Shown: piece by piece, positions 1 to 25,110 of the stretch
How positions within the stretch are numbered: position 1 is the stretch's first letter
Layout: each line of letters opens with the position of its first letter
Origin: a virus
Taxonomy: Duplodnaviria; Heunggongvirae; Uroviricota; Caudoviricetes
Virus record (IMG/VR): IMGVR_UViG_2648501787_000018
Direction: 5' to 3' (one strand)
DNA length: 25,110 nucleotides
Made by a program: the position numbers and the translations under genes
The notes under the pieces: model-generated
Database searches by the model: none
Told to the model about the DNA's origin: nothing
Seen by the model: the letters and a program-made list of their open reading frames with translations, nothing else

Positions 1-693
1 TGTATTCCCCATTACAGGCAAACTTAACTTCATGGTATCGACCGCCGATTTAATGGCGTTCTGCGAATAGCTGATCTCCGCATCAATGAAAATCTGTGCC
101 ATAGCTCGCTGTAATTCTTTATCCTGTACTGGCTCCCATACAACGCCGTTGTAATGGTGAACAGTGTCAGAGTCAGCATGAATCGCCAGTTCACCGCCAT
201 AATGTGCCAGGAGAACTTCGCCGCGTTGACTTGCTCCCATCTGGTTAAGCGCCAGTGATGAAGCGTTATCGTCTTTTACCCGCTCTTTTTTCTTTACAGG
301 CAGTTCAACTACCTTTTTCTTTTCCGCCTGCTCTGCCCGTTCACGTTCCAGATATTCGCGCCAGTTCTCCCGTTTCTGGCTGTGCATTCCTTCAGGGTAA
401 TAATCAGCATCCCTGACACCTGCCACTGCCAGTTTCTGCCCGATGGTATTAACAAGCCCCGGACGCAATAACCCCGCCTGATAAAGACGCACGCGATAGC
501 GTCCGTCCGGTACGATTTGCAGGTTGTCCAGTTCGGCAAGTTGTTGCTCTCCAAGCCAGACAGGTGGCACGTTATCGCCAGCCAGTCGCCCGTCCTGTTC
601 CTGCCACTGTTTCGCATGTGCCCACGCATCACTACCCGCAAAAATGATGACTTCCGTCATTTTGTCACGCGGCTGGTGTTTTAAATTTGGCGC
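1..693 (-). CDS. Putative replication protein of the integrative element (P4-family primase/helicase-like), N-terminal part only; gene runs off the window start
   Basis: Minus-strand frame open from ATG at 693-691 to the window edge; absent from the ORF track because incomplete. Translation begins MKKAPNLKHQPRDKMTEVIIFAGSDAWAHAKQWQ. Residues about 165-200 (GEVLLAHYGGELAIHADSDTVHHYNGVVWEP) resemble the D5_N-type motif of P4-family primases. Assignment from memory. Confidence 0.4.
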
Positions 694-698
694 TTTTT

Positions 699-998
699 TC
701 ATTTCTGCTCTCTCCACGCGGCAATCATGTTTTTCAGTTCCTGTAGTTTTTTATCAACATCCATACATGACACATGGTTATTTCTGGAAAGCGGGATTTC
801 CCGCCTGAATCTGCTAATAAAGATCTCCACGTTCAGCGAACTATGAAATGAATAGCCATCACGAATAAAATACACACGGTCAAACATCAGTTCTTTTACC
901 GTTACTCTGTTACCGTTCTTATCCAGATAAATAGCGCCGGGGATAATTTTGGGGTGTGCATAACCGCTGGCAGTCAAGCCAGATAAATATGTTCTCAT
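699..998 (-). CDS. Hypothetical protein (99 aa), island replication/regulation operon
   Basis: Track ORF with ATG start, same strand and tight spacing with flanking genes. No recognisable motif. Confidence 0.4.
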   Translation of the reverse strand: MRTYLSGLTASGYAHPKIIPGAIYLDKNGNRVTVKELMFDRVYFIRDGYSFHSSLNVEIFISRFRREIPLSRNNHVSCMDVDKKLQELKNMIAAWREQK

Positions 999-1004
999 GA
1001 TTAT

Positions 1005-1325
1005 TTATCCCCGATTTGAATCAGTATTCGCTTTCTTTATGGCATTTAATGCATCTGTGGCATTTTCAATGGTGCACCGTAACGAAATATCAAACTGCCC
1101 AAGCATTGCCAGTAACAAACCGATATTACCCATATCAATGCGCATAGCCTTTTCGTCATAGTCCTCATTTTCTGACGCATGCCACATCAGGCTACCAATT
1201 GACGCAACAGCCATTGATATATTGTCAGTAGCCCCATCCGCAGCGGAATAAACCTTTTTAGCAATATCATGCTCACAGTTAAAATGCGGATTAATCAGGT
1301 ACTGGTAATTTGACATATCAGGCAT
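1005..1325 (-). CDS. Hypothetical protein (106 aa)
   Basis: Track ORF; its ATG (1325-1323) sits 3 nt from the upstream gene's stop (1320-1318), suggesting co-translation. No recognisable motif. Confidence 0.4.
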   Translation of the reverse strand: MPDMSNYQYLINPHFNCEHDIAKKVYSAADGATDNISMAVASIGSLMWHASENEDYDEKAMRIDMGNIGLLLAMLGQFDISLRCTIENATDALNAIKKANTDSNRG

Positions 1326-1520
1326 GGCATACCCCCTGACGAATACGGGCGGCGAATACCATCACGCAGCCAGCCGGGGATTGCTGGCGTGCTTCCTGTT
1401 CGCTGCTGGCCTCAATGGTAATCACGCGCGGTTGTGCCGTGCTCAGGGCGATAAAACGCCAGATGTATTTATTCAGGTTGTGCGAATCCCGCCCTTGCGG
1501 GTGTGTGGTATGATTTCTCA
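1318..1520 (-). CDS. Hypothetical small protein (about 67 aa)
   Basis: Internal ATG at 1520-1518 preceded by GAGG about 7 nt upstream; the longer track ORF (to 1632) has no better start signal. Function unknown. Confidence 0.35.
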
Positions 1521-1729
1521 TAGCTACCTCGATACTGTTGCTATCGTTGGTGGTTAGAAGCCCGTTGGTGTTCCTAGCACCTTCGGGCTTTGCTTTTTTA
1601 AGTGCCTCCGTGTTAAGGTGGCCACCTAACAATGAAAAGGCTAATTCAATAGGTGGTCACTTGTCAACGATCAAACGCGATAAAAGTCCTAAGGGTGATG
1701 GGCAATCTCCACAATTCAGAATGCGAATT

Positions 1730-1852
1730 TCTCCAGAGCTAAAAGAGCAATTCGACAAAGAAGCGCAGAGCGACGGCATAAGCCTAGCCAACTGGCTTAA
1801 AGAATTAGGGCGCAAAGAGCTGCTACGGCGCGGTATTGAACCAAAAGGATAA
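1730..1852 (+). CDS. Small ribbon-helix-helix-like (Arc/CopG-type) DNA-binding protein, about 40 aa; alternative TTG start at 1661
   Basis: MRISPELKEQFDKEAQSDGISLANWLKELGRKELLRRGIEPKG has an N-terminal beta-strand then two short helices typical of RHH proteins. Stop is 27 nt before the next gene. Start codon uncertain. Confidence 0.3.
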   Translation, partial: SPELKEQFDKEAQSDGISLANWLKELGRKELLRRGIEPKG

Positions 1853-1879
1853 GAATAATTGAAGTCAAGGAGCTAACAC

Positions 1880-2236
1880 ATGAAATACGAATTCTTCGCA
1901 ACAAGTAGCAGTAGTTTGGATGTATACATAGTCACTGTATCAAACGATTCTGGCTCGCTAATCATGACTTGTAATTGTCCAGCAGGAAGTAAAGGTATTC
2001 TATGTAGACACCGTAAAGCTTTAATTACCGGAAAAATCCGCGGTATATTCACTCCCCCAAGAAGGAATAATCCTGAAAAATTACAAGAAGCTATGAATTT
2101 AATAGCCACATATGGCATAGATAAAACATTAAAGTTGTACACTGATGAGTTAGAACGAGCAGAACAGACTTGGATAAGTGTTCGCGATAATTTGAGAGCA
2201 ATGATAAACGCTCTTGTTGAACCACCTAAATATTGA
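1880..2236 (+). CDS. Hypothetical protein with SWIM-type zinc-finger-like motif (CxC-x9-CxH), 118 aa
   Basis: Strong RBS (AAGGAG) about 8 nt upstream of ATG 1880; AT-rich coding sequence; motif TCNCPAGSKGILCRH matches the CxCxnCxH SWIM pattern. No family recognised beyond the motif. Confidence 0.45.
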   Translation: MKYEFFATSSSSLDVYIVTVSNDSGSLIMTCNCPAGSKGILCRHRKALITGKIRGIFTPPRRNNPEKLQEAMNLIATYGIDKTLKLYTDELERAEQTWISVRDNLRAMINALVEPPKY

Positions 2237-2308
2237 ACTGATCACATTGCCCACCAGTCACAAATGTGGCATTGTTGGTGATGCGTTCAAGTTTAGTGTA
2301 TATCCATT

Positions 2309-2338
2309 GGCGACCGCCCCAGGTCGCCTTTGTTTTGT
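2309..2338 (+). terminator. Rho-independent terminator downstream of the RHH/SWIM gene pair
   Basis: Inverted repeat GGCGACC-gcccca-GGTCGCC followed by TTTGTTTTGT. Confidence 0.4.
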
Positions 2339-2919
2339 CACTGAATGCGGTTACCAAAGTAAAACTCAGGCTGATATTCACGTATCAGCCTTTTTTCTTC
2401 TTCCTCCAGCTCACGCTTTTTGCGCTTACATGCCTGTAGCTCCCTCCCCTTCTCGCTGGCACTTATTTGATATTGCTCTTTACGGCGGGAAAAATCCTGT
2501 AATGCACCCCACGGGATACCATAAGCCCCCGTTTTTCTGATACCTGGTATCACATTCCTGAATACCCAGTTACTGAAACGATGGGCGAACGTGCCAGGAG
2601 TAACAGCTTTGCGACTTCTGGCGATCAGCTTGTAAAAACCAGATTCAGAAACGACGCTATGATTTGGATTTCCGCGAATACCGTAGCTTAAAGCGACGGT
2701 ATTCTTCTCATCCACATCCAGAGCTTTTAGAGCATCGCGTGAGTTGCTTATTTCCAGAGCTTCACAAACATCCTTTGCAACAAACCACGGATCGCCGTTC
2801 AGATACACCACACGAACATCCACGCCATCAAAGCGCAGAACGACAAGATCACGAATATCGCAGAATTTTTTTACTGAACGAGCGTACCCCTTGCCCGTCA
2901 CGGCAATATTTTTATTCAT
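2338..2919 (-). CDS. BRO-N domain protein (phage antirepressor-like)
   Basis: VRVVYLNGDPWFVAKDVCEALEISNSRDALKALDVDEK ... SGFYKLIARSRK ... FSNWVFRNVIPGIRKTGAYG matches the conserved Bro-N domain pattern. GAGG RBS 8 nt upstream of ATG 2919. Confidence 0.75.
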   Translation of the reverse strand: MNKNIAVTGKGYARSVKKFCDIRDLVVLRFDGVDVRVVYLNGDPWFVAKDVCEALEISNSRDALKALDVDEKNTVALSYGIRGNPNHSVVSESGFYKLIARSRKAVTPGTFAHRFSNWVFRNVIPGIRKTGAYGIPWGALQDFSRRKEQYQISASEKGRELQACKRKKRELEEEEKRLIREYQPEFYFGNRIQ

Positions 2920-2934
2920 CGTTTTTTACCTCAC

Positions 2935-2963
2935 ATACAAAAAACCCCGCATTGCGTGCGGGG
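2935..2963 (-). terminator. Rho-independent terminator after alpA-like gene (minus strand)
   Basis: Hairpin CCCCGC-attgcgt-GCGGGG (2945-2963); on the minus strand it is followed by TTTTTTGTATG. Confidence 0.4.
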
Positions 2964-2977
2964 TATGAAAGATATTA

Positions 2978-3181
2978 TTAGTGGGGATTGGCCTGTTCTC
3001 GTTGTTTATCTAACCATGCATCTACATCTCTACGGTGCCAGGTATGCCGCCGCCCAATTCTGAACGGTTGAGGAAAACCATTATTTTCATCTTTCCAGAA
3101 ATTGATGAATGCGCTCATTGCCCCATAGCGCAAAATTTTCATTACGTCTTTAGTAAATAAAATATCTTCATTGGTATTCAT
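2978..3181 (-). CDS. alpA: AlpA/excisionase-family HTH transcriptional regulator (67 aa)
   Basis: Small HTH protein immediately downstream of the integrase; ...GFPQPFRIGRRHTWHRRDVDAWL fits the AlpA/Xis (HTH_17) pattern FP.P.R.G.R..W...DV..WL. Confidence 0.7.
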   Translation of the reverse strand: MNTNEDILFTKDVMKILRYGAMSAFINFWKDENNGFPQPFRIGRRHTWHRRDVDAWLDKQREQANPH

Positions 3182-3193
3182 TTGCTGAACTCC

Positions 3194-4432
3194 TCAACCA
3201 TTTACTATTCTCAAACCTTTCTTACCACCGGATCTATTAATTACCCCTTTTCTCGCCTCATCAAAAAAATCTCCTACCCATTGCATCATAATTTTGCGTT
3301 GTTCTAAATAAGTAGTTCTATTATAAATATCTCTTATTTTATCACCACTTTTATGTGCTAATGCAGCCTCAATAACATCAGGGTTAAAACCCTCCTCATT
3401 TAAAAGCGTACTCCACATCGAACGAAAACCGTGTAACGTTACAATCCCTTTGAACTTGCTGGCAGCAATTGGGGTATTGATAGTATTCTTTCCCATAGGA
3501 GCATCTTTTGTTCTGGAGGAAAAAAATATATAACGCCCTCTTTTTATTTTCTGCATTGTTCTTAGGATTCTAATAGCCTGTGATGAGAGAGGCACAACAT
3601 GTTCACGATGGCATTTCATTTTATGCGCGGGGATAATCCACAAGCCAGAATCAAAATCAATCTCGGACCACTCTGCTTTAATCGCCTCACCTGGCCTGAC
3701 CATTGTCAATATCTGGAATAAAAGTGCATTGTGAGCTATTTGATACTTATGAGGCACACTATCCCACCAACTCAGAAATTCAGGCAATCTTTCAACAGGT
3801 AGTGCAGCTAATGATTTATTTTTCTTTCCTGTGAATGCAGTTTTTATCTTAAGTAATGGATTCGTTTTCAATGCTCCACAATTTACAGCGTAATTCATAA
3901 TTTCATTTAATCTTGATATTAATTTTTTTTGCAACGCATTCTTATCGGATACGGCATCCAGAGCATTAATAGCTACTGGCGCTGTAATTTTCTCTATGCT
4001 GTACTTACCAAAGAAAGGAACAAGATATTTGTATACTTCATATTCGATATTATACAGCGTAGGTTTCCGCAATTCCGATCCCTTTTTAAAAGCGATCCAT
4101 GCATTAGCAACAGCTTCAAATGTTTGTAGATTTTTTAGTGACATCTCAATTTTACGATTTTTCTTCTCTGTCACTGGATCAACTCCACGTGCAATCATTC
4201 GCCGAAGTTCATCACGTATTTCCCGTGCTTCCGCGAGTGAGAATTCAGGAAAACGCCCTATCGTGTATGTCTGCCGTTTCTTCGTTATCGGATGGCTATA
4301 ACGGAAACGCCACACTTTCCCACCAGCTTTACTCACATTCAGCAATAAACCGAACCCATCATAAACGGCATAGTCCTTTTCACGTGGTTTCATTCCCTTA
4401 ACTTCAGTCACGGTTAATGGCTTTACCGGCAT
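3194..4432 (-). CDS. int: Tyrosine site-specific integrase, P4/IntS-like
   Basis: 412 aa. N-terminal arm-binding region (KPREKDYAVYDGFGLLLNVSKAGGKVWRFRY) and C-terminal catalytic residues (HGFRSMWST ... IRDIYNRTTY) typical of P4-type integrases. Confidence 0.9.
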   Translation of the reverse strand: MPVKPLTVTEVKGMKPREKDYAVYDGFGLLLNVSKAGGKVWRFRYSHPITKKRQTYTIGRFPEFSLAEAREIRDELRRMIARGVDPVTEKKNRKIEMSLKNLQTFEAVANAWIAFKKGSELRKPTLYNIEYEVYKYLVPFFGKYSIEKITAPVAINALDAVSDKNALQKKLISRLNEIMNYAVNCGALKTNPLLKIKTAFTGKKNKSLAALPVERLPEFLSWWDSVPHKYQIAHNALLFQILTMVRPGEAIKAEWSEIDFDSGLWIIPAHKMKCHREHVVPLSSQAIRILRTMQKIKRGRYIFFSSRTKDAPMGKNTINTPIAASKFKGIVTLHGFRSMWSTLLNEEGFNPDVIEAALAHKSGDKIRDIYNRTTYLEQRKIMMQWVGDFFDEARKGVINRSGGKKGLRIVNG

Positions 4433-4593
4433 CTATCGCCCTCATTTTTTAGTCCGTCATGTAGTCCTTTCAAGTCGATAACAAGCGATAAACTAACTCA
4501 TTATCAAGTAAAGAGAGGAAACACAAAAAATCACAACTCATTGAAAAGACTACAAAACGACACCAGAACATAAAAACAGGTAAGAAATGTACC

Positions 4594-5589
4594 CTACATC
4601 CAGAATGACGCAATACGTGAGCGTCGGGGATCACCATAACGACTGCCATCCGCATTGATGGATTCACCATCCCGCAACCAGACCCCACGTCCGTTCAGCT
4701 CACGTTTTTGTTCAGGCATAATCCGTCCTGAACAGGAAGGACACTGAATATAAGCCGCCTCACTTGCCAGCACAGGATCGGCAATATCACGGAAACCAGC
4801 AACCACATCGCCGCAGGGCTGAAAATACTCACCACAGTGTGGGCAGGGCCAGTACCAGCGACGTCGATCGCCACGGTTATAGAGTGACAGTATCCCCGTG
4901 GTTGGTGGAGCCTCATGCGGTGAAGTCCGTCGCCATTTCACATCCTTCACATCCCTGCCGGGGGAACTCTCCACCAGCGTCATACCACTGGACATAAATG
5001 TGGTGGTACGTTTTGAGGCAAGAGAGAAGGCATCCCCCTCGCCATCAATATCTTCCGGAAAACGGTCATAATCCGTCAGCGCCACGCATTTATAATCTGA
5101 TGAGGACATGATATTGACTGACGGCCAGCCGATTTTCAGGTAGTTGCCAGCAAGGAATGTTCTGTCATAAACGTTGTTGTCATTTTTGTTCGGACTCAGG
5201 CGACTGACCACTTCCGGGCTGACGCGAAACGTTCTGGCAAGTCGTTTTTTGGAGTGTTCGCGGGCTTTTTCCTCCGTCATCTGAATGATCAGCATATCCG
5301 CAGGATCGCAAATCACGTTGTAAATCACCCAGCCGTCAATCAGGCCGATAGTCTTGCCGGTTCGTGCCGGACCAACAAATATCACTGCGTCGTATTCACG
5401 CGAGGCCAGGCAGTTCATCGGCTCAATAACATACGGTGCCACCAGCGGATCCCACGGGACTGAGTTCCCTGCCCCCATGGGCACCCGCATATACTGAGCA
5501 ACGGCATCAGCAACCCGCATTCGTCTCGGTGCGCGAAGGATATAACCTGAATCGGTTCGTGCTGCCTTTGCGGTTTCCTGATTCAGCAT
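4594..5589 (-). pseudogene. Terminase large subunit, GpA family, truncated to the N-terminal 331 codons
   Basis: Walker A-like GPARTGKT and zinc-finger region WPCPHCGEYFQP ... CPSCSG as in lambda gpA (about 640 aa). The frame ends at ...RIASFWM well before the nuclease domain, followed by AT-rich island sequence. Start overlaps the Nu1-like stop (TAATG). Confidence 0.65.
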
Positions 5590-6083
5590 TACTCCTCCTG
5601 CTGTAATTCCTCCTCATCATCCGCACCTGCTTCGGTCACCCGCAGGGCTATCTGATCGCGCAGATCATCAATAATGGACTGAACACGGCTCACAGCGGCA
5701 GGCTGCAGACCGCAGTCACGTTCCAGAATATCCGGTAATGTTTCCAGTACCTGCACGACCGCTTTTGCCCAGATGGCAAACTCCCGTCTGACATCACTGG
5801 CCGGAATGAGTTGTGCCGTTTCCTGTTCGAACTTAAGACGCTCACGTTCAGACTGATACCAGGCTTTGCGCTCATGCGCGTCCATTTCGCCTTCTGCAAC
5901 CGGCGGTGGTAATGCCAGAAATGCCGACACAATATCAACCACCCGATAAAGCTTGAGGTTGCTTTCATGCCCCCCTGCAACGGGTAGATTTTGCAGCCTT
6001 GCCGCAGCAGTCTGGCGATGTACACCTGACAGTGCCGCCAGTTGACTGATATTCAGCGTCAGATTTTTTAACTCTTGATCCAT
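5589..6083 (-). CDS. Terminase small subunit, Nu1-like
   Basis: 164 aa; N-terminal HTH (LNISQLAALSGVHRQTAAARLQN) and position immediately upstream of gpA as in lambda Nu1. GGAG RBS 7 nt upstream of ATG 6083. Confidence 0.8.
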   Translation of the reverse strand: MDQELKNLTLNISQLAALSGVHRQTAAARLQNLPVAGGHESNLKLYRVVDIVSAFLALPPPVAEGEMDAHERKAWYQSERERLKFEQETAQLIPASDVRREFAIWAKAVVQVLETLPDILERDCGLQPAAVSRVQSIIDDLRDQIALRVTEAGADDEEELQQEE

Positions 6084-6099
6084 ACCCGCTCCAGAATGT

Positions 6100-6285
6100 T
6101 TTAAACATGCATCTTGCGAACAACTTTAGGCAAACGGTGTTAGTGATGAACAAAAAACAATCAAAATCGACACCATAAAAATAAAACTAATGCAATATCA
6201 ATGCATTACAGTAGTGGTGATGACGAATGAAATTTCAAAAACTAGCCTTTTTCCGCGCCGCTCCCGCCCCGTGGCAGGCCACCCC
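6100..6285 (-). other. Putative cos region (cosN about 6253-6275, cosB between it and the Nu1-like start)
   Basis: About 180 bp upstream of the Nu1-like start, the minus strand reads GGGGCGGGAGCGGCGCGGAAAAAGG, resembling the lambda cosN region (GGGCGGCGACCTCGCGGGTTTTCGC), followed by an AT-rich stretch with a 7-bp inverted repeat TAATGCA/TGCATTA. Exact nick sites cannot be set from sequence. Confidence 0.45.
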
Positions 6286-6536
6286 ACCGGAAGGACCCGC
6301 CAAAATGAGAGTGATTATCACCATTGCTGATGAATAAATTGATGAAAATCATTGAAACGCCTTTCAGCAAGATAACGGCGACGGTCGTTGTTGAACTCCG
6401 TAACTCTGCTACTAAGGTTAAAAGCATGGCCATCTTTTGCCACCGGCAAATCTTCAATGGATTTCCCCTGCCGGTTTTTTATTCCTCACATTATCGCAGC
6501 CCCTCAGTGAAGGGCTGCTGTAATGCCTGCTGTTAC

Positions 6537-6920
6537 TCAGTAACGACCGCGCCTTCCGGTAATTTCATACCGGCAAATACCGGACAGCCCGGGGATCGTT
6601 ATCTGCAGCTGGTTAGCCAGGGAGTTAATCTCAGCGACCAACACTGGCTTCGTATAGCGCCATGCCGCCAGCCCTTGTCCACAGAAGCTCGCCATATCTT
6701 TTTTCTGATCAAACTCATGACACTTCATATTGAGCTGCGCACTTAAGCTGTTGCGATGCTGAAGTTCTCCGGTGAAGTAGTCATCCAGGACTTTATAGGC
6801 TGCATATTTAAATCCGGGGTTTAGCCATGCTGCATAATCATAAGCAACAAACTTCCCGCCATATGTTCCACCGTGTACACCGCGCTCAGTAAAAACCACA
6901 GATTCGTGTTTTTTCTCCAT
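6537..6920 (-). CDS. Hypothetical protein (127 aa) with KilA-N-like motif, directly downstream of Rz
   Basis: GGTYGGKFVAYDYAAWLNPGFKYAAYKVL resembles the KilA-N core (compare [25 protein letters not shown] in the 269-aa protein at 12039-12848), but the N-terminal half of the domain seems absent. Confidence 0.4.
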   Translation of the reverse strand: MEKKHESVVFTERGVHGGTYGGKFVAYDYAAWLNPGFKYAAYKVLDDYFTGELQHRNSLSAQLNMKCHEFDQKKDMASFCGQGLAAWRYTKPVLVAEINSLANQLQITIPGLSGICRYEITGRRGRY

Positions 6921-7388
6921 CTACTTAATGCGCTGGGTGCGGATATATTCCTGCGCCCCTTCCAGTTGCTTCTGCATCGTCATCAACCGTTCTCTGAGGG
7001 TGAAATAATCCCGTTCAGCGGTGTCTGCCAGTCGGGGGCTGGTTGCATTATCCATGCTGGTGGGTCCGGTGGCTTCACGCACGGCTGCGGAGCAACTGGC
7101 ATTGACCCGCAGGCGCTTACGACCAGCGGCAACATCAGCGCGCAGAGTTTCATTTTCAGTTTTCGCATCGGCTAACTCCTTCGTGTATTTTGCATCGATC
7201 GCAGCAACATCACGCTGACGCTGCTGCATGTCAGCGATGGTGGCGGTCGCCTGCTTCAGCTCACTGACTTTTTTATCACGCTGTTCTTTGTAGGCGATGG
7301 CGTTATCACGGTAATGATTAACAGCCCATGACAGGCAGGCGATGATACAAATAACCAGAGCGGAGATAATCGCGGTTACTCTGCTCAT
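6921..7388 (-). CDS. Rz: i-spanin Rz
   Basis: [16 protein letters not shown]...[13 protein letters not shown]...[16 protein letters not shown]...MQKQLEG is near-identical to lambda Rz as I recall it. Confidence 0.9.
6983..7168 (-). CDS. Rz1: o-spanin Rz1 (lipoprotein, embedded in Rz in the +1 frame)
   Basis: [22 protein letters not shown]...[32 protein letters not shown]: lipobox LVVSAC and proline-rich segment match lambda Rz1; fully nested in Rz. Confidence 0.85.
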
Positions 7389-7861
7389 ACCTCAATCTCT
7401 CTGACCGTTCCGCCTGCTTCTTTGAATTTTGCAATCAGGCTGTCAACTTTATGCTCGAACTGACCATAACCAGCGCCCGGTAGTGAAGCCCAGATATTGC
7501 TGCAACGGTCGATAGCCTGACGAATATCACCGCGATCAATCATCGGTAAAGCGCCACGCTCTTTAATCTGCTGCAGAGCTACAGCGTCCTGGCTTTCTGG
7601 AGAAAAATCTTTCAGGCCAAGCTGTTTACGGTAAGCATCCCACCAGCGTGAAAGAAGCTGGTAACGTCCGGCGGCTGTTGATTTGAGTTTGGGGTTTAGC
7701 GTGACAAGTTTGCGAGGATGATCGGAGTAATCCGTGAATAACTCACCACCTACAATAACGTCGTAGCCGTGATTGCGGGTTGGCTGTCGCCCGTTATCCG
7801 TTCCTTCTGACCACGCCAACATATCGAGGAAAGCTTTACGCTGGGAATTTAGTACCTGCAT
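7385..7861 (-). CDS. R: Endolysin, lambda R-type lytic transglycosylase
   Basis: 158 aa; [77 protein letters not shown] is almost identical to lambda R. Confidence 0.95.
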
Positions 7862-7864
7862 AAA

Positions 7865-8200
7865 TTACTCCTTAGAGCCACCAAACTTGTTACCGATTAC
7901 TCGCATTGCAGCCCCACGAATAGCATCGACACCGATCAGCCCCACACCGCCACCAATGGCAACAGAAAGTGATTTAGGCCATCCGACATACTCAAGAGCG
8001 GATGCAAAGGTCAGCGTCAGAGCGCCACAGAGCAAAATCTCGAGCGTTTTTCGCTTCCAGCCACCACCACCGCCAAAATAGGCGATGCGCAAACCAGCCA
8101 TAACGATCGACATAATCACTGCACCCAGCGGCGTGTCTCCACGCCACCAGCTCTGAAACAACTCCAGCCAGTCCGGCCAGGTATTTGGGTTATGAGGCAT
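7865..8200 (-). CDS. Holin, class I (three predicted TM segments); track ORF extends to an upstream ATG at 8296
   Basis: Hydrophobic segments LGAVIMSIVMAGLRIAYF, LEILLCGALTLTFASALEYVGW and LSVAIGGGVGLIGV, then a charged C-terminus (RGAAMRVIGNKFGGSKE) like lambda S. The ATG at 8200 is preferred because the longer form overlaps the methyltransferase 3' end. Confidence 0.7.
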   Translation of the reverse strand: MPHNPNTWPDWLELFQSWWRGDTPLGAVIMSIVMAGLRIAYFGGGGGWKRKTLEILLCGALTLTFASALEYVGWPKSLSVAIGGGVGLIGVDAIRGAAMRVIGNKFGGSKE

Positions 8201-8276
8201 TTCGTCATCTCTCACCTCGCGATATTTGCGGGTGCTGTGTTGGAAATAAAAAGGCCACGCAACGTGGCCACCAGAA

Positions 8277-9329
8277 TTATTTCCCCACCAGTTCACTTAC
8301 CTCTTTCACCGTCTGATTAAACCGCTCTGACTCAAGTTCAACACCTAACGCCCGACGCCCCAGCGCCATTGCTGCTTTTATTGTGGAACCGGATCCCATA
8401 AAGAAATCAGCAACCAGATCACCAGGGCGACTACTGGCATTGATTATTTGCCGGAGCATATCCGCCGGTTTCTCGCACGGATGTTTACCCGGGTAGAACT
8501 GAACGGGTTTATGCGTCCAGACATCGGTATAAGGCACGGAGACTGATACGGAGAAATAGCGCCGGAGAGATTTAAACTCATCCAGCAATTCAGAATATTT
8601 GCGATTCAGTGAATCATAAGATGCCACCAGCTGGTGGTGTGGTTGTTCCAGTTGTTGTTCCTGAAACTTCTCTGCCGCTATACGGGAAAACAGTGCCTGT
8701 AACTTCCGATAGTCAGCCTCATTCGGCAACTGCCACTGACTGGCACCAAACCAGTGGGAAACCATATTTTTCTTACCTGTGGCTTCGGCAATTTGTTTTG
8801 CCGTTATACCCAGTTCGGCACGAGCATCCCTGAAATACGATATCAGCGGTGCCATTATGTGCTGTTTGAGTTCCCTTTCTTTTGCTGCATAGCCGTCACT
8901 TTTGCCGCGATATGGCCCCTGGTAATGTTCAGCAAACAGAACGCGCTCTGTGGCAGGAAAATATGCGCGCAGACTTTCTTTATTACACCCATTCCAACGT
9001 CCGGACGGCTTCGCCCAGATGATATGGTTAAGCACGTTGAAACGTTCACGCATCATGATCTCAATATCAGATGCCAGGCGATGCCCACAGAACAGATAAA
9101 GGCTTCCGGCAGGTTTTAACACCCGCCAGAACTGGGCCAGACAGTGGTCCAGCCACTTAAGGTAATCTTCGTCCCCTTTCCACTGATTGTCCCAACCGTT
9201 GGGTTTCACCTTGAAGTACGGCGGATCGGTAACAATCAGGTCAATGGAATCATCAGGCAGGGACTGAATAAAATGCAGGCAATCAGCGTTGATTAAATCA
9301 ACACTGTTTATTTTTACAGTATTTTTCAT
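8277..9329 (-). CDS. DNA methyltransferase, beta-class amino-MTase (N6-adenine or N4-cytosine), orphan
   Basis: 350 aa; catalytic motif IV (IVTDPPYF) near the N-terminus and AdoMet motif I (ADFFMGSGST) near the C-terminus, the beta-class order. No restriction endonuclease gene adjacent. Confidence 0.8.
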   Translation of the reverse strand: MKNTVKINSVDLINADCLHFIQSLPDDSIDLIVTDPPYFKVKPNGWDNQWKGDEDYLKWLDHCLAQFWRVLKPAGSLYLFCGHRLASDIEIMMRERFNVLNHIIWAKPSGRWNGCNKESLRAYFPATERVLFAEHYQGPYRGKSDGYAAKERELKQHIMAPLISYFRDARAELGITAKQIAEATGKKNMVSHWFGASQWQLPNEADYRKLQALFSRIAAEKFQEQQLEQPHHQLVASYDSLNRKYSELLDEFKSLRRYFSVSVSVPYTDVWTHKPVQFYPGKHPCEKPADMLRQIINASSRPGDLVADFFMGSGSTIKAAMALGRRALGVELESERFNQTVKEVSELVGK

Positions 9330-9479
9330 GGATCAGTAAGCGTAACTCTGGTAGGCTCACTCTGCTTTTGCGCTAAAGCAGTGGGCCGTGGTTCGCTTGT
9401 GACCAGTAAGCATGAGCGAATGGCTGGCAGGTGCTACCAACACCCACCAGCCGCCCATTTTCACAGCAGGAAACCGCCA

Positions 9480-9707
9480 TTACTGGCAGCGTCTGAATTT
9501 ATTCCCGTACCCGCCGTTATCCTTCGCCAGCCCCGCCAGAACTAACTGAGTCAGTATTAACTGGCACCGGGCTTCGCTTACTCCGGTAGTTCTCGTCATC
9601 ATGCGTGGCGTTACCCACTTGTCAGCAGGTAAGAAATGAAGGACTGCGGCGGCGGTTTCTGTCATATCTTGCTGTTTTAGCATGTCTTTTTCCCTTCTGG
9701 TTAACAT
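9480..9707 (-). CDS. Hypothetical small protein (75 aa or shorter)
   Basis: Track ORF between a tR'-like terminator and the methyltransferase; weak RBS; alternative starts at Met9 and Met15. Possibly HTH-like; not recognised. Confidence 0.3.
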   Translation of the reverse strand: MLTRREKDMLKQQDMTETAAAVLHFLPADKWVTPRMMTRTTGVSEARCQLILTQLVLAGLAKDNGGYGNKFRRCQ

Positions 9708-9802
9708 GACATACCAATAACTCTTGTCTAAAAAGCCAGCAAGATAAAAAGTCAGTATTCACGACCACCAGCGTGTTTACTGTACTGCACCAAGTTTACA
9801 GG

Positions 9803-9829
9803 TACAAAAAACCCGCTCAGTGGCGGGTT
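9803..9829 (-). terminator. Rho-independent terminator (tR'-like) in the late operon
   Basis: Hairpin AACCCGC-n6-GCGGGTT; on the minus strand it is followed by TTTTT. Confidence 0.5.
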
Positions 9830-9959
9830 TAAGTTGTGTGGCGAAGTAACCACTCTTAACACACTAATAGCATTTTTGTTATAACACAAGTAGCTCATTC
9901 AGTATTTTTAGAATCTTGACTTTCTTAAGCACGGCGAACTCTGAATACCAAACATAAAA

Positions 9960-10577
9960 TCAATTATCTTCCAGGCCGGATGCTATCAACGAAAGTCTCT
10001 CAAAAAACGCTGTAGCAGCCTTGTCCAAAGTTGAATAAGTACTGTATTCTCCGTGTTCGGGACCAACCACTACCCATGGTCGTCTTTTTGGGATTCGGGA
10101 TTTCTCAGAAATCACTGTTCCAGATATACCAATATCAATTGTTACACCTGTTATTATTTTCTCTTCATCTCTTTCCCTGAACTCAATTGCCATAAATGCC
10201 GTTTTTTTTCGTTTCCCGTTTTTAAAAAAATCAAATAAAGCAAAGCGATGCTCATTAAAATCAACACCCCATCGTCCTTCAGGATAAAGGGCATGAAAGT
10301 TGTCATTTACGCTCTGCATCGTCTCATAAGCTTTAACTTCTAAATCTCCATAGTGCATAGATACCGCGCAGGAGTTACTGGGTAACTGTATTTTCCCAAG
10401 ATTGAAAACCTTTACTGCTCCAGAACTATGGCATCTTGCCCGCAACTTATCCCCATTTATACTAATCGGAGAAATATTCCTTAATGTTCCGGGCTGGCTC
10501 CCTCCTAAGTAAACGACTGTTAAAGATTGCTTATTTTCAATTGCATCAACTAATACATGCTCTACATTTTTATCCAT
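9960..10577 (-). CDS. Hypothetical protein (about 205 aa) with WYL-like N-terminal motif; AT-rich moron between Q and the lysis genes
   Basis: Best start is ATG 10577-10575 with GGGAGG 6 nt upstream; the track's upstream ATG at 10604 lacks an RBS. LTVVYLGGSQPGTLRNISPISINGDKLRARCHSSGAVKVFNLGKIQL resembles the WYL-domain pattern (Y...R.i.P..l....a.c....F.L..I). C-terminal 120 aa unrecognised. Confidence 0.5.
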   Translation of the reverse strand: MDKNVEHVLVDAIENKQSLTVVYLGGSQPGTLRNISPISINGDKLRARCHSSGAVKVFNLGKIQLPSNSCAVSMHYGDLEVKAYETMQSVNDNFHALYPEGRWGVDFNEHRFALFDFFKNGKRKKTAFMAIEFRERDEEKIITGVTIDIGISGTVISEKSRIPKRRPWVVVGPEHGEYSTYSTLDKAATAFFERLSLIASGLEDN

Positions 10578-10652
10578 AATAACCTCCCAATGAACAGGTA
10601 TCATCAGGAGGTTATTATAAAATATGATTATTTACTTTGATTGAATTTATTA
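10578..10652 (-). promoter_or_regulatory. Putative late promoter (pR'-like) region immediately downstream of Q
   Basis: Minus strand contains TATAAT with an upstream TTCAAT at about 20 bp spacing; position matches lambda pR'. Not a strong consensus. Confidence 0.3.
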
Positions 10653-11024
10653 CTATATGTAACAATCAATTTCTAAAGATACCCCCAACATTGCCAGACA
10701 ACCGTCAATAAACCCTTCAGCTTTCTGCAGTCTGATAACAACCTGATTAAGTGATATCCCCAGTTTTACCCCCAACGCCCGTAATGTAACCCCATACACA
10801 TAATACATTTCCAGTAATTCGTATTGATACGGTTCCTTTTTCTTAAGAACTGTCATCGCAGAGCTAATGATCAGGCCATCGTCATCGCTACATTGCGGGC
10901 GGGATTTTACTTTCGAAGAAATTAATCCCTTAAAACCTGCAGCAACAGATGACCATTCCACATCCTCGTGATTATTTGCCACCCATGCCCCCCAACGTTC
11001 AAGAACCATTTGAATATCACGCAT
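10653..11024 (-). CDS. Late-gene antiterminator Q (QuuD/Q82-like small Q family)
   Basis: MRDIQMVLERWGAWVANNHEDVEWSSVAAGFKGLISSKVKSRPQCSDDDG matches what I recall of E. coli QuuD. ATG at 11024 has GGAG 8 nt upstream; the track's TTG at 11039 is less likely. Confidence 0.8.
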   Translation of the reverse strand: MRDIQMVLERWGAWVANNHEDVEWSSVAAGFKGLISSKVKSRPQCSDDDGLIISSAMTVLKKKEPYQYELLEMYYVYGVTLRALGVKLGISLNQVVIRLQKAEGFIDGCLAMLGVSLEIDCYI

Positions 11025-11041
11025 CAACTTTCTCCACAAAA

Positions 11042-12037
11042 TCAGGCCAGCACGCCTATTGCCAGCGCACGATCGATAAAACGAAATATCAGCTCCAGCT
11101 GGGAGCCATACTTCTCTTCAAATGCCACGGTATCCGCATGCAGCTCGTCGTGATGCTTTCTGCACAAAGGCAACACAAAAAGGTCATGCGCTTTTGTAGC
11201 CATTCCACCCTGACCGTGACCTATCAGGTGGTGGGGATCATCAGCAGGCTTTCCACAACATGCACACGGCTGTGTCTTAACCCAGCGCGTGTACTTTTCA
11301 TTAACCCAGCGGCGACGTTTTGGGCGTAACATAAAAGACTCCGGCGACTCCGGATCCACTTTCAGCGCCAGCACCTTTTTCGCTTTATCCTGGATGATGC
11401 TGGTGGCAGGAACCGAAGGCACAAGGTCACTTTCCCGGGTGACAGACGGCACAACAGGCTTCGGTAATCTCAGTGCCTTACGGGCTGCACTTTCCGGTAA
11501 GGCATCCGCCAGGTCATTACGAATCAGCCACCAGCACAGTTCCGGCATTGTCACAACGTGACTGTCATCAAAACCGAGATCCCGACGCACAACAGACAAC
11601 ACCCAGCGGGTACAGTTATCCGTTGCCATTGATTCCAGTCGTTCCGTGAACTGATCGCGCAGCTGGTTATCGCAGTGCCAGCACAGACGGATTGCGCCCG
11701 GCGCGTGTCGCATTGTTGTCATGTTCTCGCTGTGCCAGTCGGAATGAGGCCACTGGCAGCCTTTTTCACGAAGTAACCAGCTTTCAAGACATTCCACGCC
11801 ACCAGCACGACGGATCACTGCCTCATTGCGGAACACGGCCCGAACGGCAGGATCATCCGCCAGCGGTTGTGATGCCGCCGGAACGGCACCACTGGCGAAA
11901 GATGAATAACGTTCCGGCTCAGGCTCCAGCAGGACACGCCCCTGCATAAACAGGGGCATCAGCTCTGAACCTGGCCTGAACAATACGATCCCCATACGCG
12001 GGGCAATTTCAGGGGTCAGTAGCGCTCTCACGGTCAC
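11042..12037 (-). CDS. DUF968-family phage protein (YdfU-like) with C-terminal Cys/His-rich HNH-like motif
   Basis: 331 aa; C-terminal ...CACCGKPADDPHHLIGHGQGGMATKAHDLFVLPLCRKHHDELH. Sits before Q as in Qin/DLP12-type nin regions. Start uncertain (GTG at 12037 or ATG at 11995). Confidence 0.6.
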   Translation of the reverse strand: MTVRALLTPEIAPRMGIVLFRPGSELMPLFMQGRVLLEPEPERYSSFASGAVPAASQPLADDPAVRAVFRNEAVIRRAGGVECLESWLLREKGCQWPHSDWHSENMTTMRHAPGAIRLCWHCDNQLRDQFTERLESMATDNCTRWVLSVVRRDLGFDDSHVVTMPELCWWLIRNDLADALPESAARKALRLPKPVVPSVTRESDLVPSVPATSIIQDKAKKVLALKVDPESPESFMLRPKRRRWVNEKYTRWVKTQPCACCGKPADDPHHLIGHGQGGMATKAHDLFVLPLCRKHHDELHADTVAFEEKYGSQLELIFRFIDRALAIGVLA

Positions 12038-12038
12038 C

Positions 12039-12848
12039 TCAATGAACGGTATCGAGCAGCTTTAACAGCTCAGGGAACCGGGATTCGAAGAAATGCGGCT
12101 GCGTCTCGCGCGGATTTGCGGGACTGGTGATGTTCTTGCCGAACATGCAGCCTTTCGCTGTCAGCGACCAGAATTTTTTGATGTTGTTAATCGCAGTGCG
12201 GCTGTATCGTTCACGTTGTTCAACGATCCCCAGCTTCGCCATCTGGTGATATGCCTGATTAGCTGTCAGGCGGATACCATACTGCTTCAGCAGTGCACTC
12301 AGTGACAGCGTGGGGCGGCTTGAGCCATCAGGCGCGTCAGCAGGAGCATCAATGGCATAGCGCGGTGCCAGATTCGGTAAGCCAACAGCCTCCTGGAGTT
12401 TCTGACAGGCACCAAGCACTGAAGAGTTAGACAGGTTTAATTCCCGGCGCATAAAGTCCAGCAGAATCACACCAGCCTGCATCTTGTCAGCAGCCTGTCC
12501 GGATAATTTTTCCGGTGCGCTGGTTACCATGTCGAAAGTACGGATCACCTTCAGATGGAATGACGGGCTGATCCACATTGCATAGGCATACACCAGTTCC
12601 TTGCAGACATACGTTCCCCGTTCATTTCCCCCATGAATCACACTCACCGGGTCAACACCCAAATTCTGGGTGTTGGTCAATTCATGAACAAGCTCAACAG
12701 TTTGTTGGCTGGAAAGAAACTTTCCTGGCTCCTTGGTTCTGGCATTTGCACCAGATGCTACTGCTGCGCGATGCAGATCGTTCAGGCTGTAACGCCCATA
12801 AGCATCACGACGAACTTCAATACCATCAATGACCATCAGATTATTCAT
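12039..12848 (-). CDS. KilA-N domain protein (antirepressor-like)
   Basis: N-terminal 105 aa with GGNERGTYVCKELVYAYAMWISPSFHLKVIRTF is a clear KilA-N signature. GAGGAG RBS upstream of ATG 12848. Confidence 0.75.
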   Translation of the reverse strand: MNNLMVIDGIEVRRDAYGRYSLNDLHRAAVASGANARTKEPGKFLSSQQTVELVHELTNTQNLGVDPVSVIHGGNERGTYVCKELVYAYAMWISPSFHLKVIRTFDMVTSAPEKLSGQAADKMQAGVILLDFMRRELNLSNSSVLGACQKLQEAVGLPNLAPRYAIDAPADAPDGSSRPTLSLSALLKQYGIRLTANQAYHQMAKLGIVEQRERYSRTAINNIKKFWSLTAKGCMFGKNITSPANPRETQPHFFESRFPELLKLLDTVH

Positions 12849-12867
12849 ACTTCGTTTCTCCTCTTAA

Positions 12868-13257
12868 TCAGGCGGCTGCACCCGCCGTTTTCTCGTACTT
12901 ACTGATAGTGATCTCGACCTTCCCTTTCGGGATAACCGGTCCCCACTCCACCAGCATTCTTTTCACCTGTCTGTCGTCTTCCCACACACCCGCGTGGGTC
13001 AGGGCGTCAAACAGCGCCTTGTTATAGTTGTCCAGATCACGGATCCGGTTATCCGGCGGAAACAACACGATCTCCACTGAAGCAGGTGCCGACGTTGGTT
13101 TCGGCAGACGACGTAACTGCTCAACTATTGCTGCGCACGCCGCGCTCTGAAATTTTCGCCCCGCCTCGCTTATCAGGCTCTTACCAGCAAATGCCCCTTT
13201 GTTGGGGTGTCGCCAGTACGTGTTCACACTGGGCGGGAAAGGAAGGATCAACTTCAT
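12868..13257 (-). CDS. rusA: Holliday-junction resolvase RusA
   Basis: 129 aa; LPFPPSVNTYWRH ... RDLDNYNKALFDALTHAGVWEDDRQV matches the RusA family. Start overlaps upstream stop (ATGA). Confidence 0.85.
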   Translation of the reverse strand: MKLILPFPPSVNTYWRHPNKGAFAGKSLISEAGRKFQSAACAAIVEQLRRLPKPTSAPASVEIVLFPPDNRIRDLDNYNKALFDALTHAGVWEDDRQVKRMLVEWGPVIPKGKVEITISKYEKTAGAAA

Positions 13258-13580
13258 ACTTTCAGGCCCCTCTCATGTAACCAGTGGGCTGCACGCAACC
13301 TGGCGCTCTCCTCACTGGCAAGCAGTGCGCGGATGATACCGACCGCTTCGCTGTCGTCGTCCTTCACTGCGGTATGAAGCGTGATCCCCCGGGCCACGCC
13401 ACGCTTTATCGTGATGACGCCTTTTTTCTCCAGTGCGCGAAGATGCTCCACCGCTGCATTCACTGAACGGTATCCCAGCATGGTTGCCACCTCCTGATTG
13501 GTTGGCGGAAAGCCACGCTCTTGCTGGTAAGAAATCAGCATATCCAGCACCTGCTGCTGGCATTGAGTTAACGTCGTCAT
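13254..13580 (-). CDS. LexA DNA-binding-domain-only protein (no S24 peptidase domain)
   Basis: LTQCQQQVLDMLISYQQERGFPPTNQEVATMLGYRSVNAAVEHLRALEKKGVI parallels the LexA N-terminal winged HTH; the protein ends after about 108 aa with no Ser/Lys protease motifs. Confidence 0.7.
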   Translation of the reverse strand: MTTLTQCQQQVLDMLISYQQERGFPPTNQEVATMLGYRSVNAAVEHLRALEKKGVITIKRGVARGITLHTAVKDDDSEAVGIIRALLASEESARLRAAHWLHERGLKV

Positions 13581-14230
13581 GCCGCCATCTCCCTGACAAG
13601 TTTTTCTGCCTGCTGGCGAACCTGCGCCAGAAACGCCTCACCACATGCCTCAAGTTCATCGCGCCCGATGTAGCTGATTGCCGGTCCCTTCCAGGTCTTG
13701 TCGAAAACAGCAATAGCACCAGCGAAGAAAGCGCCTGTCGGCACCTGCTTCTCGTCCTTCGGGATAAACCAGGCTGGCAGTTCAAAACCAATACGCCCGC
13801 GAATAAAAGCAATATGGTCTGCATCTTCCGGCCACCACACTTCGCTGGTGGCAGCTTTGATCAGGAAAACATAGCGCCCGCCTTTATCACGCATAGCACT
13901 GGCATGTTTCATGATGTAACGCATGCCGGTGATGTATTGCCCCTCATGCTGACTGGCGCGGCTGTACGGGGGATTACCAAAGGCAGCACCTTTAAGCTCC
14001 GCAAGACGTTCTGACCAGTCATGCGCCAGCGCGTTGTCTTCCGCAGTGTAATAAGCGGCACATTTGGCGTTATCACCATCAGTAAACAGATCCAGAACAA
14101 ACGGGCCAAACAGGGTGTTAATTCCCCAGAAAATGTTGTCCGGCGTGCGCCACTGATCGCCCACTTCCTTCAGTTCATGGGCTGGTTTGTTCCGCAACTC
14201 CACCAGCGCCTGGCAATATTTATTACTCAT
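13577..14230 (-). CDS. Phage N6-adenine DNA methyltransferase (phage Dam family)
   Basis: DQWRTPDNIF ... AFGNPPYS motifs. ATG at 14230-14228 overlaps the upstream stop (TAATG); the track's longer start at 14263 would overlap the upstream gene. Confidence 0.8.
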   Translation of the reverse strand: MSNKYCQALVELRNKPAHELKEVGDQWRTPDNIFWGINTLFGPFVLDLFTDGDNAKCAAYYTAEDNALAHDWSERLAELKGAAFGNPPYSRASQHEGQYITGMRYIMKHASAMRDKGGRYVFLIKAATSEVWWPEDADHIAFIRGRIGFELPAWFIPKDEKQVPTGAFFAGAIAVFDKTWKGPAISYIGRDELEACGEAFLAQVRQQAEKLVREMAA

Positions 14231-14718
14231 TAAGCCCCCACGTAATTCCCTGACAGATACCACTCTTCACCCGATACAGCGCGCTTGCTGCTTTTCCGTA
14301 AACACCGCTCACGACGCGCAAGAAAATTGTTTCGCTCTTGCTGGGAGTGGCTTTCACGGAATGCCGCCATCCACACCGTTGCAGCACGACGGTATAAGCC
14401 CCTGGACTCCAGTTCTTCCGCCAGGCGGGTCAGGCACAAAATCACCCGGGGATCGTTAGTGCCGACATAGAAATTGCGCACAGGTCTGGATTCACGAACT
14501 GGTTGCGGTTCCGGCTCCTGCGGTATCTCAGTCAGCCGCGGGAAATTTCTGCGTGTATCCCCTTCACAACGGTGAGCCACACGCCCACTCTGACGTAACT
14601 TGCTTGCTGACTGCAGAACGCGCTGTCGTGAGTAACCTGCAAAAGCATCCGCAATGTCTCCGGAAGTACATCCCGGATGGGCTTCAATGAATTTCTGAAC
14701 GTCATTCAAAAGACTCAT
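14230..14718 (-). CDS. Putative PerC/ANR-like transcriptional regulator (tentative)
   Basis: N-terminal HTH-like segment and LAEELESRGLYRRAATVWMAAF, reminiscent of PerC-family phage regulators. Assignment from memory, low certainty. Confidence 0.4.
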   Translation of the reverse strand: MSLLNDVQKFIEAHPGCTSGDIADAFAGYSRQRVLQSASKLRQSGRVAHRCEGDTRRNFPRLTEIPQEPEPQPVRESRPVRNFYVGTNDPRVILCLTRLAEELESRGLYRRAATVWMAAFRESHSQQERNNFLARRERCLRKSSKRAVSGEEWYLSGNYVGA

Positions 14719-14720
14719 GA

Positions 14721-15539
14721 TCACCCCCTGAATCCTACCGGGATCTGGCTGTAGTCCACATTGTCGTAACTGGCTTTGAAGTACGGGTCCTCGCGTCTGG
14801 CTGCAGATACCGCAGGAACTTCCCAGGATTCTTCGAAATGACGATCCGGACCAAAGAACGTGACAGCCTGTTTCACAAATTGTGTGCCGCTGTTACCCAT
14901 CGCAGATACCCAGCCCGCGTAGCGTTTCACACCTTCCAGCATGGTTTCGGGGTTTACCCCCTCATTCAAACGGGCTTTCCAGGCTTTGAAGGCTGCAGAT
15001 TTTGAATTGCCACCAGCACGTTTGGGATATACCAGCCATGCCTGCTCAAACTCCGGAGAGTATTCCGGTCGGTTTGAACGAACTCGCACAGACTCATCAG
15101 CAGATGCACCAACAGCTATTGGTTCATTGACTGGTTCTTTGACTGGTTCAAAAGAGTGACTGGTTCTGGGTGAATCTCCTGCACTACCCCCTGGTGCAAC
15201 TCCTGCACTACCTGGTGAATTTGCTGCACCAGATAGTGAATTATTTGCACTACCCCCTAGTGAATCTCCTGCACCATCCAGATGAAGGAGATAGATATTA
15301 CTTGAGTTACCTTTTTCACCTTTCCGGGTGACTTTTTTTACCAGCCCGGACTCACAAAGGGCCGCAATATGATTCATCACAGAACGTTTGCTAATCTCGC
15401 ACTGGTCAGCAATATGCTGGTAGCTGGGCCAGCACTCCCCCTGATCGCTGGCATTATCAGCCAGCTTGATCAGAACCAGTTTTCGCAATGGATTTCCCAC
15501 TCGAATTTTCATCGCTTTAACCATCAGCTCCATACTCAT
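14721..15539 (-). CDS. Replication initiator (O-like; N-terminal wHTH, Gly/Ser-rich linker, YfdO-type C-terminus)
   Basis: 272 aa; HTH in first 70 aa (WPSYQHIADQCEISKRSVMNHIAALCESGLV); coding region contains the iteron array; C-terminal EFEQAWLVYPKR...FKAWKARL resembles phage replication proteins. Start overlaps upstream stop (ATGA). Confidence 0.7.
   Translation of the reverse strand: MSMELMVKAMKIRVGNPLRKLVLIKLADNASDQGECWPSYQHIADQCEISKRSVMNHIAALCESGLVKKVTRKGEKGNSSNIYLLHLDGAGDSLGGSANNSLSGAANSPGSAGVAPGGSAGDSPRTSHSFEPVKEPVNEPIAVGASADESVRVRSNRPEYSPEFEQAWLVYPKRAGGNSKSAAFKAWKARLNEGVNPETMLEGVKRYAGWVSAMGNSGTQFVKQAVTFFGPDRHFEESWEVPAVSAARREDPYFKASYDNVDYSQIPVGFRG
15128..15274. repeat. Replication-origin iterons inside the initiator gene
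   Basis: Five copies of GTGAAT(C/T)T(C/G)CTGCAC-like 15-mers at 15170, 15194, 15215, 15236, 15260 (spacing 21-24 bp), preceded by three copies of TGACTGGTTC (15128-15166). Confidence 0.6.
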
Positions 15540-15760
15540 GCAGCACCTCCGAGATGCTTCATGTTTTTTCCGGAGCGAAAGGCTATAAGCGGCATACTGA
15601 CGCGGTAATTACGGCCCAGCGGTTCACAAACCACCTTCTGACATTCACGGTCAACCAGGCTAACACGTAGAACATGCCCTGCAGGCGTGGTGTACCACTG
15701 ACCCGGACGAGGACAACGGAAAGTCTGATTGGTAAAACGTTTGAAAATATTCCGGATCAT
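15536..15760 (-). CDS. Hypothetical small protein (74 aa)
   Basis: Track ORF; both ends overlap neighbours in ATGA fashion, consistent with a real co-translated gene. No motif recognised. Confidence 0.4.
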   Translation of the reverse strand: MIRNIFKRFTNQTFRCPRPGQWYTTPAGHVLRVSLVDRECQKVVCEPLGRNYRVSMPLIAFRSGKNMKHLGGAA

Positions 15761-16302
15761 TTGCGCCCCCTTACCTCTGAAGAGTTCAGCGACGAATGAA
15801 TAAGACGGGCAAGAAATGCCGCATCGTTAATTCGGTCATACAGACTTACAGCCAGCGGTGATTCAGCTTTTTCCAGCATGGGATAAAGCTGCTGCAACCA
15901 GACCTGATGAATTGATGAAATGTAGGAATAGAGAACGCTGGCGTTATGTGCAACGTCGCTCGGTACAGAGGGCTTTGAAAGCTGTTTCTCCATCTGGTTA
16001 AAGGCATTGATGTATGCCTCTTTGAACTGGGCAGCACGTTTACCCGTGAAACCCATAGCAAGAAACGCAAAGCCATCGCGGGTTATTTGATAGCAAGGTA
16101 GTTTGCGGCCTGAAGCGTCGATATAACCACTTAACACAAAATTGTGTTCAGCAAATTCAGCGGAGCATTCAAGGTTTCGAATTCTATCTAAAACCCGCTC
16201 ATGCCGTTTAGTAAAGTAGTTAGCAACTGCAAGAGATGTAGTGACAGCACGACCATTGATGATCGTGATTTCAGGGTGAACAAAGGTTGGGATCGTAGCC
16301 AT
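15757..16302 (-). CDS. Rha-family phage regulatory protein (about 181 aa); the same frame stays open upstream to 16905
   Basis: ITIINGRAVTTSLAVANYFTKRHERVLDRIRNL ... YQITRDGFAFLAMGFTGKRAAQFKEAYINAFNQME matches the Rha domain. ATG at 16302-16300 has GAGG 8 nt upstream. The track ORF (382 aa) adds 201 upstream codons of atypical composition. Confidence 0.7.
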   Translation of the reverse strand: MATIPTFVHPEITIINGRAVTTSLAVANYFTKRHERVLDRIRNLECSAEFAEHNFVLSGYIDASGRKLPCYQITRDGFAFLAMGFTGKRAAQFKEAYINAFNQMEKQLSKPSVPSDVAHNASVLYSYISSIHQVWLQQLYPMLEKAESPLAVSLYDRINDAAFLARLIHSSLNSSEVRGRK

Positions 16303-16901
16303 AATGGCAGCCTCGGTAGCAAGCTTAAAAAACTCACCACATAAGACGCCAATCATAGAGGTGGTGAGACGTACAGAGTTGGCGTTACCGGCGGCTACCC
16401 TTACCGGCGCATCTTGCGATGCCCCTGTACGCCCCACCATAATTTGGGCGTGACAAAATAATGCGTACAAAAAAACCGCATCTACGCGGTTGTACGCGGT
16501 AGCCTTCTCCAGGACGCCAATCCCGGCACCCGCTTTATAAGGTGCCTGAACAGTGTAACGTCCCGGAATGGCAGAATCAATGTGCTGGTGGTCCTTCACA
16601 CTCAACAAAATCACGCCTGAATTTCCACAAAGGACTAAAGCACTCATGCGGGTAGTCTTTGCGAAGATAGATAACGCGCTGTGTTTCTGGCTCCCAACGA
16701 ATAACATGGACATAAAGCCCTCTTCCGTCACGAAACCAGCGGTTAAGTTCCTGCACAACTCGCCCCCCACAGTCAGGTAAAGTTCTCTGTGGTTACTTAC
16801 AGCCAGGTGATTTGGTAATCTGCATTCATGCCGTAACAACAGGTGTTCAGCGACACTGACCACCAGCTGTTGCGACAAACGGTTATTTGCCGTTAAACTG
16901 T

Positions 16902-17453
16902 TCATGCGTTAGTTTCTCCACAGACACAAAACGCCACGACGCCCGGAGCTGCACACTCGCGGGCGTCACTCTTTTCTGGAGCGCAGAAGATTTTGTAGAC
17001 CAGTGCTGCATGTTCCTGGAGCTTCGAAATTGACAGATACAACTCATCATTAATTGCTGTCTGCTCGTGTGGCTCCACGACCCCATCTTCGATTGCCGAA
17101 CGAATCTGCTTTGAGTAATTCCCGATCTGTTCGATGACTTCCAGCAGGCGCTGGTTTATATCGGCGTTCTCTACTTCCTCAATTTCAGGAAGCGATACGA
17201 ACACCCCACCAGCAGACTGTGCGACAGCATCCGCAATGTAGTGAGTGCCAGCCGCGCGCTGTAAAACCATTGCCCATCCCAGCGGGAAAATCTGATCGCC
17301 ATCTGCACGAAGGCGGTTGAATAAAGCGTTCTCTGTTACATCCAGCCAGTCAGCAGCTTCAGCGTAACCCCCAGGCAATGCCGCGATAGTTTTTCTGACA
17401 GCTTTCACGTGCCACTCAGGTTGTTTTTCCACTTTCCAGTGATGCTTACCCAC
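16902..17453 (-). CDS. CII-like phage regulatory protein (tentative, Phage_CP76-like)
   Basis: 183 aa, directly downstream of the cro-like gene in the cII position; GTG start with AGGAGG 6 nt upstream. Family from memory, moderate certainty. Confidence 0.55.
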   Translation of the reverse strand: MGKHHWKVEKQPEWHVKAVRKTIAALPGGYAEAADWLDVTENALFNRLRADGDQIFPLGWAMVLQRAAGTHYIADAVAQSAGGVFVSLPEIEEVENADINQRLLEVIEQIGNYSKQIRSAIEDGVVEPHEQTAINDELYLSISKLQEHAALVYKIFCAPEKSDARECAAPGVVAFCVCGETNA

Positions 17454-17706
17454 GGCTTACCTCCTGTTCCTGTGGTTTAAACCCATTCTGGTTTTGGCTA
17501 GATTGAAAACGTGCCGGATAAAGAATCTGCATTTCGCTGATTTCACCCTTAAAAAAATTGGCCAGACGTTCTGCAAGATCGATAGATGGAATTTGTTCCA
17601 GTCTTTCAATACGACTCAGCGTCGCTGGATTGACCTGAACGCCCGCAGCAACATGCTGCAAAGTAAATCCGTGCGCCTTACGCACATTCCGTAATGGTGA
17701 TTGCAT
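17446..17706 (-). CDS. cro: Cro-like HTH (XRE-family) regulator
   Basis: 86 aa; HTH (HGFTLQHVAAGVQVNPATLSRIE); divergent from the CI-type repressor across an operator-rich region; GGAGG RBS. Confidence 0.75.
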   Translation of the reverse strand: MQSPLRNVRKAHGFTLQHVAAGVQVNPATLSRIERLEQIPSIDLAERLANFFKGEISEMQILYPARFQSSQNQNGFKPQEQEVSRG

Positions 17707-17803
17707 ATAACCTCCACATATTGCGTGATGAGCATATTATTTCACGCAAATATTTTGCGCAAGTTGATTTGCTTAACGCGCAATAAAGAAATGTAATAAA
17801 CGC
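17707..17803. promoter_or_regulatory. Immunity-region operator/promoter (OR-like, divergent pR/pRM)
   Basis: Several dyad elements: TTGCGTGA-n13-TCACGCAA, CGCAAAtatTTTGCG, TTGCttaacGCGCAA, between divergent cro-like and cI-like starts. Confidence 0.6.
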
Positions 17804-18496
17804 ATGAACATAGGAAATCGAGTCAGACAACTTCGCCAGGCGAAGAACATGAAAATCGCCGATCTCGCTGAAGCAATAGGAGTGGATGCGGCGAATATCT
17901 CGCGCCTCGAAACAGGTAAGCAGAAACAATTCACTGAACAAGCCCTGAGTAATATTGCCAGGAGCTTAGGTGTTGATATTGCTGATCTCTTTACCTTAGA
18001 CCTCAAAAGTAATACTGTATGTAAAAACAGTATTAGTGAGGATGTTGCGCAGGTGAAGGATGTATTCCGTATTGAAATGCTGGATGTCAGTGCCAGTGCG
18101 GGAAATGGCCTTATCCAGGGCGGTGATGTCATTGATGTGATTCATGCCATTGAATACAGAACTGATAATGCTGTATCGATGTTTGGTGGACGACCAGCAA
18201 ATCACATTAAAGTTATCAACGTTCGTGGGGACAGTATGTGTCCAACCATTGAGCCAGGAGATCTCATCTTCGTTGATATCAGTATCAATCAGTTTGATGG
18301 GGATGGTATATATGTATTTGGTTTTGATGATAAAATTTACGTCAAACGACTGCAAATGATACCTGATAAACTGCTGGTAATTTCTGATAATCAGATTTAC
18401 CGCGAATGGGGAATTACCAGCGAAAACGAACACCGGTTTATGGTCTTTGGAAAGGTCTTAATCAGTCAGTCACAAACCCTTAAGCGACACAATTAA
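17804..18496 (+). CDS. cI: CI-type prophage repressor (HTH plus S24 LexA-like peptidase domain)
   Basis: 230 aa; N-terminal HTH (MKIADLAEAIGVDAANISRLETGKQ); C-terminal peptidase core (VRGDSMCPTIEPGDLIFVD ... IYVKRL) with Ser and Lys. Confidence 0.9.
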   Translation: MNIGNRVRQLRQAKNMKIADLAEAIGVDAANISRLETGKQKQFTEQALSNIARSLGVDIADLFTLDLKSNTVCKNSISEDVAQVKDVFRIEMLDVSASAGNGLIQGGDVIDVIHAIEYRTDNAVSMFGGRPANHIKVINVRGDSMCPTIEPGDLIFVDISINQFDGDGIYVFGFDDKIYVKRLQMIPDKLLVISDNQIYREWGITSENEHRFMVFGKVLISQSQTLKRHN

Positions 18497-18517
18497 CCCC
18501 CTACCTCAACATCAATT

Positions 18518-18540
18518 AGCCACCAGAAGGTGGCTTTTCA
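18518..18540 (+). terminator. Rho-independent terminator downstream of cI
   Basis: AGCCACC-agaa-GGTGGCT followed by TTTTC. Confidence 0.5.
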
Positions 18541-18552
18541 TTACCCATCAAA

Positions 18553-18591
18553 TTGCATATCTCGCAATAAAAACACTTGCATAATGCGCAA
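18553..18591. promoter_or_regulatory. Putative OL-like operators / pL region
   Basis: Two 15-bp dyads, TTGCatatctcGCAA (18553-18567) and TTGCataatGCGCAA (18577-18591); the second closely matches TTGCttaacGCGCAA in the OR region. Promoter hexamers not confidently placed. Confidence 0.4.
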
Positions 18592-19015
18592 CTTCATTTT
18601 ATCTTTCTTTCCAGACCTACAAACAAGGTACTAACAAAATTTGGTTGTAACACGGCGTATGGCACATGCGTCGTTAGCGGTCTGGGGACGTTAAAGGGGA
18701 CAATCCACTCCTTGCTCGGGCAAACAAACCAGGTAGCCGGAATGTGCAAGTCAATGATGATGCTGATAAGACGCCTAACCAGCGTGGCGATTCGGTTTGA
18801 CGCCTGGGAAGAGACCAGGGTGCAACGATGAGGGCATTTATGGAGCCGCGACAAAGTGTGGTGCCGTAACTGGCTAAGTGCTCTCAGCGTTGTGGTAATC
18901 CGCGAAATGGCGCGGCGGTAAGTATGGCGGGGTTACTCTTTCCCCGTTGAGGACACCGGATTGTCAGGTTGACCATACGCCTGAGTGACACCCCCACCAC
19001 AACAGCCACTGCTTT

Positions 19016-19062
19016 GGCGGTACCAGTTTGTACACTTGCTTCCGGCTGGTACCGCTCTTTTT
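19016..19062 (+). terminator. Putative terminator (tL-like) in the leader upstream of the left operon
   Basis: GGCGGTACCAG-n19-CTGGTACCGC followed by TCTTTTT. Confidence 0.4.
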
Positions 19063-19199
19063 ACAAAACAGAGAAGAGCATCACCGGACGACGGGCTCAT
19101 AACCCAATCCACCCGGGCGGCTGCCACCGCAGGTGTTCTTCTCTGTTTTGTGGAGAAACCAACCGACCTTGCAGGGTCGATATGATGAGGAGCAGCAAA

Positions 19200-19562
19200 A
19201 TGGCTAGCGAACGCAGTACTGATGTGCAGGCATTTATCGGGGAGCTGGACGGCGGCGTATTTGAAACCAAAATCGGCGCAGTTCTCAGTGAAGTCGCTTC
19301 CGGTGTGATGAACACGAAAACCAAAGGTAAGGTCTCGCTCAACCTGGAAATCGAACCGTTTGATGAGAACCGTGTGAAAATCAAACACAAACTCTCATAT
19401 GTTCGCCCGACTAACCGCGGGAAAATTTCCGAAGAAGACACCACCGAAACGCCGATGTATGTCAATCGCGGTGGTCGCCTGACTATTCTGCAGGAAGACC
19501 AGGGACAATTACTGACTCTTGCCGGTGAACCTGACGGAAAACTCCGCGCAGCAGGTCATTAA
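19200..19562 (+). CDS. YfdP-like phage protein (120 aa)
   Basis: Internal ATG at 19200 with GAGGAG 9 nt upstream; the track's longer form has no RBS. Size and position before a YfdQ-like gene match the CPS-53 order. Confidence 0.5.
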   Translation: MASERSTDVQAFIGELDGGVFETKIGAVLSEVASGVMNTKTKGKVSLNLEIEPFDENRVKIKHKLSYVRPTNRGKISEEDTTETPMYVNRGGRLTILQEDQGQLLTLAGEPDGKLRAAGH

Positions 19563-19627
19563 TATCGTTCTTAATTAACTGATTATTTATCTCATCACTG
19601 AATATCTTTATATAGTGAGGACTTATT

Positions 19628-20452
19628 ATGTCTCAGAACTTAGACGCAACCGCAATTAATCAAATCCATGCCCTTATTTCTGCTCAGGGTGTTAATGAAA
19701 TTATCAGTAAGATTGGAGCCGATGCTGTGGCATTGCCTGAGAATTTCCGCATTCATGATCTGGAAAAATTTAATTTAAATCGCTTCCGTTTCCGTGGTGC
19801 GCTTTCCACTGCCAGCATCGATGACTTTACCCGTTATTCTAAAGATCTTGCAGATGAAGGCACCCGCTGCTTTATCGATGCCGATAATATGCGAGCCGTC
19901 AGTGTGCTTAACCTGGGTACTATTGATGAACCAGGTCACGCAGATAACACCGCCACCCTCAAACTGAAAAAGACAGCACCGTTTTCTGCTCTGTTGTCTG
20001 TTAATGGCGAGCGTAACTCCCAGAAGTCACTGGCAGAATGGATTGAAGACTGGGCCGACTACCTTGTGGGCTTTGATGCTAATGGTGACACCATTCAGGC
20101 AACCAAAGCGGCCGCGGCAGTCCGTAAAATCACAATTGAAGCAAACCAGACCGCTGATTTTGAAGACAATGACTTCAGCGGCAAACGCTCCCTGATGGAG
20201 TCTGTCGAAGCGAAGACCAAAGACATTATGCCAGTGGCATTTGAATTTAAATGCGTTCCGTTTGAAGGCCTGAAAGAACGTCCGTTTAAATTACGCCTCA
20301 GCATTATCACTGGCGATCGTCCTGTACTGGTTCTGCGCATTATTCAGCTGGAAGCGATGCAGGAAGAAATGGCTAACGAATTTCGTGATCTGCTTGTTGA
20401 GAAATTCAAAGACAGCAAAGTAGAAACCTTTATTGGTACTTTCACCGCCTGA
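19628..20452 (+). CDS. YfdQ-like protein (DUF2303 family), 274 aa
   Basis: GAGGA RBS; length and neighbours fit CPS-53 YfdQ. Function unknown. Confidence 0.55.
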
Positions 20453-20580
20453 TTTCATTACTGCAAATGCCCCTGCGGGGGCATTTATGGAAACGTAATT
20501 AACTCAATAATCACCGGATGGTGAGAGCTTCCTTTTAGCAGAATTCAGCGCGGTGCAGCGCATATAAAGTGGAGACCGAA

Positions 20581-21117
20581 ATGTCATTTATTAAAACTTT
20601 TTCCGGGAAGCATTTTTATTATGACAAGATAAATAAAGACGACATCGTGATTAACGATATCGCAGTTTCCCTTTCAAATATCTGTCGCTTTGCAGGACAT
20701 CTTTCACACTTCTACAGCGTCGCCCAGCATGCGGTGCTTTGCAGCCAGCTGGTACCGCAGGAATTTGCTTTTGAAGCGTTAATGCATGATGCAACAGAAG
20801 CATATTGCCAGGACATCCCCGCTCCACTGAAACGCCTTCTTCCTGACTATAAACGGATGGAAGAAAAAATAGATGCCGTAATCCGTGAGAAATACGGGTT
20901 ACCCCCGGTTATGAGCACGCCTGTGAAATATGCCGATCTCATCATGCTGGCAACCGAACGCCGCGATCTCGGGCTTGATGATGGCTCTTTCTGGCCTGTA
21001 CTGGAAGGCATCCCGGCAACAGAGATGTTCAACGTGATTCCACTGGCACCGGGCCATGCCTACGGGATGTTTATGGAACGTTTTAACGAGTTATCGGAGT
21101 TACGCAAATGCGCATGA
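20581..21117 (+). CDS. HD-domain phosphohydrolase, YfdR-like 5'-deoxynucleotidase (178 aa)
   Basis: HD motif in ...FEALMHDATEAYCQDIP; ATG 20581 with GGAG 7 nt upstream (track ORF starts at a GTG 4 codons earlier). Confidence 0.75.
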   Translation: MSFIKTFSGKHFYYDKINKDDIVINDIAVSLSNICRFAGHLSHFYSVAQHAVLCSQLVPQEFAFEALMHDATEAYCQDIPAPLKRLLPDYKRMEEKIDAVIREKYGLPPVMSTPVKYADLIMLATERRDLGLDDGSFWPVLEGIPATEMFNVIPLAPGHAYGMFMERFNELSELRKCA

Positions 21118-21470
21118 ATGTTTTCGAAATGGAAGGGTTTCTTCGCGGGAAATGTGTACCGCGAGATCTGAAAGTGAACGAAACAAATGCTGAGTACCAG
21201 GTACGTAAATTCGATGCGCTTGAAGCTAAATGTGCGGCACTGGAAAACAAAATAATACCAGTGTCAGCTGAACTGCCACCAGCAAATGAAAGTGTTCTGT
21301 TATTTGATGCTAACGGAGAAGGCTGGCTAATTGGCTGGCGTTCTCTCTGGTACACCTGGGGACAAAAAGAAACCGGAGAATGGCAGTGGACATTTCAGGT
21401 CGGGGACCTTGAAAACGTCAATATCACTCACTGGGCAGTAATGCCGAAAGCACCGGAGAATAAGAAATGA
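21108..21470 (+). CDS. DUF551-like phage protein (YfdS-like, 120 aa)
   Basis: C-terminal ...NVNITHWAVMPKAPE resembles the DUF551 tail (ATHWMPLPEPP in the paralogue at 22573-23151). Start overlaps upstream stop. Confidence 0.55.
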   Translation: MRMNVFEMEGFLRGKCVPRDLKVNETNAEYQVRKFDALEAKCAALENKIIPVSAELPPANESVLLFDANGEGWLIGWRSLWYTWGQKETGEWQWTFQVGDLENVNITHWAVMPKAPENKK

Positions 21471-21670
21471 GCGTGATAAAAACTCATACAGGAATTGTTA
21501 TCACCCGAGACGGTCCGCAGGTAAAAAAACTGCACCAGACAAAGCGGATGTGGGTCGTCGGAAAAAACGAGTTTTACCACAAAGAAAACGGACGCCGCCA
21601 CTTTGCAGAAAATACTCGCCGCCGACTGCTGATCGATACCATCAAGCCTATCGAGGTGAAGCATGTTTAA
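21467..21670 (+). CDS. Hypothetical small protein (67 aa)
   Basis: ATGA overlap with upstream gene; GGAGA RBS. No motif recognised. Confidence 0.45.
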   Translation: MSVIKTHTGIVITRDGPQVKKLHQTKRMWVVGKNEFYHKENGRRHFAENTRRRLLIDTIKPIEVKHV

Positions 21671-21902
21671 ACAGAACGAAAAATCTATCGCTCAAATTGC
21701 TGAGTATATCCCGCGTGCGTGCCGGGGTATGCAGTTGCAGGAAGCCAAAGCACGCCTGGAGAAAAAAATTGCGCTCTATATCGATGACGGCTGTGATGCT
21801 GCCGTTCTTAACGCGGCGTTCGCGCCAGCTCTTAACAGTCATACGCGAGAGTCTTTTTTTTCGTGCATCGCTGCGCAGATCCGTAAAGGAGGCAACCAGT
21901 GA
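21663..21902 (+). CDS. Hypothetical small protein (79 aa)
   Basis: Start overlaps upstream stop; GAGGTGA RBS. Confidence 0.45.
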   Translation: MFKQNEKSIAQIAEYIPRACRGMQLQEAKARLEKKIALYIDDGCDAAVLNAAFAPALNSHTRESFFSCIAAQIRKGGNQ

Positions 21903-22297
21903 GCAAGATTGACTATCAGGCACTGCGTGAGGCGGCGGAACGTGCAATTCAAGCAATGGAACGCCTGTTAATGTTGCCAGCTGCTGATGATTTGTTAAGT
22001 GAACAGGAACTTAAAGATTACGGTGTGGATATTGATGTGCTCAACGCCTTCAAATTTCTGACCGGACCAGAAACCGTGCTGGCGCTGCTGGATGAACTAG
22101 AAGCTAAAAACAAACGCATTACAGAACTGGAAGCGAGGGAAGTTCAATTACCGACTCGCTACGACCTTCGATATGGGCACCCAATAAATGCTGATAAGCG
22201 ACATGTCATGATACCTAAAGAAAATGGCAGTTGGCTTTGCCTGATTGACTTAGAACACGCACTACGCGTCGCTGGCATTCGCATCAAAGGAGAGTGA
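21899..22297 (+). CDS. Ead/Ea22-like phage protein (tentative)
   Basis: GTG start overlapping upstream TGA with GGAGG 7 nt upstream; MSKIDYQALREAAERA... coiled-coil-like. Assignment by resemblance from memory. Confidence 0.4.
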   Translation: MSKIDYQALREAAERAIQAMERLLMLPAADDLLSEQELKDYGVDIDVLNAFKFLTGPETVLALLDELEAKNKRITELEAREVQLPTRYDLRYGHPINADKRHVMIPKENGSWLCLIDLEHALRVAGIRIKGE

Positions 22298-22298
22298 T

Positions 22299-22562
22299 AT
22301 GGCAACTTTGACAAAAAAGGAACAGGCATGGTTGAGCGAATTACAGAACGTTCTTGATCGCTGCCCGTCACCGAAAAAAATTGGTTTTTACACCATTGGC
22401 GATAAAAGCATTTACCTGTATGACCTACGCCGCATGGATGAAATCATGGAGGCTCTTGATGATCGTTCGTCAATGGATTGGTGTGTTGCTGTCCATGATA
22501 TGAATGCCGGATTTGAAGAAAAGATTTTGTTCCCCTCGTCAGTTGAAAGCACTGCGGGTTAA
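22299..22562 (+). CDS. Hypothetical small protein (87 aa)
   Basis: GGAGAG RBS; tightly spaced in the operon. Confidence 0.45.
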   Translation: MATLTKKEQAWLSELQNVLDRCPSPKKIGFYTIGDKSIYLYDLRRMDEIMEALDDRSSMDWCVAVHDMNAGFEEKILFPSSVESTAG

Positions 22563-22572
22563 GGAGTAACAC

Positions 22573-23151
22573 ATGACCACTATTACCAAAGAACGTATTG
22601 AATTGTTCATTAAAAATCCGCTTGGAAACGGACTTACCCGTGGCGAACAAATGGAACTGGCACGAATTGCACTGGCATCACTGGCAGCAGTATCGGATGA
22701 ACGAGCAGCCTATGAATTATTTATGGAGAAGCGTTTCGGGGAATCTGTAGATCGCCGCAGGGCGAAAAATGGCGATAGAGAATACATGGCATGGGATATG
22801 GCGCTTGGCTGGATTATCTGGTGTCACCGCGCCGCCATGCTTCAGGCTGGAAACTTTCGGGAAAATAAGGATTCGTCAACCAATAATTTTCGGGAAACCT
22901 CGGAAACGTCAACCAACTCTCCGGTAACTCCGGATAGTTGGATAAGCTGTAGTGAGCGAATGCCTGAGAAGAATCAGAACGTGCTCATTTCGGTGAATTT
23001 CGATAGCTCTCTGGTTGAACCGCTAATATGCTCCGCACGCTATACCGGAAGCACTTTTCGGCGCGGAGATGCAACGATTAAGTCGGGTAATGGTATTGAG
23101 CAAGCAACTCACTGGATGCCGCTACCGGAACCGCCGCAGGAGGTGAAGTGA
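22573..23151 (+). CDS. Phage protein with C-terminal DUF551 domain (192 aa)
   Basis: AAGGAG RBS; C-terminal ...IEQATHWMPLPEPPQEVK is the DUF551 signature. Confidence 0.6.
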   Translation: MTTITKERIELFIKNPLGNGLTRGEQMELARIALASLAAVSDERAAYELFMEKRFGESVDRRRAKNGDREYMAWDMALGWIIWCHRAAMLQAGNFRENKDSSTNNFRETSETSTNSPVTPDSWISCSERMPEKNQNVLISVNFDSSLVEPLICSARYTGSTFRRGDATIKSGNGIEQATHWMPLPEPPQEVK

Positions 23152-23723
23152 TGAACAACTTAATGATCAACCTTGAGACGATGGGGAAAAATAAGGATGC
23201 GCCGATCGTTTCTATTGGCGCGGTGTTCTTCACTCCAGAAACCGGAGACATCGGACAAGAATTCTATGCGGTTGTCAGCCTGGACAGTGCTATGAAGCAA
23301 GGAGCTACACCTGACGGCGATACCATCCTGTGGTGGTTGAAACAAAGCCCTGAAGCGCGAGCTGCAATCTGTATTGATGATACTTTGTCGATCAGCGATG
23401 CTCTCTCAGAACTAAACCATTTCATTAACCGGCACGCAGACAATACGAAATATTTAAAAGTCTGGGGTAACGGGGCCACCTTCGACAACGTAATTTTACG
23501 TGGAGCTTATGAGCGAGCAGGACAAATCTGCCCGTGGGCGTACTGGAATGACCACGATGTACGCACGATCGTTACGCTTGGGCGTTCCATCGGATTCGAC
23601 CCCAAAATGGACATGCCTTTCGATGGCGAACGGCACAACGCCCTGGCTGATGCCCGTCATCAGGCAAAATATGTTTCCGCTATCTGGCAGAAATTAATTC
23701 CTGCCACCAGCACAGAATTATGA
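23151..23723 (+). CDS. 3'-5' exonuclease (DnaQ-like fold), phage-encoded
   Basis: ATG 23151 with GGAGG 7 nt upstream; N-terminal MINLETMGKNKDAPIVSIGAVFF (Exo I-like acidic motif), later WGNGATFDNVIL and ERHNALADARHQAKY (Exo III-like H..AL.DA). Confidence 0.6.
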   Translation: MNNLMINLETMGKNKDAPIVSIGAVFFTPETGDIGQEFYAVVSLDSAMKQGATPDGDTILWWLKQSPEARAAICIDDTLSISDALSELNHFINRHADNTKYLKVWGNGATFDNVILRGAYERAGQICPWAYWNDHDVRTIVTLGRSIGFDPKMDMPFDGERHNALADARHQAKYVSAIWQKLIPATSTEL

Positions 23724-23759
23724 TTTTCCCGGGTGCAGCCGGTTTTGATGGAGAAAATT

Positions 23760-24032
23760 ATGAACACCTTGTTTTTACTGATGGCTGAATTCAATACCCC
23801 AAACATTGAACTCTCAGCAGTTAGCCAAAAGTACTTTGGCATGAGTCCAGCCACGGCAGAAGCAAAAGCAAACGCTTGTAAGTTGCCCGTTCCAACATAT
23901 CGCATCGGCACATCACAAAAAGCAAAACGTTGCATCAATATTCAGGATCTTGCGGAATACATAGACAAAAGGCGAGAAGAAGGGCGTGCTGAGTGGGAAA
24001 AAGTCAGAACGGAAAAACAAAAATATAACTAA
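23760..24032 (+). CDS. PrtN/excisionase-like small DNA-binding protein (about 90 aa)
   Basis: MNTLFLLMAEFNTPNIELSAVSQKYFGMSPATAEAKANACKLPVPTYRIG fits the PrtN/Xis-like pattern; internal ATG 23760 has GGAG 8 nt upstream (track start 23733). Confidence 0.55.
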   Translation: MNTLFLLMAEFNTPNIELSAVSQKYFGMSPATAEAKANACKLPVPTYRIGTSQKAKRCINIQDLAEYIDKRREEGRAEWEKVRTEKQKYN

Positions 24033-24045
24033 ACTAAAACTATGG

Positions 24046-24075
24046 ATAACCCGTATATGTACGGGTTATTTTTCT
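24046..24075. terminator. Terminator between convergent operons
   Basis: ATAACCCGTA-tatg-TACGGGTTAT followed by TTTTTC on the plus strand; overlaps the stop codon of the minus-strand gene. Confidence 0.55.
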
Positions 24076-24614
24076 TTATCACTATCTTTTCTTGATTTGA
24101 ACAATCCACTAACAACGAAACCAACCAAACCAACAATACTAATTGTACTTGTACCTAGTAATGCAACGATCGCTTCAACTGGAGGCTTTCCTTCATGTGC
24201 AATAAGAAACGATGTAAACATTGCGACAACGAATAAGCACCAACACGACATAAACCAAACCGTGAATGAGGCCATTTTTGTCCGAAGCTCATTGTCTATT
24301 TCTTTACCAGTTGCGTCAGCTATCTTATCCCGTACTTGTGATTTGAGCATATCAAGCTGAGCTTGAAGACTGTCCATTCTGTTCTGCTGCATAAACTCAT
24401 GCAATGCACCAGTATTAGAACCAAACTCTTCTGCCTCCAGAATAGCTTTATTTTCTGAAGAAGAATCATCGTCGCTCTCATGATTAGACGGCTCAAATGC
24501 AGATTTAAAAACCTGTTCTTGACTGTCAGTAGAGTTTAAGGATGCTTCAGAGCGACCATTTTCAACACCTGCGGCCGCTCCGATAAGTTTATAGATATCT
24601 GAATTGTGAGACAT
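24066..24614 (-). CDS. Hypothetical membrane protein (182 aa): acidic N-terminal region, two C-terminal TM helices; candidate toxin/effector partner of the upstream Panacea protein
   Basis: ATG 24614 with AGGGA upstream, 22 nt after the upstream gene's stop. TM segments FTVWFMSCWCLFVVAMFTSFLIA and AIVALLGTSTISIVGLVGFVVSGLF; AT-rich. Confidence 0.5.
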   Translation of the reverse strand: MSHNSDIYKLIGAAAGVENGRSEASLNSTDSQEQVFKSAFEPSNHESDDDSSSENKAILEAEEFGSNTGALHEFMQQNRMDSLQAQLDMLKSQVRDKIADATGKEIDNELRTKMASFTVWFMSCWCLFVVAMFTSFLIAHEGKPPVEAIVALLGTSTISIVGLVGFVVSGLFKSRKDSDKEK

Positions 24615-24636
24615 GTCATCCCTGAATATTACTTTT

Positions 24637-25110
24637 TCAGAGGCCCTGACATTGCTGTCGGTTATTCAATAAATCATGATAATAAGCCTTGATCGCATCA
24701 TTTGAGATGATTGACGAGCCAATACCATTATAAGCTTGTGACCAAGGCGTACCTGGCATATGAGTTAGAGTTGATAACTCAATTCCATTTTTCGAGCCGT
24801 AAAACTTATAAACAGCCCCGATAATGCTCTCTGCTTGCGGATCCATAGTAACGATGCCACCAAAAGGAGCTACTGCTACATTCGTAACAGGTTTATTCCC
24901 ATAGTCTTTGAAAGCATCGTACATTCCAGGAATAACTGGACCGTACTTCCACGCGGAGACACATTCATTGAGCAAAGGCTTACCTGTTAATGCTAAATAG
25001 TAACCATGGGCAATATAAGTAAGCTTCTGCAGTTGCATGTGGGTCAGAGGATTATGATGTTGGTTTCCCAACGTTATGAATTTATTGGCTATTTGTACCG
25101 GACTGTACAT
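24637..25110 (-). CDS. Panacea-domain (DUF4065, GepA/SocA/PanA-like) protein; start codon at the window edge
   Basis: PVQIANKFITLGNQHHNPLTHMQLQKLTYIAHGYYLALTGKPLLNECVSAWKYGPVIPGMYDAFKDYG matches the DUF4065 pattern (A.yfi...lt.lkLqKLlY.a.g..La..g.pLf.e...AW.yGPV...vY). ATG occupies 25110-25108, so true upstream extent is unverified. Confidence 0.65.
   Translation of the reverse strand: MYSPVQIANKFITLGNQHHNPLTHMQLQKLTYIAHGYYLALTGKPLLNECVSAWKYGPVIPGMYDAFKDYGNKPVTNVAVAPFGGIVTMDPQAESIIGAVYKFYGSKNGIELSTLTHMPGTPWSQAYNGIGSSIISNDAIKAYYHDLLNNRQQCQGL

Follow-up and report, generated by a model that had tools for sequence, protein, structure and literature searches.

The locus considered here raises the question of how a prophage gene for the large terminase subunit (TerL) came to end beside an integrase gene, and what this means for the prophage. 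The window, i.e., the whole analysed stretch of 25,110 nucleotides (IMG/VR record IMGVR_UViG_2648501787_000018), had been interpreted in a preliminary description in two alternative ways: either an integrative element was inserted into the packaging gene, or a deletion fused two adjacent elements, and in both cases the prophage was considered packaging-defective. We propose, with a probability of roughly 0.8, that positions 1–4603 are the int-proximal part of a PICI-type satellite of ~10–11 kb, located inside a helper prophage ("helper-embedded") and gating the helper terL; a phage satellite within its helper is an identity that the preliminary description had not recognised. The configuration has been published for helper-embedded PICIs (HE-PICIs), with Eco567.11capE (11capE) as the founder (Tommasini, Mageeney & Williams 2023; PMC10111431). 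As judged from its sequence, the element is of a known kind, with an integrase lineage that is apparently a second, independent one with late-gene tropism, and with a gpA-type target that is not among the published sites.

The border and the attachment site in terL

The helper gene for a gpA-type TerL is present as a 5' fragment on the minus strand (4594..5589), consisting of 331 codons and a TAG stop. In the Pfam scan, GpA_ATPase covered residues 41–304 (E 1.5e-72) and a nuclease domain was missing, so that of the two domains that define gpA-type large terminases (PF05876 + PF20454) the ORF has GpA_ATPase alone. The stop codon (4594–4596) lies exactly at the junction, where the fragment adjoins a 158-bp AT-rich arm followed by int, alpA, BRO-N, and primase in one orientation. 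The GC content is 0.533 in the fragment and 0.348 at 4433–4590. The ORF limits (5589..4594) and this drop agree with the preliminary description, in which the gpA frame ended after 331 codons where AT-rich DNA upstream of int starts. The N-terminal part of the intact 700-aa TerL of E. coli E189 is identical to the fragment at 331/331 residues, which indicates a clean truncation. A frameshift as the cause of the short terL is ruled out by this identity and by the stop at the junction, and so is the full-length terminase that, it had been thought, might appear once a frameshift was resolved. The breakpoint is sharp: a junction probe matched 1392 E. coli genomes and, bar a few with the island side, the matches begin at 4591/4592 and run rightwards only. 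ARAGORN found no tRNA or tmRNA in the whole window, as had been noted earlier for the junction. Upstream of the fragment lies the helper small terminase gene, terS (5589..6083, minus strand), of the DUF1441 family (Pfam DUF1441 E 2.7e-41; phrog_141 terminase small subunit E 5.4e-74), preceded by a G-rich element of ~75 bp (6215..6300) that is a candidate for the helper cos region. Two copies of this cos-like element lie within each related island, and their variants match the helper type (alignment, blastn).

The island extends past window position 1, and its second junction was therefore read in relatives that are 97–99% identical; the window itself is related to several strains in mosaic fashion, and coverage of ≥80% of it is reached by no complete E. 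coli genome. In E. coli C6 and O157:H7 146N4, the terL 3' half, encoding the gpA endonuclease domain, lies directly beyond an island of 10.3–11.3 kb and is followed by portal and head genes. Mapping of the breakpoint against related loci with terL, which the preliminary description had suggested, gave a sharp border and the direct repeat ACCCT[A/C]CATCCAR at both ends of the complete islands (10,347 and 11,292 bp). From an alignment of the empty site with the int-side and far-side junctions, ACCCTACATCCAG (4591..4603) emerges as the att identity block of attL, the int-side junction. Position 4596 is A in the window and C in the other two sequences aligned, so this A, which creates the TAG stop, is island-derived. 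Both attL and attR contain the 7-mer CATCCAG (4597..4603; coding strand CTGGATG, codons W330-M331), outside which they differ at 4596 (A vs. C) and from 4604 onward (AATGACG vs. GAAGAAG). The two junctions of the O157 Stx1a prophage both carry CATCCAA as the 7-mer, and CATCCAR (coding YTGGATG) is deduced from these alignments to be the overlap, or strand-exchange, region. The target lies where the ATPase domain of gpA-type large terminase gives way to the nuclease domain (start of GpA_nuclease), and the attP core and terL are alike at 12/13 positions. On the island side, the AT-rich P' arm and int leader (4433..4590; GC 0.35), conserved with the C6 and O157 islands, contain a weak sigma-70-like match on the minus strand (4473->4444) and a doubled arm-type motif GGACTA with 12-bp spacing, GGACTAcatgacGGACTA on the minus strand (4450..4467), which is the sole match in the window, with 0.02 expected by chance. 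The attP reconstructed from C6 has GGACTA pairs at -82/-70 and +136/+148 relative to the core, and the motif is also present upstream of int in most checked members of the integrase clade described below.

Removal of the island in silico leaves intact TerL ORFs of 700 and 707 aa in two different helpers, and the restored 700-aa protein has GpA_ATPase and GpA_nuclease (residues 326–644). The restored terL junction is predicted to read ...TTCTGGATGGAGGGTCC..., also given as ...GCAAGTTTCTGGATGGAGGGTCCGGC..., and the attP junction ...GAAATGTACCCTACATCCAGGAAGAAGTAAAT.... E. coli E189 represents the empty site, and most of the 1392 genomes matched by the junction probe match the terL side only. These comparisons argue that the island is a site-specific insertion and not a deletion: the terL 3' half beyond the island, the direct repeat, and the ORFs restored on removal bear out the first alternative of the preliminary description. 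The junction supplies no replacement terL 3' end, which leaves terL split for as long as the satellite stays integrated. That the prophage is packaging-defective either way is nevertheless too strong a conclusion, as a split made by a tyrosine recombinase is reversible in principle and in 11capE the late gene is restored. On this analogy, a conditional gate on terL appears to be a likelier reading than a dead prophage.

Genes of the island and the proposed satellite cycle

The gene adjoining the arm encodes a satellite tyrosine integrase of 412 aa (3194..4432, minus strand) with Pfam matches to Arm-DNA-bind_3, Phage_int_M, and Phage_integrase; these arm-binding, central, and catalytic domains, together with the doubled attP arm repeats, place it in the P4/CP4-57 type. 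It is 33% identical to P4 Int over the full length (208 bits) and 25% identical to the Int of the HE-PICI 11capE (85 bits). The match to NCBIfam PRK09692 (residues 3-410) scores 324.5 bits, which is below the curated family cutoff of 434; this match and the identity to P4 Int support the name "P4-type integrase" used earlier. The catalytic set R-K-H-R-H-Y (R246, K273, H334, R337, H360, Y370) is invariant in the clade alignment. An alpA-like gene for an excisionase or transcriptional regulator of 67 aa (2978..3181, minus strand; phrog_66 E 1.4e-6, Pfam HTH_17 weakly and under the cutoff) comes directly after int, as in Gram-negative PICIs (PMC10111431). Directly after alpA, the consensus scan marks a terminator-like GC-rich hairpin with a T-run (2944..2964, minus strand; eight pairs, six of them G-C), a pattern match only, which was counted against full read-through of late transcription. 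The anti-repressor-like BRO-N gene (2338..2919, minus strand; Pfam Bro-N E 1.7e-18; phrog_2593 anti-repressor E 2.4e-83) marks the "Bro zone".

Two ORFs on the plus strand, assigned by Pfam/PHROG domain matches, follow: an Arc/HicB-like small ORF with an uncertain start (1538..1852) and a SWIM-finger ORF (1880..2236). Positions 1598-2236 form a variable segment, unmatched in the C6 island, which is otherwise 98% identical. The replication zone starts within 1..1632 on the minus strand, with an Icd-like ORF (longest ORF 1632..1318, the RefSeq start mapping to ~1521), a hypothetical ORF (1325..1005; ORF list, C6 RefSeq annotation), a DUF4222 ORF (998..699), and the 5' part of a primase gene that runs off the window (702..1); the Icd-like, DUF4222, and primase assignments come from Pfam, PHROGs, and C6 RefSeq annotation. 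The N-terminal part of the primase is 68% identical to the 11capE primase. Pfam and PHROGs thus place int, alpA, BRO-N, the opposite-strand pair, and a primase-like gene in the order given in the preliminary description. No Rfam family, those of P4-type immunity RNA (C4, isrK) included, was matched at E ≤ 0.1 in window positions 1-7000.

In 11capE, excision after composite replication restores the interrupted late gene (PMC10111431). For the island studied here, the sequence shows that the P4/CP4-57-type integrase recombined the satellite into the deduced 7-bp CATCCAR overlap in terL, co-oriented with the helper late operon. By analogy with 11capE, induction would lead to Q-dependent late transcription through the lysis genes, terS, and the terL 5' fragment into int and alpA. 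Precise excision by Int and the AlpA-type excisionase would then restore terL, the satellite would be replicated with its own primase, and the helper terminase would package it via the helper-matched cos-like sites. In this proposal the satellite must excise first, and therefore helper packaging would be blocked until it has left. Late read-through is plausible because the genes are co-oriented and the consensus scan gave no terminator-like site anywhere from terS to int, the stretch from the stop codon of the terL fragment to the start of int included. It is worth noting that virions were not recovered in the 11capE study, so the paradigm itself is without proof of transfer (PMC10111431).

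Recurrence, rival explanations, and integrase lineage

The same integrase was found in 90 of 5426 complete E. coli genomes, and terL is annotated beside int in 58 of the 60 int-bearing genomes sampled, one of these loci being an O157:H7 Stx1a prophage. The Int of E. coli UK_Dog_Liverpool and EBJ001 is 100% identical to that of the window. In IMG/VR, a GpA fragment precedes int at 36 of 38 loci with Int of ≥76% identity; most of the fragments end with ...SRIASFWM, and they represent at least five diverged TerL alleles. The junction in Salmonella is identical, TTCTGGATGTAGGGT. That near-identical integrases occupy five or more diverged TerL alleles, and occur in Salmonella as well, indicates repeated, recent integration. 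Among the phage genome records of INPHARED this integrase is absent, the best match being 39.5% identical. Strains of O121, O111, O145, O103, and O45 also carry the element, while the O157:H7 Stx1a prophage was inspected directly. In the Stx1a prophage of at least one O157:H7 strain the terminase is the interrupted gene, and satellite excision could determine when, or in what yield, toxin-phage particles are formed. If the proposal is true for the serotypes of Shiga-toxin-producing E. coli (STEC), the satellite would act as a gate on the terminase of the prophage in which it resides, and hence on the release of Stx phage particles.

The first rival explanation is a dead-end insertion, in which the island entered terL and no longer excises, leaving a packaging-dead, decaying prophage and a stranded island. 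Many STEC prophages are defective (PMC2669165), many HE-PICI helpers look truncated according to Tommasini et al. (PMC10111431), and the terL fragment is lost at two IMG/VR loci. The exact pattern of the predicted circular (attP) junction was also absent from IMG/VR and JGI metagenome contigs, which can be listed on the same side, although such a result is uninformative and gives no negative evidence. Decay is nevertheless unlikely, as it is opposed by the full-length integrase with conserved catalytic residues, the 331/331 identity of the terL fragment to an intact allele, the rejoining of the terL halves as intact ORFs in two different helpers, and the spread of near-identical integrases over at least five diverged TerL alleles and into Salmonella. 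A "truncated terminase plus stray integrase" in an annotation should not be taken to mean prophage decay, and prophage-completeness tools will misjudge such satellite–helper composites.

It was also considered that the integrase struck a secondary site, its normal one being a tRNA or tmRNA gene. Such off-target events are documented for HE-PICIs, and the nearest relatives in species-representative genomes (34-41% identity) use tRNA or tmRNA sites in 49 of 52 cases. This explanation is very improbable here, since the same terL codon is occupied in 58/60 sampled E. coli genomes and 36/38 IMG/VR copies, the attP core equals the terL sequence at 12/13 positions, and no inspected locus adjoins a tRNA gene, where the preliminary description had suggested looking for the island in relatives. 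The fusion of a P4-like island of the chromosome with an adjacent prophage by deletion or rearrangement, with loss of the terL 3' half, which was the second of the earlier alternatives, can hardly hold: a single junction is visible within the window, but C6 and O157:H7 146N4 have the terL 3' half right beyond the island, with a common att repeat and an exactly restored frame, the identical junction occurs in different prophages, serotypes, and genera, and no tRNA is nearby.

The helper-embedded reading raises a further issue, the origin of the integrase. In the 2023 description, helper embedding is a property of one integrase clade, and the survey was seeded with a single integrase (PMC10111431), covering integrases that score ≥400 bits against 11capE Int. 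In all twelve examined relatives with 44-96% identity to the integrase analysed here, int follows a prophage packaging, head, or tail ORF at a distance of 114-241 nt, whereas 49 of the 52 relatives at 34-41% identity adjoin a tRNA or tmRNA gene. Of 200 neighbour-joining (NJ) bootstraps, 187 recovered the late-gene set as monophyletic, and the clade is nested among integrases of the tRNA/tmRNA type. Its late-gene targets include three TerL families (gpA, Terminase_1, Terminase_6) and capsid, protease-capsid, portal-region, and tail genes, and its hosts include Escherichia, Salmonella, Klebsiella, Raoultella, Enterobacter, Pantoea, and Providencia. All tested members score ≤92 bits against 11capE Int, and the lineage is apparently independent of the published HE-PICI integrase clade. 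We would give even odds that this is a second, independently evolved helper-embedded lineage, i.e., a P4/CP4-57-type clade derived from tRNA/tmRNA-targeting ancestors and repeatedly retargeted to prophage late genes; the claim is non-exhaustive and extends to 12 clusters with genomic context (eight more clade clusters stand outside this count), the IMG/VR loci, and the NJ tree. If it is true, late-gene tropism is a convergent satellite strategy rather than a peculiarity of one integrase clade. A second, unrelated clade would show that life inside a helper late operon evolved more than once, and it would offer a comparative system for the retargeting of tyrosine integrases from tRNA genes to phage genes.

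Comparison with known systems

The closest known systems are the HE-PICIs. In both cases a PICI-type satellite lies within a late gene of a lambdoid prophage and disrupts it, with no replacement sequence in attP, and here int, alpA, BRO-N, and primase share the minus strand with terS and the terL fragment. The first three of the four HE-PICI zones (Integration/AlpA, Bro, Replication, and Late) are in the window; the Late zone is seen only in the 97-99% identical C6 and O157 islands, where it contains an SSB gene, a protease-capsid fusion, a TerS homologue, and the cos-like copies. The order int, alpA, Bro, Icd-like, DUF4222, primase, SSB, and capsid gene is that of 11capE. The possession of a capsid-family gene and a cos-like sequence by the island, and doubled 12-bp arm motifs in attP at about -80 and +135/140, are further likenesses. 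In contrast, the integrase, at 85 bits and 25% identity to 11capE Int, groups with the P4/CP4-57 type and falls outside the single published clade. The arm motif is GGACTA, whereas HE-PICIs have the doubled TGTATTGC at -81 and +132; the latter is absent near att, with one window match, at 13933. The target differs as well, as the published HE-PICI gene-A sites are all Terminase_1 (132/245/246), and neither a gpA-type site nor the present core occurs among the 14 published HE-PICI sites as given in two complete att files and the listed part of the tables. In the literature, searches for interrupted terminases, for integrative elements in Stx prophages, and for embedded satellites led to no paper other than the 2023 HE-PICI description and those citing it. 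In the paper on the O157 Sakai prophages, the terminases are intact save one IS-disrupted nu1.

Gram-negative PICIs, e.g., EcCICFT073 (Fillol-Salom et al. 2018; PMC6092414), have the same unidirectional layout of int, alpA, replication, and late genes, and resemble the present element in size (~10-15 kb), in being without lysis or tail genes, and in the cos-type use of a lambdoid helper. In RefSeq annotation, the related islands have no lysis genes, and C6 has just a tail-gene fragment and a "tail assembly protein". However, Gram-negative PICIs occupy chromosomal sites apart from the helper and act in trans, while the satellite described here sits inside the helper terL. Identity with O-island 51 or an EcCICFT073-type PICI was considered and set aside, given the chromosomal sites of those elements and the presence of this int in only 90/5426 genomes. 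The capsid-forming cf-PICIs are similar in having a capsid-family gene (here a fusion of ClpP-like protease and major capsid protein), and C6 has a TerS homologue; they differ in that the related islands lack portal, TerL, and head-tail connector genes in the RefSeq annotation, taken without an HMM re-scan, and on that annotation a capsid-packaging set of their own is impossible.

Satellite phage P4 shares with the element the integrase family (33% identity), the attP geometry with doubled 12-bp arm repeats, the Icd-like ORF, and a small HTH protein of the AlpA/Vis type. None of the P4 core genes psu, sid, delta, epsilon, and alpha was found in the window (Pfam, PHROGs) or in the complete related islands (RefSeq annotation). 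Further differences from P4 are an 11capE-type primase, insertion into a prophage gene instead of tRNA-Leu, and a lambdoid instead of a P2-like helper. A broader parallel is regulated gene integrity, or "active lysogeny", known from phage phi10403S in Listeria comK and the skin element in B. subtilis sigK. In these elements, which are discussed elsewhere (PMC7192596), an integrated element likewise splits a gene that is restored by precise, timed excision. The difference is that the gene split here belongs to the helper phage, and the presumed beneficiary is the satellite and not the host cell.

The split terL gene and its junctions

Almost all genes of the window from about 18 kb leftwards lie on the minus strand, and the small terminase is kept, as stated in the preliminary description (ORF 6083..5589; Pfam DUF1441, E 2.7e-41; phrog_141, E 5.4e-74). 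This ORF overlaps the start of the gpA-type terL frame (5589..4594), which does stop after 331 codons and in which only GpA_ATPase is matched (residues 41-304, E 1.5e-72). A frameshift, by which a full-length terminase might have been recovered, was ruled out as the cause of the short gene: the fragment is identical (331/331) to residues 1-331 of the intact 700-aa TerL of E. coli E189. The AT-rich stretch described before the integrase is equally real (GC 0.348 for 4433-4590 vs 0.533 for the terL fragment). It leads to a 412-aa tyrosine integrase (4432..3194, minus strand) with Arm-DNA-bind_3, Phage_int_M, and Phage_integrase domains, whose catalytic residues R246, K273, H334, R337, H360, and Y370 are invariant across its clade. 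The island gene order given earlier is reproduced by domain and PHROG matches: int is followed by an alpA-like excisionase/regulator gene (phrog_66), an anti-repressor-like BRO-N gene, a pair of ORFs on the opposite strand (one Arc/HicB-like, one SWIM), an Icd-like ORF, DUF4222, and, cut off by the window edge, the 5' part of a primase gene. ARAGORN finds no tRNA or tmRNA in the window, in agreement with the reported lack of tRNA-like sequence at the junction, and no terminator-like site was found between terS and int. A strong terminator-like hairpin (2964-2944, minus strand; 8 pairs, including 6 G-C, and a following T-run) stands directly after alpA and could uncouple int-alpA from the remaining island unless the polymerase is antiterminated. 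The segment at 1598-2236, with a 118-aa SWIM-finger ORF (phrog_13130, function unknown), is without counterpart in the otherwise ~98% identical island of E. coli C6 and looks like variable cargo of the Bro zone. On the helper side, a 214-aa ORF (9960-10604, minus strand; phrog_8498, function unknown) lies inside a low-GC patch (0.38-0.40) between the Q antiterminator gene and a late-region DNA methyltransferase gene; its position is moron-like, and C6 and E189 bear other genes there.

The junction probe matches 1392 complete E. coli genomes and, bar a few on the island side, the matches begin only at window 4591/4592 rightwards, so the breakpoint is sharp. In E189 the gene is uninterrupted and represents the empty site. 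The int-side junction (attL) of C6 is the same as that of the window (98.9% identity), and the missing terL 3' half is located about 11.3 kb beyond it, annotated as "terminase gpA endonuclease subunit, missing N-terminus" and followed by portal, protease-capsid, and tail genes. The comparison with related prophages, proposed earlier for mapping the breakpoint and its direct repeats, yielded both: ACCCT[A/C]CATCCAR is present at the two island ends in the relatives. In the alignment of the empty site with the int-side and far-side (attR) junctions (A1), the common block is ACCCT[A/C]CATCCAG, at window 4591-4603; in the Stx1a prophage of O157:H7 strain 146N4 the last base is A, not G, at both junctions. 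The base left of CATCCAR (window 4596) is A at the int side vs C at the far side and in the empty site, and the bases to the right are also unlike (AATGACG vs GAAGAAG); strand exchange therefore most likely occurs within this 7-mer, window 4597-4603, codons W330-M331. As read from the sequence, the TAG ending the terL fragment is made by the island-derived A at 4596. Three IMG/VR loci (L127, L130, and L139, junction ~3840) have no TAG at the junction, and their terL frame continues through some 20 codons of the island arm. In silico removal of the island restores a 700-aa TerL with GpA_ATPase (41-304) and GpA_nuclease (326-644) in C6, and a 707-aa TerL in the O157:H7 Stx1a prophage, where the island is 10.3 kb. 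On the evidence of these alignments, the element is an insertion and not a deletion: it is site-specific and co-oriented, splits terL at the ATPase/nuclease boundary, and leaves an ORF that could be exactly restored.

Recurrence and proposed gating of the helper terminase

Among 5426 complete E. coli genomes, 90 carry the integrase together with its leader (98 matching places), and the carriers include STEC of O157:H7, O121, O111, O145, O103, and O45. Several genomes, e.g., O111:H8 8E and ERL06-2442, have two int-attL copies, presumably in two prophages. In 58/60 sampled E. coli genomes, the gene annotated right next to the integrase is a terminase large-subunit gene. In IMG/VR, a GpA fragment precedes the integrase in 36/38 loci (integrase identity at least 76%); these fragments mostly terminate in ...SRIASFWM and represent at least five diverged TerL alleles, with 72-100% amino-acid identity to each other. 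A Salmonella enterica integrase, 75% identical, has the same junction, TTCTGGATGTAGGGT. This pattern points to a conserved motif that was entered repeatedly and independently, and speaks against one inherited accident. Two other IMG/VR loci (L114 and L122) have an integrase 97-99% identical to that of the window, yet the upstream terL fragment is absent; they may be rearranged or off-target copies.

PICIs inside prophage late genes and co-oriented with them, named helper-embedded PICIs (HE-PICIs), were described by Tommasini, Mageeney and Williams (2023; PMC10111431). They carry no replacement sequence, which leaves satellite excision as the only way to restore the late gene (PMC10111431). For the founder, Eco567.11capE (11capE), qPCR and sequencing showed that the entire composite excises and replicates first, with satellite excision following at about 2 h (PMC10111431). 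On the model of 11capE and of lambdoid late regulation, it is proposed that after induction Q-modified late transcription would reach int-alpA, and that Int and AlpA would then cut the satellite out and restore terL. The satellite would replicate from its own primase, its cos-like sites would serve for packaging by the helper terminase, and no helper packaging would take place before the satellite's departure. The insertion is thus probably a reversible gate and not a dead packaging system, and the earlier view of a prophage that is packaging-defective either way is probably wrong functionally, given a restorable terL and the 11capE precedent (PMC10111431).

A dead-end insertion, with which the failure to find the attP junction in public contigs (IMG/VR, JGI metagenome contigs) would agree, is unlikely, since the integrase is intact, the terL fragment shows no decay, and integration has recurred. 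As to the choice left between an insertion and a deletion fusing two adjacent elements, the former stands; the latter is contradicted by the terL 3' half beyond the island, the shared att block, and the ORFs restored in C6 and O157:H7. Off-target integration is contradicted by the terL gene or GpA fragment next to int in 58/60 sampled genomes and 36/38 IMG/VR loci, respectively.

In O157:H7 146N4 the split terL sits within the late operon of the Stx1a prophage, where Q, stxA1a/stxB1a, the lysis genes, terS, the terL 5' fragment, the island, the terL 3' half, and portal follow each other on one strand (L003, 9938-30843). The production of Stx1 phage particles may therefore depend on satellite excision.

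Targets of the integrase clade

The nearest relatives of the integrase in one-genome-per-species contigs are only 34-41% identical, and in 49 of the 52 checked a co-oriented tRNA/tmRNA gene ends about 190-420 bp upstream of int. A large protein collection supplied intermediate relatives from Enterobacterales (44-96% identity). In all 12 clusters with context examined, int follows a co-oriented prophage late ORF at a distance of 114-241 nt, and none of these loci has a tRNA. The gpA TerL is the target in the window cluster, Salmonella P0004, and Klebsiella P0020 (Nu1-type phage, about three codons further on). Other terminase targets are a Terminase_6N-only TerL (Pantoea P0053) and a Terminase_1-like N-terminal fragment behind a Terminase_2 TerS (E. 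coli P0035). Head-gene positions comprise a Peptidase_S78 protease-capsid gene (Salmonella P0009), a PF09950 major capsid gene interrupted at position 65 of the 251-position profile (Raoultella P0044), and sites behind a DUF2213 head gene (E. coli P0042) and a portal gene (Pantoea P0060); P0014, P0051, and P0058 occupy three tail or baseplate positions. In a Klebsiella quasipneumoniae locus (L097, junction ~4850), a 55%-identical integrase splits a Nu1-type gpA terminase (…HIWSAY|LGSL*) about three codons downstream of the position homologous to that of the window; with a different core at nearly the same position, two subclades thus target nearly one TerL spot with different core sequences.

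Recurrent copies are found in IMG/VR at four sites: the gpA terL, the DUF2213 head-gene position, the PF09950 capsid gene, and the baseplate position. The next relative outward (P0071, 41%) adjoins tRNA-Pro. The late-gene set is monophyletic vs tRNA/tmRNA-type integrases and P4 in 187/200 bootstraps of an NJ tree, and a GGACTA-type arm motif is present upstream of int in most members checked, also in the tRNA-Pro relative. As far as the sample goes, the clade represents a second lineage of integrases that has moved repeatedly to targets in prophage late genes; no published description of it was found in the freely accessible literature searched.

Comparison with known satellites

In complete relatives, the gene order is int, alpA-type HTH, BRO-N, YlcI/YnfO, Icd-like, hypothetical, DUF4222, primase, hypothetical, SSB, and a ClpP-like protease/major-capsid fusion, which is the four-zone Gram-negative PICI layout; the C6 island additionally bears a DUF1441 TerS homologue. 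The island is collinear with 11capE, whose primase is 68% identical to the N-terminal part of the island primase. It is unlike P4 in its hijacking genes, as psu, sid, and delta are not annotated in the C6 and O157:H7 146N4 islands, and it differs from capsid-forming PICIs in that the same annotations hold no portal, TerL, or connectors. Upstream of the helper terS, at window ~6215-6300, there is a G-rich element of some 75 bp (…GGGTCCTCCCGGTGGGGTGGCCTGCCACGGGGCGGGAGCGGCGCGGAAAAAGGC…), and each related island holds two copies of it (L001, ~9500-9606 and 12821-12892; L003, 11863-11952 and 14324-14489). It is likely a cos region copied by the satellite. Its variants track helper type (window/C6-type vs Stx1-type), as would be expected if satellite packaging uses a helper-matched cos.

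HE-PICI integrases were reported to fall into one clade, their attP having the TGTATTGC motif doubled at -81 and +132; the survey threshold was at least 400 bits against 11capE Int (PMC10111431). The window integrase reaches only 85 bits (25% identity), and all members of its own clade that were tested remain at or below 92 bits. To P4 Int, the window integrase is 33% identical (208 bits) and 11capE Int 25% (69 bits), so the former is nearer P4 Int; its match to NCBIfam PRK09692 spans the entire protein but scores below the curated cutoff of the family, and the P4-type assignment made earlier is upheld. The TGTATTGC motif was not found near att in the window. Instead, a doubled GGACTA with 12-bp spacing is present at 4450-4467 (0.02 expected by chance), and the other attP arm has a G[G/T]ACTA pair. 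In the attP reconstructed from C6, these pairs fall at -82/-70 and +136/+148, the same geometry as the annotated arm repeats of P4 attP. In the accessible parts of the published survey, the gene-A sites are all in Terminase_1-family proteins, at positions 132, 245, and 246; its two att files, both complete, hold neither a GpA-family site nor the window core sequence.

The HE-PICI lifestyle has been published and is the one seen here, so an island in a packaging gene belongs to a class already described; more HE-PICIs were predicted by the 2023 authors (PMC10111431). The instance departs from them in two features tied to the published integrase clade, clade membership and arm motif, and its target is also unlisted. 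The proposed terminase gating of Stx1a prophages and convergent late-gene tropism are concrete, testable additions, and the element would best be classed under helper-embedded satellites as a lineage with a P4/CP4-57-type integrase.

Follow-up and report, generated by a model that had tools for sequence, protein, structure and literature searches.

A lambda-type cos site beside a large-terminase gene that is probably split by an embedded satellite in a lambdoid prophage

A packaging site that lies next to an intact small-terminase gene and an incomplete large-terminase gene raises the question whether the prophage that carries it has decayed, or whether the terminase gene has been interrupted in a manner that can be undone. 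We addressed this question for a stretch of 25,110 nucleotides (IMG/VR virus record IMGVR_UViG_2648501787_000018; the complete stretch is referred to as the window). The first-pass annotation had described a cos site retained beside a broken terminase, and had proposed that this remnant could be mobilised in trans by a co-resident cos phage. The evidence given in the following points, with a probability of about 0.8, to a different situation: the working cos of a lambdoid prophage of the mEp460/cdtI group, of which the gpA gene is split by an embedded satellite.

The cos region and the small terminase

The minus strand is the coding strand for all genes around the cos, and the local order on this strand is: Rz (6921..7388), ORF11CD3 (6537..6920), cos, terS and the 5' part of gpA with its GpA_ATPase domain. 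This is the usual location of such a site: the lysis cassette precedes it, and terS and a large-terminase gene of the gpA family follow. A simple scan of positions 4300-7000 for promoters and terminators yielded nothing above shuffle expectation. Read from position 6320 downward, the minus strand gives GGCGGGTCCTTCCGGTGGGGTGGCCTGCCACGGGGCGGGAGCGGCGCGGAAAAAGGC, followed by an AT-rich interval of 174 bp and the ATG at 6083. That positions 6298-6084 of this strand form a complete lambda-type cos (cosQ-cosN-cosB) is strongly supported by sequence comparison. The cosQ-like heptamer GGGTCCT (6292..6298, minus strand) is identical at 7/7 positions to lambda bp 48473-48479, and the distance from cosQ to the predicted top-strand nick is 29 bp, compared to 30 bp in lambda. 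When both lambda ends were used in a comparison anchored at the nick, the window read GGGTCCT-N22-CG/GGGCGGGAGCGG/CG and lambda GGGTCCT-N23-CG/GGGCGGCGACCT/CG. The cosN (6256..6271, minus strand) accordingly has a predicted 12-nt 5' cohesive end, GGGCGGGAGCGG (6269-6258), with a CG on each side; by analogy, the length and polarity of this overhang would be as in lambda. The left half of the end, GGGCGG, is that of lambda, whereas 5/6 positions differ in the right half. The left half and the two flanking CGs (6271-6256) are the features by which such sites are recognised (PMC4669245), and lambda-like cos sites in general combine a conserved cosQ, a conserved cosN left half and conserved CG flanks with a variable right half and a variable cosB (PMC4669245; PMC9026076).

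The combined cosQ-cosN pattern was found only once when both strands of the window were scanned. The 20-mer ACGGGGCGGGAGCGGCGCGG (6272-6253, minus strand) also occurs once, against a chance expectation of 0.00, and for that reason we consider the G-rich element real. Its GC content is 80%, compared to 36% for the cosB-like interval that follows. Counted from the predicted end, the small-terminase gene starts at bp 187 (ATG at 6083) and lambda Nu1 at bp 191. The earlier observation of a G-rich, lambda-cosN-like element some 180 bp upstream of the small-terminase start was therefore correct (the distance found is 186 bp), and the alignment with lambda agrees with it in cosQ, the cosN left half, the CG flanks and the spacing.

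We then compared 31 related cos sites, 17 of helper prophages and 14 of satellites. The GGGTCCT, a spacing of 28-31 bp, the GGGCGG and the CG flanks were invariant in 31/31 sites, even where the surroundings were unrelated, and among these relatives the left half of cosN was constant and the right half variable. The segment at bp 44-58, which contains the R3-like box discussed below, forms discrete cosB classes (TCGTCATCACCAC in the window and GGCGGCGGCAGCA in cdtI-type phages), so that the cosB class differs between the mEp460-type and the cdtI-type relatives whereas cosQ and cosN are constant. To judge from these sequences, the segment behaves as a packaging-specificity element (cosB/R3) should behave. 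The phages phi458, mEp460 and Ayreon are 98-99% identical to the window over cos, terS and the 5' part of gpA; cdtI and Tritos differ from it in having the other cosB class and a longer DUF1441 TerS.

The database records of these phages were inspected for their ends. The cdtI record (AB285204) starts with GGGCGGGAGCGT and ends with ...GGCCTGCCACG (...CCACG), and the start and end of the Tritos record (OV696610) are homologous to those of cdtI and lie at the predicted nick; both record starts may have originated either from experimental mapping or from a setting based on lambda. The starts of the Ayreon and mEp460 records are arbitrary, at terS (PMC5764929). The mEp460_4F5 record starts 5 nt from the predicted nick and lacks 3 nt, an offset and gap that are probably an assembly artefact. 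These three records were consequently set aside as evidence on the ends, and cdtI and Tritos alone fit. Published end-mapping for the mEp460/cdtI group was not found in the literature, and the cos of the window thus provides a prediction of the cohesive ends of this phage group.

One could still suppose that the G-rich element is not a packaging site at all but a GC-rich patch, a piece of the open reading frame at 6242..6457 (minus strand) or a regulatory hairpin, as in some phage records its sequence is annotated as part of a hypothetical protein and the assignment of the ends rests here on sequence comparison. We consider this supposition very improbable, given that cosQ, the left half of cosN, the CG flanks and the spacing agree with lambda, that helper and satellite copies with unrelated flanks all retain the block unchanged, that the cdtI and Tritos records were opened exactly at the element and that its partner is a gpA-family terminase.

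The AT-rich interval (6084..6257, minus strand) resembles cosB in position and in length as compared to lambda. It contains an IHF consensus, TATCAATGCATTA (6196..6208, plus strand; bp 62-74 from the end), which is the single match to WATCAANNNNTTR in the 25-kb window and occupies the place of the lambda I1 site. Chance alone would give about 1.4 matches per 25 kb, and the probability of such a match inside the 190-bp cos interval is about 1 in 100. The TAATnnnnTTGATA motif persists among relatives despite change of the sequence. Three boxes are tentative TerS binding sites by analogy to lambda: an R3-like box, GTCATCACCACTA (6212..6224, minus strand; bp 46-58), at the position of the lambda R3 (bp 50-65; PMC9026076), an R2-like box (6177-6166, minus strand) and an R1-like box (6151-6136, minus strand). 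The boxes have just a heptamer in common (TCATCAC, in the R3-like box and in the box at 6151-6136), an inverted TGGTG is present at 6175, and a search of the interval for direct repeats gave no repeat family, which is why the assignment of R sites is kept tentative.

The adjacent terS (5589..6083, minus strand) encodes an intact small terminase subunit of 164 aa, which shares 99% identity with a cluster of 660 member sequences and of which the homologues in phi458, mEp460 and Ayreon are annotated as terminase small subunit. Its only Pfam match is DUF1441 and not Phage_Nu1, whereas lambda Nu1 itself matches PF07471; BLASTP against lambda Nu1 detected no similarity (E = 20), and a sequence search of PDB chains yielded no match. 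The N-terminus nevertheless contains a winged helix-turn-helix DNA-binding domain of the phage TerS type, for which the best fold match was the DNA-binding domain of a phage TerS (PDB 6hn7_B). Of the intact, Nu1-like gene that had been reported before, the intactness thus stands and the relation to Nu1 by sequence does not.

The break in the large-terminase gene

Directly downstream lies the 5' part of a gpA-type large-terminase gene (4594..5589, minus strand), which comprises 331 codons, matches GpA_ATPase (E 1.5e-72) and ends in a TAG stop supplied by the insert. The gene is truncated within the window, since the reading frame encodes 331 aa with the ATPase domain and without the nuclease domain, compared to 700 aa in phi458 and JE86-ST05, and unlike in cdtI, Tritos, mEp460, Ayreon and phi458, where gpA is uninterrupted. 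The similarity to phage gpA genes ends at 4591. An alignment of both junctions with the intact gpA placed an attL core at exactly this point (4591..4603, minus strand), consisting of the crossover heptamer CTGGATG (4603-4597) and an imperfect extension, TAGGGT. The heptamer is common to attL (CTGGATGTAGGGT), attR (CTGGATGGAGGGT) and the intact phi458 gpA (attB, CTGGATGGAGGGT), with the extension being imperfect, and the GC content drops from 53% to 43% across the attL junction.

In-silico joining of the two cores restored a gpA of 700 aa. The predicted junction of the restored gene is TTCTGGATGGAGGGTCC / GCGTCATTCTGGATGGAGGGTCCGG and that of the circular satellite CTTCTTCCTGGATGTAGGGTACA / TACTTCTTCCTGGATGTAGGGTACATT, while the attR expected at the far end of the insert is CTTCTTCCTGGATGGAGGGTCC. 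The same excision was performed in silico on five further genomes with the identical integrase, and there the frames were open as far as the loci reach. As the window ends inside the primase gene of the insert, the attR and the late genes that belong to this particular prophage are inferred from the sister genomes, and its own genome would be expected to contain attR and the 3' half of gpA. On this basis gpA has probably not decayed; a satellite that integrated site-specifically behind codon 331 has probably divided it.

The part of the prophage that is visible was also searched for other signs of decay. Apart from gpA all visible reading frames are intact, among them those of the cI-like repressor (S24), of cro and a CII-like protein, of the replication and Q functions, of the lysis proteins (holin, endolysin and Rz) and of TerS; the prophage further carries Rha/Ash, Dam, RusA, KilA-N, DUF968 and a second methylase. 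The only break that was found is the att core, and no other visible gene is inactivated. To judge by its gene content, the rest of the visible part looks functional and belongs to a lambdoid prophage of the mEp460/cdtI group.

These observations bear directly on the idea of a decayed prophage remnant that has kept cos and TerS, has lost the large terminase and is packaged in trans by a co-resident cos phage. The gpA of the window indeed comprises 331 codons without the nuclease domain, no TerL would come from the prophage with the insert in place, cos and TerS are intact as that idea supposes, and the far side of the insert lies beyond the window. The break, however, is located exactly at a tyrosine-recombinase core that is followed by an integrase gene, no other visible prophage gene is damaged, and the missing gpA half and the late genes lie beyond the insert, without exception, in every sister locus with enough flank. 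Moreover, all 23 loci recovered from IMG/VR are attL junctions; the gpA alleles that precede them, five at least, are synonymous and encode RIASFWM throughout, and because the same junction occurs in at least five alleles it reflects repeated site-specific insertion at one codon block and not a shared deletion. We therefore regard decay as unlikely. The large-terminase reading frame is incomplete within the window, as was noted earlier, but the term remnant is not borne out, with the visible genes intact, the rest of the prophage apparently functional, and the second half of gpA and the head and tail genes following the insert in sister loci.

The inserted element, its distribution and its excision

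Next to the core lies an arm that derives from the attP of the element (4433..4590, minus strand). It contains a doubled motif, TTATCGC (4491-4485) / TTATCGA (4481-4475); in the reconstructed attP, TTATCGC is found at -100 and the doubled copy at +109/+119 from the centre of the core, and these motifs are putative arm-type integrase sites. The arm is followed by the gene of a P4-type tyrosine integrase of 412 aa with an arm-binding domain (3194..4432, minus strand; Arm-DNA-bind_3, Phage_int_M and Phage_integrase), which is co-oriented with gpA and has a PRK09692-like NCBIfam match. A 67-aa reading frame (2978..3181, minus strand) occupies the position of AlpA or an excisionase; it has no Pfam or NCBIfam match and its RefSeq homologue is named 'helix-turn-helix transcriptional regulator', and by its position it is possibly an excisionase helper. 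The remaining genes of the element in the window are: Bro-N (2338..2919, minus strand), a SWIM reading frame (1880..2236, plus strand), an Icd-like gene (1318..1632, minus strand), a hypothetical reading frame (1005..1325, minus strand), DUF4222 (699..998, minus strand) and the N-terminus of a D5-type primase, of which the first 234 codons are present and which is open at the window edge (702..1, minus strand).

The continuation of the element can be followed in related loci. Positions 1..2919 of the window are collinear with L001 20001-24797 (98.5% identity), and in E. coli EJN001 an element of 10,609 bp lies between the gpA halves, of which the 4.8 kb of the window (98.5% identical) form the left part. 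The EJN001 element continues with SSB, a fusion of a ClpP-protease and a major capsid protein, a second DUF1441 gene and a small reading frame; beyond it follow the nuclease half of gpA and then portal, capsid and tail genes. Taken over the window and the sister loci, the gene order is: int, HTH, Bro, Icd, DUF4222, primase, SSB, capsid and TerS. The satellite of the sister loci carries two cos sites about 2.5 kb apart, one of them with a cdtI-type cosB; at the second cos, the cosB is of the TCGTCATCATCATC type and the TerS gene of the element comes next. This TerS is 67% identical to that of the helper and the protease-capsid protein 57%. A reading frame of 93 aa after the satellite TerS was considered as a decoy of the gpA N-terminus and rejected, as it has no similarity to gpA. 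It is the inserted element, which in the sister loci has two cos sites, a TerS and a capsid gene of its own, that is the satellite and not the cos-terS stretch, and the element is probably a PICI-type satellite of about 10.6 kb. The general point made in the first-pass annotation, that satellites exploit a cos and a small terminase, is relevant to this locus.

The integrase gene and the arm together are present in 90/5426 complete E. coli genomes (~1.7%), and the uninterrupted site in some 1300. They adjoin a terL gene in nearly all of the matches listed, and the carriers include strains of the serotypes O157:H7, O145:H28, O121:H19, O111, O103 and O45. The exact integrase protein was recovered from public assemblies in 972 blocks, in each of which a DUF1441 gene lies 1.16 kb upstream of it, and it occurs in helpers with different lysis and Q modules. 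No hits were obtained for the attL/attP pattern in the GTDB species-representative genomes; the closest relatives of the integrase in the GTDB representatives are at most 41% identical and reside in unrelated taxa, and are therefore uninformative on the gpA target. An exact-pattern scan of the JGI metagenomes for the excised attP junction gave 0 hits, nor was the excised attP form found in IMG/VR, so that excision in this lineage is a prediction from the sequences.

This last result is what would be expected if the insertion were a dead end, in which the satellite has ceased to excise, the prophage is crippled and the cos is silent in the absence of a foreign terminase; in addition, the EJN001 annotation lists the Icd-like gene as a pseudogene, and the study of helper-embedded PICIs (HE-PICIs) recovered no infectious particles from its composite (PMC10111431). 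Against this, the integrase reading frame is full length and its exact sequence is found in the 972 blocks and in different helper backgrounds, the attL and attR cores are intact, insertions in at least five gpA alleles show recent activity of the lineage, and the published HE-PICI 11capE excised precisely after induction. A dead end is for these reasons held to be improbable.

With the satellite taken as able to excise, the locus could function as follows. Late transcription would proceed from the Q-dependent promoter across the lysis genes, over cos and terS, and from the 5' part of gpA on into the satellite, and as long as the satellite is in place the prophage would supply no TerL. Upon induction the satellite integrase, probably together with the adjacent small reading frame, would excise the element across CTGGATG and thereby restore the gpA of 700 codons. 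TerS (DUF1441) and IHF, bound to cosB, would then position gpA to nick cosN and to generate the 12-nt 5' GGGCGGGAGCGG ends, after which the restored terminase would act on this cos to package the helper and on the cos sites of the satellite to package the latter. Judged by the sequence, the prophage would most likely be packaged by its own terminase after excision of the insert and not only in trans; before excision, a co-resident phage with the matching cosB specificity could possibly package it in trans.

It follows for the annotation of prophages that a truncated terminase beside an intact cos and TerS is not automatically a sign of decay, as a nested satellite probably accounts for it here and the prophage may still be inducible. 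Interruption of terL, as opposed to a capsid or tail gene, would tie DNA packaging of the helper directly to excision of the satellite. The carriers include serotypes that contain STEC, in which the mobility of lambdoid prophages matters for the spread of toxin.

Comparison with known systems

The cos resembles those of the lambda-like group described by Feiss and colleagues (lambda, 21, phi80, N15 and Gifsy-1). It shares with lambda the cosQ, the left half of the 12-nt end, the CG flanks, an IHF site in cosB, a gpA-family large terminase and a cosN that lies about 190 bp upstream of the small-terminase start; it differs in a cosB that is unrelated in sequence, in a cosQ that is 1 bp closer to the nick and in a small terminase of the DUF1441 family without BLASTP similarity to Nu1.

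A small terminase and a cos-like region beside a truncated large terminase are also known from nohD/aaaD of the prophage DLP12 of E. coli K-12. Those are deletion products in visibly decayed prophages, whereas the break in the window falls at an att core next to an integrase gene and the missing half is present in sister genomes.

The Gram-negative PICIs of the EcCICFT073 type (Fillol-Salom 2018/2019; Murialdo & Feiss 2022), satellites of lambdoid phages, are likewise packaged from cos, with the cosQ and cosN of the helper and a cosB of their own, and have the gene order int-alpA-primase in common with the present element. They reside at chromosomal sites, whereas the satellite of the window resides in the terL gene of its helper. 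They redirect the TerS of the helper by means of a short Rpp without the TerL-binding tail, while the satellite of the sister loci encodes a full-length TerS homologue (the protein 67% identical to that of the helper), unlike Rpp.

The closest parallel is formed by the HE-PICIs (Eco567.11capE; Tommasini, Mageeney & Williams 2023, PMC10111431), defined as PICIs inserted in a late gene of a prophage, of which 11capE is the founding element (PMC10111431); our literature search for a satellite within a terminase gene returned this study alone. The present locus agrees with that description: the attL lies in gpA, int, Bro and primase are on the gpA strand, the full composite is found in sister genomes, and the four zones follow in the order integration, Bro, replication and late, the late zone being visible in the sister loci. 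Both are PICIs of about 10-11 kb that are co-oriented with the lambdoid late gene in which they reside and that carry a diverged copy of a helper late gene. Their replication modules are of one family, the sister element and 11capE having primases with 87% identity.

The differences concern the target and the means of integration. The target is here a gpA-family terL, while the terminase (gene A) sites among the 14 sites of the HE-PICI catalogue are Terminase_1:132 and :245 only; that catalogue stems from a survey that kept close relatives only (PMC10111431), and the portion of its supplementary material that is covered contains neither the label 'GpA' nor a match to the core or the arm. The satellite integrase is 25% identical (85 bits) to that of 11capE, which would be compatible with a distant sister relationship, the doubled arm motif of 11capE, TGTATTGC at about -81/+132, is absent from the attP reconstructed here, and the satellite of the sister loci has a DUF1441 TerS and two cos sites of its own. 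Since target site, integrase and arm motif differ, we consider the satellite a variant of the HE-PICIs and not a member of the described clade. The configuration as such, a helper-embedded PICI, was already known, and the integrase lineage and the target site appear to be uncatalogued. The locus adds gpA-family terminases to the targets of helper-embedded satellites, and to their integrases one that lies outside the described clade. This suggests repeated evolution of embedding in the late genes of a helper, with an independent origin of the present integrase lineage as a hypothesis.

To judge by its gene content, the element could draw on gpA-type terminases that differ in specificity, and it may also form capsids of its own. 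We tentatively envisage, as a scenario that could well prove wrong, that a distantly related second lineage of integrases independently evolved to target the conserved RIASFWM/EG codons of gpA-type large terminases, so that excision would free the packaging enzyme of the helper, while the TerS, the protease-capsid protein and the two cos sites of the satellite would serve at least two specificities. If so, such satellites could ride helpers of the mEp460 type as well as of the cdtI type, including the prophages of STEC serotypes.

Cos sites of the satellites and of the helper

Wherever enough flank was seen, every satellite of the family to which the one in the window belongs had a pair of cos sites separated by about 2.5 kb (loci counted: L001, L012, L015, L017, L022, L028 and L116-L121). 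In all of these loci the pair brackets the protease-capsid gene of the satellite, as illustrated by the sister satellite of E. coli EJN001 (L001), where the sites lie at 26932-26951 and 29468-29487. The first and the second site differ in cosB class, and the satellite's own DUF1441 TerS follows the second one.

At the cos of the helper, the surrounding prophage, cosQ and cosN are overlapped by an ORF of 71 codons (6242-6457, minus strand). Homologous stretches carry the label 'hypothetical protein' in several phage records; the ORF is probably not a gene. The linear record LR595868.1 (phage mEp460_4F5) begins 5 nt to the left of the predicted nick, and its cohesive-end sequence is 3 nt shorter than that of all relatives. 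Both the offset and the gap are probably an assembly artefact at cos.

Early region, methyltransferases and unassigned ORFs of the prophage

Two Rfam matches above the gathering score were recovered from the early region of the helper, on the minus strand: a C4 antisense RNA (16357-16444; 68 bits) and an isrK RNA (16469-16545; 60 bits), both enclosed by the Rha/Ash ORF of the prophage (15757..16905, minus strand). The pair looks like an antisense-RNA immunity module of the P1/P4 type.

The prophage encodes two DNA methyltransferases, likewise on the minus strand. One, an N6_N4_Mtase (8277-9329), has Q on one side and the lysis genes on the other; the second (13577-14263) belongs to the Dam family and is part of the nin-like region. 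Two sizeable minus-strand ORFs, of 214 aa (9960-10604) and 182 aa (24066-24614), had no match in the Pfam search, nor did the former in the NCBIfam search. This former ORF sits between Q and the methylase, a place where other helpers have different cargo, such as SDH protease or HEPN/GmrSD genes.

Cargo position and integration module of the satellite

The Bro zone of the satellite contains a SWIM zinc-finger ORF encoded in the reverse orientation (1880-2236, plus strand). Its spot is occupied by other genes in the sister elements L119-L121, and the cargo at this position is thus variable.

Between the att core and the integrase start, 109-119 bp from the core, lies the doubled motif TTATCGC-ttg-TTATCGA (4475-4491, minus strand), and the opposite attP arm, as seen in L001, has one TTATCGC at -100; we consider these motifs candidate arm-type integrase sites. 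They differ from the published arm motif of the helper-embedded PICIs (HE-PICIs). With respect to 11capE, the founding HE-PICI (L035), the primase is 87% identical, whereas the integrase (3194-4432, minus strand, versus 704-1939 in L035) is only 25% identical: on a conserved PICI backbone, the integration module was swapped.

Follow-up and report, generated by a model that had tools for sequence, protein, structure and literature searches.

Two orphan adenine methyltransferase cassettes in a lambdoid prophage, with a conserved structured leader ahead of the late gene

The 25,110-nt window that we analysed (IMG/VR record IMGVR_UViG_2648501787_000018) is a lambdoid (SfV/CPS-53-like) prophage. 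It very likely bears two accessory, swappable cassettes encoding known orphan adenine methyltransferases (MTases): a delayed-early Dam and a late enzyme of the M.EcoGII type (Table 1). Both are common, already described phage genes, so the finding is an ordinary one; the sole feature of the locus that is apparently undescribed is a structured leader directly ahead of the late gene. Here, we describe the setting of the two genes, then assess each enzyme and the leader.

Table 1. Features of the two methyltransferase cassettes and their surroundings (positions in the window)
Feature	Position	Strand	Evidence or remark
Rz	6921-7388	-	PF03245; 3' of endolysin
Endolysin	7385-7861	-	phrog_90; 3' of holin
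Lambda-type holin, in-frame ATG at 8200	7865..8200	-	PF05106, E 5.9e-27
Strong terminator-like hairpin, MTase stop to holin start	8245..8269	-	Terminator scan; fold -19.1 kcal/mol, z -4.68
Beta-class N6-adenine MTase, M.EcoGII family, 350 aa	8277..9329	-	PF01555, motifs
Conserved structured leader, ~136 nt, ending at the MTase ATG	9330..9465	-	Conservation, covariation
Hairpin across the small ORF stop codon	9473..9490	-	Fold; upstream-region alignment
75-aa ORF, probably a winged-helix protein	9480..9707	-	phrog_331, E 3e-26
Intrinsic-terminator-like hairpin with U-run	9803..9830	-	Fold -13.8 kcal/mol, z -3.55
Late-gene antiterminator Q	10653..11039	-	PF06530, E 1.6e-47
108-aa protein, LexA-type DNA-binding domain, directly downstream of Dam	13254..13580	-	PF01726, E 2.4e-19
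Phage Dam-family N6-adenine MTase, 217 aa, delayed-early operon	13577..14230	-	PF05869, TIGR01712
YfdN/PerC-like ORF, directly upstream of Dam	14230..14724	-	PF06069; yfdN annotation in RefSeq relatives

The gene order is a CI-like repressor (17804-18496, plus strand), Cro-like and CII-like genes, replication genes, the YfdN/PerC-like ORF, Dam, the LexA-like ORF, RusA, KilA-N, DUF968/HNH, Q, the second MTase, holin, endolysin, and Rz. Dam falls within the delayed-early (nin-type) region, with the replication genes on one side and Q on the other. The second MTase is the first long gene of the late transcript and sits between Q and the holin, so it would be co-transcribed only with the late genes; we call it late from this gene order, which fits the different timing proposed in an earlier note on this DNA. 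As that note had also stated, both genes are orphans; both are intact and on the minus strand. Pfam, PHROGs, and PADLOC gave no restriction endonuclease match among the scanned ORFs flanking either gene, and the neighbours (YfdN/PerC-like, LexA-like, RusA, small winged-helix ORF, holin) do not include the adjoining cognate endonuclease gene of a Type II restriction-modification system. The DUF968/HNH gene lies 1.7 kb away and is found also in a prophage without either MTase. Strain EJN001 has an otherwise matching prophage backbone that lacks both MTase genes, with the LexA-like gene abutting yfdN directly; both MTase genes are therefore cargo.

Between Q and the holin, the order is Q, cargo gene, terminator, small ORF, leader, MTase, terminator, holin. 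The first terminator-like hairpin stands behind an AT-rich 205-aa cargo gene and upstream of the small ORF, and the one that follows the MTase reads GGCCACG-UUG-CGUGGCC and then U5. Behind the hairpin across the small ORF stop codon stands UUUCCU in this prophage and U5-U7 in many other genera, and because of this U-rich tract, the hairpin looks like a terminator, possibly tR'. We propose that Dam, tied into the delayed-early operon by overlapping start and stop codons, would be made at replication onset and would most likely methylate GATC on newly replicated phage DNA. The late MTase has Q upstream of it and a terminator-like hairpin on either side and would for this reason stay silent in the lysogen, for which an enzyme of this type is toxic. 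Read-through of the terminators flanking its cassette would require the Q product, and the enzyme would be made only once RNA polymerase modified by Q passes them. Progeny DNA would then be hypermethylated ahead of packaging and so gain blanket protection from m6A-sensitive restriction systems of the next host. In line with the earlier note, published work makes anti-restriction a likely role for the family of the late enzyme (PMC5778455, PMC12707154).

Both genes recur widely. Among 5426 complete E. coli genomes, the late MTase is present in 1251 (23%) and Dam in 2102 (39%), and the two occur together in SfV, mEp460, cdtI, PhiR40_1, and 13 Stx2c phage records, so that the novelty implied by the earlier note is not borne out. 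Dam is present in 24 of the 25 listed phage records with the late MTase. Phage 1720a-02, named as bearing a very similar late MTase (PMC5778455), also carries Dam. In SfV, mEp460, cdtI, and the Stx2c phages, where the genes are annotated as dam and orf48/“DNA methylase,” the same two genes occupy the same two slots as in the window (nucleotide identity 96-99% for Dam, 85-99% for the late MTase); in the Stx2c phages, the late MTase is directly upstream of stx2c. There is no substantive difference from the SfV-type pair: the window holds a further copy, with an interrupted terminase gene. The Q-MTase-holin order is also found in Klebsiella, Pantoea, and Erwinia, with other Q and holin families.

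The interrupted terminase bears on whether the two genes are functionless passengers of a defective prophage, without a present role. An inserted element splits the large terminase gene, which is left with 331 aa next to a foreign integrase, and virion production, hence any anti-restriction gain, may be lost in the present prophage copy. Decay of the Dam gene does occur, as E. coli K-12 holds a truncated copy of it, and M.EcoGII itself is on a prophage that its authors term cryptic (PMC5778455). However, both ORFs are full length with every motif kept: the catalytic and SAM motifs (NPPY at residues 86-89 of Dam; DPPY at 35-38 and FMGSG at 310-314 of the late MTase) are all present. The late MTase has a dN/dS of 0.13 against the Stx2c-phage copy, and Dam has a pN of 0.19 against its ST64B homologue, with synonymous sites saturated; both genes are under purifying selection, and they are conserved across genera where synonymous sites are saturated. 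Near-identical copies are found in phages isolated as viable particles (SfV, mEp460, cdtI), and the inserted element may excise. Altogether, we consider it very unlikely that the two genes are mere passengers.

The late MTase matches PF01555 (N6_N4_Mtase; E 1.3e-42, 146.6 bits, cut-off 26.7), and since motif IV (DPPY) is ahead of motif I (FMGSG), it belongs to the beta class. It shares its layout (DPPY N-terminal, target-recognition domain central, FxGxG C-terminal) with M.EcoGII and M.EcoGI from prophages of E. coli O104:H4 C227-11 (Murray et al. 2018, PMC5778455), which are likewise prophage-borne orphan beta-class N6-adenine enzymes of 349-350 aa. We aligned it with the sequences listed in Table S1 of PMC11551740. 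It is 89.6% identical to the reconstructed ancestor Anc291, 87.5% to Anc289, 81.3% to M.EcoGII over the full length (283 of 349 residues, 2 gaps), and 71.1% to SUPREM; these identities are approximate, as the M.EcoGII sequence came out of a PDF whose machine conversion left visible errors. The window enzyme is closer to Anc291 than to M.EcoGII, from which it differs in approximately 19% of residues and in 23% of the target-recognition domain (60 of 78 identical, 77%); the catalytic core is identical at 119 of 134 and 70 of 89 positions. In other MTases, small changes in the target-recognition domain can alter specificity.

By these pairwise identities, the late MTase sits within the sequence range spanned by experimentally non-specific members. 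M.EcoGII, Anc291, and SUPREM are non-site-specific on RNA, and all reconstructed ancestors methylated DNA and RNA (PMC11551740). Enzymes of the M.EcoGII family are described as toxic and non-specific, with their genes silent in the lysogen (PMC5778455, PMC11551740, PMC12707154), and the position of the window gene behind terminator-like hairpins downstream of Q fits such silencing. The late MTase, therefore, most likely methylates adenine in any sequence context, without a target site. Alternatively, the two orphans could be site-specific, with different recognition sequences, each acting against different restriction enzymes at a different time. Their differently timed operons would suit this, and NCBI calls relatives of the late enzyme “site-specific DNA-methyltransferase,” though this is a generic label. 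Against it, every tested member that brackets the sequence is non-specific (M.EcoGI, M.EcoGII, Anc291, and SUPREM, the last at ~70% identity), and homologues at ~93% similarity are listed as “nonspecific” (PMC6602927), so that we regard two site-specific enzymes as highly improbable. The “distinct target sites” of the earlier note are probably wrong for the late enzyme; with an any-adenine enzyme, any Dam site (GATC, if inferred correctly) would be nested within the late specificity.

Dam matches PF05869 (E 1.1e-45, 155.7 bits, cut-off 28.1) over profile positions 3-167 of 169 and the equivalog model TIGR01712 phage_N6A_met (255.6 bits, cut-off 97) over its full length (1-165 of 165). Its ATG at 14230 overlaps the upstream stop as TAATG and is preceded by a GGGGG run, which makes it a better start than that of the longer GTG ORF; the Dam stop in turn overlaps the ATG of the LexA-like gene. 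Judged by sequence, Dam corresponds to E. coli K-12 yfdM (cryptic prophage CPS-53/KpLE1) in intact form. The first 89 aa are 100% identical, and the neighbours match, with yfdN upstream and yfdP-yfdQ-yfdR-yfdS on the other arm. K-12 YfdM stops at 91 aa, right after NPPY, too early to make a complete MTase, whereas the window protein runs to full length. A link between YfdM and the propagation of a T1-like phage has been reported (bioRxiv 10.1101/413146).

T1 Dam and M.EcoVT2Dam, both characterised GATC enzymes, belong to the same families (PF05869/TIGR01712); the VT2 enzyme is also encoded in a nin region and is reported to target GATC (PMC6602927). The three proteins share 27 invariant alignment columns, including the D-W-TP, LD, NPPYS, S..W, and GR..F positions. 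Because the window protein is only 24% identical to T1 Dam and 31% identical to M.EcoVT2Dam, we infer rather than assert GATC as its target. This low identity, an insertion of ~10 aa after NPPYS, and a dissimilar C-terminal third would also suit a protein that is not a GATC DNA methylase but has another DNA motif or an RNA substrate or needs a partner subunit. On each side, Dam shares overlapping codons with the gene of a small protein of DNA-binding type (YfdN/PerC-like and LexA-like), and there is a precedent in M.EcoPA8orf6770P, a different “Dam-annotated” Stx-phage enzyme. This MT-A70 protein, whose annotation is that of a GATC MTase, depends on the winged-helix partner PNB-2 and methylates 16S rRNA (PMC10810198). 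The precedent, however, has a different fold (MT-A70, DPPW), while the window protein scores 255 bits on the equivalog model and retains the invariant residues of the family. The C-terminal extension of the ST64B homologue has no similarity to the LexA-like neighbour and so gives no fusion evidence for a partnership. We consider a substrate other than GATC DNA, or a need for a partner, unlikely. The MT-A70 prophage rRNA methyltransferase (M.EcoPA8orf6770P/M.EcoGV) was also compared with both window proteins and set aside: neither matches PF05063, and their motifs are NPPY and DPPY, not DPPW.

Upstream of the late MTase, a 75-aa ORF is always found at 150-152 nt, and the two genes are paired, in both directions, in 78 of 80 IMG/VR loci. 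The ORF has no Pfam match; its homologues in other genera are 38-69% identical, and some relatives carry PF17782 or bear names of TrmB-family regulators, so its product is probably a winged-helix protein. The leader between this ORF and the MTase is conserved at 71-92% nucleotide identity across 57 loci from about 35 genera. Its predicted fold is a three-way junction (~9382-9457), in which P1 (UGGGC/GCCCA) encloses hp1 (12 bp) and hp2, with hp3 (~9362-9380) and then a weakly supported hairpin ahead of the AUG; no Shine-Dalgarno sequence was seen near this start codon. Across the alignment, 92.6% of cells are paired compared to 30-41% in slid controls, 16 pairs have double changes compared to 7.6 in shuffles, and none of 500 shuffles equals the observed value by any measure. 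A covariance model of the leader (R1) scores 147 bits at 9330-9465 with no second match in the window. Rfam 15 has no match to the leader on the MTase-sense strand at E<=10; its best matches in the region (12-30 bits) each lie either beyond the leader or on the other strand. We hypothesize that the leader probably adds a layer of post-transcriptional control to the late MTase.

The same element could instead act as DNA, e.g., by serving the small winged-helix protein as operator, comparable to those of restriction-modification controller proteins. The constant position of the winged-helix ORF 150 nt upstream would suit an operator, as would the hairpin nearest the AUG, which has little covariation, and the many C-A cells of hp2, which would be wobble pairs on the other strand. 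On the other hand, hp1 keeps 10-14 base pairs despite almost unrelated sequences at 19 of 21 loci in differing gene contexts, 8 of its 11 pairs have double compensatory changes, and G-U pairs are present on the sense strand. The leader is also seen ahead of other genes with no small ORF accompanying it. We consider a role as DNA unlikely.

In phage Mu, com-mom combines a small upstream ORF, a structured mRNA at the gene start, and a toxic DNA modifier that is silent in the lysogen. The late MTase cassette resembles this architecture, with a small upstream ORF, a structured mRNA, and a modification gene of toxic type. Its hairpin nearest the AUG, which might occlude the ribosome-binding site, is paired in only 81% of cells, with hardly any covariation. 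It differs in that the small protein is winged-helix-like rather than a Com-type zinc finger, and in that the RNA is a ~90-nt three-way junction rather than a single inhibitory stem. A review pairs Mom with M.EcoGII as silent and toxic (PMC12707154). In other phages, the leader core also precedes a C5 MTase, a Mom-family gene (one IMG/VR phage), and a glycosyltransferase pair of the ParB_N/TET-associated type. Together with the M.EcoGII-type N6A MTases, this makes modification genes of four unrelated kinds that have the RNA core ahead of them.

The small ORF and leader may form a control module for toxic DNA-modification genes. By analogy with com-mom, we tentatively raise the possibility, less probable than its absence, that the winged-helix ORF and the three-way-junction leader are a dedicated, undescribed post-transcriptional module gating the translation or stability of such genes where they head lambdoid late operons. 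The published work on M.EcoGII, in which the enzyme was expressed alone, mentions neither the small ORF nor the leader. If such a module exists, it might also modulate in vivo the “non-specific” activity that was recorded with M.EcoGII on its own.

The stretch is a lambdoid prophage with genes mainly on the minus strand. On that strand, Cro-like and CII-like genes are followed by a Rha/Ash antirepressor-type gene, replication genes, a YfdN/PerC-like ORF, and the Dam gene; then by a LexA-like small protein, RusA, KilA-N, DUF968/HNH, Q, and a cargo gene; and finally by a 75-aa ORF, the beta-class methyltransferase (MTase), holin, endolysin, Rz, and the small and large terminase genes. Domain and motif matches confirm the identity as well as the positions of the two MTase ORFs that an earlier note had described. 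For Dam, the ATG at 14230 is preferable to a longer GTG ORF because it overlaps the upstream stop (TAATG) and is preceded by a G-run; the Dam stop codon in turn overlaps the ATG of the next gene. None of the scanned flanking ORFs of either MTase matched a restriction endonuclease model (Pfam, PHROGs, PADLOC). Both genes are under purifying selection (late MTase, dN/dS 0.13 vs the Stx2c-phage copy; Dam vs ST64B, pN 0.19 with synonymous sites saturated). A search with ARAGORN detected no tRNA genes anywhere in the window, the Q-holin interval included.

Coordinates and properties of the features discussed in the text
Feature	Position	Strand	Properties
Truncated large terminase	within 1-4600		331 aa
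P4-type integrase	3194-4432		
Terminase-integrase junction	near 4470-4594		GC drop
Terminator-like hairpin, very strong	8245-8269		-19.1 kcal/mol, z -4.68
Late MTase	8277-9329	-	350 aa; PF01555 E 1.3e-42; DPPY 35-38, FMGSG 310-314 (beta-class order)
Leader	9330-9465	-	~136 nt, ends at late MTase ATG
GATC site in leader	9333-9336	-	-7 to -4 from MTase ATG
Small ORF	9480-9707	-	75 aa; phrog_331
Terminator-like hairpin	9803-9830		-13.8 kcal/mol, z -3.55
Cargo gene	9960-10577	-	205 aa; phrog_8498
Q	10653-11039	-	
Dam	13577-14230	-	217 aa; PF05869/TIGR01712; NPPY 86-89
Ash/Rha antirepressor-type ORF	15757-16905		
C4 antisense RNA match	16357-16444	-	68.4 bits
IsrK Hfq-binding RNA match	16469-16545	-	60 bits
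CI-like repressor	17804-18496	+	

M.EcoGII, from a prophage of E. coli O104:H4, is a non-specific adenine MTase, as is M.EcoGI, with which it has 333 of 349 residues in common (PMC5778455). The late MTase aligns with M.EcoGII over its full length at 81% identity with two gaps, the reference (PMC11551740 Table S1) being machine-converted text with visible errors, and 60 of the 78 residues of the target-recognition domain are identical. Its identity is 89.6% to Anc291 and 87.5% to Anc289, two reconstructed ancestors of the M.EcoGII family, and 71% to SUPREM, a further tested member. All of the ancestral proteins methylated both DNA and RNA; on RNA, M.EcoGII, Anc291, and SUPREM showed no site specificity, and on DNA, M.EcoGII is non-specific (PMC11551740). 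Given its position among these tested non-specific enzymes, the late MTase most likely has no recognition sequence. Matches to solved structures were limited to the catalytic core common to other beta-class MTases. The earlier interpretation, differently timed functions with distinct target sites, was thus half right: the early/late timing and the orphan status stand, while the distinct target sites are not borne out, and the late MTase is a probable non-specific adenine methylase rather than a second site-specific one. The methylome expectation shifts to global m6A after induction, not a new motif.

M.EcoGII is described as silent in the lysogen and as slowing growth on expression; induction presumably turns it on to overcome restriction (PMC5778455; PMC12707154, a 2025 review). 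The late MTase occupies the slot between Q and holin, and terminator-like hairpins flank the small ORF-MTase segment, one after the AT-rich cargo gene (z -3.55) and a very strong one past the MTase stop, ahead of the holin start (z -4.68). Judging from this gene anatomy, only terminator-resistant, Q-modified polymerase would pass through the hairpins, and the sequence context fits "late and silent" expression. Klebsiella, Pantoea, and Erwinia prophages have a homologous MTase in the same slot, though their Q and holin families differ, and in Stx2c phages the late MTase lies directly upstream of stx2c. The cargo gene inserted between Q and the MTase cassette (about 39-42% GC) has a weak WYL-like N-terminus and no function assigned; it is preceded by a good ribosome-binding site and followed by a terminator of its own. 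It occurs in just 5-7 of 80 related loci, resembles cargo, and could be a defence gene.

Dam belongs to the same family as T1 Dam and M.EcoVT2Dam (orf32 of VT2-Sakai, itself PF05869), and the three have 27 invariant columns in common, including D-W-TP, LD, and NPPYS. However, identity to these two proteins is only 24-31%, and Dam differs from them by a ~10-residue insertion after NPPYS and a dissimilar C-terminal third; these differences limit GATC as its target to an inference of moderate confidence. No solved structure was detectable for Dam by sequence. Over residues 1-89, Dam matches E. coli K-12 YfdM at 100% identity; the K-12 protein is cut short just past NPPY, whereas the window Dam is intact. 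The neighbors of yfdM in the K-12 cryptic prophage CPS-53 (yfdN, yfdQ, yfdR, yfdS) are also present in the window, which together with the YfdM identity indicates that Dam is the intact version of the K-12 gene. YfdM has been linked to the spread of a T1-like phage (preprint, bioRxiv 10.1101/413146). Another prophage "Dam", M.EcoPA8orf6770P (M.EcoGV type), proved to methylate 16S rRNA together with a winged-helix partner (PMC10810198); equating our Dam with this rRNA methyltransferase is ruled out, as the latter is an MT-A70 enzyme with DPPW. Fusion evidence for the LexA-like neighbor as a Dam partner was sought and not found: the C-terminal extension of the 297-aa ST64B homolog has no similarity to the LexA-like protein.

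Among 5426 complete E. coli genomes, 1251 carry the late MTase and 2102 carry Dam. Dam is present in 24 of the 25 listed phage records with the late MTase; records with both include SfV, mEp460, cdtI, vB_EcoM-720R4, vB_EcoS-569R4, PhiR40_1, PhiR55_1, and 13 Stx2c phages. Phage 1720a-02 carries this Dam and has been named as a carrier of a very similar late MTase (PMC5778455). The matching prophage of E. coli strain EJN001 (locus L005 22026-27419 vs window 7865-14724) has the same backbone without either MTase: its yfdN and LexA-like genes are direct neighbors, and between Q and holin there is a Clp-fold serine protease gene, encoded on the opposite strand. By this comparison, both MTases are gene-sized cargo in swappable slots. 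Other early (nin-region) MTases accompany the same late type, namely a 575-aa C5 MTase in Pantoea (locus L169 1-594) and, in Klebsiella, an MT-A70 enzyme whose gene immediately precedes Q (locus L171 2441-3085); thus, the combination of an early with a late orphan MTase seems to be a recurrent, general design. Published work and dozens of annotated phages already cover both genes, their pairing and positions, and the late MTase's likely anti-restriction role, so the pair itself, known and ordinary, adds little.

Two other regions of the window are described briefly here. The large terminase gene is cut short, with a complete ATPase domain and no nuclease domain, and adjoins the P4-type integrase at a drop in GC. 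In EJN001 (L005 6875-19586), a roughly 10.6-kb satellite-like insert splits the terminase gene in two; its genes encode an integrase, Bro-N, an Icd-like protein, primase, SSB, a protease/capsid fusion, and its own DUF1441 small-terminase homolog. At least 80% of window 1-6200, including the terminase junction, is common to nine complete E. coli genomes. The C4 and IsrK matches, both at Rfam gathering score, are located within the Ash/Rha antirepressor-type ORF or ahead of it, which suggests a P1/P7-style RNA-controlled antirepressor immunity module.

The small ORF and the late MTase occur together in 78 of 80 IMG/VR loci, in both directions, at a fixed spacing of 150-152 nt. The pairing extends to Klebsiella and Pantoea, despite a small-protein identity of only about 60%; some relatives of this protein have a DprA-type winged-helix domain, and others are annotated as TrmB-family regulators. 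Our leader survey, with one genome per species, yielded 80 loci from about 35 Enterobacterales genera. The spacer is conserved beyond both flanking genes: in 57 of 78 usable loci, its nucleotide identity is 71-92%, compared with protein identities of 62-93% for the MTase and 38-69% for the small protein. In comparisons with Klebsiella and Pantoea, identity is 87-90% for the leader and 73% for the MTase coding sequence, in which synonymous sites are saturated.

The leader alignment (A3) yields a three-way junction in which two hairpins, hp1 (12 bp) and hp2, lie within P1 (UGGGC/GCCCA); a third, hp3, comes after it. Pairing was tested on a structure-blind MAFFT alignment and on a model-based alignment (A5). 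In the former, 91.5% of cells were paired vs 30-42% with slid partners, and there were 15 double-change pairs vs 7.2 +/- 1.3 in shuffles, none of 500 shuffles equaling the observed value on any measure; A5 gave 92.6% and 16, respectively. Covariation was found in 8 of 11 hp1 pairs and 3-4 of 6 hp2 pairs, and support was weak for the hairpin nearest the AUG. That hairpin includes a GATC site in which A-T-C is invariant and G at least 90% conserved (56 aligned leaders). No Shine-Dalgarno sequence was seen near the late MTase AUG on inspection, and the leader had no match in Rfam 15, even at E<=10. The possibility that the leader is coding sequence is disfavored by 1-2 nt loop indels across genera. 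The alignment would also permit an alternative helix (GGCCCAC/GUGAGCC) and a 5' pseudoknot (UGUGA/UCACA); almost no covariation backs either, and both are speculative.

Scanning IMG/VR with a loose pattern turned up 121 matches, 88 of them 51-53 nt upstream of an M.EcoGII-type start codon. The leader covariance model (R1) confirmed 11 of the remaining 33, downstream of Q genes from three different Pfam families. These confirmed motifs precede a C5 cytosine MTase gene, a Mom-family gene, two N6A MTase genes (one truncated, one remote), holin and endolysin genes in four loci, and, in two loci, a ParB_N gene then a TET-associated glycosyltransferase gene. The sequences from other gene contexts are almost unrelated, and hp1 forms a 10-14 bp hairpin in 19 of 21 (folded sequence by sequence, as the MAFFT alignment across contexts, A6, misregisters the hp1 3' strand). 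In phage lambda, a partial copy with hp1 and hp2 and without the P1 3' strand lies about 95 nt upstream of S; lambda 45031-45093 (locus L373 1532-1594) consists of CGUGAAAGCGGGUG, then a 10-bp hp1, then an hp2-like segment. To our knowledge, no function has been described for this lambda segment. The motif is absent from K-12 DLP12, Qin, and CPS-53, the EJN001 prophage, and VT2-Sakai, which, with the partial lambda copy, rules out a universal lambdoid late-leader element. It is also absent from T1 and ST64B, and R1 had no match in the VT2-Sakai region with its three tRNA genes. Altogether, the recurrence in other phages and the retained hp1 fold argue that the motif (related loci L169, L171, L173-L250, L255, L262, L269, L279, L319, L352, L358, and L370) is a real and fairly widespread late-leader RNA element, found most often before toxic DNA-modification genes.

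The leader and small ORF show a suggestive likeness to Mu com-mom, which also combines a small protein, mRNA structure, and a lethal modification enzyme. This putative module is the part worth specialist attention. If the reading is true, it would explain how phages control a DNA-modifying enzyme that is lethal and indiscriminate, would define a further RNA family present in many Enterobacterales prophages, and may be relevant to the use of M.EcoGII in chromatin mapping and RNA methylation.

What the first reader, a model, noticed from the sequence alone, without database searches (positions are those of the whole stretch)
9960..10577. AT-rich moron with a WYL-like domain between antiterminator Q and the lysis cassette
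Seen: a 205-aa ORF with strong RBS lies directly downstream of Q and a putative late promoter and upstream of a tR'-like terminator (9803-9829), with markedly lower GC than its neighbours. Its N-terminus has a WYL-like pattern; the C-terminal 120 aa match nothing I recognise. Established: the Q-to-lysis interval in lambdoid phages is a classic moron site, and WYL domains are ligand-sensing modules common in defense-system regulators. Inference: a prophage-carried sensor or effector expressed on induction.
Basis: partly seen in the sequence, partly recalled or inferred. Interest (0 to 1): 0.6.

Follow-up and report, generated by a model that had tools for sequence, protein, structure and literature searches.

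The report
Prophage gene with DNA-sensing WYL domain
A real, selected 205-aa gene in an E. coli lambda-like prophage encodes a WYL ligand-sensing domain that has no DNA-binding head and is joined to an unknown second domain; it belongs to a large unstudied family that mostly sits beside phage repressor and integrase genes, so it is a candidate lysogen-expressed sensor in phage-versus-phage conflict, with no function yet shown.

Summary
On the minus strand at 9960-10577 there is a 205-aa ORF with a GGAGG Shine-Dalgarno (SD) ribosome-binding site. It lies 75 nt downstream of antiterminator Q and upstream of an intrinsic terminator (9805-9830). Its GC is 39%, against 48% for the window.

There is no HTH. 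The C-terminal alpha/beta domain has no significant match and does not share DriD's WCX topology. The protein therefore belongs to a new "WYL-X" architecture, with about 950 clusters at 50% identity.

The gene is under purifying selection (dN/dS 0.24). It is strictly linked to one Q allele. Elsewhere it recurs directly after cI-like repressors, next to integrases and RexA, in a defence island and in a cassette array.

"Expressed on induction from pR'" is not supported as stated. The transcript should end at the terminator without Q. A 20-bp hairpin buries the SD and AUG. The true pR' may lie downstream of the ORF.

The most likely role is a lysogen-expressed ssDNA sensor acting in exclusion or defence. 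This is inferred, not shown.

The parts
9960..10577 (-). WYL-X gene (205 aa plus stop); PGAP WP_000360286/WP_000360285, phrog_8498
   Evidence: dN/dS 0.24 against allele 2
10386..10577 (-). N-terminal WYL (Sm-like) domain, residues 1-64: helix 3-14 and strands 19-23, 31-41, 44-49, 54-59. Motif Y23-x-G25-G26-S27-x-P29-G30-x-x-R33, then R46-A47-R48-C49 in place of W-Y-L, then K56-x-F58-x-x-x-K62-I63
9963..10319 (-). [quoted passage not shown] Conserved F118-K119-N120-G121-K122, R166-P167-W168, A187, F191
10574..10620 (-). 20-bp inverted repeat / RNA hairpin that buries the SD (10587-10583) and the AUG (10577-10575)
   Evidence: -25.6 kcal/mol, z -7.2, 0 of 200 shuffles as stable. Conserved in allele 2: -18.9 kcal/mol, z -3.9
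10614..10641 (-). Candidate promoter P1: ATCAAA (10641-10636), 16-nt spacer, TATAAT (10619-10614). The -10 hexamer lies inside the 5' arm of the hairpin. Followed by GATGAT (10605-10600), a -10-like element of the xAxxAT type
   Evidence: Read from the sequence. Allele 2 has TGAACA-16-TACAGT at the same place, and CTCCTGATGATAC is identical in both alleles. RNA starting at G10605 has no significant structure. The consensus scan did not list it, so this is an inference
10653..11039 (-). Antiterminator Q (PF06530). PGAP start gives 123 aa (10653-11024). The 3' half (up to about 10865) belongs to the low-GC module inherited with the WYL-X gene
9861..9886 (-). Candidate promoter P2' (possible true pR'): extended -10 TGtTATAAC (9886-9878), followed by the -10-like hexamer TAGTGT (9866-9861), then the conserved leader GTTAAGAGTGGTTACTTCGCCACACAACTT
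   Evidence: TTGTGTTATAACAAAAA is identical in allele 2, and allele 2 has TAATCT in place of TAGTGT. PhiR40_1 has TACAAT ... TATGCT in the same position. The segment is absent from Q82-type phages that share only the terminator. Inference
9805..9830 (-). Intrinsic terminator (AAACCCGCC-ACTGA-GCGGGTTT followed by a T run), shared by many lambdoid phages that carry different Q genes
   Evidence: 100% identical in mEp460, Ayreon and Stx2c phages. Annotated as a terminator in Ayreon
9480..9707 (-). Conserved small ORF (phrog_331, weak wHTH-like hits). It is the first gene after the terminator and is not specific to WYL-X phages

Best explanation
The ORF is a genuine accessory gene of a lambdoid E. 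coli prophage. It encodes an HTH-less two-domain protein, here called WYL-X. Shown: the N-terminal 64 residues form a WYL (Sm-like) domain, and three of the residues that DriD uses to hold the phosphate backbone of single-stranded DNA are conserved in it. The C-terminal 120 residues form a family-specific alpha/beta domain with no detectable catalytic motif. Inferred: the protein binds ssDNA (or another single-stranded nucleic acid) in the WYL pocket, probably closed off by the conserved basic and aromatic FKNGK and RPW motifs of the X domain. It then signals by protein-protein or oligomeric interaction, not by binding an operator. Inferred from context: it is made in the lysogen and acts in conflict with other phages or mobile DNA, as a sensor for superinfection exclusion or abortive infection. 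In this window it is transcribed independently of Q and ends at the terminator at 9805-9830. A 20-bp hairpin blocks translation of read-through transcripts coming from Q. A transcript starting at the TATAAT inside the hairpin's 5' arm would lack the anti-SD arm and could be translated.
Against: No experiment on any family member was found. No PADLOC model other than generic WYL matches the protein. There is no recognisable effector domain and no conserved acidic or histidine residues in X. Several contexts are uninformative (L007, L008, L021, L149). In E. coli the gene sits next to Q, not next to cI. Whether P1 fires in a lysogen is untested, and the promoter scan did not list it. Mapping of the second half of the ligand site (K56, F58, K62) onto DriD or CapW residues rests on the structural superposition, not on a residue-level alignment. 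Guilt by association in phage regulatory regions is weak evidence.
Confidence: 0.42

Rival explanations
1. Split WYL regulator. WYL-X is the ligand-sensing subunit of a neighbouring small DNA-binding regulator (a cI-like repressor elsewhere, Q here). It would make prophage induction or late-gene timing respond to ssDNA, as CapW, BrxR and DriD do within a single chain.
For: HTH-WYL fusions are the canonical architecture (PMC11662680). WYL-X follows a small HTH gene with a gap of only 8-23 nt in L081, L084, L027 and L148. In E. coli two diverged WYL-X alleles (about 70% identical) each travel with their own Q allele (about 80% identical).
Against: Many members have no adjacent HTH gene (L005, L007, L083, L134, L147). 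The cI in L148 has its own Peptidase_S24 RecA-responsive domain, so it needs no extra sensor. TM-anchored variants and the RexA-linked variant do not fit a soluble co-repressor. The Q-WYL-X linkage can be explained by physical adjacency alone.
Confidence: 0.18
2. Counter-defence. The protein would be a phage-made ligand sponge or decoy that mops up the ssDNA signal or caps ssDNA ends. Host WYL repressors (CapW for CBASS, BrxR for BREX) and other ssDNA-triggered defences would then stay silent during induction or infection.
For: It keeps the ligand pocket of the WYL regulators but lacks their output domain. It lies in the lytic-direction transcription unit downstream of Q in E. coli. WYL repressors do respond to phage-derived or damage-derived ssDNA (PMC11662680; PMC13622015).
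Against: Its position in cI operons, next to int and RexA, in a defence island and in a cassette array is typical of lysogen-expressed defence cargo, not early anti-defence genes. ssDNA is polymeric and abundant, so stoichiometric sponging is implausible. The SD-burying hairpin argues against high expression from lytic read-through transcripts.
Confidence: 0.13
3. The gene is the first gene of the late operon, transcribed from pR' just downstream of Q, and it matters mainly after induction.
For: P1 lies where lambda has pR'. It has TATAAT followed 8 nt later by GATGAT, comparable to lambda's AACGAT pause element (this comparison rests on my own recall of the lambda sequence). Both elements are kept in allele 2.
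Against: Even in this model the ORF precedes the first terminator. It would therefore be made from a constitutive pR' without Q, that is, also in the lysogen. A second promoter plus -10-like element immediately upstream of the terminator is conserved in allele 2, and PhiR40_1 has an equivalent arrangement there. In PhiR40_1 a reverse-oriented gene separates Q from that element, which makes it the better pR' candidate. The element is absent from Q82-type phages that share only the terminator.
Confidence: 0.2
4. Decaying or hitch-hiking ORF with no function.
For: One of 52 copies is interrupted by an IS5-family element. The gene is present in only 73 of 5426 complete E. coli genomes.
Against: dN/dS is 0.24 at dS 0.79. 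There are about 950 clusters with conserved motifs in both domains. 51 of 52 copies are intact at 99% identity or more.
Confidence: 0.03

Closest known systems
CapW / BrxR (wHTH-WYL-WCX repressors of CBASS and BREX)
   Same: The WYL domain superposes at 0.9-1.3 Å with 20-29% identity. The conserved Ser and Arg/Lys pocket residues are kept. The expected ligand class is ssDNA. Both are associated with phage-defence loci.
   Different: No N-terminal wHTH and no linker helices. The C-terminal domain is not detectably WCX. It cannot bind an operator, so the output must differ. It is a stand-alone phage or mobile-element cargo gene, not the regulator of an adjacent operon.
DriD / PafBC (WYL transcription activators of the DNA-damage response)
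   Same: Best sequence-profile match. The family motif 'YhGGsqpGavReIaPi' aligns with DriD 'YEGGSTPGRTREVTPL', which contains the ssDNA contacts Tyr168, Ser172 and Arg178.
   Different: DriD's WCX topology is beta-alpha-beta-beta-alpha-beta-alpha and forms a four-helix dimer interface. Here the order is helix, three strands, insert, two strands, helix. There is no HTH. The W-Y-L tripeptide is replaced by A-R-C.
WYL1 (Cas13d accessory protein) and small stand-alone phage WYL/Sm proteins
   Same: These are WYL proteins that act without being classical operator-binding factors. BFVD holds many 60-120-aa phage WYL/Sm-like proteins that match the N-terminal domain only.
Lambda cI-rexA-rexB and other lysogen-expressed exclusion cargo
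   Same: Same genomic niche in many family members, immediately downstream of cI on the same strand. One variant (L027) pairs a membrane-anchored WYL-X with a true RexA and no RexB.
   Different: No sequence or fold relation to RexA or RexB. In this window the gene sits by Q, not by cI. No exclusion phenotype is known.
Lambdoid morons in the Q-to-lysis interval (for example stx, or the lipoprotein-like ORF of Stx2c phages and Ayreon)
   Same: A variable slot bounded by a shared terminator, deviant GC, and presence/absence polymorphism among related prophages.
   Different: The gene is inherited as one block with the 3' half of a specific Q allele (52 of 52 genomes). It carries an unusual SD-burying hairpin with a -10 hexamer inside it.

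Membership tests
WYL domain (Pfam PF13280 / Sm-like fold) | Scores above the Pfam gathering threshold | tested here: not met
   16.5 bits against a cut-off of 21.8, E = 0.0085, residues 8-64. However, 46 of 127 family members hit at E < 0.01, best 4.8e-8, and PGAP names some copies 'WYL domain-containing protein'.
WYL domain (Pfam PF13280 / Sm-like fold) | N-terminal helix plus a five-stranded, strongly bent beta-sheet, closer to solved WYL domains than to other Sm/SH3 folds | tested here: met
WYL domain (Pfam PF13280 / Sm-like fold) | Conserved ligand-pocket residues (Tyr/Ser/Arg of beta2 and its loop; basic and aromatic residues of the last strand) | tested here: met
   Y23, S27 and R33 align to DriD Tyr168, Ser172 and Arg178 and are 91-100% conserved. 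The K56-x-F58-x-x-x-K62-I63 motif is conserved, but its equivalence to the R-x-F-x-x-x-R-I pattern of WYL domains was recalled from memory and not aligned residue by residue.
WYL domain (Pfam PF13280 / Sm-like fold) | The W-Y-L tripeptide itself | tested here: not met
   Replaced by A47-R48-C49 (A in 126 and C in 113 of 127 members). Degenerate versions are known: NYL in DriD and WHV in CapW.
WYL domain (Pfam PF13280 / Sm-like fold) | Binds ssDNA, ssRNA or another ligand | not testable with these tools
   Needs EMSA or fluorescence polarisation with purified protein.
wHTH-WYL-WCX regulators (CapW, BrxR, DriD, PafBC) | N-terminal winged HTH DNA-binding domain | tested here: not met
   The WYL domain starts at residue 3. 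No HTH model hits any of the 127 members.
wHTH-WYL-WCX regulators (CapW, BrxR, DriD, PafBC) | C-terminal WCX dimerisation domain | tested here: not met
Moron (autonomous cargo unit in a phage genome) | Present or absent between otherwise related phages, with deviant base composition | tested here: met
   The slot holds different genes in PhiR40_1, Ayreon and Stx2c phages. 1463 genomes share the terminator side, but only 51 (allele 1) plus 22 (allele 2) carry WYL-X. GC is 0.393 against 0.476.
Moron (autonomous cargo unit in a phage genome) | Own promoter and own terminator | tested here: inconclusive
   P1 (ATCAAA-16-TATAAT) is promoter-like and kept in allele 2, but it is unverified and the scan did not list it. 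The terminator is the shared one at 9805-9830.
Known anti-phage defence systems (PADLOC-DB v2) | Match to a model of a described or candidate defence protein | tested here: not met
   Only generic Cas-associated WYL models match, at E = 0.0015-0.0085. Neighbours in other loci do match: RexA, GmrSD_N, HEPN and AbiTii.

The most novel reading that the evidence does not exclude
WYL-X is a new, widespread, single-gene ssDNA sensor carried by temperate phages and other mobile elements. It would be expressed in lysogens and would trigger exclusion of incoming phage or ssDNA elements through its private X domain. The output may go through membrane partners, as suggested by the TM-fused variants, the membrane-protein neighbour and the pairing with RexA in place of RexB. 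In E. coli its translation would be insulated from lytic read-through by a hairpin that contains its own promoter.
Probability: 0.3. Interest if true: 0.75.

Novelty: new variant of a known kind. Interest (0 to 1): 0.5.

Why it matters
All characterised WYL proteins in bacteria couple ligand sensing, mostly of ssDNA, to an attached output such as an HTH, an RHH or a helicase. An abundant family that keeps the pocket but replaces every known output with a private domain, and that rides in the lysogeny modules of many unrelated temperate phages, would show a new way of using the ssDNA signal in phage-phage or phage-host conflict. It is a tractable candidate: one gene, 205 aa, native to E. coli, with two natural alleles and a natural IS knock-out. 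The hairpin-with-internal-promoter arrangement is a testable example of how cargo genes can be insulated from the transcription programme of their carrier phage. It also bears on where pR' really lies for this Q family.

Tried and rejected
1. Single-sequence phmmer against PDB found nothing. NCBIfam gave nothing useful.
2. Megablast against phage genomes: no sequenced phage record carries this ORF. Only the terminator side matches. tblastn finds two distant phage homologues and one plasmid homologue.
3. Foldseek against BFVD found no full-length relative. The afdb50 library was not available, so the X domain was never compared with AFDB.
5. The search for related loci with the 127-sequence alignment failed for lack of a conserved stretch. 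Smaller alignments worked.
6. A conserved partner gene: none was found across about 22 contexts. The downstream 75-aa wHTH-like ORF is not specific, because it also occurs in phages without WYL-X.
7. The consensus promoter/terminator scan listed neither P1, P2' nor the terminator. These were read by eye and supported by comparison between alleles.
8. Literature searches for the accession numbers, the PHROG id, or phage-encoded HTH-less WYL proteins found nothing.
9. I could not obtain a residue-level alignment of the last WYL strands to CapW or BrxR, because only the DriD alignments were printed.

Full report
**1. What is at the coordinates**

- The minus strand carries an ORF at 9960..10577: 205 aa, ATG start, GGAGG at 10587-10583 five nt upstream of the ATG. 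A 214-aa reading from 10604 exists, but PGAP and every homologue use the 205-aa start.
- It begins 75 nt after the stop of an antiterminator Q gene (10653-11039; PF06530, E = 1.6e-47).
- It ends 130 nt before a GC-rich hairpin plus U-run (9830-9805; -13.8 kcal/mol). That hairpin is 100% identical in phages mEp460, Ayreon and the Stx2c phages, and Ayreon annotates it as a terminator.
- After the terminator come a 75-aa ORF, an N6/N4 DNA methyltransferase, and then the holin, endolysin and Rz genes.
- GC is 0.393 for the ORF, 0.476 for the window and 0.556 for the upstream DUF968 gene. The low-GC tract (0.383) spans 9830 to about 10900, so it includes the 3' half of Q.
- The window is an E. coli lambdoid prophage, 99.9% identical to strain 219 over the 1001-bp stretch searched (window 9700-10700).

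Two additions follow below: the hairpin and the extent of the low-GC block.

**2. It is a real gene**

- An exhaustive HMMER search with a five-sequence profile found 953 clusters (50% identity) at E ≤ 1e-3, and 190 at E ≤ 1e-30. Nearly all are 187-210 aa and match end to end.
- E. coli carries two alleles about 70% identical in protein. Allele 1 (this window) occurs in 51 of 5426 complete genomes. Allele 2 occurs in 22.
- Between the alleles dS is 0.79 and dN is 0.19, giving dN/dS 0.24. The ratio is 0.125 in the N-terminal domain and 0.26 in the C-terminal domain.
- One of the 52 copies that carry this Q allele is split by an IS5-family element. The gene is therefore dispensable for prophage carriage, as expected for cargo.

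**3. What the protein is**

*N-terminal WYL domain*
- Alone, the sequence hits Pfam WYL below threshold: 16.5 bits against 21.8.
- Family-level evidence is clear. 46 of 127 aligned members hit WYL at E < 0.01, best 4.8e-8.
- The family profile hits the solved WYL proteins DriD (E = 6e-5), BrxR (3.5e-3) and CapW (8.5e-3).
- An AF2 model built on 127 sequences has mean pLDDT 86, and 94-98 in the N-terminal domain.

*Ligand pocket*
- The HMM alignment pairs the family motif Y23-x-G-G-S27-x-P-G-x-x-R33 with DriD Y168-E-G-G-S172-T-P-G-R-T-R178.
- In the DriD-ssDNA crystal structures, Tyr168, Ser172 and Arg178 hydrogen-bond the phosphate backbone (PMC9186387).
- In the family, Y23 is kept in 126 of 127 members, S27 in 116, R33 in 127, K56 in 126, F58 in 120 and K62 in 115.
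- The eponymous W-Y-L is A-R-C here. This is degenerate, as in DriD (NYL) and CapW (WHV).
- The ligand pocket is therefore the most conserved part of the protein. ssDNA is the ligand shown for DriD and CapW and reported for PafBC. Binding by this protein is an inference.

*No HTH, and an unknown C-terminal domain*
- There is no HTH. The WYL helix starts at residue 3, and no HTH model hits any member.
- Residues 87-205 form a second, confidently modelled domain. [quoted passage not shown]
- DriD's WCX domain has the order beta-alpha-beta-beta-alpha-beta-alpha, which is different.
- A profile of this domain finds no PDB chain.
- In the 5.8-billion-protein set, the same profile finds only members of the same family.
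- Its conserved residues are F118-K119-N120-G121-K122, R166-P167-W168, A187 and F191. These are basic and aromatic, with no acidic or histidine set that would suggest catalysis.
- I call the architecture WYL-X. It is not a member of the wHTH-WYL-WCX regulator family, because two of that family's defining features were tested and not met.

**4. Variants and neighbours elsewhere**

*Fusions*
- BRCT plus WYL-X in the Enterobacter soli P2-like element pENTAS02.
- One or two N-terminal TM helices in P0127, P0143 and P0145. Zn-ribbons plus two C-terminal TM helices in P0092.
- An extra domain of about 150 aa fused C-terminally in Pseudoalteromonas phage PY3, L085 and P0068 (phrog_31886). In L134 it is encoded by a separate gene immediately upstream of WYL-X, which is a Rosetta-stone link.

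*Contexts (about 22 non-E. coli loci examined)*

| Context | Loci |
|---|---|
| cI-like repressor immediately upstream on the same strand | L018-20, L081, L084, L117, L027, L148 |
| Integrase immediately downstream | L134, L136 |
| HTH, membrane protein, BRCT-WYL-X, integrase | E. soli pENTAS02 |
| HTH, TM-WYL-X, RexA (PADLOC E = 1.9e-59), integrase, no RexB | L027 |
| Next to Rha | L012, L016, L083 |
| Defence island (AAA_15, FRG/HepT, GmrSD_N, RiboL-PSP HEPN, NERD) | L005 |
| Same-strand cassette array with Phd/ParE and AbiTii | L147 |
| Uninformative chromosomal sites | L007, L008, L021, L149 |

- In L148 the repressor has HTH_3 plus Peptidase_S24 and the gap to WYL-X is 17 nt.
- No single partner gene is conserved.
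- The dominant niche is the part of temperate-phage genomes that is transcribed in the lysogen, where exclusion and defence cargo such as rexAB is classically found. That generalisation is established knowledge. Applying it to this family is an inference.

**5. How it is probably expressed in this window**

*Linkage to Q*
- The 3' half of Q, the 75-nt spacer and the ORF are one inherited block.
- The Q 3' half plus spacer occurs in 52 complete genomes, always at 99% identity or more, and always followed by the ORF (51 intact, one hit by an IS).
- Allele 2 is likewise preceded by its own Q allele, about 80% identical in protein.

*Hairpin*
- The spacer and start region form a 20-bp hairpin at 10620-10574 (-25.6 kcal/mol, z = -7.2, none of 200 shuffles as stable). 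It pairs the SD and the AUG.
- Allele 2 keeps the hairpin (-18.9 kcal/mol, z = -3.9), with changes that preserve pairing.

*Candidate promoter P1*
- Inside the 5' arm lies a perfect TATAAT (10619-10614), with ATCAAA 16 nt upstream. Allele 2 has TGAACA-16-TACAGT at the same position.
- An RNA starting 7-9 nt downstream, for example at G10605, lacks the anti-SD arm and folds no better than shuffled sequence.
- I therefore infer that read-through transcripts from Q are translationally silent, or are RNase III substrates, and that P1 transcripts are translatable.

*Candidate promoter P2'*
- A second promoter-like element lies after the ORF: TGtTATAAC at 9886-9878, followed by the -10-like hexamer TAGTGT at 9866-9861 and a conserved leader running into the terminator.
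- TTGTGTTATAACAAAAA is identical in allele 2 while the flanks diverge.
- PhiR40_1 has TACAAT ... TATGCT at the same place, and there a reverse-oriented gene separates Q from this element.
- Q82-type phages that share only the terminator lack the element.
- A promoter followed by a -10-like pause element is the hallmark of Q-dependent late promoters. This is established for lambda and phage 82 and is recalled from my own knowledge.
- P2' is therefore at least as good a pR' candidate as P1.

*Consequence*
- Under either reading the ORF's transcript stops at 9805-9830 without Q.
- "Expressed on induction" is therefore not what the anatomy predicts. Constitutive low-level expression, including in the lysogen, is more likely. 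None of this has been mapped experimentally.

**6. Mechanism**

- Best-supported (confidence about 0.4): a lysogen-expressed sensor of single-stranded nucleic acid. It would bind ssDNA in the WYL pocket, possibly clamped by the FKNGK and RPW surface of X, as DriD clamps ssDNA between WYL and WCX. It would act through protein-protein or oligomeric output to exclude or abort incoming phages or mobile DNA.
- Steps shown: the fold, the pocket conservation, the absence of an HTH, purifying selection, and the contexts.
- Steps inferred: the ligand, the timing of expression, and the defence role.

**7. Novelty and verdict**

- No paper, PADLOC model or PHROG annotation assigns a function.
- PGAP already labels some copies "WYL domain-containing protein", so the domain call itself is not new.
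- What is new: the two-domain HTH-less architecture as a large family, its lysogeny-module niche, its fusions, and the hairpin-with-promoter arrangement.
- I rate it a new variant of a known kind, with interest 0.5. It is a solid, experimentally tractable lead, not a surprise in itself.

Noticed in passing
window 16357-16444 (-) and 16469-16545 (-): C4 antisense RNA (RF01695, 68.4 bits) and the IsrK Hfq-binding RNA (RF01394, 60 bits) lie side by side. C4 is the P1/P7-type antisense immunity RNA. IsrK is the Gifsy-1-type dual-function RNA. Both lie in the early regulatory region of this prophage.
   Followed up: no
window 10574-10620 (-): A 20-bp hairpin buries the SD and AUG of the ORF and has a perfect TATAAT inside its 5' arm. 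It is conserved in the diverged allele 2. It may be a device that makes only promoter-proximal transcripts translatable, or an RNase III site.
   Followed up: partly
window 9861-9886 (-): An extended -10 (TGtTATAAC) is followed by a -10-like hexamer and a conserved leader directly upstream of the shared terminator. It is conserved in allele 2, and PhiR40_1 has an equivalent arrangement. It is a candidate for the real pR' of this PF06530-type Q, which would place the cargo slot between Q and pR'.
   Followed up: partly
L027 5639-9363: The prophage lysogeny operon reads HTH (112 aa), TM-anchored WYL-X (292 aa), RexA (PADLOC E = 1.9e-59), integrase, with no RexB. The membrane-anchored WYL-X occupies the place of RexA's membrane partner.
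   Followed up: partly
L134 4299-4988 and L023 2006-3115 (Pseudoalteromonas phage PY3 gp2); also L085 and P0068: An unannotated domain of about 150 aa (motif EHW.F..Y.FRDA.DIK ... W.Q..LKF..GD) is fused to the C-terminus of WYL-X in some phages. In others it is encoded by the gene immediately upstream. It has no Pfam or PADLOC hit.
   Followed up: partly
L146 2408-2833 (Stx2c phage) and L003 2708-3133 (phage Ayreon): In phages with a 250-264-aa Zn-finger Q, the same slot upstream of the shared terminator carries a 141-aa ORF with a lipoprotein-like signal sequence (MKKVLIAAIGFCLVGCAG).
   Followed up: no
window 9480-9707 (-) and 8277-9329 (-): A 75-aa ORF (phrog_331; weak MarR_2/TrmB-like wHTH hits) always precedes an N6/N4 DNA methyltransferase (PADLOC MTase_II, E = 1.6e-152) between the terminator and the lysis genes. 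This pair is conserved in many lambdoid phages whatever the cargo in the Q slot.
   Followed up: no
L147 199-9459 (GCA_040102365.1 contig): WYL-X sits in a long array of small cassettes, all on one strand, with Phd/ParE, DUF4365, DUF2441, several GNAT acetyltransferases and AbiTii. The layout resembles a chromosomal integron cassette array.
   Followed up: no

Follow-up and report, generated by a model that had tools for sequence, protein, structure and literature searches.

LexN, a tailed LexA-type DNA-binding domain encoded in a lambdoid prophage, as a possible RecA-insensitive LexA surrogate

The isolated N-terminal domain of LexA can still bind operators and dimerise on DNA, and the plasmid-encoded PsiB is a mobile-element factor that dampens the SOS response. 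SOS is also dampened by gp7 of the phage GIL01 (PMC6182141); such factors bind LexA or RecA and do not take the place of LexA on DNA. A second protein of this type of virus, gp6 of GIL01 / Bam35 (Bacillus tectivirus), is a truncated LexA homologue of 66 aa that is expressed from the early operon after SOS induction, binds the palindrome GaCACA-nn-TGTGtC at -43.5, overlapping the -35 of the late promoter P3, and activates P3; it is 44% identical to its own host's LexA, yet reads a different palindrome (PMC6182141). For LexA itself, the DNA contacts of helix III as given in a secondary source are Ser39, Asn41, Ala42, Glu44, and Glu45 (PMC3091678), and Asn41 reaches operator position 15 via a water molecule (PMC5999292). 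Many short phage proteins that consist of a LexA DNA-binding domain only, and that vary in length, are found in BFVD (e.g., from Caudovirales, Mycobacterium phage Wildcat, and Tectiviridae), and among these no tested function was found besides that of gp6.

The gene analysed here, referred to as LexN, encodes a protein that like gp6 is a LexA DNA-binding domain of a temperate phage without the catalytic domain. In contrast to gp6, it has a helical tail, and it is also unlike the other phage proteins that match only the LexA_DNA_bind profile, which are mostly 65-90 aa long and either tailless or equipped with unrelated extensions. BLASTP of LexN against gp6 gave no alignment at E<=100; taken together with the 51% identity between LexN and Escherichia coli LexA, this makes the two independent captures of lexA heads, from different host lineages. 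With E. coli LexA, LexN shares the winged helix-turn-helix (HTH), the residues Ser39, Asn41, Ala42, Glu45, Lys53, Arg64, and Gly65, and a weak alignment over the hinge. It differs from E. coli LexA in lacking the S24 domain with Ser119 and Lys156, a conserved Ala84-Gly85, and Glu44, in scoring below the cut-off of the LexA equivalog profile, and in being encoded by a phage in an early lytic operon, whereas lexA is an autoregulated chromosomal gene.

LexN-type genes are already known and catalogued; searches of the literature brought up annotation tables (e.g., pham 237, PMC8136144) and no functional study of the protein. Phage records name the protein 'LexA-like protein', 'repressor, lexA family', 'LexA DNA binding domain protein', or 'unknown' (SfV orf42), and E. 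coli genomes annotate it as 'LexA family transcriptional regulator/protein', between a Dam-type methylase gene and rusA. As it stands, LexN is an ordinary, already annotated family member.

Domain identity, genomic position and predicted structure

The window (i.e., the whole stretch of 25,110 nucleotides that was analysed, IMG/VR record IMGVR_UViG_2648501787_000018) is a lambdoid prophage of the SfV / SfII / mEp460 / cdtI / Stx2c type, with 96-98% identity over 3.6 kb around LexN. Its minus strand carries, in this order, genes for a Cro-like protein, a YmfL-like protein, the isrK / C4 RNA - Ash - Rha module, a replication protein, a PerC-like protein, Dam, LexN, RusA, KilA-N, DUF968/HNH, the Q antiterminator (PF06530), an unknown ORF, an N6_N4 methylase, and the lysis genes (for coordinates, see Table 1). 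LexN is thereby located in the nin region of the rightward early operon, between the replication genes and Q. Its start overlaps the Dam stop as ATGA (13577-13580) and its stop overlaps the rusA start as ATGA (13254-13257), which suggests translational coupling with both neighbours, and the start is preceded 8 nt upstream by the Shine-Dalgarno sequence AGGGAG. No promoter-like site was found immediately upstream of LexN; from this and from its place in the nin region of the rightward operon, we infer that the gene is probably silent in the lysogen and expressed as a delayed-early gene after induction or infection. A PADLOC scan for defence systems returned a marginal, irrelevant match only.

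Table 1. Coordinates of LexN, its parts, its neighbours, and candidate target sites in the window
Feature	Position	Strand	Basis or remark
LexN, complete ORF (LexA DNA-binding domain-only protein)	13254..13580	-	ATG start, 108 aa; ORF list, PF01726, PHROG 362, dN/dS
LexN residues 1-68, LexA-type winged HTH	13377..13580	-	AlphaFold2, Foldseek, BLASTP
LexN residues 39-52, recognition helix region	13425..13466	-	SVNAAVEHLRALEK vs LexA SPNAAEEHLKALAR; alignments
LexN residues 74-103, family-specific two-helix hairpin (74-87, 93-103)	13272..13361	-	AlphaFold2, pLDDT about 90
Phage Dam-type N6-adenine methyltransferase, upstream of LexN	13577..14263	-	Pfam PF05869, E=1.1e-45
RusA Holliday-junction resolvase, downstream of LexN	12868..13257	-	Pfam PF05866, E=1e-14
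cI-like repressor with S24 domain, divergent from the minus-strand operon	17804..18496	+	Contains a LexA box
Near-consensus LexA box TACTGTATGTAAAAACAGTA, candidate target inside the cI-like ORF	18013..18032	.	Motif scan
LexA box CACTGTTTATTTTTACAGTA, candidate target, codons 3-9 of the N6_N4 DNA methylase gene (8277..9329, minus strand)	9302..9321	.	Motif scan
Weak CTGT-N8-ACAG site; the isrK/C4 RNA - Ash - Rha (antirepressor-like) module lies about 240 nt downstream of it	16787..16802	.	Motif scan

A first-pass annotation of the window had proposed a 108-aa protein at 13254-13580, of which the first 70 residues or so would resemble the LexA winged HTH and which would be devoid of S24 peptidase motifs. 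All of this was borne out: an ORF occupies exactly these coordinates on the minus strand, and the Pfam profile LexA_DNA_bind (PF01726) matches residues 1-65 with 69.3 bits (E=2.4e-19; cut-off 23.7 bits), covering the entire profile (1-65). Residues 2-70 align without gaps to the E. coli LexA structures 1lea, 1jhf, and 3jso (E about 1e-15), and BLASTP against E. coli LexA gave 51% identity over 68 residues (E=2e-21); the LexA query was entered by hand, and its first 70 residues match the PDB alignment. The resemblance to LexA is far beyond chance, and among solved proteins the winged HTH is closest to that of gammaproteobacterial LexA. The homology searches also returned the LexA family (PF01726, PHROG 362) and not an unrelated winged HTH family, the alternative outcome that the annotation had named. 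By profile comparison, LexN is a full-length member of PHROG 362, a family of phage-encoded single LexA DNA-binding domains (E=3.6e-58, residues 1-108 against profile positions 1-106 of 106). The C-terminal S24 serine peptidase/dimerisation domain of LexA (Ser119-Lys156 dyad) is missing, with no match to Peptidase_S24 in a Pfam profile search and a protein that stops at residue 108; the LexA equivalog profile TIGR00498 is matched over positions 1-90 of 203 only (66.7 bits, below the cut-off of 110.95). A frameshifted full-length lexA is ruled out because rusA is the next gene downstream. Two kinds of candidate Dam-LexN fusion were set aside: the proteins P0023, P0092, and P0098 (PF05869 + PF01726; 179-185 aa), which are single-contig calls and were treated as frameshift or annotation artefacts, and the long ST64B protein sb44, the translation of which consists of a Dam domain and an unrelated C-terminal extension.

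An AlphaFold2 model built from a 19-sequence family alignment (mean pLDDT 85) predicts a winged HTH at a pLDDT of about 90, with H1 at residues 6-22, H2 at 28-35, H3 at 40-52, and a beta hairpin at 56-58/66-68. The best match in a Foldseek search against the PDB was 3jso, i.e., DNA-bound E. coli LexA, with an rmsd of 1.0 A over 67-68 columns at 50% identity. Residues 71-75 form a low-confidence linker, after which follows a two-helix hairpin that LexA does not have (Table 1). The consensus of this hairpin, EAVxxIRALLAxE..ARxRAxxWLxxxG, is kept in relatives of only ~40-50% identity (P0122, P0125, P0126, P0130, P0132, P0149, P0164, and P0186), and Foldseek found no structural match for it in the PDB. 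Since its hydrophobic positions occupy two faces of each helix in the model, we infer that the hairpin may serve as a dimerisation or partner-binding module in place of the S24 domain.

In a MAFFT alignment, the family hinge 'LLA[G/S/N]EE' falls on the LexA segment 'VAAGEP', which holds the Ala84-Gly85 scissile bond, the longer family hinge EAVGIIRALLA[G/S]E being aligned, weakly, against LexA EGLPLVGRVAAGE. This hinge alignment suggests that LexN arose from a lexA gene by truncation immediately past the hinge. The position of Ala84-Gly85 itself is Ala-Ser in LexN, A-G, A-N, or V-G in close relatives, and occupied by unrelated residues or absent in distant ones. Without a catalytic domain and a conserved Ala-Gly, LexN should be insensitive to RecA-stimulated autocleavage, in agreement with the non-cleavability that had been proposed in the first-pass annotation. 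A role of the hinge as a cleavage-site mimic or pseudo-substrate was rejected because the Ala-Gly lacks conservation: the window has Ser there, others have Asn, and distant members have no counterpart.

Residues predicted to read DNA and candidate target sites

In helix III, LexN has SVNAAVEHLRAL where LexA has SPNAAEEHLKAL. Four of the five listed LexA contacts are retained (Ser39, Asn41, Ala42, and Glu45), and Glu44 is replaced by Val. Throughout the tailed LexN family, down to about 40% identity, Ser39, Asn41, Lys53, and the wing residues Arg64 and Gly65 are invariant, whereas Ala42 and Glu45 are retained in the close subfamily and are variable in distant members, which differ at positions 42, 43, and 45 (e.g., NTIAG, NAVLL, and NTVFI). 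Position 44 is V, A, F, T, or L in the tailed family and never Glu; it is Glu in 15 of the 16 S24-bearing LexA proteins sampled among the top library matches. Judging from these alignments, the LexN domain retains most of the LexA reading head, with a family-specific change at one contact residue. A CTGT-like half-site is likely for the LexN subfamily of the window, the specificity of which may still differ from that of LexA. The invariance of Ser39 and Asn41 points to sequence-specific recognition, and the variation at positions 42, 43, and 45 in distant members would be unexpected if all members had to read one host SOS box.

A search for LexA-box-like sites in the prophage, which the first-pass annotation had put forward as a check, was positive: the window contains three CTGT-N8-ACAG sites against 0.32 expected, and none of 100 shuffles gave three. 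Two of the three are near-consensus and conserved. The box in the cI-like ORF deviates from the 20-bp idealised consensus at three positions, all of them in the spacer, and sits where cI encodes the linker that joins HTH and S24. The core of the box persists in cI genes with DNA identities of only 91% (SfII), 76% (ST64B), and 69% (Klebsiella phage 1 LV-2017). The second near-consensus box, at the start of the N6_N4 methylase gene, is shared by mEp460 and by about 23 of 80 IMG/VR loci. The third, weak site co-travels with the Rha module (22 sites of this type, against 24 Rha-bearing loci).

The cI box overlaps TACTGT, which resembles a -10 element and is preceded, at a distance of 17 nt, by an invariant TTTACC. 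This TTTACC-17-TACTGT arrangement has the layout of a LexA-repressed promoter and may be regarded as a candidate for one.

By comparison of related loci, none of the three boxes is obligatorily linked to LexN. In ST64B the cI box is present and LexN is absent at the syntenic position upstream of rusA; neither ST64B nor the Klebsiella phage is among the tblastn matches to LexN in the phage collection. A CTGT-N8-ACAG scan of 170 related loci revealed no box linked to LexN, and most LexN loci were boxless within 6-10 kb. In the divergent groups, the number of boxes was at chance level: the P0130-like group has 14 (about 14 expected) and the P0125-like group has none (about 1.9 expected). The boxes of the window look like host-LexA sites, and LexN might also occupy them. 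As most LexN phages are boxless within 6-10 kb, the gene cannot have control of the boxes of its own phage as its general role.

No convincing and no LexN-linked perfect inverted repeat of 5-6 bp was found at homologous positions across the divergence groups, in a search by which degenerate or short sites would be missed. The only recurring inverted repeat, AAACT-N11-AGTTT, was discarded, as it lies on a stop/start gene junction far from LexN. The module that is linked to LexN has no intergenic space.

Distribution, linkage and selection

Of 5426 complete E. coli genomes, 2233 (41%) contain LexN DNA at >=90% identity with an intact ORF, and genes that are 95-98% identical are found in phages SfV (orf42), SfII, cdtI, mEp460, and Stx2 phages. 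Linkage was surveyed in 170 IMG/VR loci. By the identity of their protein to the LexN of the window, they form three divergence groups (95-99%, 40-48%, and 48-62%). The gene directly downstream is rusA in 80/80, 78/80, and 10/10 of these loci, respectively, and DUF968 is retained nearly as often (72/80, 76/80, and 10/10). Upstream, a Dam-type gene is found in 55 of the 80 close loci and is replaced in the divergent groups, and the replication and immunity genes vary among LexN loci. Free shuffling among mosaic phages without a co-inherited site is the pattern expected if the target resides in the host chromosome.

Two divergence groups gave whole-gene dN/dS values of 0.07 and 0.20, with 0.03 and 0.20 for the DNA-binding domain and 0.10 and 0.19 for the tail. 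As judged from these ratios, LexN is under strong purifying selection and is a functional gene; on the basis of the persistence of its consensus and of the dN/dS, the hairpin is not filler.

Possible functions of LexN

The best explanation of these observations is that LexN acts as a RecA-insensitive LexA surrogate on SOS-type operators, a tentative reading to which we give a probability of roughly 0.4. The first-pass annotation had likewise considered a non-cleavable binder of SOS boxes, an idea that is plausible and in part supported by these results. Silent in the lysogen, LexN would be made as a delayed-early protein upon induction or infection. The helical hairpin would dimerise it, and the dimer would bind CTGT-type palindromes (SOS boxes) via Ser39, Asn41, Ala42, Glu45, and the wing residues Arg64-Gly65, with the replacement of Glu44 probably shifting the affinity or one half-site base. 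As activated RecA (RecA*) would be unable to inactivate LexN, repression would be re-imposed on LexA-controlled promoters after cleavage of the host LexA. Possible targets would be recA, sulA, umuDC, and ruvAB in the host, antirepressors or colicins under LexA control in co-resident elements, and, in the phage itself, the two boxes within cI and the methylase gene and the site that precedes the ant-like module.

In favour of this surrogate reading we count the identity of domain and fold, the retained contacts, the absence of S24 and Ala-Gly, the position in the operon, the selection on both domain and tail, the enrichment of boxes in the window, and the ability of the isolated N-terminal domain of LexA to bind operators; for a target in the host, we count the shuffling of LexN among phages that differ in their immunity and replication modules, the lack of a co-inherited palindrome, and the absence of intergenic space from the linked module. 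Against it stand the loss of Glu44 throughout the tailed family and the variability at 42, 43, and 45 in distant members, the replacement of the S24 dimerisation domain by a module that differs from that of LexA, the precedent of gp6 with a new operator and an activator role, and the scarcity of SOS boxes near LexN in most of the phages.

A wider version of the same idea is that LexN, as a RecA-proof substitute for LexA, would shut host SOS again in lytic growth, together with the LexA-controlled antirepressors or colicins of rivals and the SOS-wired promoters of the phage (one of them in cI), so that it would serve anti-SOS activity and inter-prophage competition by operator occupation. We regard this version as doubtful. 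Its outcome, an SOS regulon held down by a mobile element, would be shared with gp7 and PsiB, which, however, bind LexA or RecA and are unrelated to LexN in sequence. Should SOS boxes indeed be occupied, a very common prophage gene of E. coli and Shigella, which Stx2-converting phages carry as well, would remodel SOS just at the time of prophage induction, with possible effects on mutagenesis, filamentation, and the co-induction of other prophages, and perhaps on the dynamics of Shiga-toxin phages under antibiotic stress. LexN would then be a natural 'uncleavable LexA', which has so far been mainly a laboratory mutant.

It is less probable, and in our view unlikely, that LexN is a phage-specific transcription factor, the specificity of which has diverged as in gp6, and which binds a non-SOS operator of phage or host and represses or activates a particular promoter in lytic growth. 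The precedent is gp6, which combines 44% identity to its host LexA with a different palindrome and an activator role, and it is joined by the systematic loss of Glu44, the variability of residues 42-45 in distant members, an oligomerisation module that differs from that of LexA, and the many phages that encode LexA DNA-binding domain-only proteins of varied length. However, the three divergence groups share no palindrome with 5-6 bp arms at a homologous position, the linked module offers no intergenic region for an operator, and the close subfamily retains four of the five listed base contacts of LexA. Unlike in GIL01, where gp6 activates the late promoter, late transcription is already covered in the LexN prophage by the Q antiterminator. 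If the specificity has nevertheless diverged, LexN would join gp6 as a second and independent instance of a LexA head that phages have put to use in their own regulation.

Still less probable, and quite improbable by our estimate, is that LexN serves the recombination module as a DNA-binding accessory and not as a transcription factor; it would act together with RusA by targeting or restraining the resolvase or by marking DNA, the tail contacting RusA or another partner. The near-invariable adjacency of rusA with overlapping stop and start codons, even at 40-48% LexN identity, would fit such a role, and so would the retention of rusA while the upstream neighbour changes and the conservation of a tail under selection. 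Synteny in the nin region is generally rigid, however, and DUF968 is kept about as often as rusA; rusA occurs without LexN in ST64B and is found also in DLP12 and phage 82, which are not known to carry LexN. The invariant base-reading residues Ser39 and Asn41 point instead to sequence-specific recognition.

Finally, LexN resembles a lexA cut just after the hinge, with a hinge that still aligns, but the view that it is a decaying, functionless remnant of a captured lexA is extremely improbable and effectively refuted by the selection analysis, with low dN/dS in domain and tail alike, next to a length and a tail conserved down to about 40% identity, an ORF that is intact in 41% of the complete E. 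coli genomes, a good Shine-Dalgarno sequence, and a start and a stop codon that overlap the neighbouring genes and are probably coupled to them.

LexA box within cI

Inside the cI-like ORF, in the part coding for the linker, lies a near-consensus LexA box that has equivalents in three compared phage loci (L002, L004 and L003, the last being phage ST64B), and its core is retained across cI genes whose DNA identity falls to 69-91%. The box overlies a -10-like element, and an invariant TTTACC, a 17-nt gap and TACTGT give it a -35/-10-like arrangement. The version in the related phage SfII is the same as the umuDC operator. Together with the terminator that follows cI, the core kept in diverged cI genes and the absence of the LexA-like gene from ST64B at the syntenic position, this layout suggests an SOS-controlled promoter inside cI that would yield a 3' cI transcript, giving either an sRNA or a fragment of the C-terminal domain. 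Downstream of the box, ST64B does not keep the in-frame ATG; what may be conserved is a GTG that has a Shine-Dalgarno sequence.

Features of the window and of compared loci
Feature	Position	Strand	Setting
LexA box, CACTGTTTATTTTTACAGTA	9302-9321		N6_N4 DNA methylase gene, 8277..9329 (-), at codons 3-9
214-aa ORF	9960..10604	(-)	directly follows the Q antiterminator gene, 10653..11039
C4 antisense RNA (Rfam)	16357..16444	(-)	inside 382-aa 'Rha/Ash' ORF, 15757..16905 (-)
isrK RNA (Rfam)	16469..16545	(-)	inside the same ORF
Weak CTGT-N8-ACAG site	16787-16802		~240 nt upstream of isrK/C4 - Ash - Rha module
Palindrome, AAACTGTTCATGCGTTAGTTT	16895-16915		stop/start junction, YmfL-like gene and next ORF
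Near-consensus LexA box	18013-18032		cI-like ORF, 17804..18496 (+)
Equivalents of that box	L002:12290-12309; L003:11611-11630; L004:12314-12333
Terminator	18518-18535		3' of cI
sb44, 297-aa Dam methylase	L003:6930-7823		only gene between PerC-like gene and rusA

Further sites and the isrK/C4 module

The box in the methylase gene, which lies downstream of Q, is kept in phage mEp460, and about 23 of the 80 related IMG/VR loci have it too. The weak CTGT-N8-ACAG site travels together with the RNA - Ash - Rha module. The isrK/C4 region is a P1/N15/Gifsy-like immI-type module with the order RNA - Ash - Rha/ant. Because both RNAs fall inside the 'Rha/Ash' ORF, its first ~120-180 codons, which take in the whole stretch 5' of an Ash match beginning at residue 117 and overlap both RNAs, are probably non-coding. 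The AAACT-N11-AGTTT palindrome, found again in 73 of the 80 close and 58 of the 80 divergent loci, could act as a coupling hairpin or as a binding site for a protein.

Neighbouring genes and tandem LexA heads

Unlike the window, ST64B carries between its PerC-like gene and rusA an extended Dam methylase alone, with no separate LexA-like gene; sb44 has an unrelated C-terminal extension (~80 aa, rich in proline and acidic residues). The 214-aa ORF, for which Pfam gives no match, is placed like a moron in the late-promoter region. Numerous library proteins of 140-280 aa (P0127, P0134, P0144, P0147, P0155, P0158, P0159, P0162, P0163, P0181, P0185, P0194, P0203 and P0241) have two LexA DNA-binding domains in tandem without an S24 peptidase domain, an arrangement that may amount to a single-chain 'pseudo-dimer' of the LexA head.

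Follow-up and report, generated by a model that had tools for sequence, protein, structure and literature searches.

A nested reading frame upstream of a Rha-family regulator encloses a putative P4-type RNA immunity cassette

A single frame of 382 codons in a lambdoid prophage spans two regulatory RNA genes, a putative internal promoter, an intrinsic terminator and a small gene in another frame, and ends in a Rha-family regulator. With a probability of roughly 0.6, we read this interval as a P4-type RNA immunity cassette that controls the regulator, lies inside a nested eta/kil-type frame of a cdtI/mEp460-like lambdoid prophage, and is overridden by ribosome transit. IsrK and C4 are known phage regulatory RNAs, and their arrangement here resembles that of the nested P4 eta/kil genes. 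The DNA analysed, referred to below as the window, is the 25,110-nucleotide stretch of IMG/VR virus record IMGVR_UViG_2648501787_000018 (Caudoviricetes), and the features of the interval are collected in Table 1. Public annotation lacks both RNA genes and treats the interval as one 'Rha family' or 'ash family' protein.

Table 1. Features of the interval, in 5′ to 3′ order on the minus strand
Feature	Position	Strand	Basis
Long nested reading frame, 382 codons, analogue of P4 eta	15757..16905	-	
ATGA overlap of the long-frame start codon (16905-16903) and the YmfL/CII-like TGA (16904-16902)	16902..16905	-	Sequence
Segment A of the long frame	16757..16901	-	pN/pS 0.44, 0.88, 0.51 in the three frames
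DUF4222 gene, 59 aa, GTG start, +2 frame relative to the long ORF	16577..16756	-	Pfam PF13973, phrog_1343
Putative internal promoter (PisrK, analogue of P4 PLE)	16552..16580	-	Read from sequence
IsrK sRNA (equivalent of P4 SeqA and the P1 a1/b1 target region)	16469..16545	-	Rfam RF01394
C4/CI-type antisense RNA (equivalent of STnc1160 / Gifsy-1 orf45 region)	16357..16444	-	Rfam RF01695
Leader with downstream C4 targets	16303..16356	-	a2, b2 sites
Short Rha-family regulator, 181 aa	15757..16302	-	Pfam PF09669, TIGR02681

A long open frame ends in a Rha-family regulator

From the ORF list and the sequence, one minus-strand frame runs without stops from the ATG at 16905 to the TGA at 15757, a product of 382 aa. 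At its 5′ end it overlaps the CII/YmfL-like ORF (16902-17453), and the junction reads GCATGA; judged by this overlap, the ATGA is a translational-coupling junction. The earlier note had described 201 stop-free codons between this start and an internal rha ATG, and our analysis bears this out. The upstream open stretch is genuine and exceeds chance, with a probability of 5e-5 by base composition and one of 20,000 shuffles free of stops, while the remaining two frames carry 15 and 9 stops across the same 603 nt. Its composition is also as described, rich in Ala, Leu, Val, Ser and Gly (49%) and poor in charged residues (15% D/E/K/R). In segment A, at the 5′ end of the frame, pN/pS gives a convincing coding signal in none of the three frames.

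The Rha part begins where the earlier note had placed it, at the internal ATG at 16302, which is preceded by GAGG at 16314-16311. The Rha domain occupies about 15985-16242, corresponding to residues 222-307 of the long ORF, and matches both PF09669 (E 6e-30, 104 bits, cut-off 29.9) and TIGR02681 (E 1e-29, 102.8 bits, cut-off 45.95). In a tblastn search with the 181-aa protein, the match begins at residue 1 in 79 of 80 loci, the exception (L052) ending at a contig edge. We detected no homology between the window Rha and AnrP of Gifsy-1. In the cassette, Rha takes the place of P4 Kil, Gifsy-1 AnrP and P1 Icd/Ant, and it is a candidate antirepressor-type regulator. Public labels for the long ORF are 'Rha family phage regulatory protein' or 'putative antirepressor'.

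The RNA genes and their target sites covary

The putative PisrK comprises TTGATT (16580-16575) and TACACT (16557-16552) separated by 17 nt, with +1 at 16545, 7 nt after TACACT. It fits 8 of 12 consensus positions, slightly under the threshold of our sigma-70 scan, and so has no entry in the scan list. The segment is almost invariant among relatives (pi 0.03), and the equivalent position in Gifsy-1 reads TTGACA-17-TATATT. The start point coincides with the 5′ end of IsrK, which scores 60.0 bits (gathering score 50) and aligns to model positions 1-77 of 77. The 3′ end of IsrK is an intrinsic terminator found by the terminator scan (16491-16469), consisting of a 7-bp stem with four GC pairs followed by a T7 run. 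Within IsrK lie the sites a1, TTGGCGT (16520-16514), and b1, GGCTACC (16504-16498); in Gifsy-1, the Rfam family RF03163 for a1/b1 targets overlaps IsrK.

The C4 RNA scores 68.4 bits (gathering score 45), below the scores of its relatives (68 vs about 80 bits), and its family belongs to clan CL00128, as does the P4 CI RNA. It carries an orf45-type AUG (16440-16438), a b′ loop, GGTAGCC (16399-16393), and an a′ tail, ACGCCAA (16385-16379). Further downstream, the leader holds a2, TTGGCGT (16352-16346), and b2, GCTACC (16320-16315), the latter adjoining the rha Shine-Dalgarno sequence. In the window, a′ is complementary to a1 and a2 over 7 nt each, and b′ to b1 over 7 nt and to b2 over only 6 nt. 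The earlier note made no mention of the two RNA genes, the putative internal promoter or the terminator.

The IsrK-C4 tandem is present above gathering score in every related locus checked. In the free C4 fold, the helices are 100% paired, with eight pairs changed on both sides. Compensatory changes occur in 22 of 59 consensus pairs, and 98% of cells are paired compared with about 40% in slid controls; helices 2 and 3 contain 13 compensatory pairs. Across 32 (b′, a′) alleles, complementarity of b′ to b2 averages 8.5 nt for cognate and 4.0 nt for non-cognate combinations, and a′ is complementary to both a1 and a2, typically over 7 nt and over 6-8 nt in all alleles but one. Because of this base-pair covariation and the three-way complementarity of 32 specificity alleles, we conclude that selection acts on the RNAs.

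The selected protein lies in another frame

The upstream part of the long frame holds a second ORF, which matches DUF4222 in Pfam PF13973 (E 9.5e-14, 51.1 bits, cut-off 27) and phrog_1343 (E 1e-36) and is an annotated CDS in three related loci (L003, L004 and L009). Its stop codon falls within the -35 box of the putative internal promoter. Across the DUF4222 segment, pN/pS is 0.13 in the DUF4222 frame and 2.46 in the long frame. Among the 39 variant states, 24 leave the DUF4222 protein unchanged but alter the long-frame product, and two do the opposite; in the DUF4222 frame itself, 24 are synonymous and 15 nonsynonymous. The protein under purifying selection in this stretch is DUF4222.

In the RNA part, pN/pS is 0.93 in the long frame and 0.92 in the other two frames, with no third-position excess, and the long frame shows no codon periodicity across all 201 codons. 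The upstream 201 codons are thus no protein domain, and their amino-acid sequence is not conserved. The earlier note had named a different-frame gene in the upstream part, or a lack of coding-type conservation across the 201 residues, as findings that would speak against its reading of the interval as an extended fusion or a degraded gene; both are seen here.

The frame stays open and in register among relatives

An open stretch of 201-219 codons precedes the Rha ATG in 71 of 82 related loci, and one of 448 codons in three more. A search of 5426 complete E. coli genomes located the region in 1249 of them, in 566 at 80% or more of full length, and it also occurs in many Stx-converting phages; some phages carry a 246-codon antisense toxin-antitoxin insertion within the long frame. 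In 65 distinct cassettes, a sample drawn without bias towards ORFs, the long frame has 0.017 stops per cassette compared with 2.1 and 4.1 in the other frames, and both spacings are divisible by 3 in 57 of them. The hypervariable spacer and leader are free of stops in all 11 quasi-independent alleles, and the product of the allele shuffle probabilities is 1.4e-7, a value calculated for alleles that are only partly independent and by shuffling that takes no account of RNA constraints. The first ATG of the cassette-spanning frame has an ATGA context in 46 of 62 distinct cassettes, and ATGA-coupled starts are seen in several unrelated upstream contexts. Among C4-like RNAs outside this architecture, about a quarter lie in no open frame and stops are present; the C4 consensus alone therefore does not force openness. 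The long frame is conserved in openness and register well beyond chance.

Comparison with P4, Gifsy-1 and P1

The immunity region of satellite P4 has the order PLE - seqA - cI (CI RNA) - seqC with nested eta (ORF199) and kil, as described in PMC10111431, which cites Forti 1999, and we compared this description with the P4 sequence itself. The same paper reports that eta translation renders transcripts from an upstream promoter insensitive to immunity (PMC10111431). In both P4 and the window, SeqA/IsrK-like and CI/C4-like RNAs occur in the same order and on the same strand, spanned by one long frame. The eta start (8767) overlaps the ORF88 stop by ATGA, as in the window, and the distance from the C4 AUG to the internal in-frame ATG is 138 nt in both (P4, 8503 to 8365; window, 16440 to 16302). 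Common to the two are the GAGGCTGCCATYATG junction, an SD-ATG motif at the internal start, and a b′ loop complementary to a site fused with the Shine-Dalgarno sequence. Eta (199 aa) is the archetype of Pfam Phage_ASH, a domain that maps on seqA, CI and the leader.

Unlike the satellite P4, however, the window derives from a lambdoid prophage, and its short product is a 181-aa Rha-family regulator rather than the 65-aa Kil. The two products are not homologues, as BLASTP similarity to P4 stops about 15 residues past the shared start. The spacer between IsrK and C4 is 24 nt in the window and about 107 nt in P4, and the window IsrK has its own intrinsic terminator. From the coupled start to the promoter is 75 nt in P4 and 360 nt in the window, where roughly 300 additional nt carry the out-of-frame DUF4222. 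Lastly, the upstream partner is an AlpA/Vis homologue in P4 and a CII/YmfL-like gene in the window.

IsrK and C4 in lambdoid prophages are the subject of PMC3632133, and PMC4825925 (Hershko-Shalev et al. 2016) describes the isrK-orf45-anrP locus of Salmonella Gifsy-1, which includes a lytic-switch regulator. There, anrP expression requires translation from the mapped first orf45 start, at the C4 AUG (PMC4825925). Like the window, Gifsy-1 is a lambdoid prophage with a promoter (putative in the window), an IsrK with terminator, a C4-like RNA (STnc1160) and a lytic-switch regulator (a candidate one in the window), and the C4 AUG is the codon at which orf45 first starts. The covarying long-range IsrK:C4 helix corresponds to the inactive 'structure A', and the G28/G31 mutations fall within a1. 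In contrast to the window, in which the C4 AUG lies 138 nt from the rha ATG in a stop-free, shared frame, the spacing in Gifsy-1 is 134 nt, and orf45 ends in an AUGA stop-start overlap and is out of frame with anrP. In Gifsy-1, the sole lambdoid case tested, the leader ORF begins at the C4 AUG and not 5′ of IsrK, and the cassette follows antQ in the late region, uncoupled from an upstream ORF.

In P1, the pair a1/b1 lies 5′ of C4 and the pair a2/b2 lies 3′ of it, b2 falling at the ribosome-binding site of the next gene. This C4 regulates an antirepressor, its specificity alleles give rise to heteroimmunity, and the small Icd ORF sits between C4 and ant. The window C4 is likewise flanked by a1/b1 and a2/b2, with b2 at the ribosome-binding site; P1 differs in being a plasmid prophage. 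The P1/P7 immI operon, c4 - icd - ant, and its C4 antisense RNA are the work of Citron & Schuster, as cited in PMC8546580.

A proposed ribosome-transit model

By analogy with P4, Gifsy-1 and P1, the internal promoter would, in the lysogen, yield IsrK together with some read-through RNA that is processed to C4. C4 would then pair with IsrK at a1/b1 and with the leader at a2/b2, leaving rha untranslated or its transcript terminated. The anatomy of the locus suggests how this state might be overridden. Once an early (PR-type) promoter is on, ribosomes ending the YmfL/CII-like gene could restart at the ATG at 16905 and translate the long frame across the promoter, the terminator, the C4 gene and the target sites. 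Their transit would block RNA structures, C4 pairing and polarity, so that early transcripts evade immunity and yield Rha as well as the products of the replication genes downstream. The 201 upstream codons would serve as an open ribosome track whose amino-acid sequence is immaterial.

By the experimentally studied precedent of P4 eta/kil, Rha is plausibly made with an N-terminal extension, which would reflect ribosome transit and not a domain. The fusion put forward in the earlier note thus stands in part: conserved in-frame continuity and the eta/kil precedent favour it, but there is no soluble N-terminal domain. Continuous translation would have to pass an intrinsic terminator (7-bp stem and U7) and a gene independently selected in another frame, which sits uneasily with the model. 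Further points against it are the lower score of the window C4, its b′:b2 match of 6 nt, the absence of a coding signal in segment A, the non-significant openness of the DUF4222 segment, and the Gifsy-1 leader ORF, which is out of frame with anrP. We entertain, more tentatively, a stricter form of the model, in which the long frame is a sequence-independent 'ribosome track' with the sole job of overriding RNA immunity on early transcripts. If that is true, the Pfam/NCBI 'Ash' family is no protein domain, and a large proportion of lambdoid prophages, Stx-converting ones included, would express their antirepressors under this switch.

Read as an RNA immunity cassette, the region would amount to a second layer of immunity, one that works through RNA, has 32 or more specificity alleles and gates an antirepressor-type regulator beside the CI/Cro switch. 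With a spread to about a quarter of complete E. coli genomes, such a layer would bear on heteroimmunity, prophage cross-talk and the SOS-independent induction of toxin-converting phages. The locus also offers a clean natural example of a reading frame that is conserved while its amino-acid sequence is not, which is relevant to gene finders and protein-family databases.

Alternative readings

Translation could instead be confined to an orf45-type leader, starting at the AUG at 16440 once IsrK opens the structure and giving a 227-aa product in frame into Rha. The relevant transcripts would be read-through from the internal promoter, and the 155 codons 5′ of the AUG would be irrelevant. This AUG is invariant among relatives (TTATGG) and corresponds to the start needed for anrP expression in Gifsy-1, and from it to the downstream ATG the long frame is free of stops in 41 of 41 distinct sequences. 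The segment 5′ of the AUG, running through IsrK and the variable spacer, is open too, however, in 98% of sequences compared with 39% and 3.5% for the other frames, and the upstream part is open in 11 of 12 alleles (product about 2e-4). Moreover, the usual ATGA start precedes the promoter and is hence absent from internal-promoter transcripts. As a full account of the interval we consider this somewhat unlikely, but such a mechanism may operate alongside ribosome transit through the whole frame.

The long frame might also be an annotation artefact that is never translated, its openness a by-product of GC-rich conserved RNA and DUF4222 codons; the genuine genes would then be DUF4222, the two RNAs and the 181-aa Rha alone. 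Consistent with this, long-frame pN/pS is about 1 or above without codon periodicity, and both a terminator and a putative promoter lie within the ORF. Stop avoidance across the DUF4222 segment alone is not significant (P = 0.2), and between isrK and the rha ATG another frame is equally free of stops in 5 of 23 relatives. The 11 diverged spacer and leader alleles and the 57 cassettes spaced in multiples of 3 are nevertheless hard to reconcile with an artefact. The same is true of the ATGA-coupled starts in unrelated contexts and of the stops in the corresponding frame of C4-like RNAs elsewhere. In addition, PMC10111431 reports the homologous P4 frame, eta, as translated and functional. We therefore regard an artefact as unlikely.

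A true two-domain protein, with a folded N-terminal 'YmfM/Ash' domain joined to Rha, is what PGAP and the cdtI record imply by treating the whole ORF as one protein. Pfam PF10554 (Phage_ASH) does match residues 117-211 of the long frame (54.1 bits, cut-off 26, E 2.5e-14), and K-12 YmfM, whose sequence is homologous to the first ~100 codons, owes its annotation as a cell division inhibitor to overexpression. But the Phage_ASH match has exactly the same extent as IsrK, C4 and the leader together, where the protein-level purifying selection expected of a folded domain was not found (pN/pS 0.93). The YmfM-like part, for its part, diverges from its e14 counterpart more than the DUF4222 ORFs do, selection there is on the DUF4222 frame, and the composition is atypical for a soluble domain. 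A two-domain protein is accordingly very improbable, and the Ash 'domain' is better described as a translated RNA cassette than as a folded domain. Literature on 'ash' in P4 and on SfV orf37 provided nothing useful, leaving the SfV GenBank label 'immunity region' as the only evidence.

The earlier note's other suggestion was a degraded or recoded gene, which could mean a pseudogenised remnant or a site of programmed frameshifting. It draws on the unusual composition and the overlapping ORF in another frame but has a negligible chance of being right, given that the region persists across E. coli genomes, in 566 of them at 80% or more of its length, that all elements are intact and covarying with both RNA genes above their Rfam gathering thresholds, and that the DUF4222 frame stops 32 nt 5′ of IsrK, so a frameshift would join nothing.

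A reduced locus in e14

The ymfL-ymfM region of e14 in E. coli K-12 shares with the window the ymfK-ymfT-ymfL module, an ATGA-coupled start (MNSLT...) and a nested out-of-frame DUF4222 ORF. It has lost IsrK, C4 and the downstream gene, and its frame ends after 112 codons; an Rfam scan of the region for IsrK and C4 at E 0.1 found neither. In the YmfM-like part, window and e14 share 33% identity; for the nested DUF4222 ORFs the figure is roughly 60% by eye, a far closer match. If the long frame acts as a ribosome track, the 'cell division inhibitor' phenotype of K-12 YmfM might stem from the nested DUF4222 protein.

A regulatory RNA cassette within the long frame

On the minus strand, a single stop-free frame of 382 codons extends from ATG 16905 to TGA 15757 (ORF listing and sequence). 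The ORF before it is CII/YmfL-like, with matches to Pfam Phage_CP76 and NCBIfam YmfL, and its TGA overlaps ATG 16905 at the junction GCATGA. The earlier note had correctly observed this overlap and the 201 open codons upstream of Rha. By base composition the probability of 201 open codons is 5e-5; 1 of 20,000 shuffled sequences was stop-free over that length, and the remaining two frames carry 15 and 9 stops. The 201 residues are 49% A/L/V/S/G and 15% charged. The window is of the lambdoid prophage type (cdtI/mEp460 kind): phage cdtI shares 99.7% identity with the long ORF, and mEp460-type phages match the window more widely. Public annotation presents the entire ORF as one protein, 'Rha family' or 'putative antirepressor'; in the SfV record, the label given to its homologue is 'immunity region'.

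The 201 codons contain an IsrK sRNA, a C4 antisense RNA and a leader, together with a DUF4222 ORF in a different frame that is annotated as a CDS in several RefSeq genomes. The C4 segments a′ and b′ are complementary to target sites in IsrK (a1, b1) and in the leader (a2, b2). The long frame has a Pfam 'Ash' match (aa 117–211; nt 16557–16273) that coincides with IsrK, C4 and leader. We put at about 95% the probability that the cassette is correctly identified and that the 201 codons are not a protein domain.

The putative IsrK promoter falls under the promoter scanner's threshold; its -35 hexamer (16575–16580) contains the DUF4222 TGA stop (16579–16577). The window C4 scores 68 bits, against 79–84 in related lambdoid loci, and its b′ pairs with b2 over 6 nt only, where 8–10 nt is typical; these values may mean that control is weaker here or that the allele has partly decayed.

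Features of the long frame in the window
Feature	Position	Strand	Evidence or remark
DUF4222 ORF, 59 codons, different frame	16756-16577	-	Pfam E 9.5e-14; phrog_1343 E 1e-36
Putative IsrK promoter, TTGATT-17-TACACT	7 nt upstream of first IsrK base	-	Read from sequence
IsrK	16545-16469	-	Rfam, 60 bits vs gathering score 50
a1	16520-16514	-	IsrK target site
b1	16504-16498	-	IsrK target site
Intrinsic terminator at IsrK 3′ end	16491-16469	-	Terminator scan
C4 antisense RNA	16444-16357	-	Rfam, 68.4 bits vs gathering score 45
b′	16399-16393	-	C4, GGTAGCC
a′	16385-16379	-	C4, ACGCCAA
a2	16352-16346	-	Leader target site
b2	16320-16315	-	Leader; immediately adjoins rha Shine-Dalgarno
Internal rha ATG	16302	-	GAGG Shine-Dalgarno 16314-16311
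Rha domain	aa 222-307 of long frame	-	Pfam profile match

A 74-aa ORF lies downstream (15536–15760, minus strand; phrog_1153, without a Pfam match), joined to the Rha stop by ATGA coupling, and by eye resembles a DUF4222-like small protein; a replication-type gene (HTH_36/DnaD_N) follows, again with a stop/start overlap. In the closest E. coli chromosome (L001 3173–4149; 99.9% identity here), an IS21-family insertion just downstream truncates the replication gene, which probably leaves this prophage copy defective.

Selection on the RNAs and DUF4222

Our alignment comprised 59 distinct upstream regions, taken from 80 IMG/VR loci encoding close Rha homologues. The DUF4222 segment had a pN/pS of 0.13 when read in its own frame and of 2.46 when read in the long frame; of 39 variant states, 24 were synonymous in DUF4222 and nonsynonymous in the long frame, and 2 were the reverse. 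From IsrK to the leader, the three frames gave pN/pS values of 0.93, 0.92 and 0.92, and codon periodicity was absent despite a diversity of 0.22–0.45. The earlier note had proposed an N-terminally extended Rha fusion or a degraded or recoded gene. The in-frame continuity behind that proposal is real and probably used, but the note misjudged what the upstream part is and missed the RNA genes; these genes, the out-of-frame DUF4222 and long-frame pN/pS values of 2.46 and 0.93 contradict an N-terminal protein domain.

Both RNAs are under strong constraint. Among 28 distinct cassettes, the free C4 fold showed 100% pairing with 8 compensatory pairs, and the a1/b1 part of IsrK pairs with the a′/b′ part of C4 in a long-range helix with 13 compensatory pairs; over the whole long-range structure 98% of cells were paired, against about 40% in slid controls. 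The 65 distinct full cassettes carry 32 (b′, a′) alleles. Cognate b′:b2 pairs were complementary over 8.5 nt on average and non-cognate ones over 4.0 nt; a′ typically complements a1 and a2 alike over 7 nt.

The two specificity sites reassort independently (L008, L010, L203 and others), b′ TCTCCGTTGACG for instance being combined with three distinct a′ tails; these sequence patterns suggest that new immunity types could arise by recombination within the cassette. Two or three tandem IsrK-C4-(Ash/Rha) cassettes, about 656 nt apart, occur in L010 (891–1795), L026, L100, L113, L114, L203 and L131 (9739–11106), each downstream ORF being ATGA-coupled to the frame of the following cassette. Where compared (L010, L100, L131, L203), the copies differ in their a′/b′ alleles.

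Conservation of the open frame

Upstream of the Rha ATG, 201–219 codons are open in 71 of 82 related loci and 448 codons in 3. To avoid ORF bias, C4-like sequences were gathered with a DNA pattern, giving 99 distinct hits. The frame holding the AUG at the C4 5′ end is open through IsrK and C4 to the next gene in 66% of these, the other two frames in 10% and 4%. Roughly one in four of the C4-like sequences has no open frame around it, which shows that openness is not imposed by the C4 consensus alone.

Per full cassette (n = 65), the long frame contains 0.017 stops and the other two 2.1 and 4.1; the spacings from IsrK start to C4 AUG and from C4 AUG to downstream ATG are both multiples of 3 in 57 of these cassettes. 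In the hypervariable spacer and leader, 11 of 11 quasi-independent alleles lack stops (shuffling chance 0.16–0.43 per allele; product 1.4e-7). Ahead of the C4 AUG, the frame is open in 98% of sequences (other frames, 39% and 3.5%), and transcripts from the internal promoter hold no plausible start codon there. In 46 of 62 cassettes the frame's first ATG forms part of an ATGA, and several different genes precede it. For the DUF4222 segment on its own, openness was not significant (P = 0.2). The main value of these results is an annotation correction and a clear case of a conserved frame whose sequence is not conserved.

Between DUF4222 and the internal promoter, three loci (L069 555–1218, minus strand; L061; L089) carry a 246-codon (738-nt) insertion with an antisense gene pair of 102 and 121 aa, read as a putative HigB/RelE-like toxin and HTH antitoxin forming a toxin-antitoxin module. 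The long frame continues uninterrupted through the insertion for 448 codons, an anecdotal observation; L061 has ATA where the short-Rha ATG is expected.

Related systems and a proposed mechanism

In phage P4 (L091), IsrK-like seqA (8692–8615) and C4-like cI (8507–8420) lie on one strand inside a 199-codon frame, identified as eta (ORF199), whose ATG 8767 overlaps the ORF88 stop; an in-frame internal ATG at 8365 yields a 65-aa product, identified as kil. The P4 model follows PMC10111431, citing Forti et al. 1999, where Kil is described as a truncated Eta. The C4 AUG lies 138 nt from the downstream ATG both in P4 (kil) and in the window (16440 to 16302), the two share the junction motif GAGGCTGCCATYATG, and the P4 b′ loop is complementary to a site fused to the GAGGCTGCCATYATG Shine-Dalgarno. 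P4 Eta matches Pfam Phage_ASH strongly over aa 22–146. The window cassette is very probably homologous with the nested eta/kil layout.

The Gifsy-1 isrK-orf45-anrP region has the same RNAs, and orf45 starts at the same C4 5′-end AUG; there, however, that AUG is 134 nt from anrP and in another frame, and the orf45 stop overlaps the anrP start as AUGA. In Gifsy-1 the read-through mRNA is opened in trans by short IsrK (PMC4825925), and the inactive 'structure A' that Hershko-Shalev et al. describe in that work is the counterpart of our IsrK-C4 long-range helix. IsrK-C4 systems in lambdoid prophages were noted earlier by Barquist et al. (PMC3632133).

By analogy, the internal promoter would in a lysogen produce IsrK and some read-through RNA, from which C4 would be processed; C4 pairing with a1/b1 and a2/b2 would keep rha, a presumed antirepressor gene, silent. 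With the early promoter active, ribosomes exiting the YmfL-like gene would reinitiate at ATG 16905 and translate the entire cassette, and such transcripts would therefore be immune to the RNA control. We hold it slightly more likely than not that the long frame is functionally translated over its full length.

Pfam PF10554 Phage_ASH and the NCBI name 'ash family protein' correspond to the translated IsrK-C4-leader cassette (window 16273–16557, minus strand; P4 8767–8168, minus strand); each 'ash family' CDS examined lies on an IsrK-C4 pair, and pN/pS in the frame is about 0.93. E. coli K-12 e14 (L092) retains only the first part, ymfM (4323–4681) overlapping an out-of-frame DUF4222 ORF (4502–4681), and a scan of its region at E 0.1 gave no IsrK and no C4. 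Identity to the window is 33% for ymfM and, by eye, roughly 60% for the DUF4222 ORF. The 'cell division inhibitor' annotation of ymfM comes from cloned-ORF overexpression, and DUF4222 could be the source of the filamentation phenotype.

Follow-up and report, generated by a model that had tools for sequence, protein, structure and literature searches.

In the N leader of phage lambda, nutL and an RNase III hairpin are located in untranslated early-left RNA, and long duplexes precede the ribosome-binding site of the first gene. GOLLD and ROOL are large, ornate phage-associated RNAs that are often found beside tRNA genes. The sRNA DicF (RF00039) is encoded in the repressor-controlled early-left operon dicBF of the cryptic prophage Qin and acts on cell division and metabolism. 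The mapped 5' end of its 190-nt form is RNase III-dependent, and the short form derived from it is RNase E-dependent (PMC10448788). In 2016, DicF was not found in phage databases (PMC5069750). Phage P1 carries a 'dicF-like region' (GenBank AF234173) in the leader of its ban operon, where a C1-controlled promoter is followed by ~650 nt of non-coding RNA. In HK022, a lambdoid phage that lacks N, put RNA comprises ~70 nt with two stem-loops and a triplex at the 5' end of the PL transcript, and a second copy follows PR (PMC9378689). STnc100/PasD (RF02076) is a ~200-nt domain with a GUGGUGA...CACCAC closing stem and a terminator hairpin behind it; loci of STnc100 and Pas have been described in the vicinity of Q and the lysis genes (preprint 10.64898/2026.05.13.724894). 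The prophage anti-sRNAs AgvB and AsxR are primary transcripts from the PR' moron site; they are short, end in a terminator and combine a variable seed with a conserved hairpin at the 3' end (PMC4104026).

The phage leader described here shares features with each of these systems. As judged from sequence comparison, it is a mosaic of mobile RNA modules, which is more specific than the structured leader of the left operon that an earlier note on this DNA had proposed. The folds of the leader and RNA-type covariation across homologues, with covarying helices in modules A and B and in hairpin S1, bear out that proposal.

Setting and layout of the leader

The window, i.e. the whole analysed stretch of 25,110 nt, contains at 18541-19199 about 590 nt of untranslated RNA 3' of a prophage repressor gene and upstream of a yfdP-like gene. 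The genes after the leader are yfdP, yfdQ (DUF2303) and a yfdR-like gene. This is a functional-phage type of context, unlike that of the cryptic prophage Qin. The following features were assigned:

17804-18496, + strand: cI-like gene (HTH and peptidase S24)
Flank of the leader, minus strand: cro-like and cII-like genes
18518-18543, + strand: intrinsic terminator of the cI-like repressor gene, stem AGCCACC/GGTGGCT with loop AGAA (hairpin 18518-18535), then the T-run TTTTCATT
18553-18567 and 18577-18591, no strand: two operator-like 15-mers TTGC-N7-GCAA
18577-18605, + strand: putative PL-like sigma-70 promoter read from the sequence, -35 TTGCAT (18577-18582), 17-bp spacer, -10 TATCTT (18600-18605)
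18652-18820, + strand: module A 5' core, pseudoknotted RNA (covariance model R1)
18653-18660/18666-18673, + strand: module A P1, loop GGCAC
18681-18685/18729-18733, + strand: module A P2, enclosing a variable hairpin
18732-18750, + strand: invariant 19-nt core of module A, GGUAGCCGGAAUGUGCAAG
18771-18774/18782-18785, + strand: module A P4, loop CUAACCA
18777-18780/18794-18797, + strand: module A pseudoknot, AACC with GGUU
18803-18807/18815-18819, + strand: module A P5, loop GAAGAGA
18822-18893, + strand: 3' domain of module A (S1 hairpin) with a helix of 17 bp, GCAACGAUGAGGGCAUU / AAGUGCUCUCAGCGUUGU, and a tip that varies
18889-19003, + strand: module B, 5' domain of 'long DicF', closing stem GUUGUGGU/ACCACAAC
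18900-18915, + strand: module B hairpin CCGCG/CGCGG
18922-18927/18973-18978, + strand: module B stem GUAUGG/CCAUAC
18928-18946, + strand: module B hairpin with CUCUUU loop
18961-18966/18986-18990, + strand: module B pseudoknot UUGUCA/UGACA
19004-19062, + strand: module C, element of sRNA type in the position of DicF, with a short linker and an intrinsic terminator formed by hairpin 19016-19028/19044-19056 and U5 at 19058-19062
19063-19151, + strand: S2 (D) hairpin, 20-bp perfect stem ACAAAACAGAGAAGAGCAUC / GGUGUUCUUCUCUGUUUUGU, directly 3' of the terminator and 5' of the yfdP ribosome-binding site
19164-19213, + strand: small hairpin (19164-19179), Shine-Dalgarno sequence GAGGAG (19187-19192) and ATG of the yfdP-like gene (19200)

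The earlier note had described a GC-rich leader behind left operators, with a hairpin and U-run at 19016-19062, and each of these elements was recovered. G+C amounts to 0.53-0.575 across 18700-19100, compared to 0.36-0.43 in the 3' half of cI and 0.39-0.49 downstream. The hairpin lies at exactly this position. Within 17600-18700, a pattern search for TTGC-N7-GCAA yielded one further copy besides the two operators, at 17769-17783 in the PR/PRM region; these 15-mers may be bound by the repressor. The second operator overlaps the -35 box TTGCAT of the PL-like promoter. Since a consensus promoter scan did not list this promoter, we infer it from its two boxes, with a PL transcript that would start near 18612. 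In related loci, TATCTT occurs 7-10 nt upstream of module A.

No convincing reading frame before the yfdP-like start at 19200, no N-like gene and listed ORFs that do not resemble N were further claims of the earlier note, and they agree with the comparative data. The 150-nt core was compared across 44 distinct homologues. Any one reading frame is open in at most 21 of them, the variable columns lack a 3-base periodicity, and the core lengths represent all residues modulo 3. None of the window ORFs of 84 aa (+), 86 aa (-) and 66 aa (+) is preserved among the homologues, and Arg-rich N-termini are absent from the listed ORFs. None of the ten left-operon ORFs (19200-23723), the first of which would be the place of a lambda-type N, matches a Pfam antiterminator family, although Pfam covers divergent N proteins poorly. 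It is highly improbable that the leader conceals a protein gene, be it for a small protein or for a divergent N, or that it functions at the DNA level, e.g. as an origin, an array of protein-binding sites or a site of recombination. Gene callers have placed 'hypothetical proteins' on the leader in mEp460, PhiR47_1 and CFT073, and the CFT073 call carries a frameshift flag. The absence of a conserved open frame and of codon periodicity, and indels that are not multiples of three, argue against a gene; compensatory changes, together with G-U pairs that are abundant on the + strand alone, argue for RNA rather than for a protein or a DNA site.

The Rfam scan that the earlier note had proposed as a check was negative both at gathering thresholds and by E-value: Rfam 15 gave no match with E<=10 in the window leader and none with E<=0.1 over module A in P1, mEp460 and mEp390. 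A known RNA family was thus ruled out for the leader. Neither tRNA nor tmRNA genes were found in the window by ARAGORN, and the Rfam tRNA model had no match, which excludes a degenerate tRNA array. Module B and its analogues resemble a tRNA at the start alone (GUGG, 3-5 nt, then a hairpin of 4-5 bp).

Module A and its neighbours

Module A consists of a pseudoknotted core and the S1 hairpin. Covariance model R1 finds the copy in the window with 137 bits (E 2e-47). In the proposed structure, 95.9-96.3% of cells are paired, compared to 25-49% in slid controls. Thirteen pairs, pseudoknot included, have changed on both sides, and at most 1 of 500 shuffles reaches any of the main covariation measures. 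The abundant G-U pairs identify the + strand as the RNA strand. By these covariation measures, module A is a genuine RNA. About 60 of its positions are invariant across genera. RNAalifold suggested an alternative pairing between GCACAU in the P1 loop and AUGUGC in the 19-mer, which could be at most a 4-bp loop contact. It was rejected because its positions are invariant and the covariation sits in the local P1 hairpin (at one pair, GC 25 times and AU 18 times).

The 19-mer occurs in more than 120 IMG/VR loci, which form 42 clusters at 90% identity, and in 24 loci of GTDB species-representative genomes, mostly Enterobacteriaceae from a dozen genera. None of the papers searched contains the core 15-mer. 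Apparently, module A is an undescribed element common to lambdoid, P1-like and epsilon15-like phages. It occurs in three unrelated settings, namely in the PL leaders of lambdoid phages, in epsilon15-like phages and in the ban operon of P1; of 142 unique contexts in all, 70 are directly 3' of an S24 repressor gene on the same strand, 42 are epsilon15-like and 11 are P1-like with module A before ban. Among the repressor-linked contexts, 33 have yfdP, and the other downstream genes are varied. The two conserved mobile RNA domains in 18652-19003, which are also present in P1, epsilon15-like phages and the Qin prophage, had been overlooked in the earlier note.

On its 3' side, module A almost always adjoins a further RNA gene. 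Most commonly this is an STnc100-like domain (37 times); a tRNA-Arg that starts exactly at GUGG occurs 29 times and module B 23 times. In epsilon15-like phages, module A heads a tiny unit composed of A, a tRNA and one small gene, and S hairpins flank it on both sides. In P1, it is located ~2.3 kb downstream of the first terminator. Like GOLLD and ROOL, module A is prophage-borne, highly structured and typically abuts tRNA genes; however, it is far smaller and restricted to enterobacteria, and Rfam showed no match to GOLLD or ROOL.

A relationship to HK022 put RNA was investigated, too. Both are promoter-proximal structured RNAs in the PL transcript of an N-less lambdoid phage (PMC9378689), but the element in the window begins ~40 nt past the predicted start, comprises 170-245 nt and has five helices plus a pseudoknot. 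The leader modules have no second copy in the 25-kb window, PR side included. Model R1 did not match HK022 24500-31500 (best E 3.4), and BLAST with the PL and PR sides of HK022 returned only strings of 8-12 nt with E>=0.49. CAUGCGUCGnnAGCG, with 13 of 15 nt common to the PL-proximal region of HK022 and P1/J1-2 of module A, was not counted as evidence because, according to our estimate, ~0.15 such matches are expected by chance. Judged by these searches of the HK022 immunity region, the leader does not belong to the put family.

Modules B and C, the S hairpins and DicF

Module B is the counterpart of the 5' domain of 'long DicF'. Positions 18889-19011 are 88.6% identical over 123 nt to Qin (L001 3001-3123), where the homologous segment lies directly upstream of Rfam DicF (L001 3133-3184); identity to the 5' domain of the 190-nt form is about 89-92%, and to the P1 'dicF-like region' 75%. 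The closing stem, the two hairpins and the pseudoknot of that domain are all present. In 66 sequences, 96% of cells are paired, compared to 26-58% in slid controls, and compensatory CG/UA changes affect the closing stem, the GUAUGG stem and the pseudoknot.

Module C is located where DicF is found in Qin: a terminator-ended RNA directly 3' of the conserved 107-nt domain in a repressor-controlled operon. Its terminator stem has 12-13 bp, and the 82-nt stretch 18985-19066 folds at -23.1 kcal/mol (z = -2.2). A simple terminator scan missed the hairpin because the loop exceeds 8 nt. Module C and DicF have UUUGGCGGUAYCAGUUU in common, and in both the hairpin starts with GGCGGUAYCAGUUU. The loop differs, and the 5' seed of DicF (UUUCUGGUGACG) is missing. 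The Rfam DicF model gave no match with E<=10 in 18300-19400; the identical search recovers Qin DicF with 76.7 bits. By position and sequence, B and C together are homologous to 190-nt DicF and form a divergent relative of the DicF sRNA precursor. The earlier note had considered an sRNA, which is supported: the hairpin with its U-run forms the 3' end of an element of sRNA type within a DicF-type precursor. In related loci, the segment 3' of B occurs in many seed and loop variants, all of which terminate in a hairpin and a U-run. Such a hypervariable segment, always with a terminator hairpin, is what would be expected for a diversifying sRNA seed.

A functional equivalent of DicF was ruled out by the lack of complementarity to ftsZ. 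In RNAduplex, a crude test that ignores intramolecular structure, the RNA from the window reached -24.8 kcal/mol, a value that 97% of shuffles equalled or bettered, and paired away from the ribosome-binding site; DicF reached -38.5 across -28..+27 in the same test. Similarly, a GcvB decoy was evaluated: CACAACA (18998-19004) fits the R1 target consensus of GcvB that AgvB uses (PMC4104026). It was rejected as the main reading because CACAACA is the 3' strand of the covarying B closing stem (GUUGUGGY/RCCACAAC). AgvB and AsxR resemble module C in size, terminator and variable seed, but they lie at another site, and the motif in the window is locked in the stem rather than free.

Two long duplexes frame B and C. 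S1 folds at -33.9 kcal/mol (z = -4.4), and 15-20 of its outer pairs are retained in 35 of 36 distinct variants with at least 9 different compensatory sequence versions. The homologous hairpin in Qin carries the mapped 5' end of 190-nt DicF. Counting back 190 nt from the DicF terminator leads to the 3' strand of the Qin S hairpin, an agreement in length only, as the published cut 813/814 is not exactly matched to the coordinates used here. By analogy, S1 is probably an RNase III processing site. For S2, 19063-19205 folds at -54.2 kcal/mol (z = -4.35; none of 200 shuffles is equally stable), and 15 of 17 distinct versions retain the stem; some of the changes in it are compensatory. A long duplex is present at the equivalent position in Qin, where RNase III generates the 3' end of 72-nt DicF (PMC5069750). 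This analogy suggests that S2 is probably a second RNase III site in read-through transcripts. Such S hairpins separate modules elsewhere as well: in Qin, one is located 5' of B, and the P1 ban leader has a solitary one. As in lambda, the long duplexes lie 5' of the ribosome-binding site of the first gene, but the window has neither an N gene nor a conserved boxA.

The layout (long hairpin, B, terminator-ended small RNA, second long duplex, first downstream gene) is that of Qin dicBF. The differences are that ydfABC lies upstream in Qin and module A in the window, and that yfdP takes the place of dicB. The P1 ban leader shares the B domain, a terminator-like hairpin and an S hairpin with the window, and the ban operon contains module A, too. 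In P1, however, the modules are scattered among three tRNA genes and tci genes, with A after tRNA-Ile and just before ban. In SfII, an STnc100-like domain takes the place of B 5' of the same C hairpin. The described STnc100 and Pas loci, too, combine a stem-closed domain with a terminator hairpin, but they are not near PL. The STnc100 model had no match with E<=10 in the window, and the SfII copy scored 39.5 bits, below the gathering score of 47.

An array of non-coding RNAs and its alternatives

Our preferred explanation, to which we assign a probability of about 0.55, is that the leader is a polycistronic array of non-coding RNAs heading a repressor-controlled PL transcript, with processing hairpins and partial termination at C. 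It builds on the non-coding status, the folds, the homology and the modular arrangement observed above. Upon derepression, transcription would start near 18612 and yield module A, S1, module B and small RNA C in this order. Many polymerases would halt at the C hairpin and U5, which would give a primary RNA of ~450 nt; the remaining ones would pass S2 and transcribe yfdP and the left operon. RNase III would cut the long S1 and S2 duplexes, as extrapolated from Qin, and RNase E the linker before C. As in the Qin dicBF operon, these cuts would release an A RNA of ~240 nt, a 'long' B-C RNA of ~175 nt and a terminator-ended sRNA of ~50-60 nt. The short RNA would be a base-pairing regulator with a seed unlike that of DicF, and A and B would fold into stable RNAs, for which a conserved host component is the probable binding partner. 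Within this model, we infer the promoter, the processing, every target and any role in trans. About half of the module A contexts are located right after PL, in the place of nutL or putL, which suits a cis role equally well. In addition, the model leaves unexplained how enough polymerase passes the strong terminator without an N-like protein.

A cis-acting leader for processive antitermination or Rho resistance is one alternative. Here, A and/or B on the nascent PL transcript would bind RNA polymerase in a put-like manner, so that the C terminator is passed and Rho is resisted over ~590 nt of untranslated RNA, replacing N/nut. This is consistent with a left operon without an N-like gene and a strong terminator between PL and the first gene. 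Furthermore, A is the first element after the repressor gene in 70 of 142 contexts despite varied downstream genes (yfdP in only 33 of these 70), B always stands just 5' of the terminator hairpin that must be passed before dicB (Qin), ban (P1) or yfdP (window), and the ~60 invariant positions suggest binding to a conserved host machine. Nevertheless, we consider it unlikely. The element is present in a single copy without a counterpart on the PR side of the window, and the put regions of HK022 are not significantly similar. In P1, module A cannot act on the first terminator ~2.3 kb before it, and the unit of A, tRNA and one small gene in epsilon15-like phages needs no antitermination. Of a lambda-type boxA plus boxB, only a boxA-like string was found: GCUCUUUUUACAA (19054-19066) resembles rrn boxA, but it forms the tail of the terminator and is not conserved, since relatives begin this string with GUCC, GCCC or GACC. 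It was ruled out as a boxA. Very unlikely is a riboswitch-like or attenuator leader, in which the 3' strand of S1 (GCGUUGU, 18887-18893) and the 5' strand of the B closing stem (18889-18896) would form a conformational switch that is set by a ligand or factor on A and controls processing or read-through. Both helices use GUUGU and each is backed by covariation, and the A core shows the level of conservation that aptamers typically have. However, the A core and the terminator are separated by ~200 nt and one entire folded domain, and the downstream genes are unrelated between contexts, unlike a riboswitch regulon. The GUUGUGG joint is also found 5' of ordinary tRNA genes and therefore looks like a module boundary or processing joint.

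A bolder reading is more tentative than the array. Module A (18652-18893) might represent a new class of structured phage RNAs with a function of its own that binds a conserved host machine. This could be RNA polymerase, with A as an N-independent antiterminator or anti-Rho element unlike put, or an RNA-processing or anti-phage factor, for which A would be a decoy carried along with phage tRNAs. Temperate enterobacterial phages, P1 and Stx phages included, might build early 'RNA operons' by combining exchangeable cassettes, with RNase III hairpins between them.

If module A is functional, a conserved regulator or effector has been overlooked in P1, Stx2c, cdt and epsilon15-like phages, which are among the most thoroughly studied temperate phages. 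DicF would be one variant of a larger family with a strongly conserved structured precursor domain and a rapidly diversifying seed. This family would extend beyond cryptic prophages to phages isolated as viable viruses, and some sequenced phages would carry a DicF-related small RNA with a different seed. The question arises how the N-less lambdoid phages of the mEp460, SfV and Stx2c type achieve early-left expression past a strong terminator, for which the RNA elements are now defined. Annotations of 'hypothetical proteins' over the leader should be replaced by RNA features; in records of Stx2c phages, the region is unannotated. Among 5426 complete E. coli genomes, 999, i.e. about a fifth, contain the whole 703 bp at a coverage of at least 80%.

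Immunity region and coding potential of the leader

The immunity region in the window is lambdoid. Downstream of the cI-like repressor gene, in the PL direction, an untranslated leader extends to the yfdP-like gene:

Features of the immunity region and the leader
16902-17453, opposite direction to the repressor gene: cII-like gene
17446-17706, opposite direction to the repressor gene: cro-like gene
17804-18496, +: cI-like repressor (HTH and peptidase S24)
18518-18535: hairpin terminator at the end of the cI-like repressor gene
18553 and 18577: two operator-like 15-mers, TTGC-N7-GCAA
18577-18605: putative promoter (TTGCAT, 17 bp, TATCTT), overlapped by the second operator-like 15-mer
18652-18820: module A core
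18822-18893: S1, long hairpin, 3' part of module A (z = -4.4, fold)
18889-19003: module B
19004-19062: module C, with a hairpin and U5 at 19016-19062 (fold)
19063-19151: S2, conserved 20-bp hairpin directly after the window terminator (z = -4.35)
19200: ATG of the yfdP-like gene, the next convincing start codon, preceded by GAGGAG

The sole other TTGC-N7-GCAA copy within the immunity region is located at 17769 in the PR/PRM region. The putative promoter is absent from the consensus promoter scan list; judged from the sequence, a PL-like transcript would start at ~18612. An earlier note had described a GC-rich, non-coding stretch from the left operators to the yfdP-like start, devoid of an N-like gene and containing a hairpin plus U-run at 19016-19062. 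All of this was borne out: The G+C content of 0.53-0.575 is above both flanks, folding places the hairpin exactly there, and neither a conserved coding frame nor an N-like gene was found. Coding potential was tested on the best-conserved 150 nt in 44 distinct homologues. Any given frame is open in at most 21 of these, the three codon phases have even shares of the variable columns, and lengths occupy all classes mod 3. Therefore, 'hypothetical protein' calls on the leader are probably spurious. Both mEp460_037 and mEp460_036 (L003 3598-4151, minus strand) and the CFT073 'frameshifted hypothetical protein' (L261 2362-2671) are probably annotation artefacts. A protein-coding gene or a DNA-level site was rejected based on the negative coding tests and on G-U pairing and covariation on the + strand.

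Of 5426 complete E. coli genomes, 999 contain the whole 703 bp (at least 80% coverage), which are also present in phages mEp460, cdtI, 2H10, Ayreon and many Stx2c phages. Against public genomes, the leader is a mosaic whose sub-segments turn up separately elsewhere.

Module A and the S hairpins

In lambdoid phages, module A is located directly after the repressor gene. P1-like phages have it within the C1-controlled ban operon, after tRNA-Ile and before ban, and in the epsilon15-like TL-2011b, phiV10, SPN1S, Tyrion and BUCT711 its 3' end is the exact 5' end of tRNA-Arg. Over 120 IMG/VR loci carry its invariant 19-mer GGTAGCCGGAATGTGCAAG; at 90% identity, they group into 42 clusters. The 19-mer also occurs at 24 loci in GTDB species-representative genomes, among them Kosakonia, Citrobacter, Klebsiella, Enterobacter, Kluyvera, Phytobacter, Buttiauxella, Ca. 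Erwinia dacicola and others. Exact matches were also found in two MAGs, one assigned to Oscillospiraceae and one to Bacillota (L245, L257). L257 is the top-scoring module A copy overall (159.6 bits). In both cases, the contig probably belongs to an enterobacterial phage and was mis-binned.

The earlier note had suggested a structured leader, and covarying folds with pseudoknots were indeed detected in modules A and B. The module A structure was read off the alignment and then tested on two alignments, A3 and A4. It comprises hairpin P1, helix P2 enclosing a variable insert, hairpin P4 with a 7-nt loop and hairpin P5 with the loop GAAGAGA. The P4 loop forms a pseudoknot with a downstream GGUG/GGUU, including a covarying pair (CG 38 / AU 6). 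G-U pairs are frequent and assign the RNA to the + strand, i.e. to the PL direction.

Tests of the module A structure (values for A3; A4)
Standard-paired cells: 95.9%; 96.3%
Cells paired with slid partners: 25-49%; 26-48%
Pairs changed on both sides, of 30: 13; 13
Of 500 shuffles, number that attain the observed value of the main measures: 0 or 1; 0

The family covariance model scores the window copy with 137 bits; it found no second copy in the window and no match in Qin, SfII or the immunity region of HK022. The Rfam scan proposed in the earlier note yielded no family for module A (release 15), and an open-access text search returned no paper containing its core 15-mer. Module A is therefore regarded, within Rfam release 15 and that search, as an apparently undescribed RNA family. 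It has ~60 invariant positions across genera and phage types, lacks a linked protein gene and is constantly associated with tRNAs or tRNA-like starts, which suggests that it may bind a conserved host component.

The S1 base helix of 17-20 bp is retained in 35 of 36 distinct variants and preserved via at least 9 different compensatory sequence versions. S2 looks like another S hairpin. In epsilon15-like phages, the A core has an S-type hairpin on either side; Qin has one upstream of module B, and the P1 ban leader contains a solitary one. RNase III is required for the 5' end of the 190-nt DicF of Qin (PMC10448788), and 190 nt back from the DicF terminator lies the 3' strand of the Qin S hairpin. 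By analogy, S hairpins may thus separate RNA cassettes as RNase III punctuation. GUUGUGG, the conserved end of these hairpins, is the attachment joint for differing downstream modules: In 147 unique contexts, module A is followed by tRNA-Arg (29), an STnc100-like domain (37) or module B (23). Wherever a tRNA is immediately downstream, it is tRNA-Arg (29/29). The portal/terminase divergent region of epsilon15-like loci (L002, L005, L009, L010, L012) carries a small unit headed by module A, in which an S hairpin, the A core, a further S hairpin, tRNA-Arg (anticodon UCU) and a single small gene follow one another. Both module A and the organisation into S-hairpin cassettes appear to be undescribed.

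Modules B and C as a DicF-type locus

DicF, its long precursor and the P1 'dicF-like region' are already known. Nucleotides 18889-19011, comprising module B, are 88.6% identical to the Qin ydfC-dicB interval immediately upstream of DicF, and module B is 75% identical to the P1 'dicF-like region', ~100 nt downstream of Pban. Its fold (66 sequences) consists of an 8-bp closing stem, two hairpins and a pseudoknot, with 96% of cells paired vs 26-58% with slid partners. CG/UA exchanges occur in the closing stem, the GUAUGG stem and the pseudoknot alike. In the variable hairpin (18928-18946 and homologues), the loop stays pyrimidine-rich (UCCU/CUCC-type) while the stem changes: It reads CUCUUU in the window and UUAUUCCUU, CCUAGUCCU or CGACUCCUU in homologues. 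Resembling an anti-Shine-Dalgarno sequence, the loop could provide the long RNA with a second seed.

In all relatives, module B is followed by a short linker and a hairpin with a U-run. The seed and loop of module C differ widely between lineages. The window copy shares UUUGGCGGUAYCAGUUU with DicF but lacks its 5' seed, no Rfam DicF match was obtained, and no ftsZ complementarity was found (-24.8 kcal/mol vs a shuffled mean of -31.7; DicF -38.5). Hence, by their precursor domain, B and C together belong to the DicF-precursor family, but C is a different small RNA. The interpretation in the earlier note is thus supported in part, for the structured leader and for an sRNA, here of the DicF type. 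New is the B-C version of such a locus, which occurs in phages that were isolated as viable viruses.

The same C hairpin is preceded in SfII by an STnc100-like domain instead of A and B, which underlines the cassette character of the leader. SfII (L004 3130-3160) keeps the same operators and only a truncated P1-hairpin remnant of module A, ACGGTGCATGTGTCGTAAGCAG, followed by ~600 bp of unrelated DNA including an oppositely oriented small ORF; this segment looks like a module A replacement. The P1 ban operon (L008, record AF234173, 1880-2530) has its own non-coding leader of ~650 nt with the B domain, a terminator-like hairpin GCCCATCTTCGGGTGGGC then a T-run, and the stand-alone S hairpin (L008 2239-2333, z = -4.8). 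All precede tRNA-Asn and tRNA-Thr, and 'dicF-like region' is the sole annotation.

Possible antitermination, proposed processing and neighbouring features

Antitermination in cis by the leader RNA, in the manner of the HK022 put RNAs, is attractive for lambdoid contexts: Module A is the first PL element in 70 of 142 copies, an N-like gene was not found, and polymerase has a strong terminator to pass. However, module A is present in a single copy, lies far downstream of the first terminator in P1 and heads only a tiny transcription unit in epsilon15-like phages. Module B, always just 5' of the terminator, would be a better antitermination candidate. Membership in the put family, whose HK022 RNAs the earlier note had mentioned, fails on size, architecture, copy number and similarity. 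The HK022 putL region (L133) and module A P1/J1-2 (18664-18680) have CAUGCGUCGnnAGCG in common (13/15 nt), probably by coincidence, as ~0.15 such matches are expected by chance according to our own estimate. A riboswitch-like switch could operate where S1 and B overlap, although this reading is not favoured.

Best supported is an early, repressor-controlled transcript that opens with a non-coding RNA array. This reading builds on the observed folds, homology and modular arrangement of the leader and extends them to a putative promoter, presumed processing steps and, for any action in trans, presumed targets. Termination at module C would yield a precursor of ~450 nt. By analogy with the dicBF operon, RNase III may cut at S1 and, in read-through RNA, at S2, and RNase E may cut the linker; together, these cuts would free A, B-C and a short sRNA. 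Comparable processing was demonstrated experimentally in the homologous dicBF operon of Qin (PMC10448788). Read-through transcripts would allow expression of yfdP and the left operon. Overall, the leader is best placed among prophage early-operon sRNA loci, and its substantial unexplained component could be a new RNA class.

Elsewhere in the window, Rfam C4 antisense RNA (68.4 bits) and isrK (60 bits) are arranged in tandem (16357-16545, -) and cover the 5' portion of an antirepressor-like ORF with a Rha/Ash domain (15757-16905, -) in the PR operon. A lambdoid prophage thereby contains an antirepressor control module of the P1/P7 ImmI type; the pair is also present in mEp460. A 108-aa ORF (13254-13580, -) contains the LexA DNA-binding domain only (PF01726, 2.4e-19). 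The left-operon ORF 23148-23723 (+) encodes an Rv2179c-like 3'-5' exoribonuclease (PF16473, 4.5e-74), an interesting companion to the RNA-rich leader.

Follow-up and report, generated by a model that had tools for sequence, protein, structure and literature searches.

The known PanA–PanT toxin–antitoxin pair of Escherichia coli at the edge of a dusA-integrated lambdoid prophage, with predicted LexA control of the operon

The last two genes of the DNA analysed here are best explained as the PanA–PanT type II toxin–antitoxin operon of a dusA-integrated lambdoid E. coli prophage, an explanation in which we have considerable confidence. The DNA, referred to throughout as the window, is a stretch of 25,110 nucleotides from a virus of the Caudoviricetes (IMG/VR record IMGVR_UViG_2648501787_000018). 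At the core of this explanation is the reading that the pair is the known E. coli PanA–PanT system with its pore-forming toxin, which we hold to be very probably correct because the published experiments used an identical antitoxin and a 96% identical toxin. Our finding is therefore a rediscovery of a published and experimentally validated pair, and its main value lies in correct annotation. Indeed, the first-pass annotation of the window, made from the sequence alone, had guessed at a toxin–antitoxin pair; that guess was right but the pair was already known, and what appears to be new is a predicted SOS (LexA) switch of the operon.

The identity of the pair follows from comparison with sequenced genomes and with the literature. 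Three complete E. coli chromosomes match positions 23700-25110 of the window (1411 nt) at 100% identity, and others match at 96-99.9%. PanA of the window is identical to WP_000287252.1, the RefSeq accession of the antitoxin in the genomes that match at 100%, and this protein together with PanT WP_000019185.1 makes up the E. coli STEC O31 pair, entered as 'Membrane' among the nine experimentally verified PanAT pairs in Table 1 of Kurata et al. 2022 (PNAS 119:e2102212119, PMC8832971). The supplement to the same study assigns the STEC O31 pair to cluster T3, with the A|T gene order, a gap of 22 nt and the flag 'NotPhage' (Kurata et al. 2022, PMC8832971). The window pair shares with it the identical antitoxin, the antitoxin-then-toxin order, the 22-nt spacer and the length of the toxin; it differs by seven substitutions in PanT (V35A, K37E, S47R, V130A, A131G, T134V and S178G relative to the tested allele, three of the seven in the first transmembrane helix), leaving 175 of 182 residues identical (96.2%). 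We located the tested toxin allele in strain STEC1588, where it occupies the same neighbourhood, with xis and a dusA fragment. Furthermore, the two genes already bear the names PanT toxin and PanA antitoxin in the record of phage PhiR47_1 (GenBank PV340566.1), which is 98.3% identical. From the identity of PanA, the 175 matching residues of PanT and the PhiR47_1 labels it follows that the membrane protein belongs to a described and tested toxin family. The first-pass statement that it could not be recognised as a described family is thus overturned: it is PanT(Esc. col.) of cluster T3. The features of the locus are collected in Table 1.

Table 1. Features of the panAT locus and its convergent neighbour, in window coordinates.
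Feature	Position	Strand	Description
xis, PrtN-family excisionase	23733-24032	(+)	PF11112, E 3.9e-23; phrog_1300, E 6.2e-40
Hairpin terminator	24044-24071	both	Between the panT and xis stops; overlaps the panT stop codon
panT	24066-24614	(-)	182-aa ORF; membrane toxin, cluster T3
panT TM helix 2, residues ~145-172	24099-24182	(-)	Holds the almost invariant ALLGTSTISIVGLVGFVVSGLFKS block
panT TM helix 1, residues ~114-140	24195-24275	(-)	Kyte-Doolittle; preceded by the invariant G-x-x-IDN-x-LR motif
panT codons 1-75	24390-24614	(-)	Acidic, Ser/Asn-rich, predicted disordered; presumed PanA-binding region
panA-panT spacer	24615-24636	(-)	22 nt, AAAAGTAATATTCAGGGATGAC; panT ribosome-binding site; no hairpin
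panA	24637-25110	(-)	157-aa ORF; stand-alone Panacea (DUF4065) antitoxin; ATG is the last 3 bases of the window

The domain content of PanA is that of a Panacea antitoxin. Its match to the Pfam family PF13274 (SocA_Panacea, formerly DUF4065; 66.3 bits, cut-off 25.7, E 5.9e-18) covers positions 1-112 of the 113 in the profile, and PHROGs places the protein in phrog_1281 (E 6.6e-49). The GPV motif described for Panacea (Kurata et al. 2022, PMC8832971) is present at residues 57-59, and also in all ten orthologous PanAs examined. PanA therefore possesses both the Panacea/DUF4065 domain and the GPV signature of PanAT systems. A partial match to the NCBIfam model SocA_antitoxin (NF047745; E 9.8e-28) reaches 97 bits, well below the equivalog cut-off of 190, and for this reason PanA was rejected as a SocA equivalog. 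In SocA–SocB, the type VI toxin–antitoxin system of Caulobacter crescentus, and in the pair described here, both antitoxins carry a Panacea domain, whereas the partner here is a two-TM membrane protein in place of the replication-inhibiting SocB, and PanA antitoxins neutralise without a need for ClpXP. Membership of the SocAB type was set aside on the NF047745 score and on the partner, which matches no characterised family. Sequence searches of the PDB with PanA and PanT gave no meaningful match, and a PADLOC-DB v2 scan with PanA returned a single chance-level match (E 0.02) to a type I REase model.

PanT has the properties of a cluster T3 toxin, namely an acidic N-terminus (net charge -11 over residues 1-75), two hydrophobic segments, delimited by Kyte-Doolittle windows of 19 residues scoring at least 1.6 (Table 1), and its close identity to WP_000019185.1. 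Over its full length it matches phrog_13343 (E 1.9e-113, PHROGs). Searches of Pfam and NCBIfam with PanT gave nothing above cut-off, the sub-threshold noise coming from DUF2207_C, 7tm_6 and exosortase Y, and PADLOC-DB v2 gave no match for it. Weak matches to DUF2975 in nine of 32 PanT homologues (best E 0.0014) were not trusted. We also rejected PanT as a phage holin: no holin family in Pfam or PHROGs matches it, and the gene adjoins xis and the attachment site, outside the lysis genes.

Alignment of 32 PanT sequences revealed a marked asymmetry along the protein. The N-terminal half is hypervariable, with no conserved columns in residues 1-75, and the invariant columns include G103, I106, D107, N108, L110, R111, W125 and C126. 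The ALLGTSTISIVGLVGFVVSGLFKS block of the second transmembrane helix is kept even in homologues with 31-33% overall identity, and this helix is likely to line the pore or to mediate oligomerisation. Such a pattern is compatible with a membrane effector under constraint to which a fast-evolving region, one that would bind the antitoxin, is attached. An AlphaFold2 model built from the same number of aligned sequences contains helices at residues 68-139 and 146-178; it is of low confidence (mean pLDDT 58, with 76-84 in the hydrophobic part and below 50 for residues 16-53) and supports the helical-hairpin topology only.

The published experiments provide the functional context. PanT(Esc. col.) is toxic in E. 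coli and stops growth, and co-expression of the cognate PanA neutralises it (Kurata et al. 2022, PMC8832971). Transcription, translation and replication are inhibited together and indiscriminately by the toxin (Kurata et al. 2022, PMC8832971), which provokes strong depolarisation of the inner membrane, reported by DiSC3(5), and entry of SYTOX Green, effects that the authors read as large pores (PMC8832971). Neither ClpXP nor Lon is needed for neutralisation by PanA antitoxins (Kurata et al. 2022, PMC8832971). Stable PanA–PanT complexes were recovered by pull-down for five other pairs, the E. coli pair not being among them (PMC8832971). It could be argued that the window encodes an innocuous membrane protein whose position behind a Panacea-domain gene is fortuitous, given that its PanT allele differs from the one assayed and that PanT has no Pfam domain. 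We regard this as extremely improbable. The published assays established toxin–antitoxin behaviour for an identical PanA together with a PanT of 96% identity, with the Panacea protein as antitoxin and the membrane protein as toxin, just as the first-pass annotation had proposed; the pairing is retained in every homologue lineage sampled (see below), and the transmembrane hairpin is under strong constraint.

How PanA might engage its partner is suggested by a mutation-validated AlphaFold model of a Bartonella PanT:PanA complex, in which Panacea contacts the unstructured N-terminal region of the toxin and a short helix ahead of the transmembrane part. The Bartonella choladocola (apis) PanT(D11/T12):PanA pair resembles ours in its stand-alone Panacea antitoxin and in a toxin with a charged N-terminal region, C-terminal transmembrane helices and depolarisation of the pore type. 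It differs in belonging to another sequence cluster, the homology of which to T3 is only suspected by the Kurata authors.

The layout of the locus is that of a compact operon. Both genes lie on the same strand, antitoxin then toxin, with a short spacer, which is the two-gene architecture of PanAT systems; the spacer sequence is identical in 11 of the 13 loci compared and is one A shorter in the other two. The Panacea gene, the 22-nt gap and the 182-residue protein with an acidic N-terminus and two TM helices all lie where they had been placed at first pass. Likewise upheld is the description of the pair as AT-rich (40.3% GC, against 48.0% for the rest of the window), convergent with the left operon and separated from it by a terminator. 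The convergent gene is xis, the last gene of the prophage early-left operon, the start of which is set at window position 23760 by RefSeq. The hairpin between the two stop codons has a stem of 10-12 bp, and terminator-like scores were obtained for both strands. With a folding energy of -12.7 kcal/mol (z = -3.1), it was equalled by none of 200 shuffled sequences. On the sequence evidence, panA and then panT make up a single transcription unit that ends at this hairpin, which is common to the convergent xis. An Rfam scan of the operon and its leader found no family.

The leader lies outside the window, in which the panA start codon is terminal. On looking past the window end in an identical genome (locus L002), we found the promoter that the first-pass annotation had anticipated for the pair: a sigma-70 consensus sequence, TTGACA-16-TATAAT, with 12 of 12 matches, 185 nt upstream of the panA ATG, from which the transcription unit starts. 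This promoter is kept in all 12 compared loci that include the leader. In the same genome an exact CTGT-N8-ACAG sequence is located at -141 to -122 relative to the panA ATG. Only two such exact sequences occur in the 13.4-kb locus, against 0.13 expected; the second forms the operator of host lexA, lies approximately 5 kb from the panA leader and served as a positive control.

Scoring with a position-weight matrix extends this observation. The matrix, a rough one, draws on about 19 SOS boxes of E. coli; known sites score 12.7-26.8 with it. Three leader sites, at -141, -118 and -37, score 18.1, 19.0 and 17.4, compared with 19.8 and 20.7 for the boxes of lexA in the same locus. In the scan of 129,620 positions, sites scoring at least 15 were confined to panA leaders, the regions before tum/dinI-like phage genes, lexA and two other places in the window, and the remaining positions reached at most 13.5. 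Boxes recur in orthologues from Enterobacter, Salmonella and Klebsiella though the leader sequences are otherwise unrelated. The Enterobacter orthologue has TTGACT-16-TATAAT followed by a box at -132 that scores 21.3, and boxes at -34 (score 22.6) and -38 (score 22.5) are found in the Salmonella and Klebsiella leaders, respectively. One Klebsiella locus has boxes only before the upstream dinI gene, P2-type relatives have them only far upstream, before dinI-like genes, and the matrix scan found no box in the leader of one further orthologue (L029).

The leader thus presents candidate operators of the CTGT-N8-ACAG type at or just downstream of a promoter, the sequence arrangement of the LexA regulon, and on these grounds we judge SOS (LexA) control of the panAT operon to be moderately probable. 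Our literature search found no paper linking LexA to PanAT, and the promoter and LexA boxes of this locus are absent from the description of the STEC O31 pair in Kurata et al. 2022. The promoter and the LexA-box-like operators hence offer a concrete hypothesis for the missing regulatory input of PanAT.

Several SOS-regulated small membrane toxins exist in E. coli (TisB/IstR-1, HokE, DinQ). The panAT operon would share with them a membrane-depolarising toxin behind LexA-box-like operators, here predicted; they belong to type I and pair small peptides with RNA antitoxins, whereas panAT has a protein antitoxin and a toxin of 182 residues. It is conceivable that PanT is an SOS-induced membrane effector comparable to TisB or HokE, or an accessory holin, such that depolarisation after LexA cleavage would tune lysis timing or persistence. 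The three LexA-box-like sites behind a consensus promoter, the boxes kept in diverged orthologues, the published pore formation by PanT and the position of an Enterobacter homologue 1.2 kb downstream of a phage holin gene all speak for such a role. However, the antitoxin is co-transcribed upstream of the toxin, so that induction alone should not free PanT, and the absence of any holin family match in Pfam or PHROGs counts against it further. We consider this role quite unlikely.

The distribution of PanT homologues bears on what the pair may do for its carrier. A search with PanT returned 67 clusters, all from Enterobacterales where the source named an organism. All 10 of the homologue lineages sampled (31-69% identity) have a same-strand Panacea gene at a distance of 21-45 nt upstream of the PanT homologue, which answers the earlier question of whether relatives of the membrane protein co-occur with Panacea genes, and PanA and PanT have diverged in parallel across these lineages. 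In five lineages, all in P2/186-like prophages, the pair is placed between gpA, the replication gene, and the portal gene, three of the five with a dinI-like gene also alongside gpA; the neighbours there include a reverse transcriptase, a DUF4145 protein, or a CBASS cyclase accompanied by a Cap15-type effector. One lineage (Providencia) has the pair beside a type I RM system, and another has it inside the structural module of an E217-like phage. All of the genomic contexts that we looked up are mobile or defence-like.

These neighbourhoods invite the proposal that the pair acts in abortive infection or superinfection exclusion: an invading phage would inactivate or titrate PanA, or be sensed by it, and the pores formed by PanT would kill the lysogen before the invader completes its cycle. 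We give this proposal slightly less than an even chance. The occurrence of homologous pairs beside CBASS, reverse transcriptase, DUF4145 and type I RM genes is circumstantial evidence in its favour, and the moron-like composition of the pair and its own promoter also speak for it. On the other hand, PADLOC has no model for the pair and gave no match, and LexA control would be atypical of constitutively armed defence systems; a literature search found no experimental test or phenotype of phage defence for this pair. Because relatives of the pair occupy a variable region in P2/186-like prophages and have known defence genes as neighbours, a phage-defence role is worth testing.

Taken together, these observations suggest how the operon might work. 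PanA, a bare Panacea domain, would bind PanT at its acidic, variable N-terminal part and at the helix that precedes the transmembrane segments, by analogy with the Bartonella model, and would thereby prevent insertion or oligomerisation of the conserved glycine-rich hairpin. LexA, bound at the three leader sites, would keep the operon quiet in the unstressed lysogen, and the SOS response would derepress it through the same signal that induces the prophage. The likeliest role, and the least certain step, would be prophage-encoded killing of a host under attack or stress, as abortive infection or exclusion. It is tempting to generalise that T3 PanAT operons, found repeatedly between the replication and portal genes in P2/186-like prophages and at att-proximal moron sites, are SOS-controlled prophage weapons, abortive-infection or exclusion modules whose consensus promoter LexA would hold shut until DNA damage or phage attack; this generalisation is a tentative one, which we doubt more than we credit. 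If true, it would link a characterised pore-forming toxin–antitoxin system both to the SOS regulon and to phage defence, neither of which has been reported.

The genomes identical over 23700-25110 also place the pair beyond what the window itself can reveal. In them the exonuclease gene is followed by xis, by panT and panA on the other strand and, after a further 305 nt, by a dusA fragment and then host genes. The dusA remnant is a displaced 5' fragment of 105 nt, and the host genes beyond it are a DUF2713 gene, zur, dinF and lexA. Since the dusA fragment and host genes follow panA, the pair marks the outer margin of a lambdoid prophage integrated at dusA, in agreement with the first-pass reading of a self-contained moron at the prophage edge. 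In the record of PhiR47_1, an inducible phage, panA and the integrase gene lie near opposite ends, at distances of 307 nt and about 200 nt, respectively. Should these ends join across attP, panAT and int would lie on either side of it and diverge from it. Despite its 'NotPhage' flag in the Kurata supplement, the validated E. coli pair is phage-borne: the window pair is found in three sequenced phages as well as in a lambdoid prophage integrated at dusA. That a validated pair apparently sits beside attP of dusA-integrating lambdoid phages, PhiR47_1 included, may be useful to the PanAT field.

Of 5426 complete E. coli genomes, 79 carry the pair, in every case intact, on the chromosome and as a single copy. 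A wider query, for the xis-exonuclease neighbourhood together with the pair, matched 741 genomes, 79 of which carry the pair; it is thus optional cargo at this position. These figures bear on a role in addiction, whereby loss or abortive excision of the prophage would leave a labile PanA to decay and a stable PanT to kill the cured cell. Type II modules on mobile elements classically act in addiction. Kurata et al. 2022 (PMC8832971) raise this role for PanATs in the vicinity of transposons and prophages. The direct proximity of the pair to the attachment site and its retention in 79 genomes as an intact pair accord with this. Carriage by only 79 of the 741 genomes does not, no differential stability of PanA and PanT is known, neutralisation needs neither ClpXP nor Lon, and excision alone does not remove the pair because it stays on the phage circle. 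Stabilisation of the prophage by addiction is thus unlikely, if less so than the role as an SOS-induced effector. As a minor observation on the prophages themselves, a genome identical over the panAT pair differs elsewhere in the prophage.

Divergence within the pair is asymmetric. Comparison of the window with 12 other loci (L001-L009 and L025-L027, of which L025 carries the experimentally tested PanT allele) revealed that the PanA protein is unchanged in 11 of them, though nucleotide changes reach 11. Conversely, PanT differs across the same loci at as many as 12 amino acids, the product of 26 nucleotide changes, and these differences concentrate in the N-terminal region and TM1.

The leader of panA, directly beyond window base 25110, is supplied by L002 (7412-7600), a genome locus identical to the window over the pair, and contains a perfect sigma-70 promoter. 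Downstream of this promoter lie three LexA-box-like sites, sequence matches positioned at -141, -118 and -37 from the ATG; such sites are also present in the leaders of the Enterobacter (L010), Salmonella (L030) and Klebsiella (L031) orthologues. Additionally, the E. coli and Enterobacter leaders have a palindrome in common despite their differing flanks; it may fold as a hairpin in the RNA or serve as an operator. At a similar place, three other PanAT homologue loci (L012, L013 and L015) display, by eye, hairpins with other stems and a GATGA-like loop.

The two genes of the E. coli pair are separated by a 22-nt spacer without a hairpin, unlike those of more distant PanAT loci in P2/186-type and E217-like prophages, where the spacer spans 41-45 nt. 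Within this longer spacer, five loci possess a GC-rich hairpin whose stem sequences vary from locus to locus; a T run comes after it in four of these loci. The hairpin looks like a candidate intrinsic attenuator, which in the distant loci would hold transcription of the toxin lower than that of the antitoxin.

Two further LexA-box matches within the window are both strong. One lies inside the ORF of a CI-like, LexA-family repressor (17804-18496, + strand) and the other falls in the first codons of a DNA methyltransferase ORF (8277-9329, - strand).

Coordinates of features (matrix score: rough position-weight matrix from about 19 E. coli SOS boxes)
Feature	Locus and position	Strand	Remarks
Palindrome AACAGTGAT(G/T)ATACTGTT	L002 7442-7459		-48 to -31 from panA ATG
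Same palindrome	L010 2456-2473		
Spacer hairpin	L012 2960-3000		
Spacer hairpin	L015 2960-3000		
Spacer hairpin	L017 2957-3000		
Spacer hairpin	L019 2957-3000		
Spacer hairpin	L021 2956-3000		
LexA-box match TACTGTATGTAAAAACAGTA	window 18013-18032		consensus 17/20, matrix score 25.6
LexA-box match CACTGTTTATTTTTACAGTA	window 9302-9321		matrix score 22.3
Directly downstream of PanAT	L015 3964-5724		reverse transcriptase
Directly downstream of PanAT	L019 4051-5962		CBASS cyclase + Cap15-type effector
Directly downstream of PanAT	L017 3853-4551		DUF4145 protein
Directly downstream of PanAT	L013 3866-6495		type I RM methylase + specificity subunit
Integrase	window 3194-4432	-	in window 1-5589, which spans the integrase-bearing element and the terminase fragment
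Terminase large subunit, N-terminal fragment	window 4594-5589	-	

PanAT homologues sit among defence genes, since their immediate downstream neighbours encode reverse transcriptase, CBASS, DUF4145 and type I RM functions. The pair of E. coli STEC O31 has been labelled 'NotPhage' (supplementary table, row GCF_000281775.1; Kurata et al. 2022, PMC8832971); we found that this pair resides in a prophage integrated at dusA and is also carried by phages PhiR47_1, 1720a-02 and phiSTEC1575-Stx2k.

At the opposite end of the window, the truncated terminase large-subunit gene adjoins an integrase-bearing element. The same layout occurs in E. coli EJN001 (L024 1875-14586), where a satellite-like island of ~10.6 kb splits the prophage terL by insertion. 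Its genes comprise int, an HTH regulator, Bro-N, an Icd-like gene, primase and SSB, together with a prohead-protease/major-capsid fusion and a DUF1441 small-terminase-like gene. The island looks like a capsid-forming satellite of the PICI type, housed inside a potential helper prophage. Of 5426 complete E. coli genomes, 8 have 80% or more of window positions 1-7000 in common with it.
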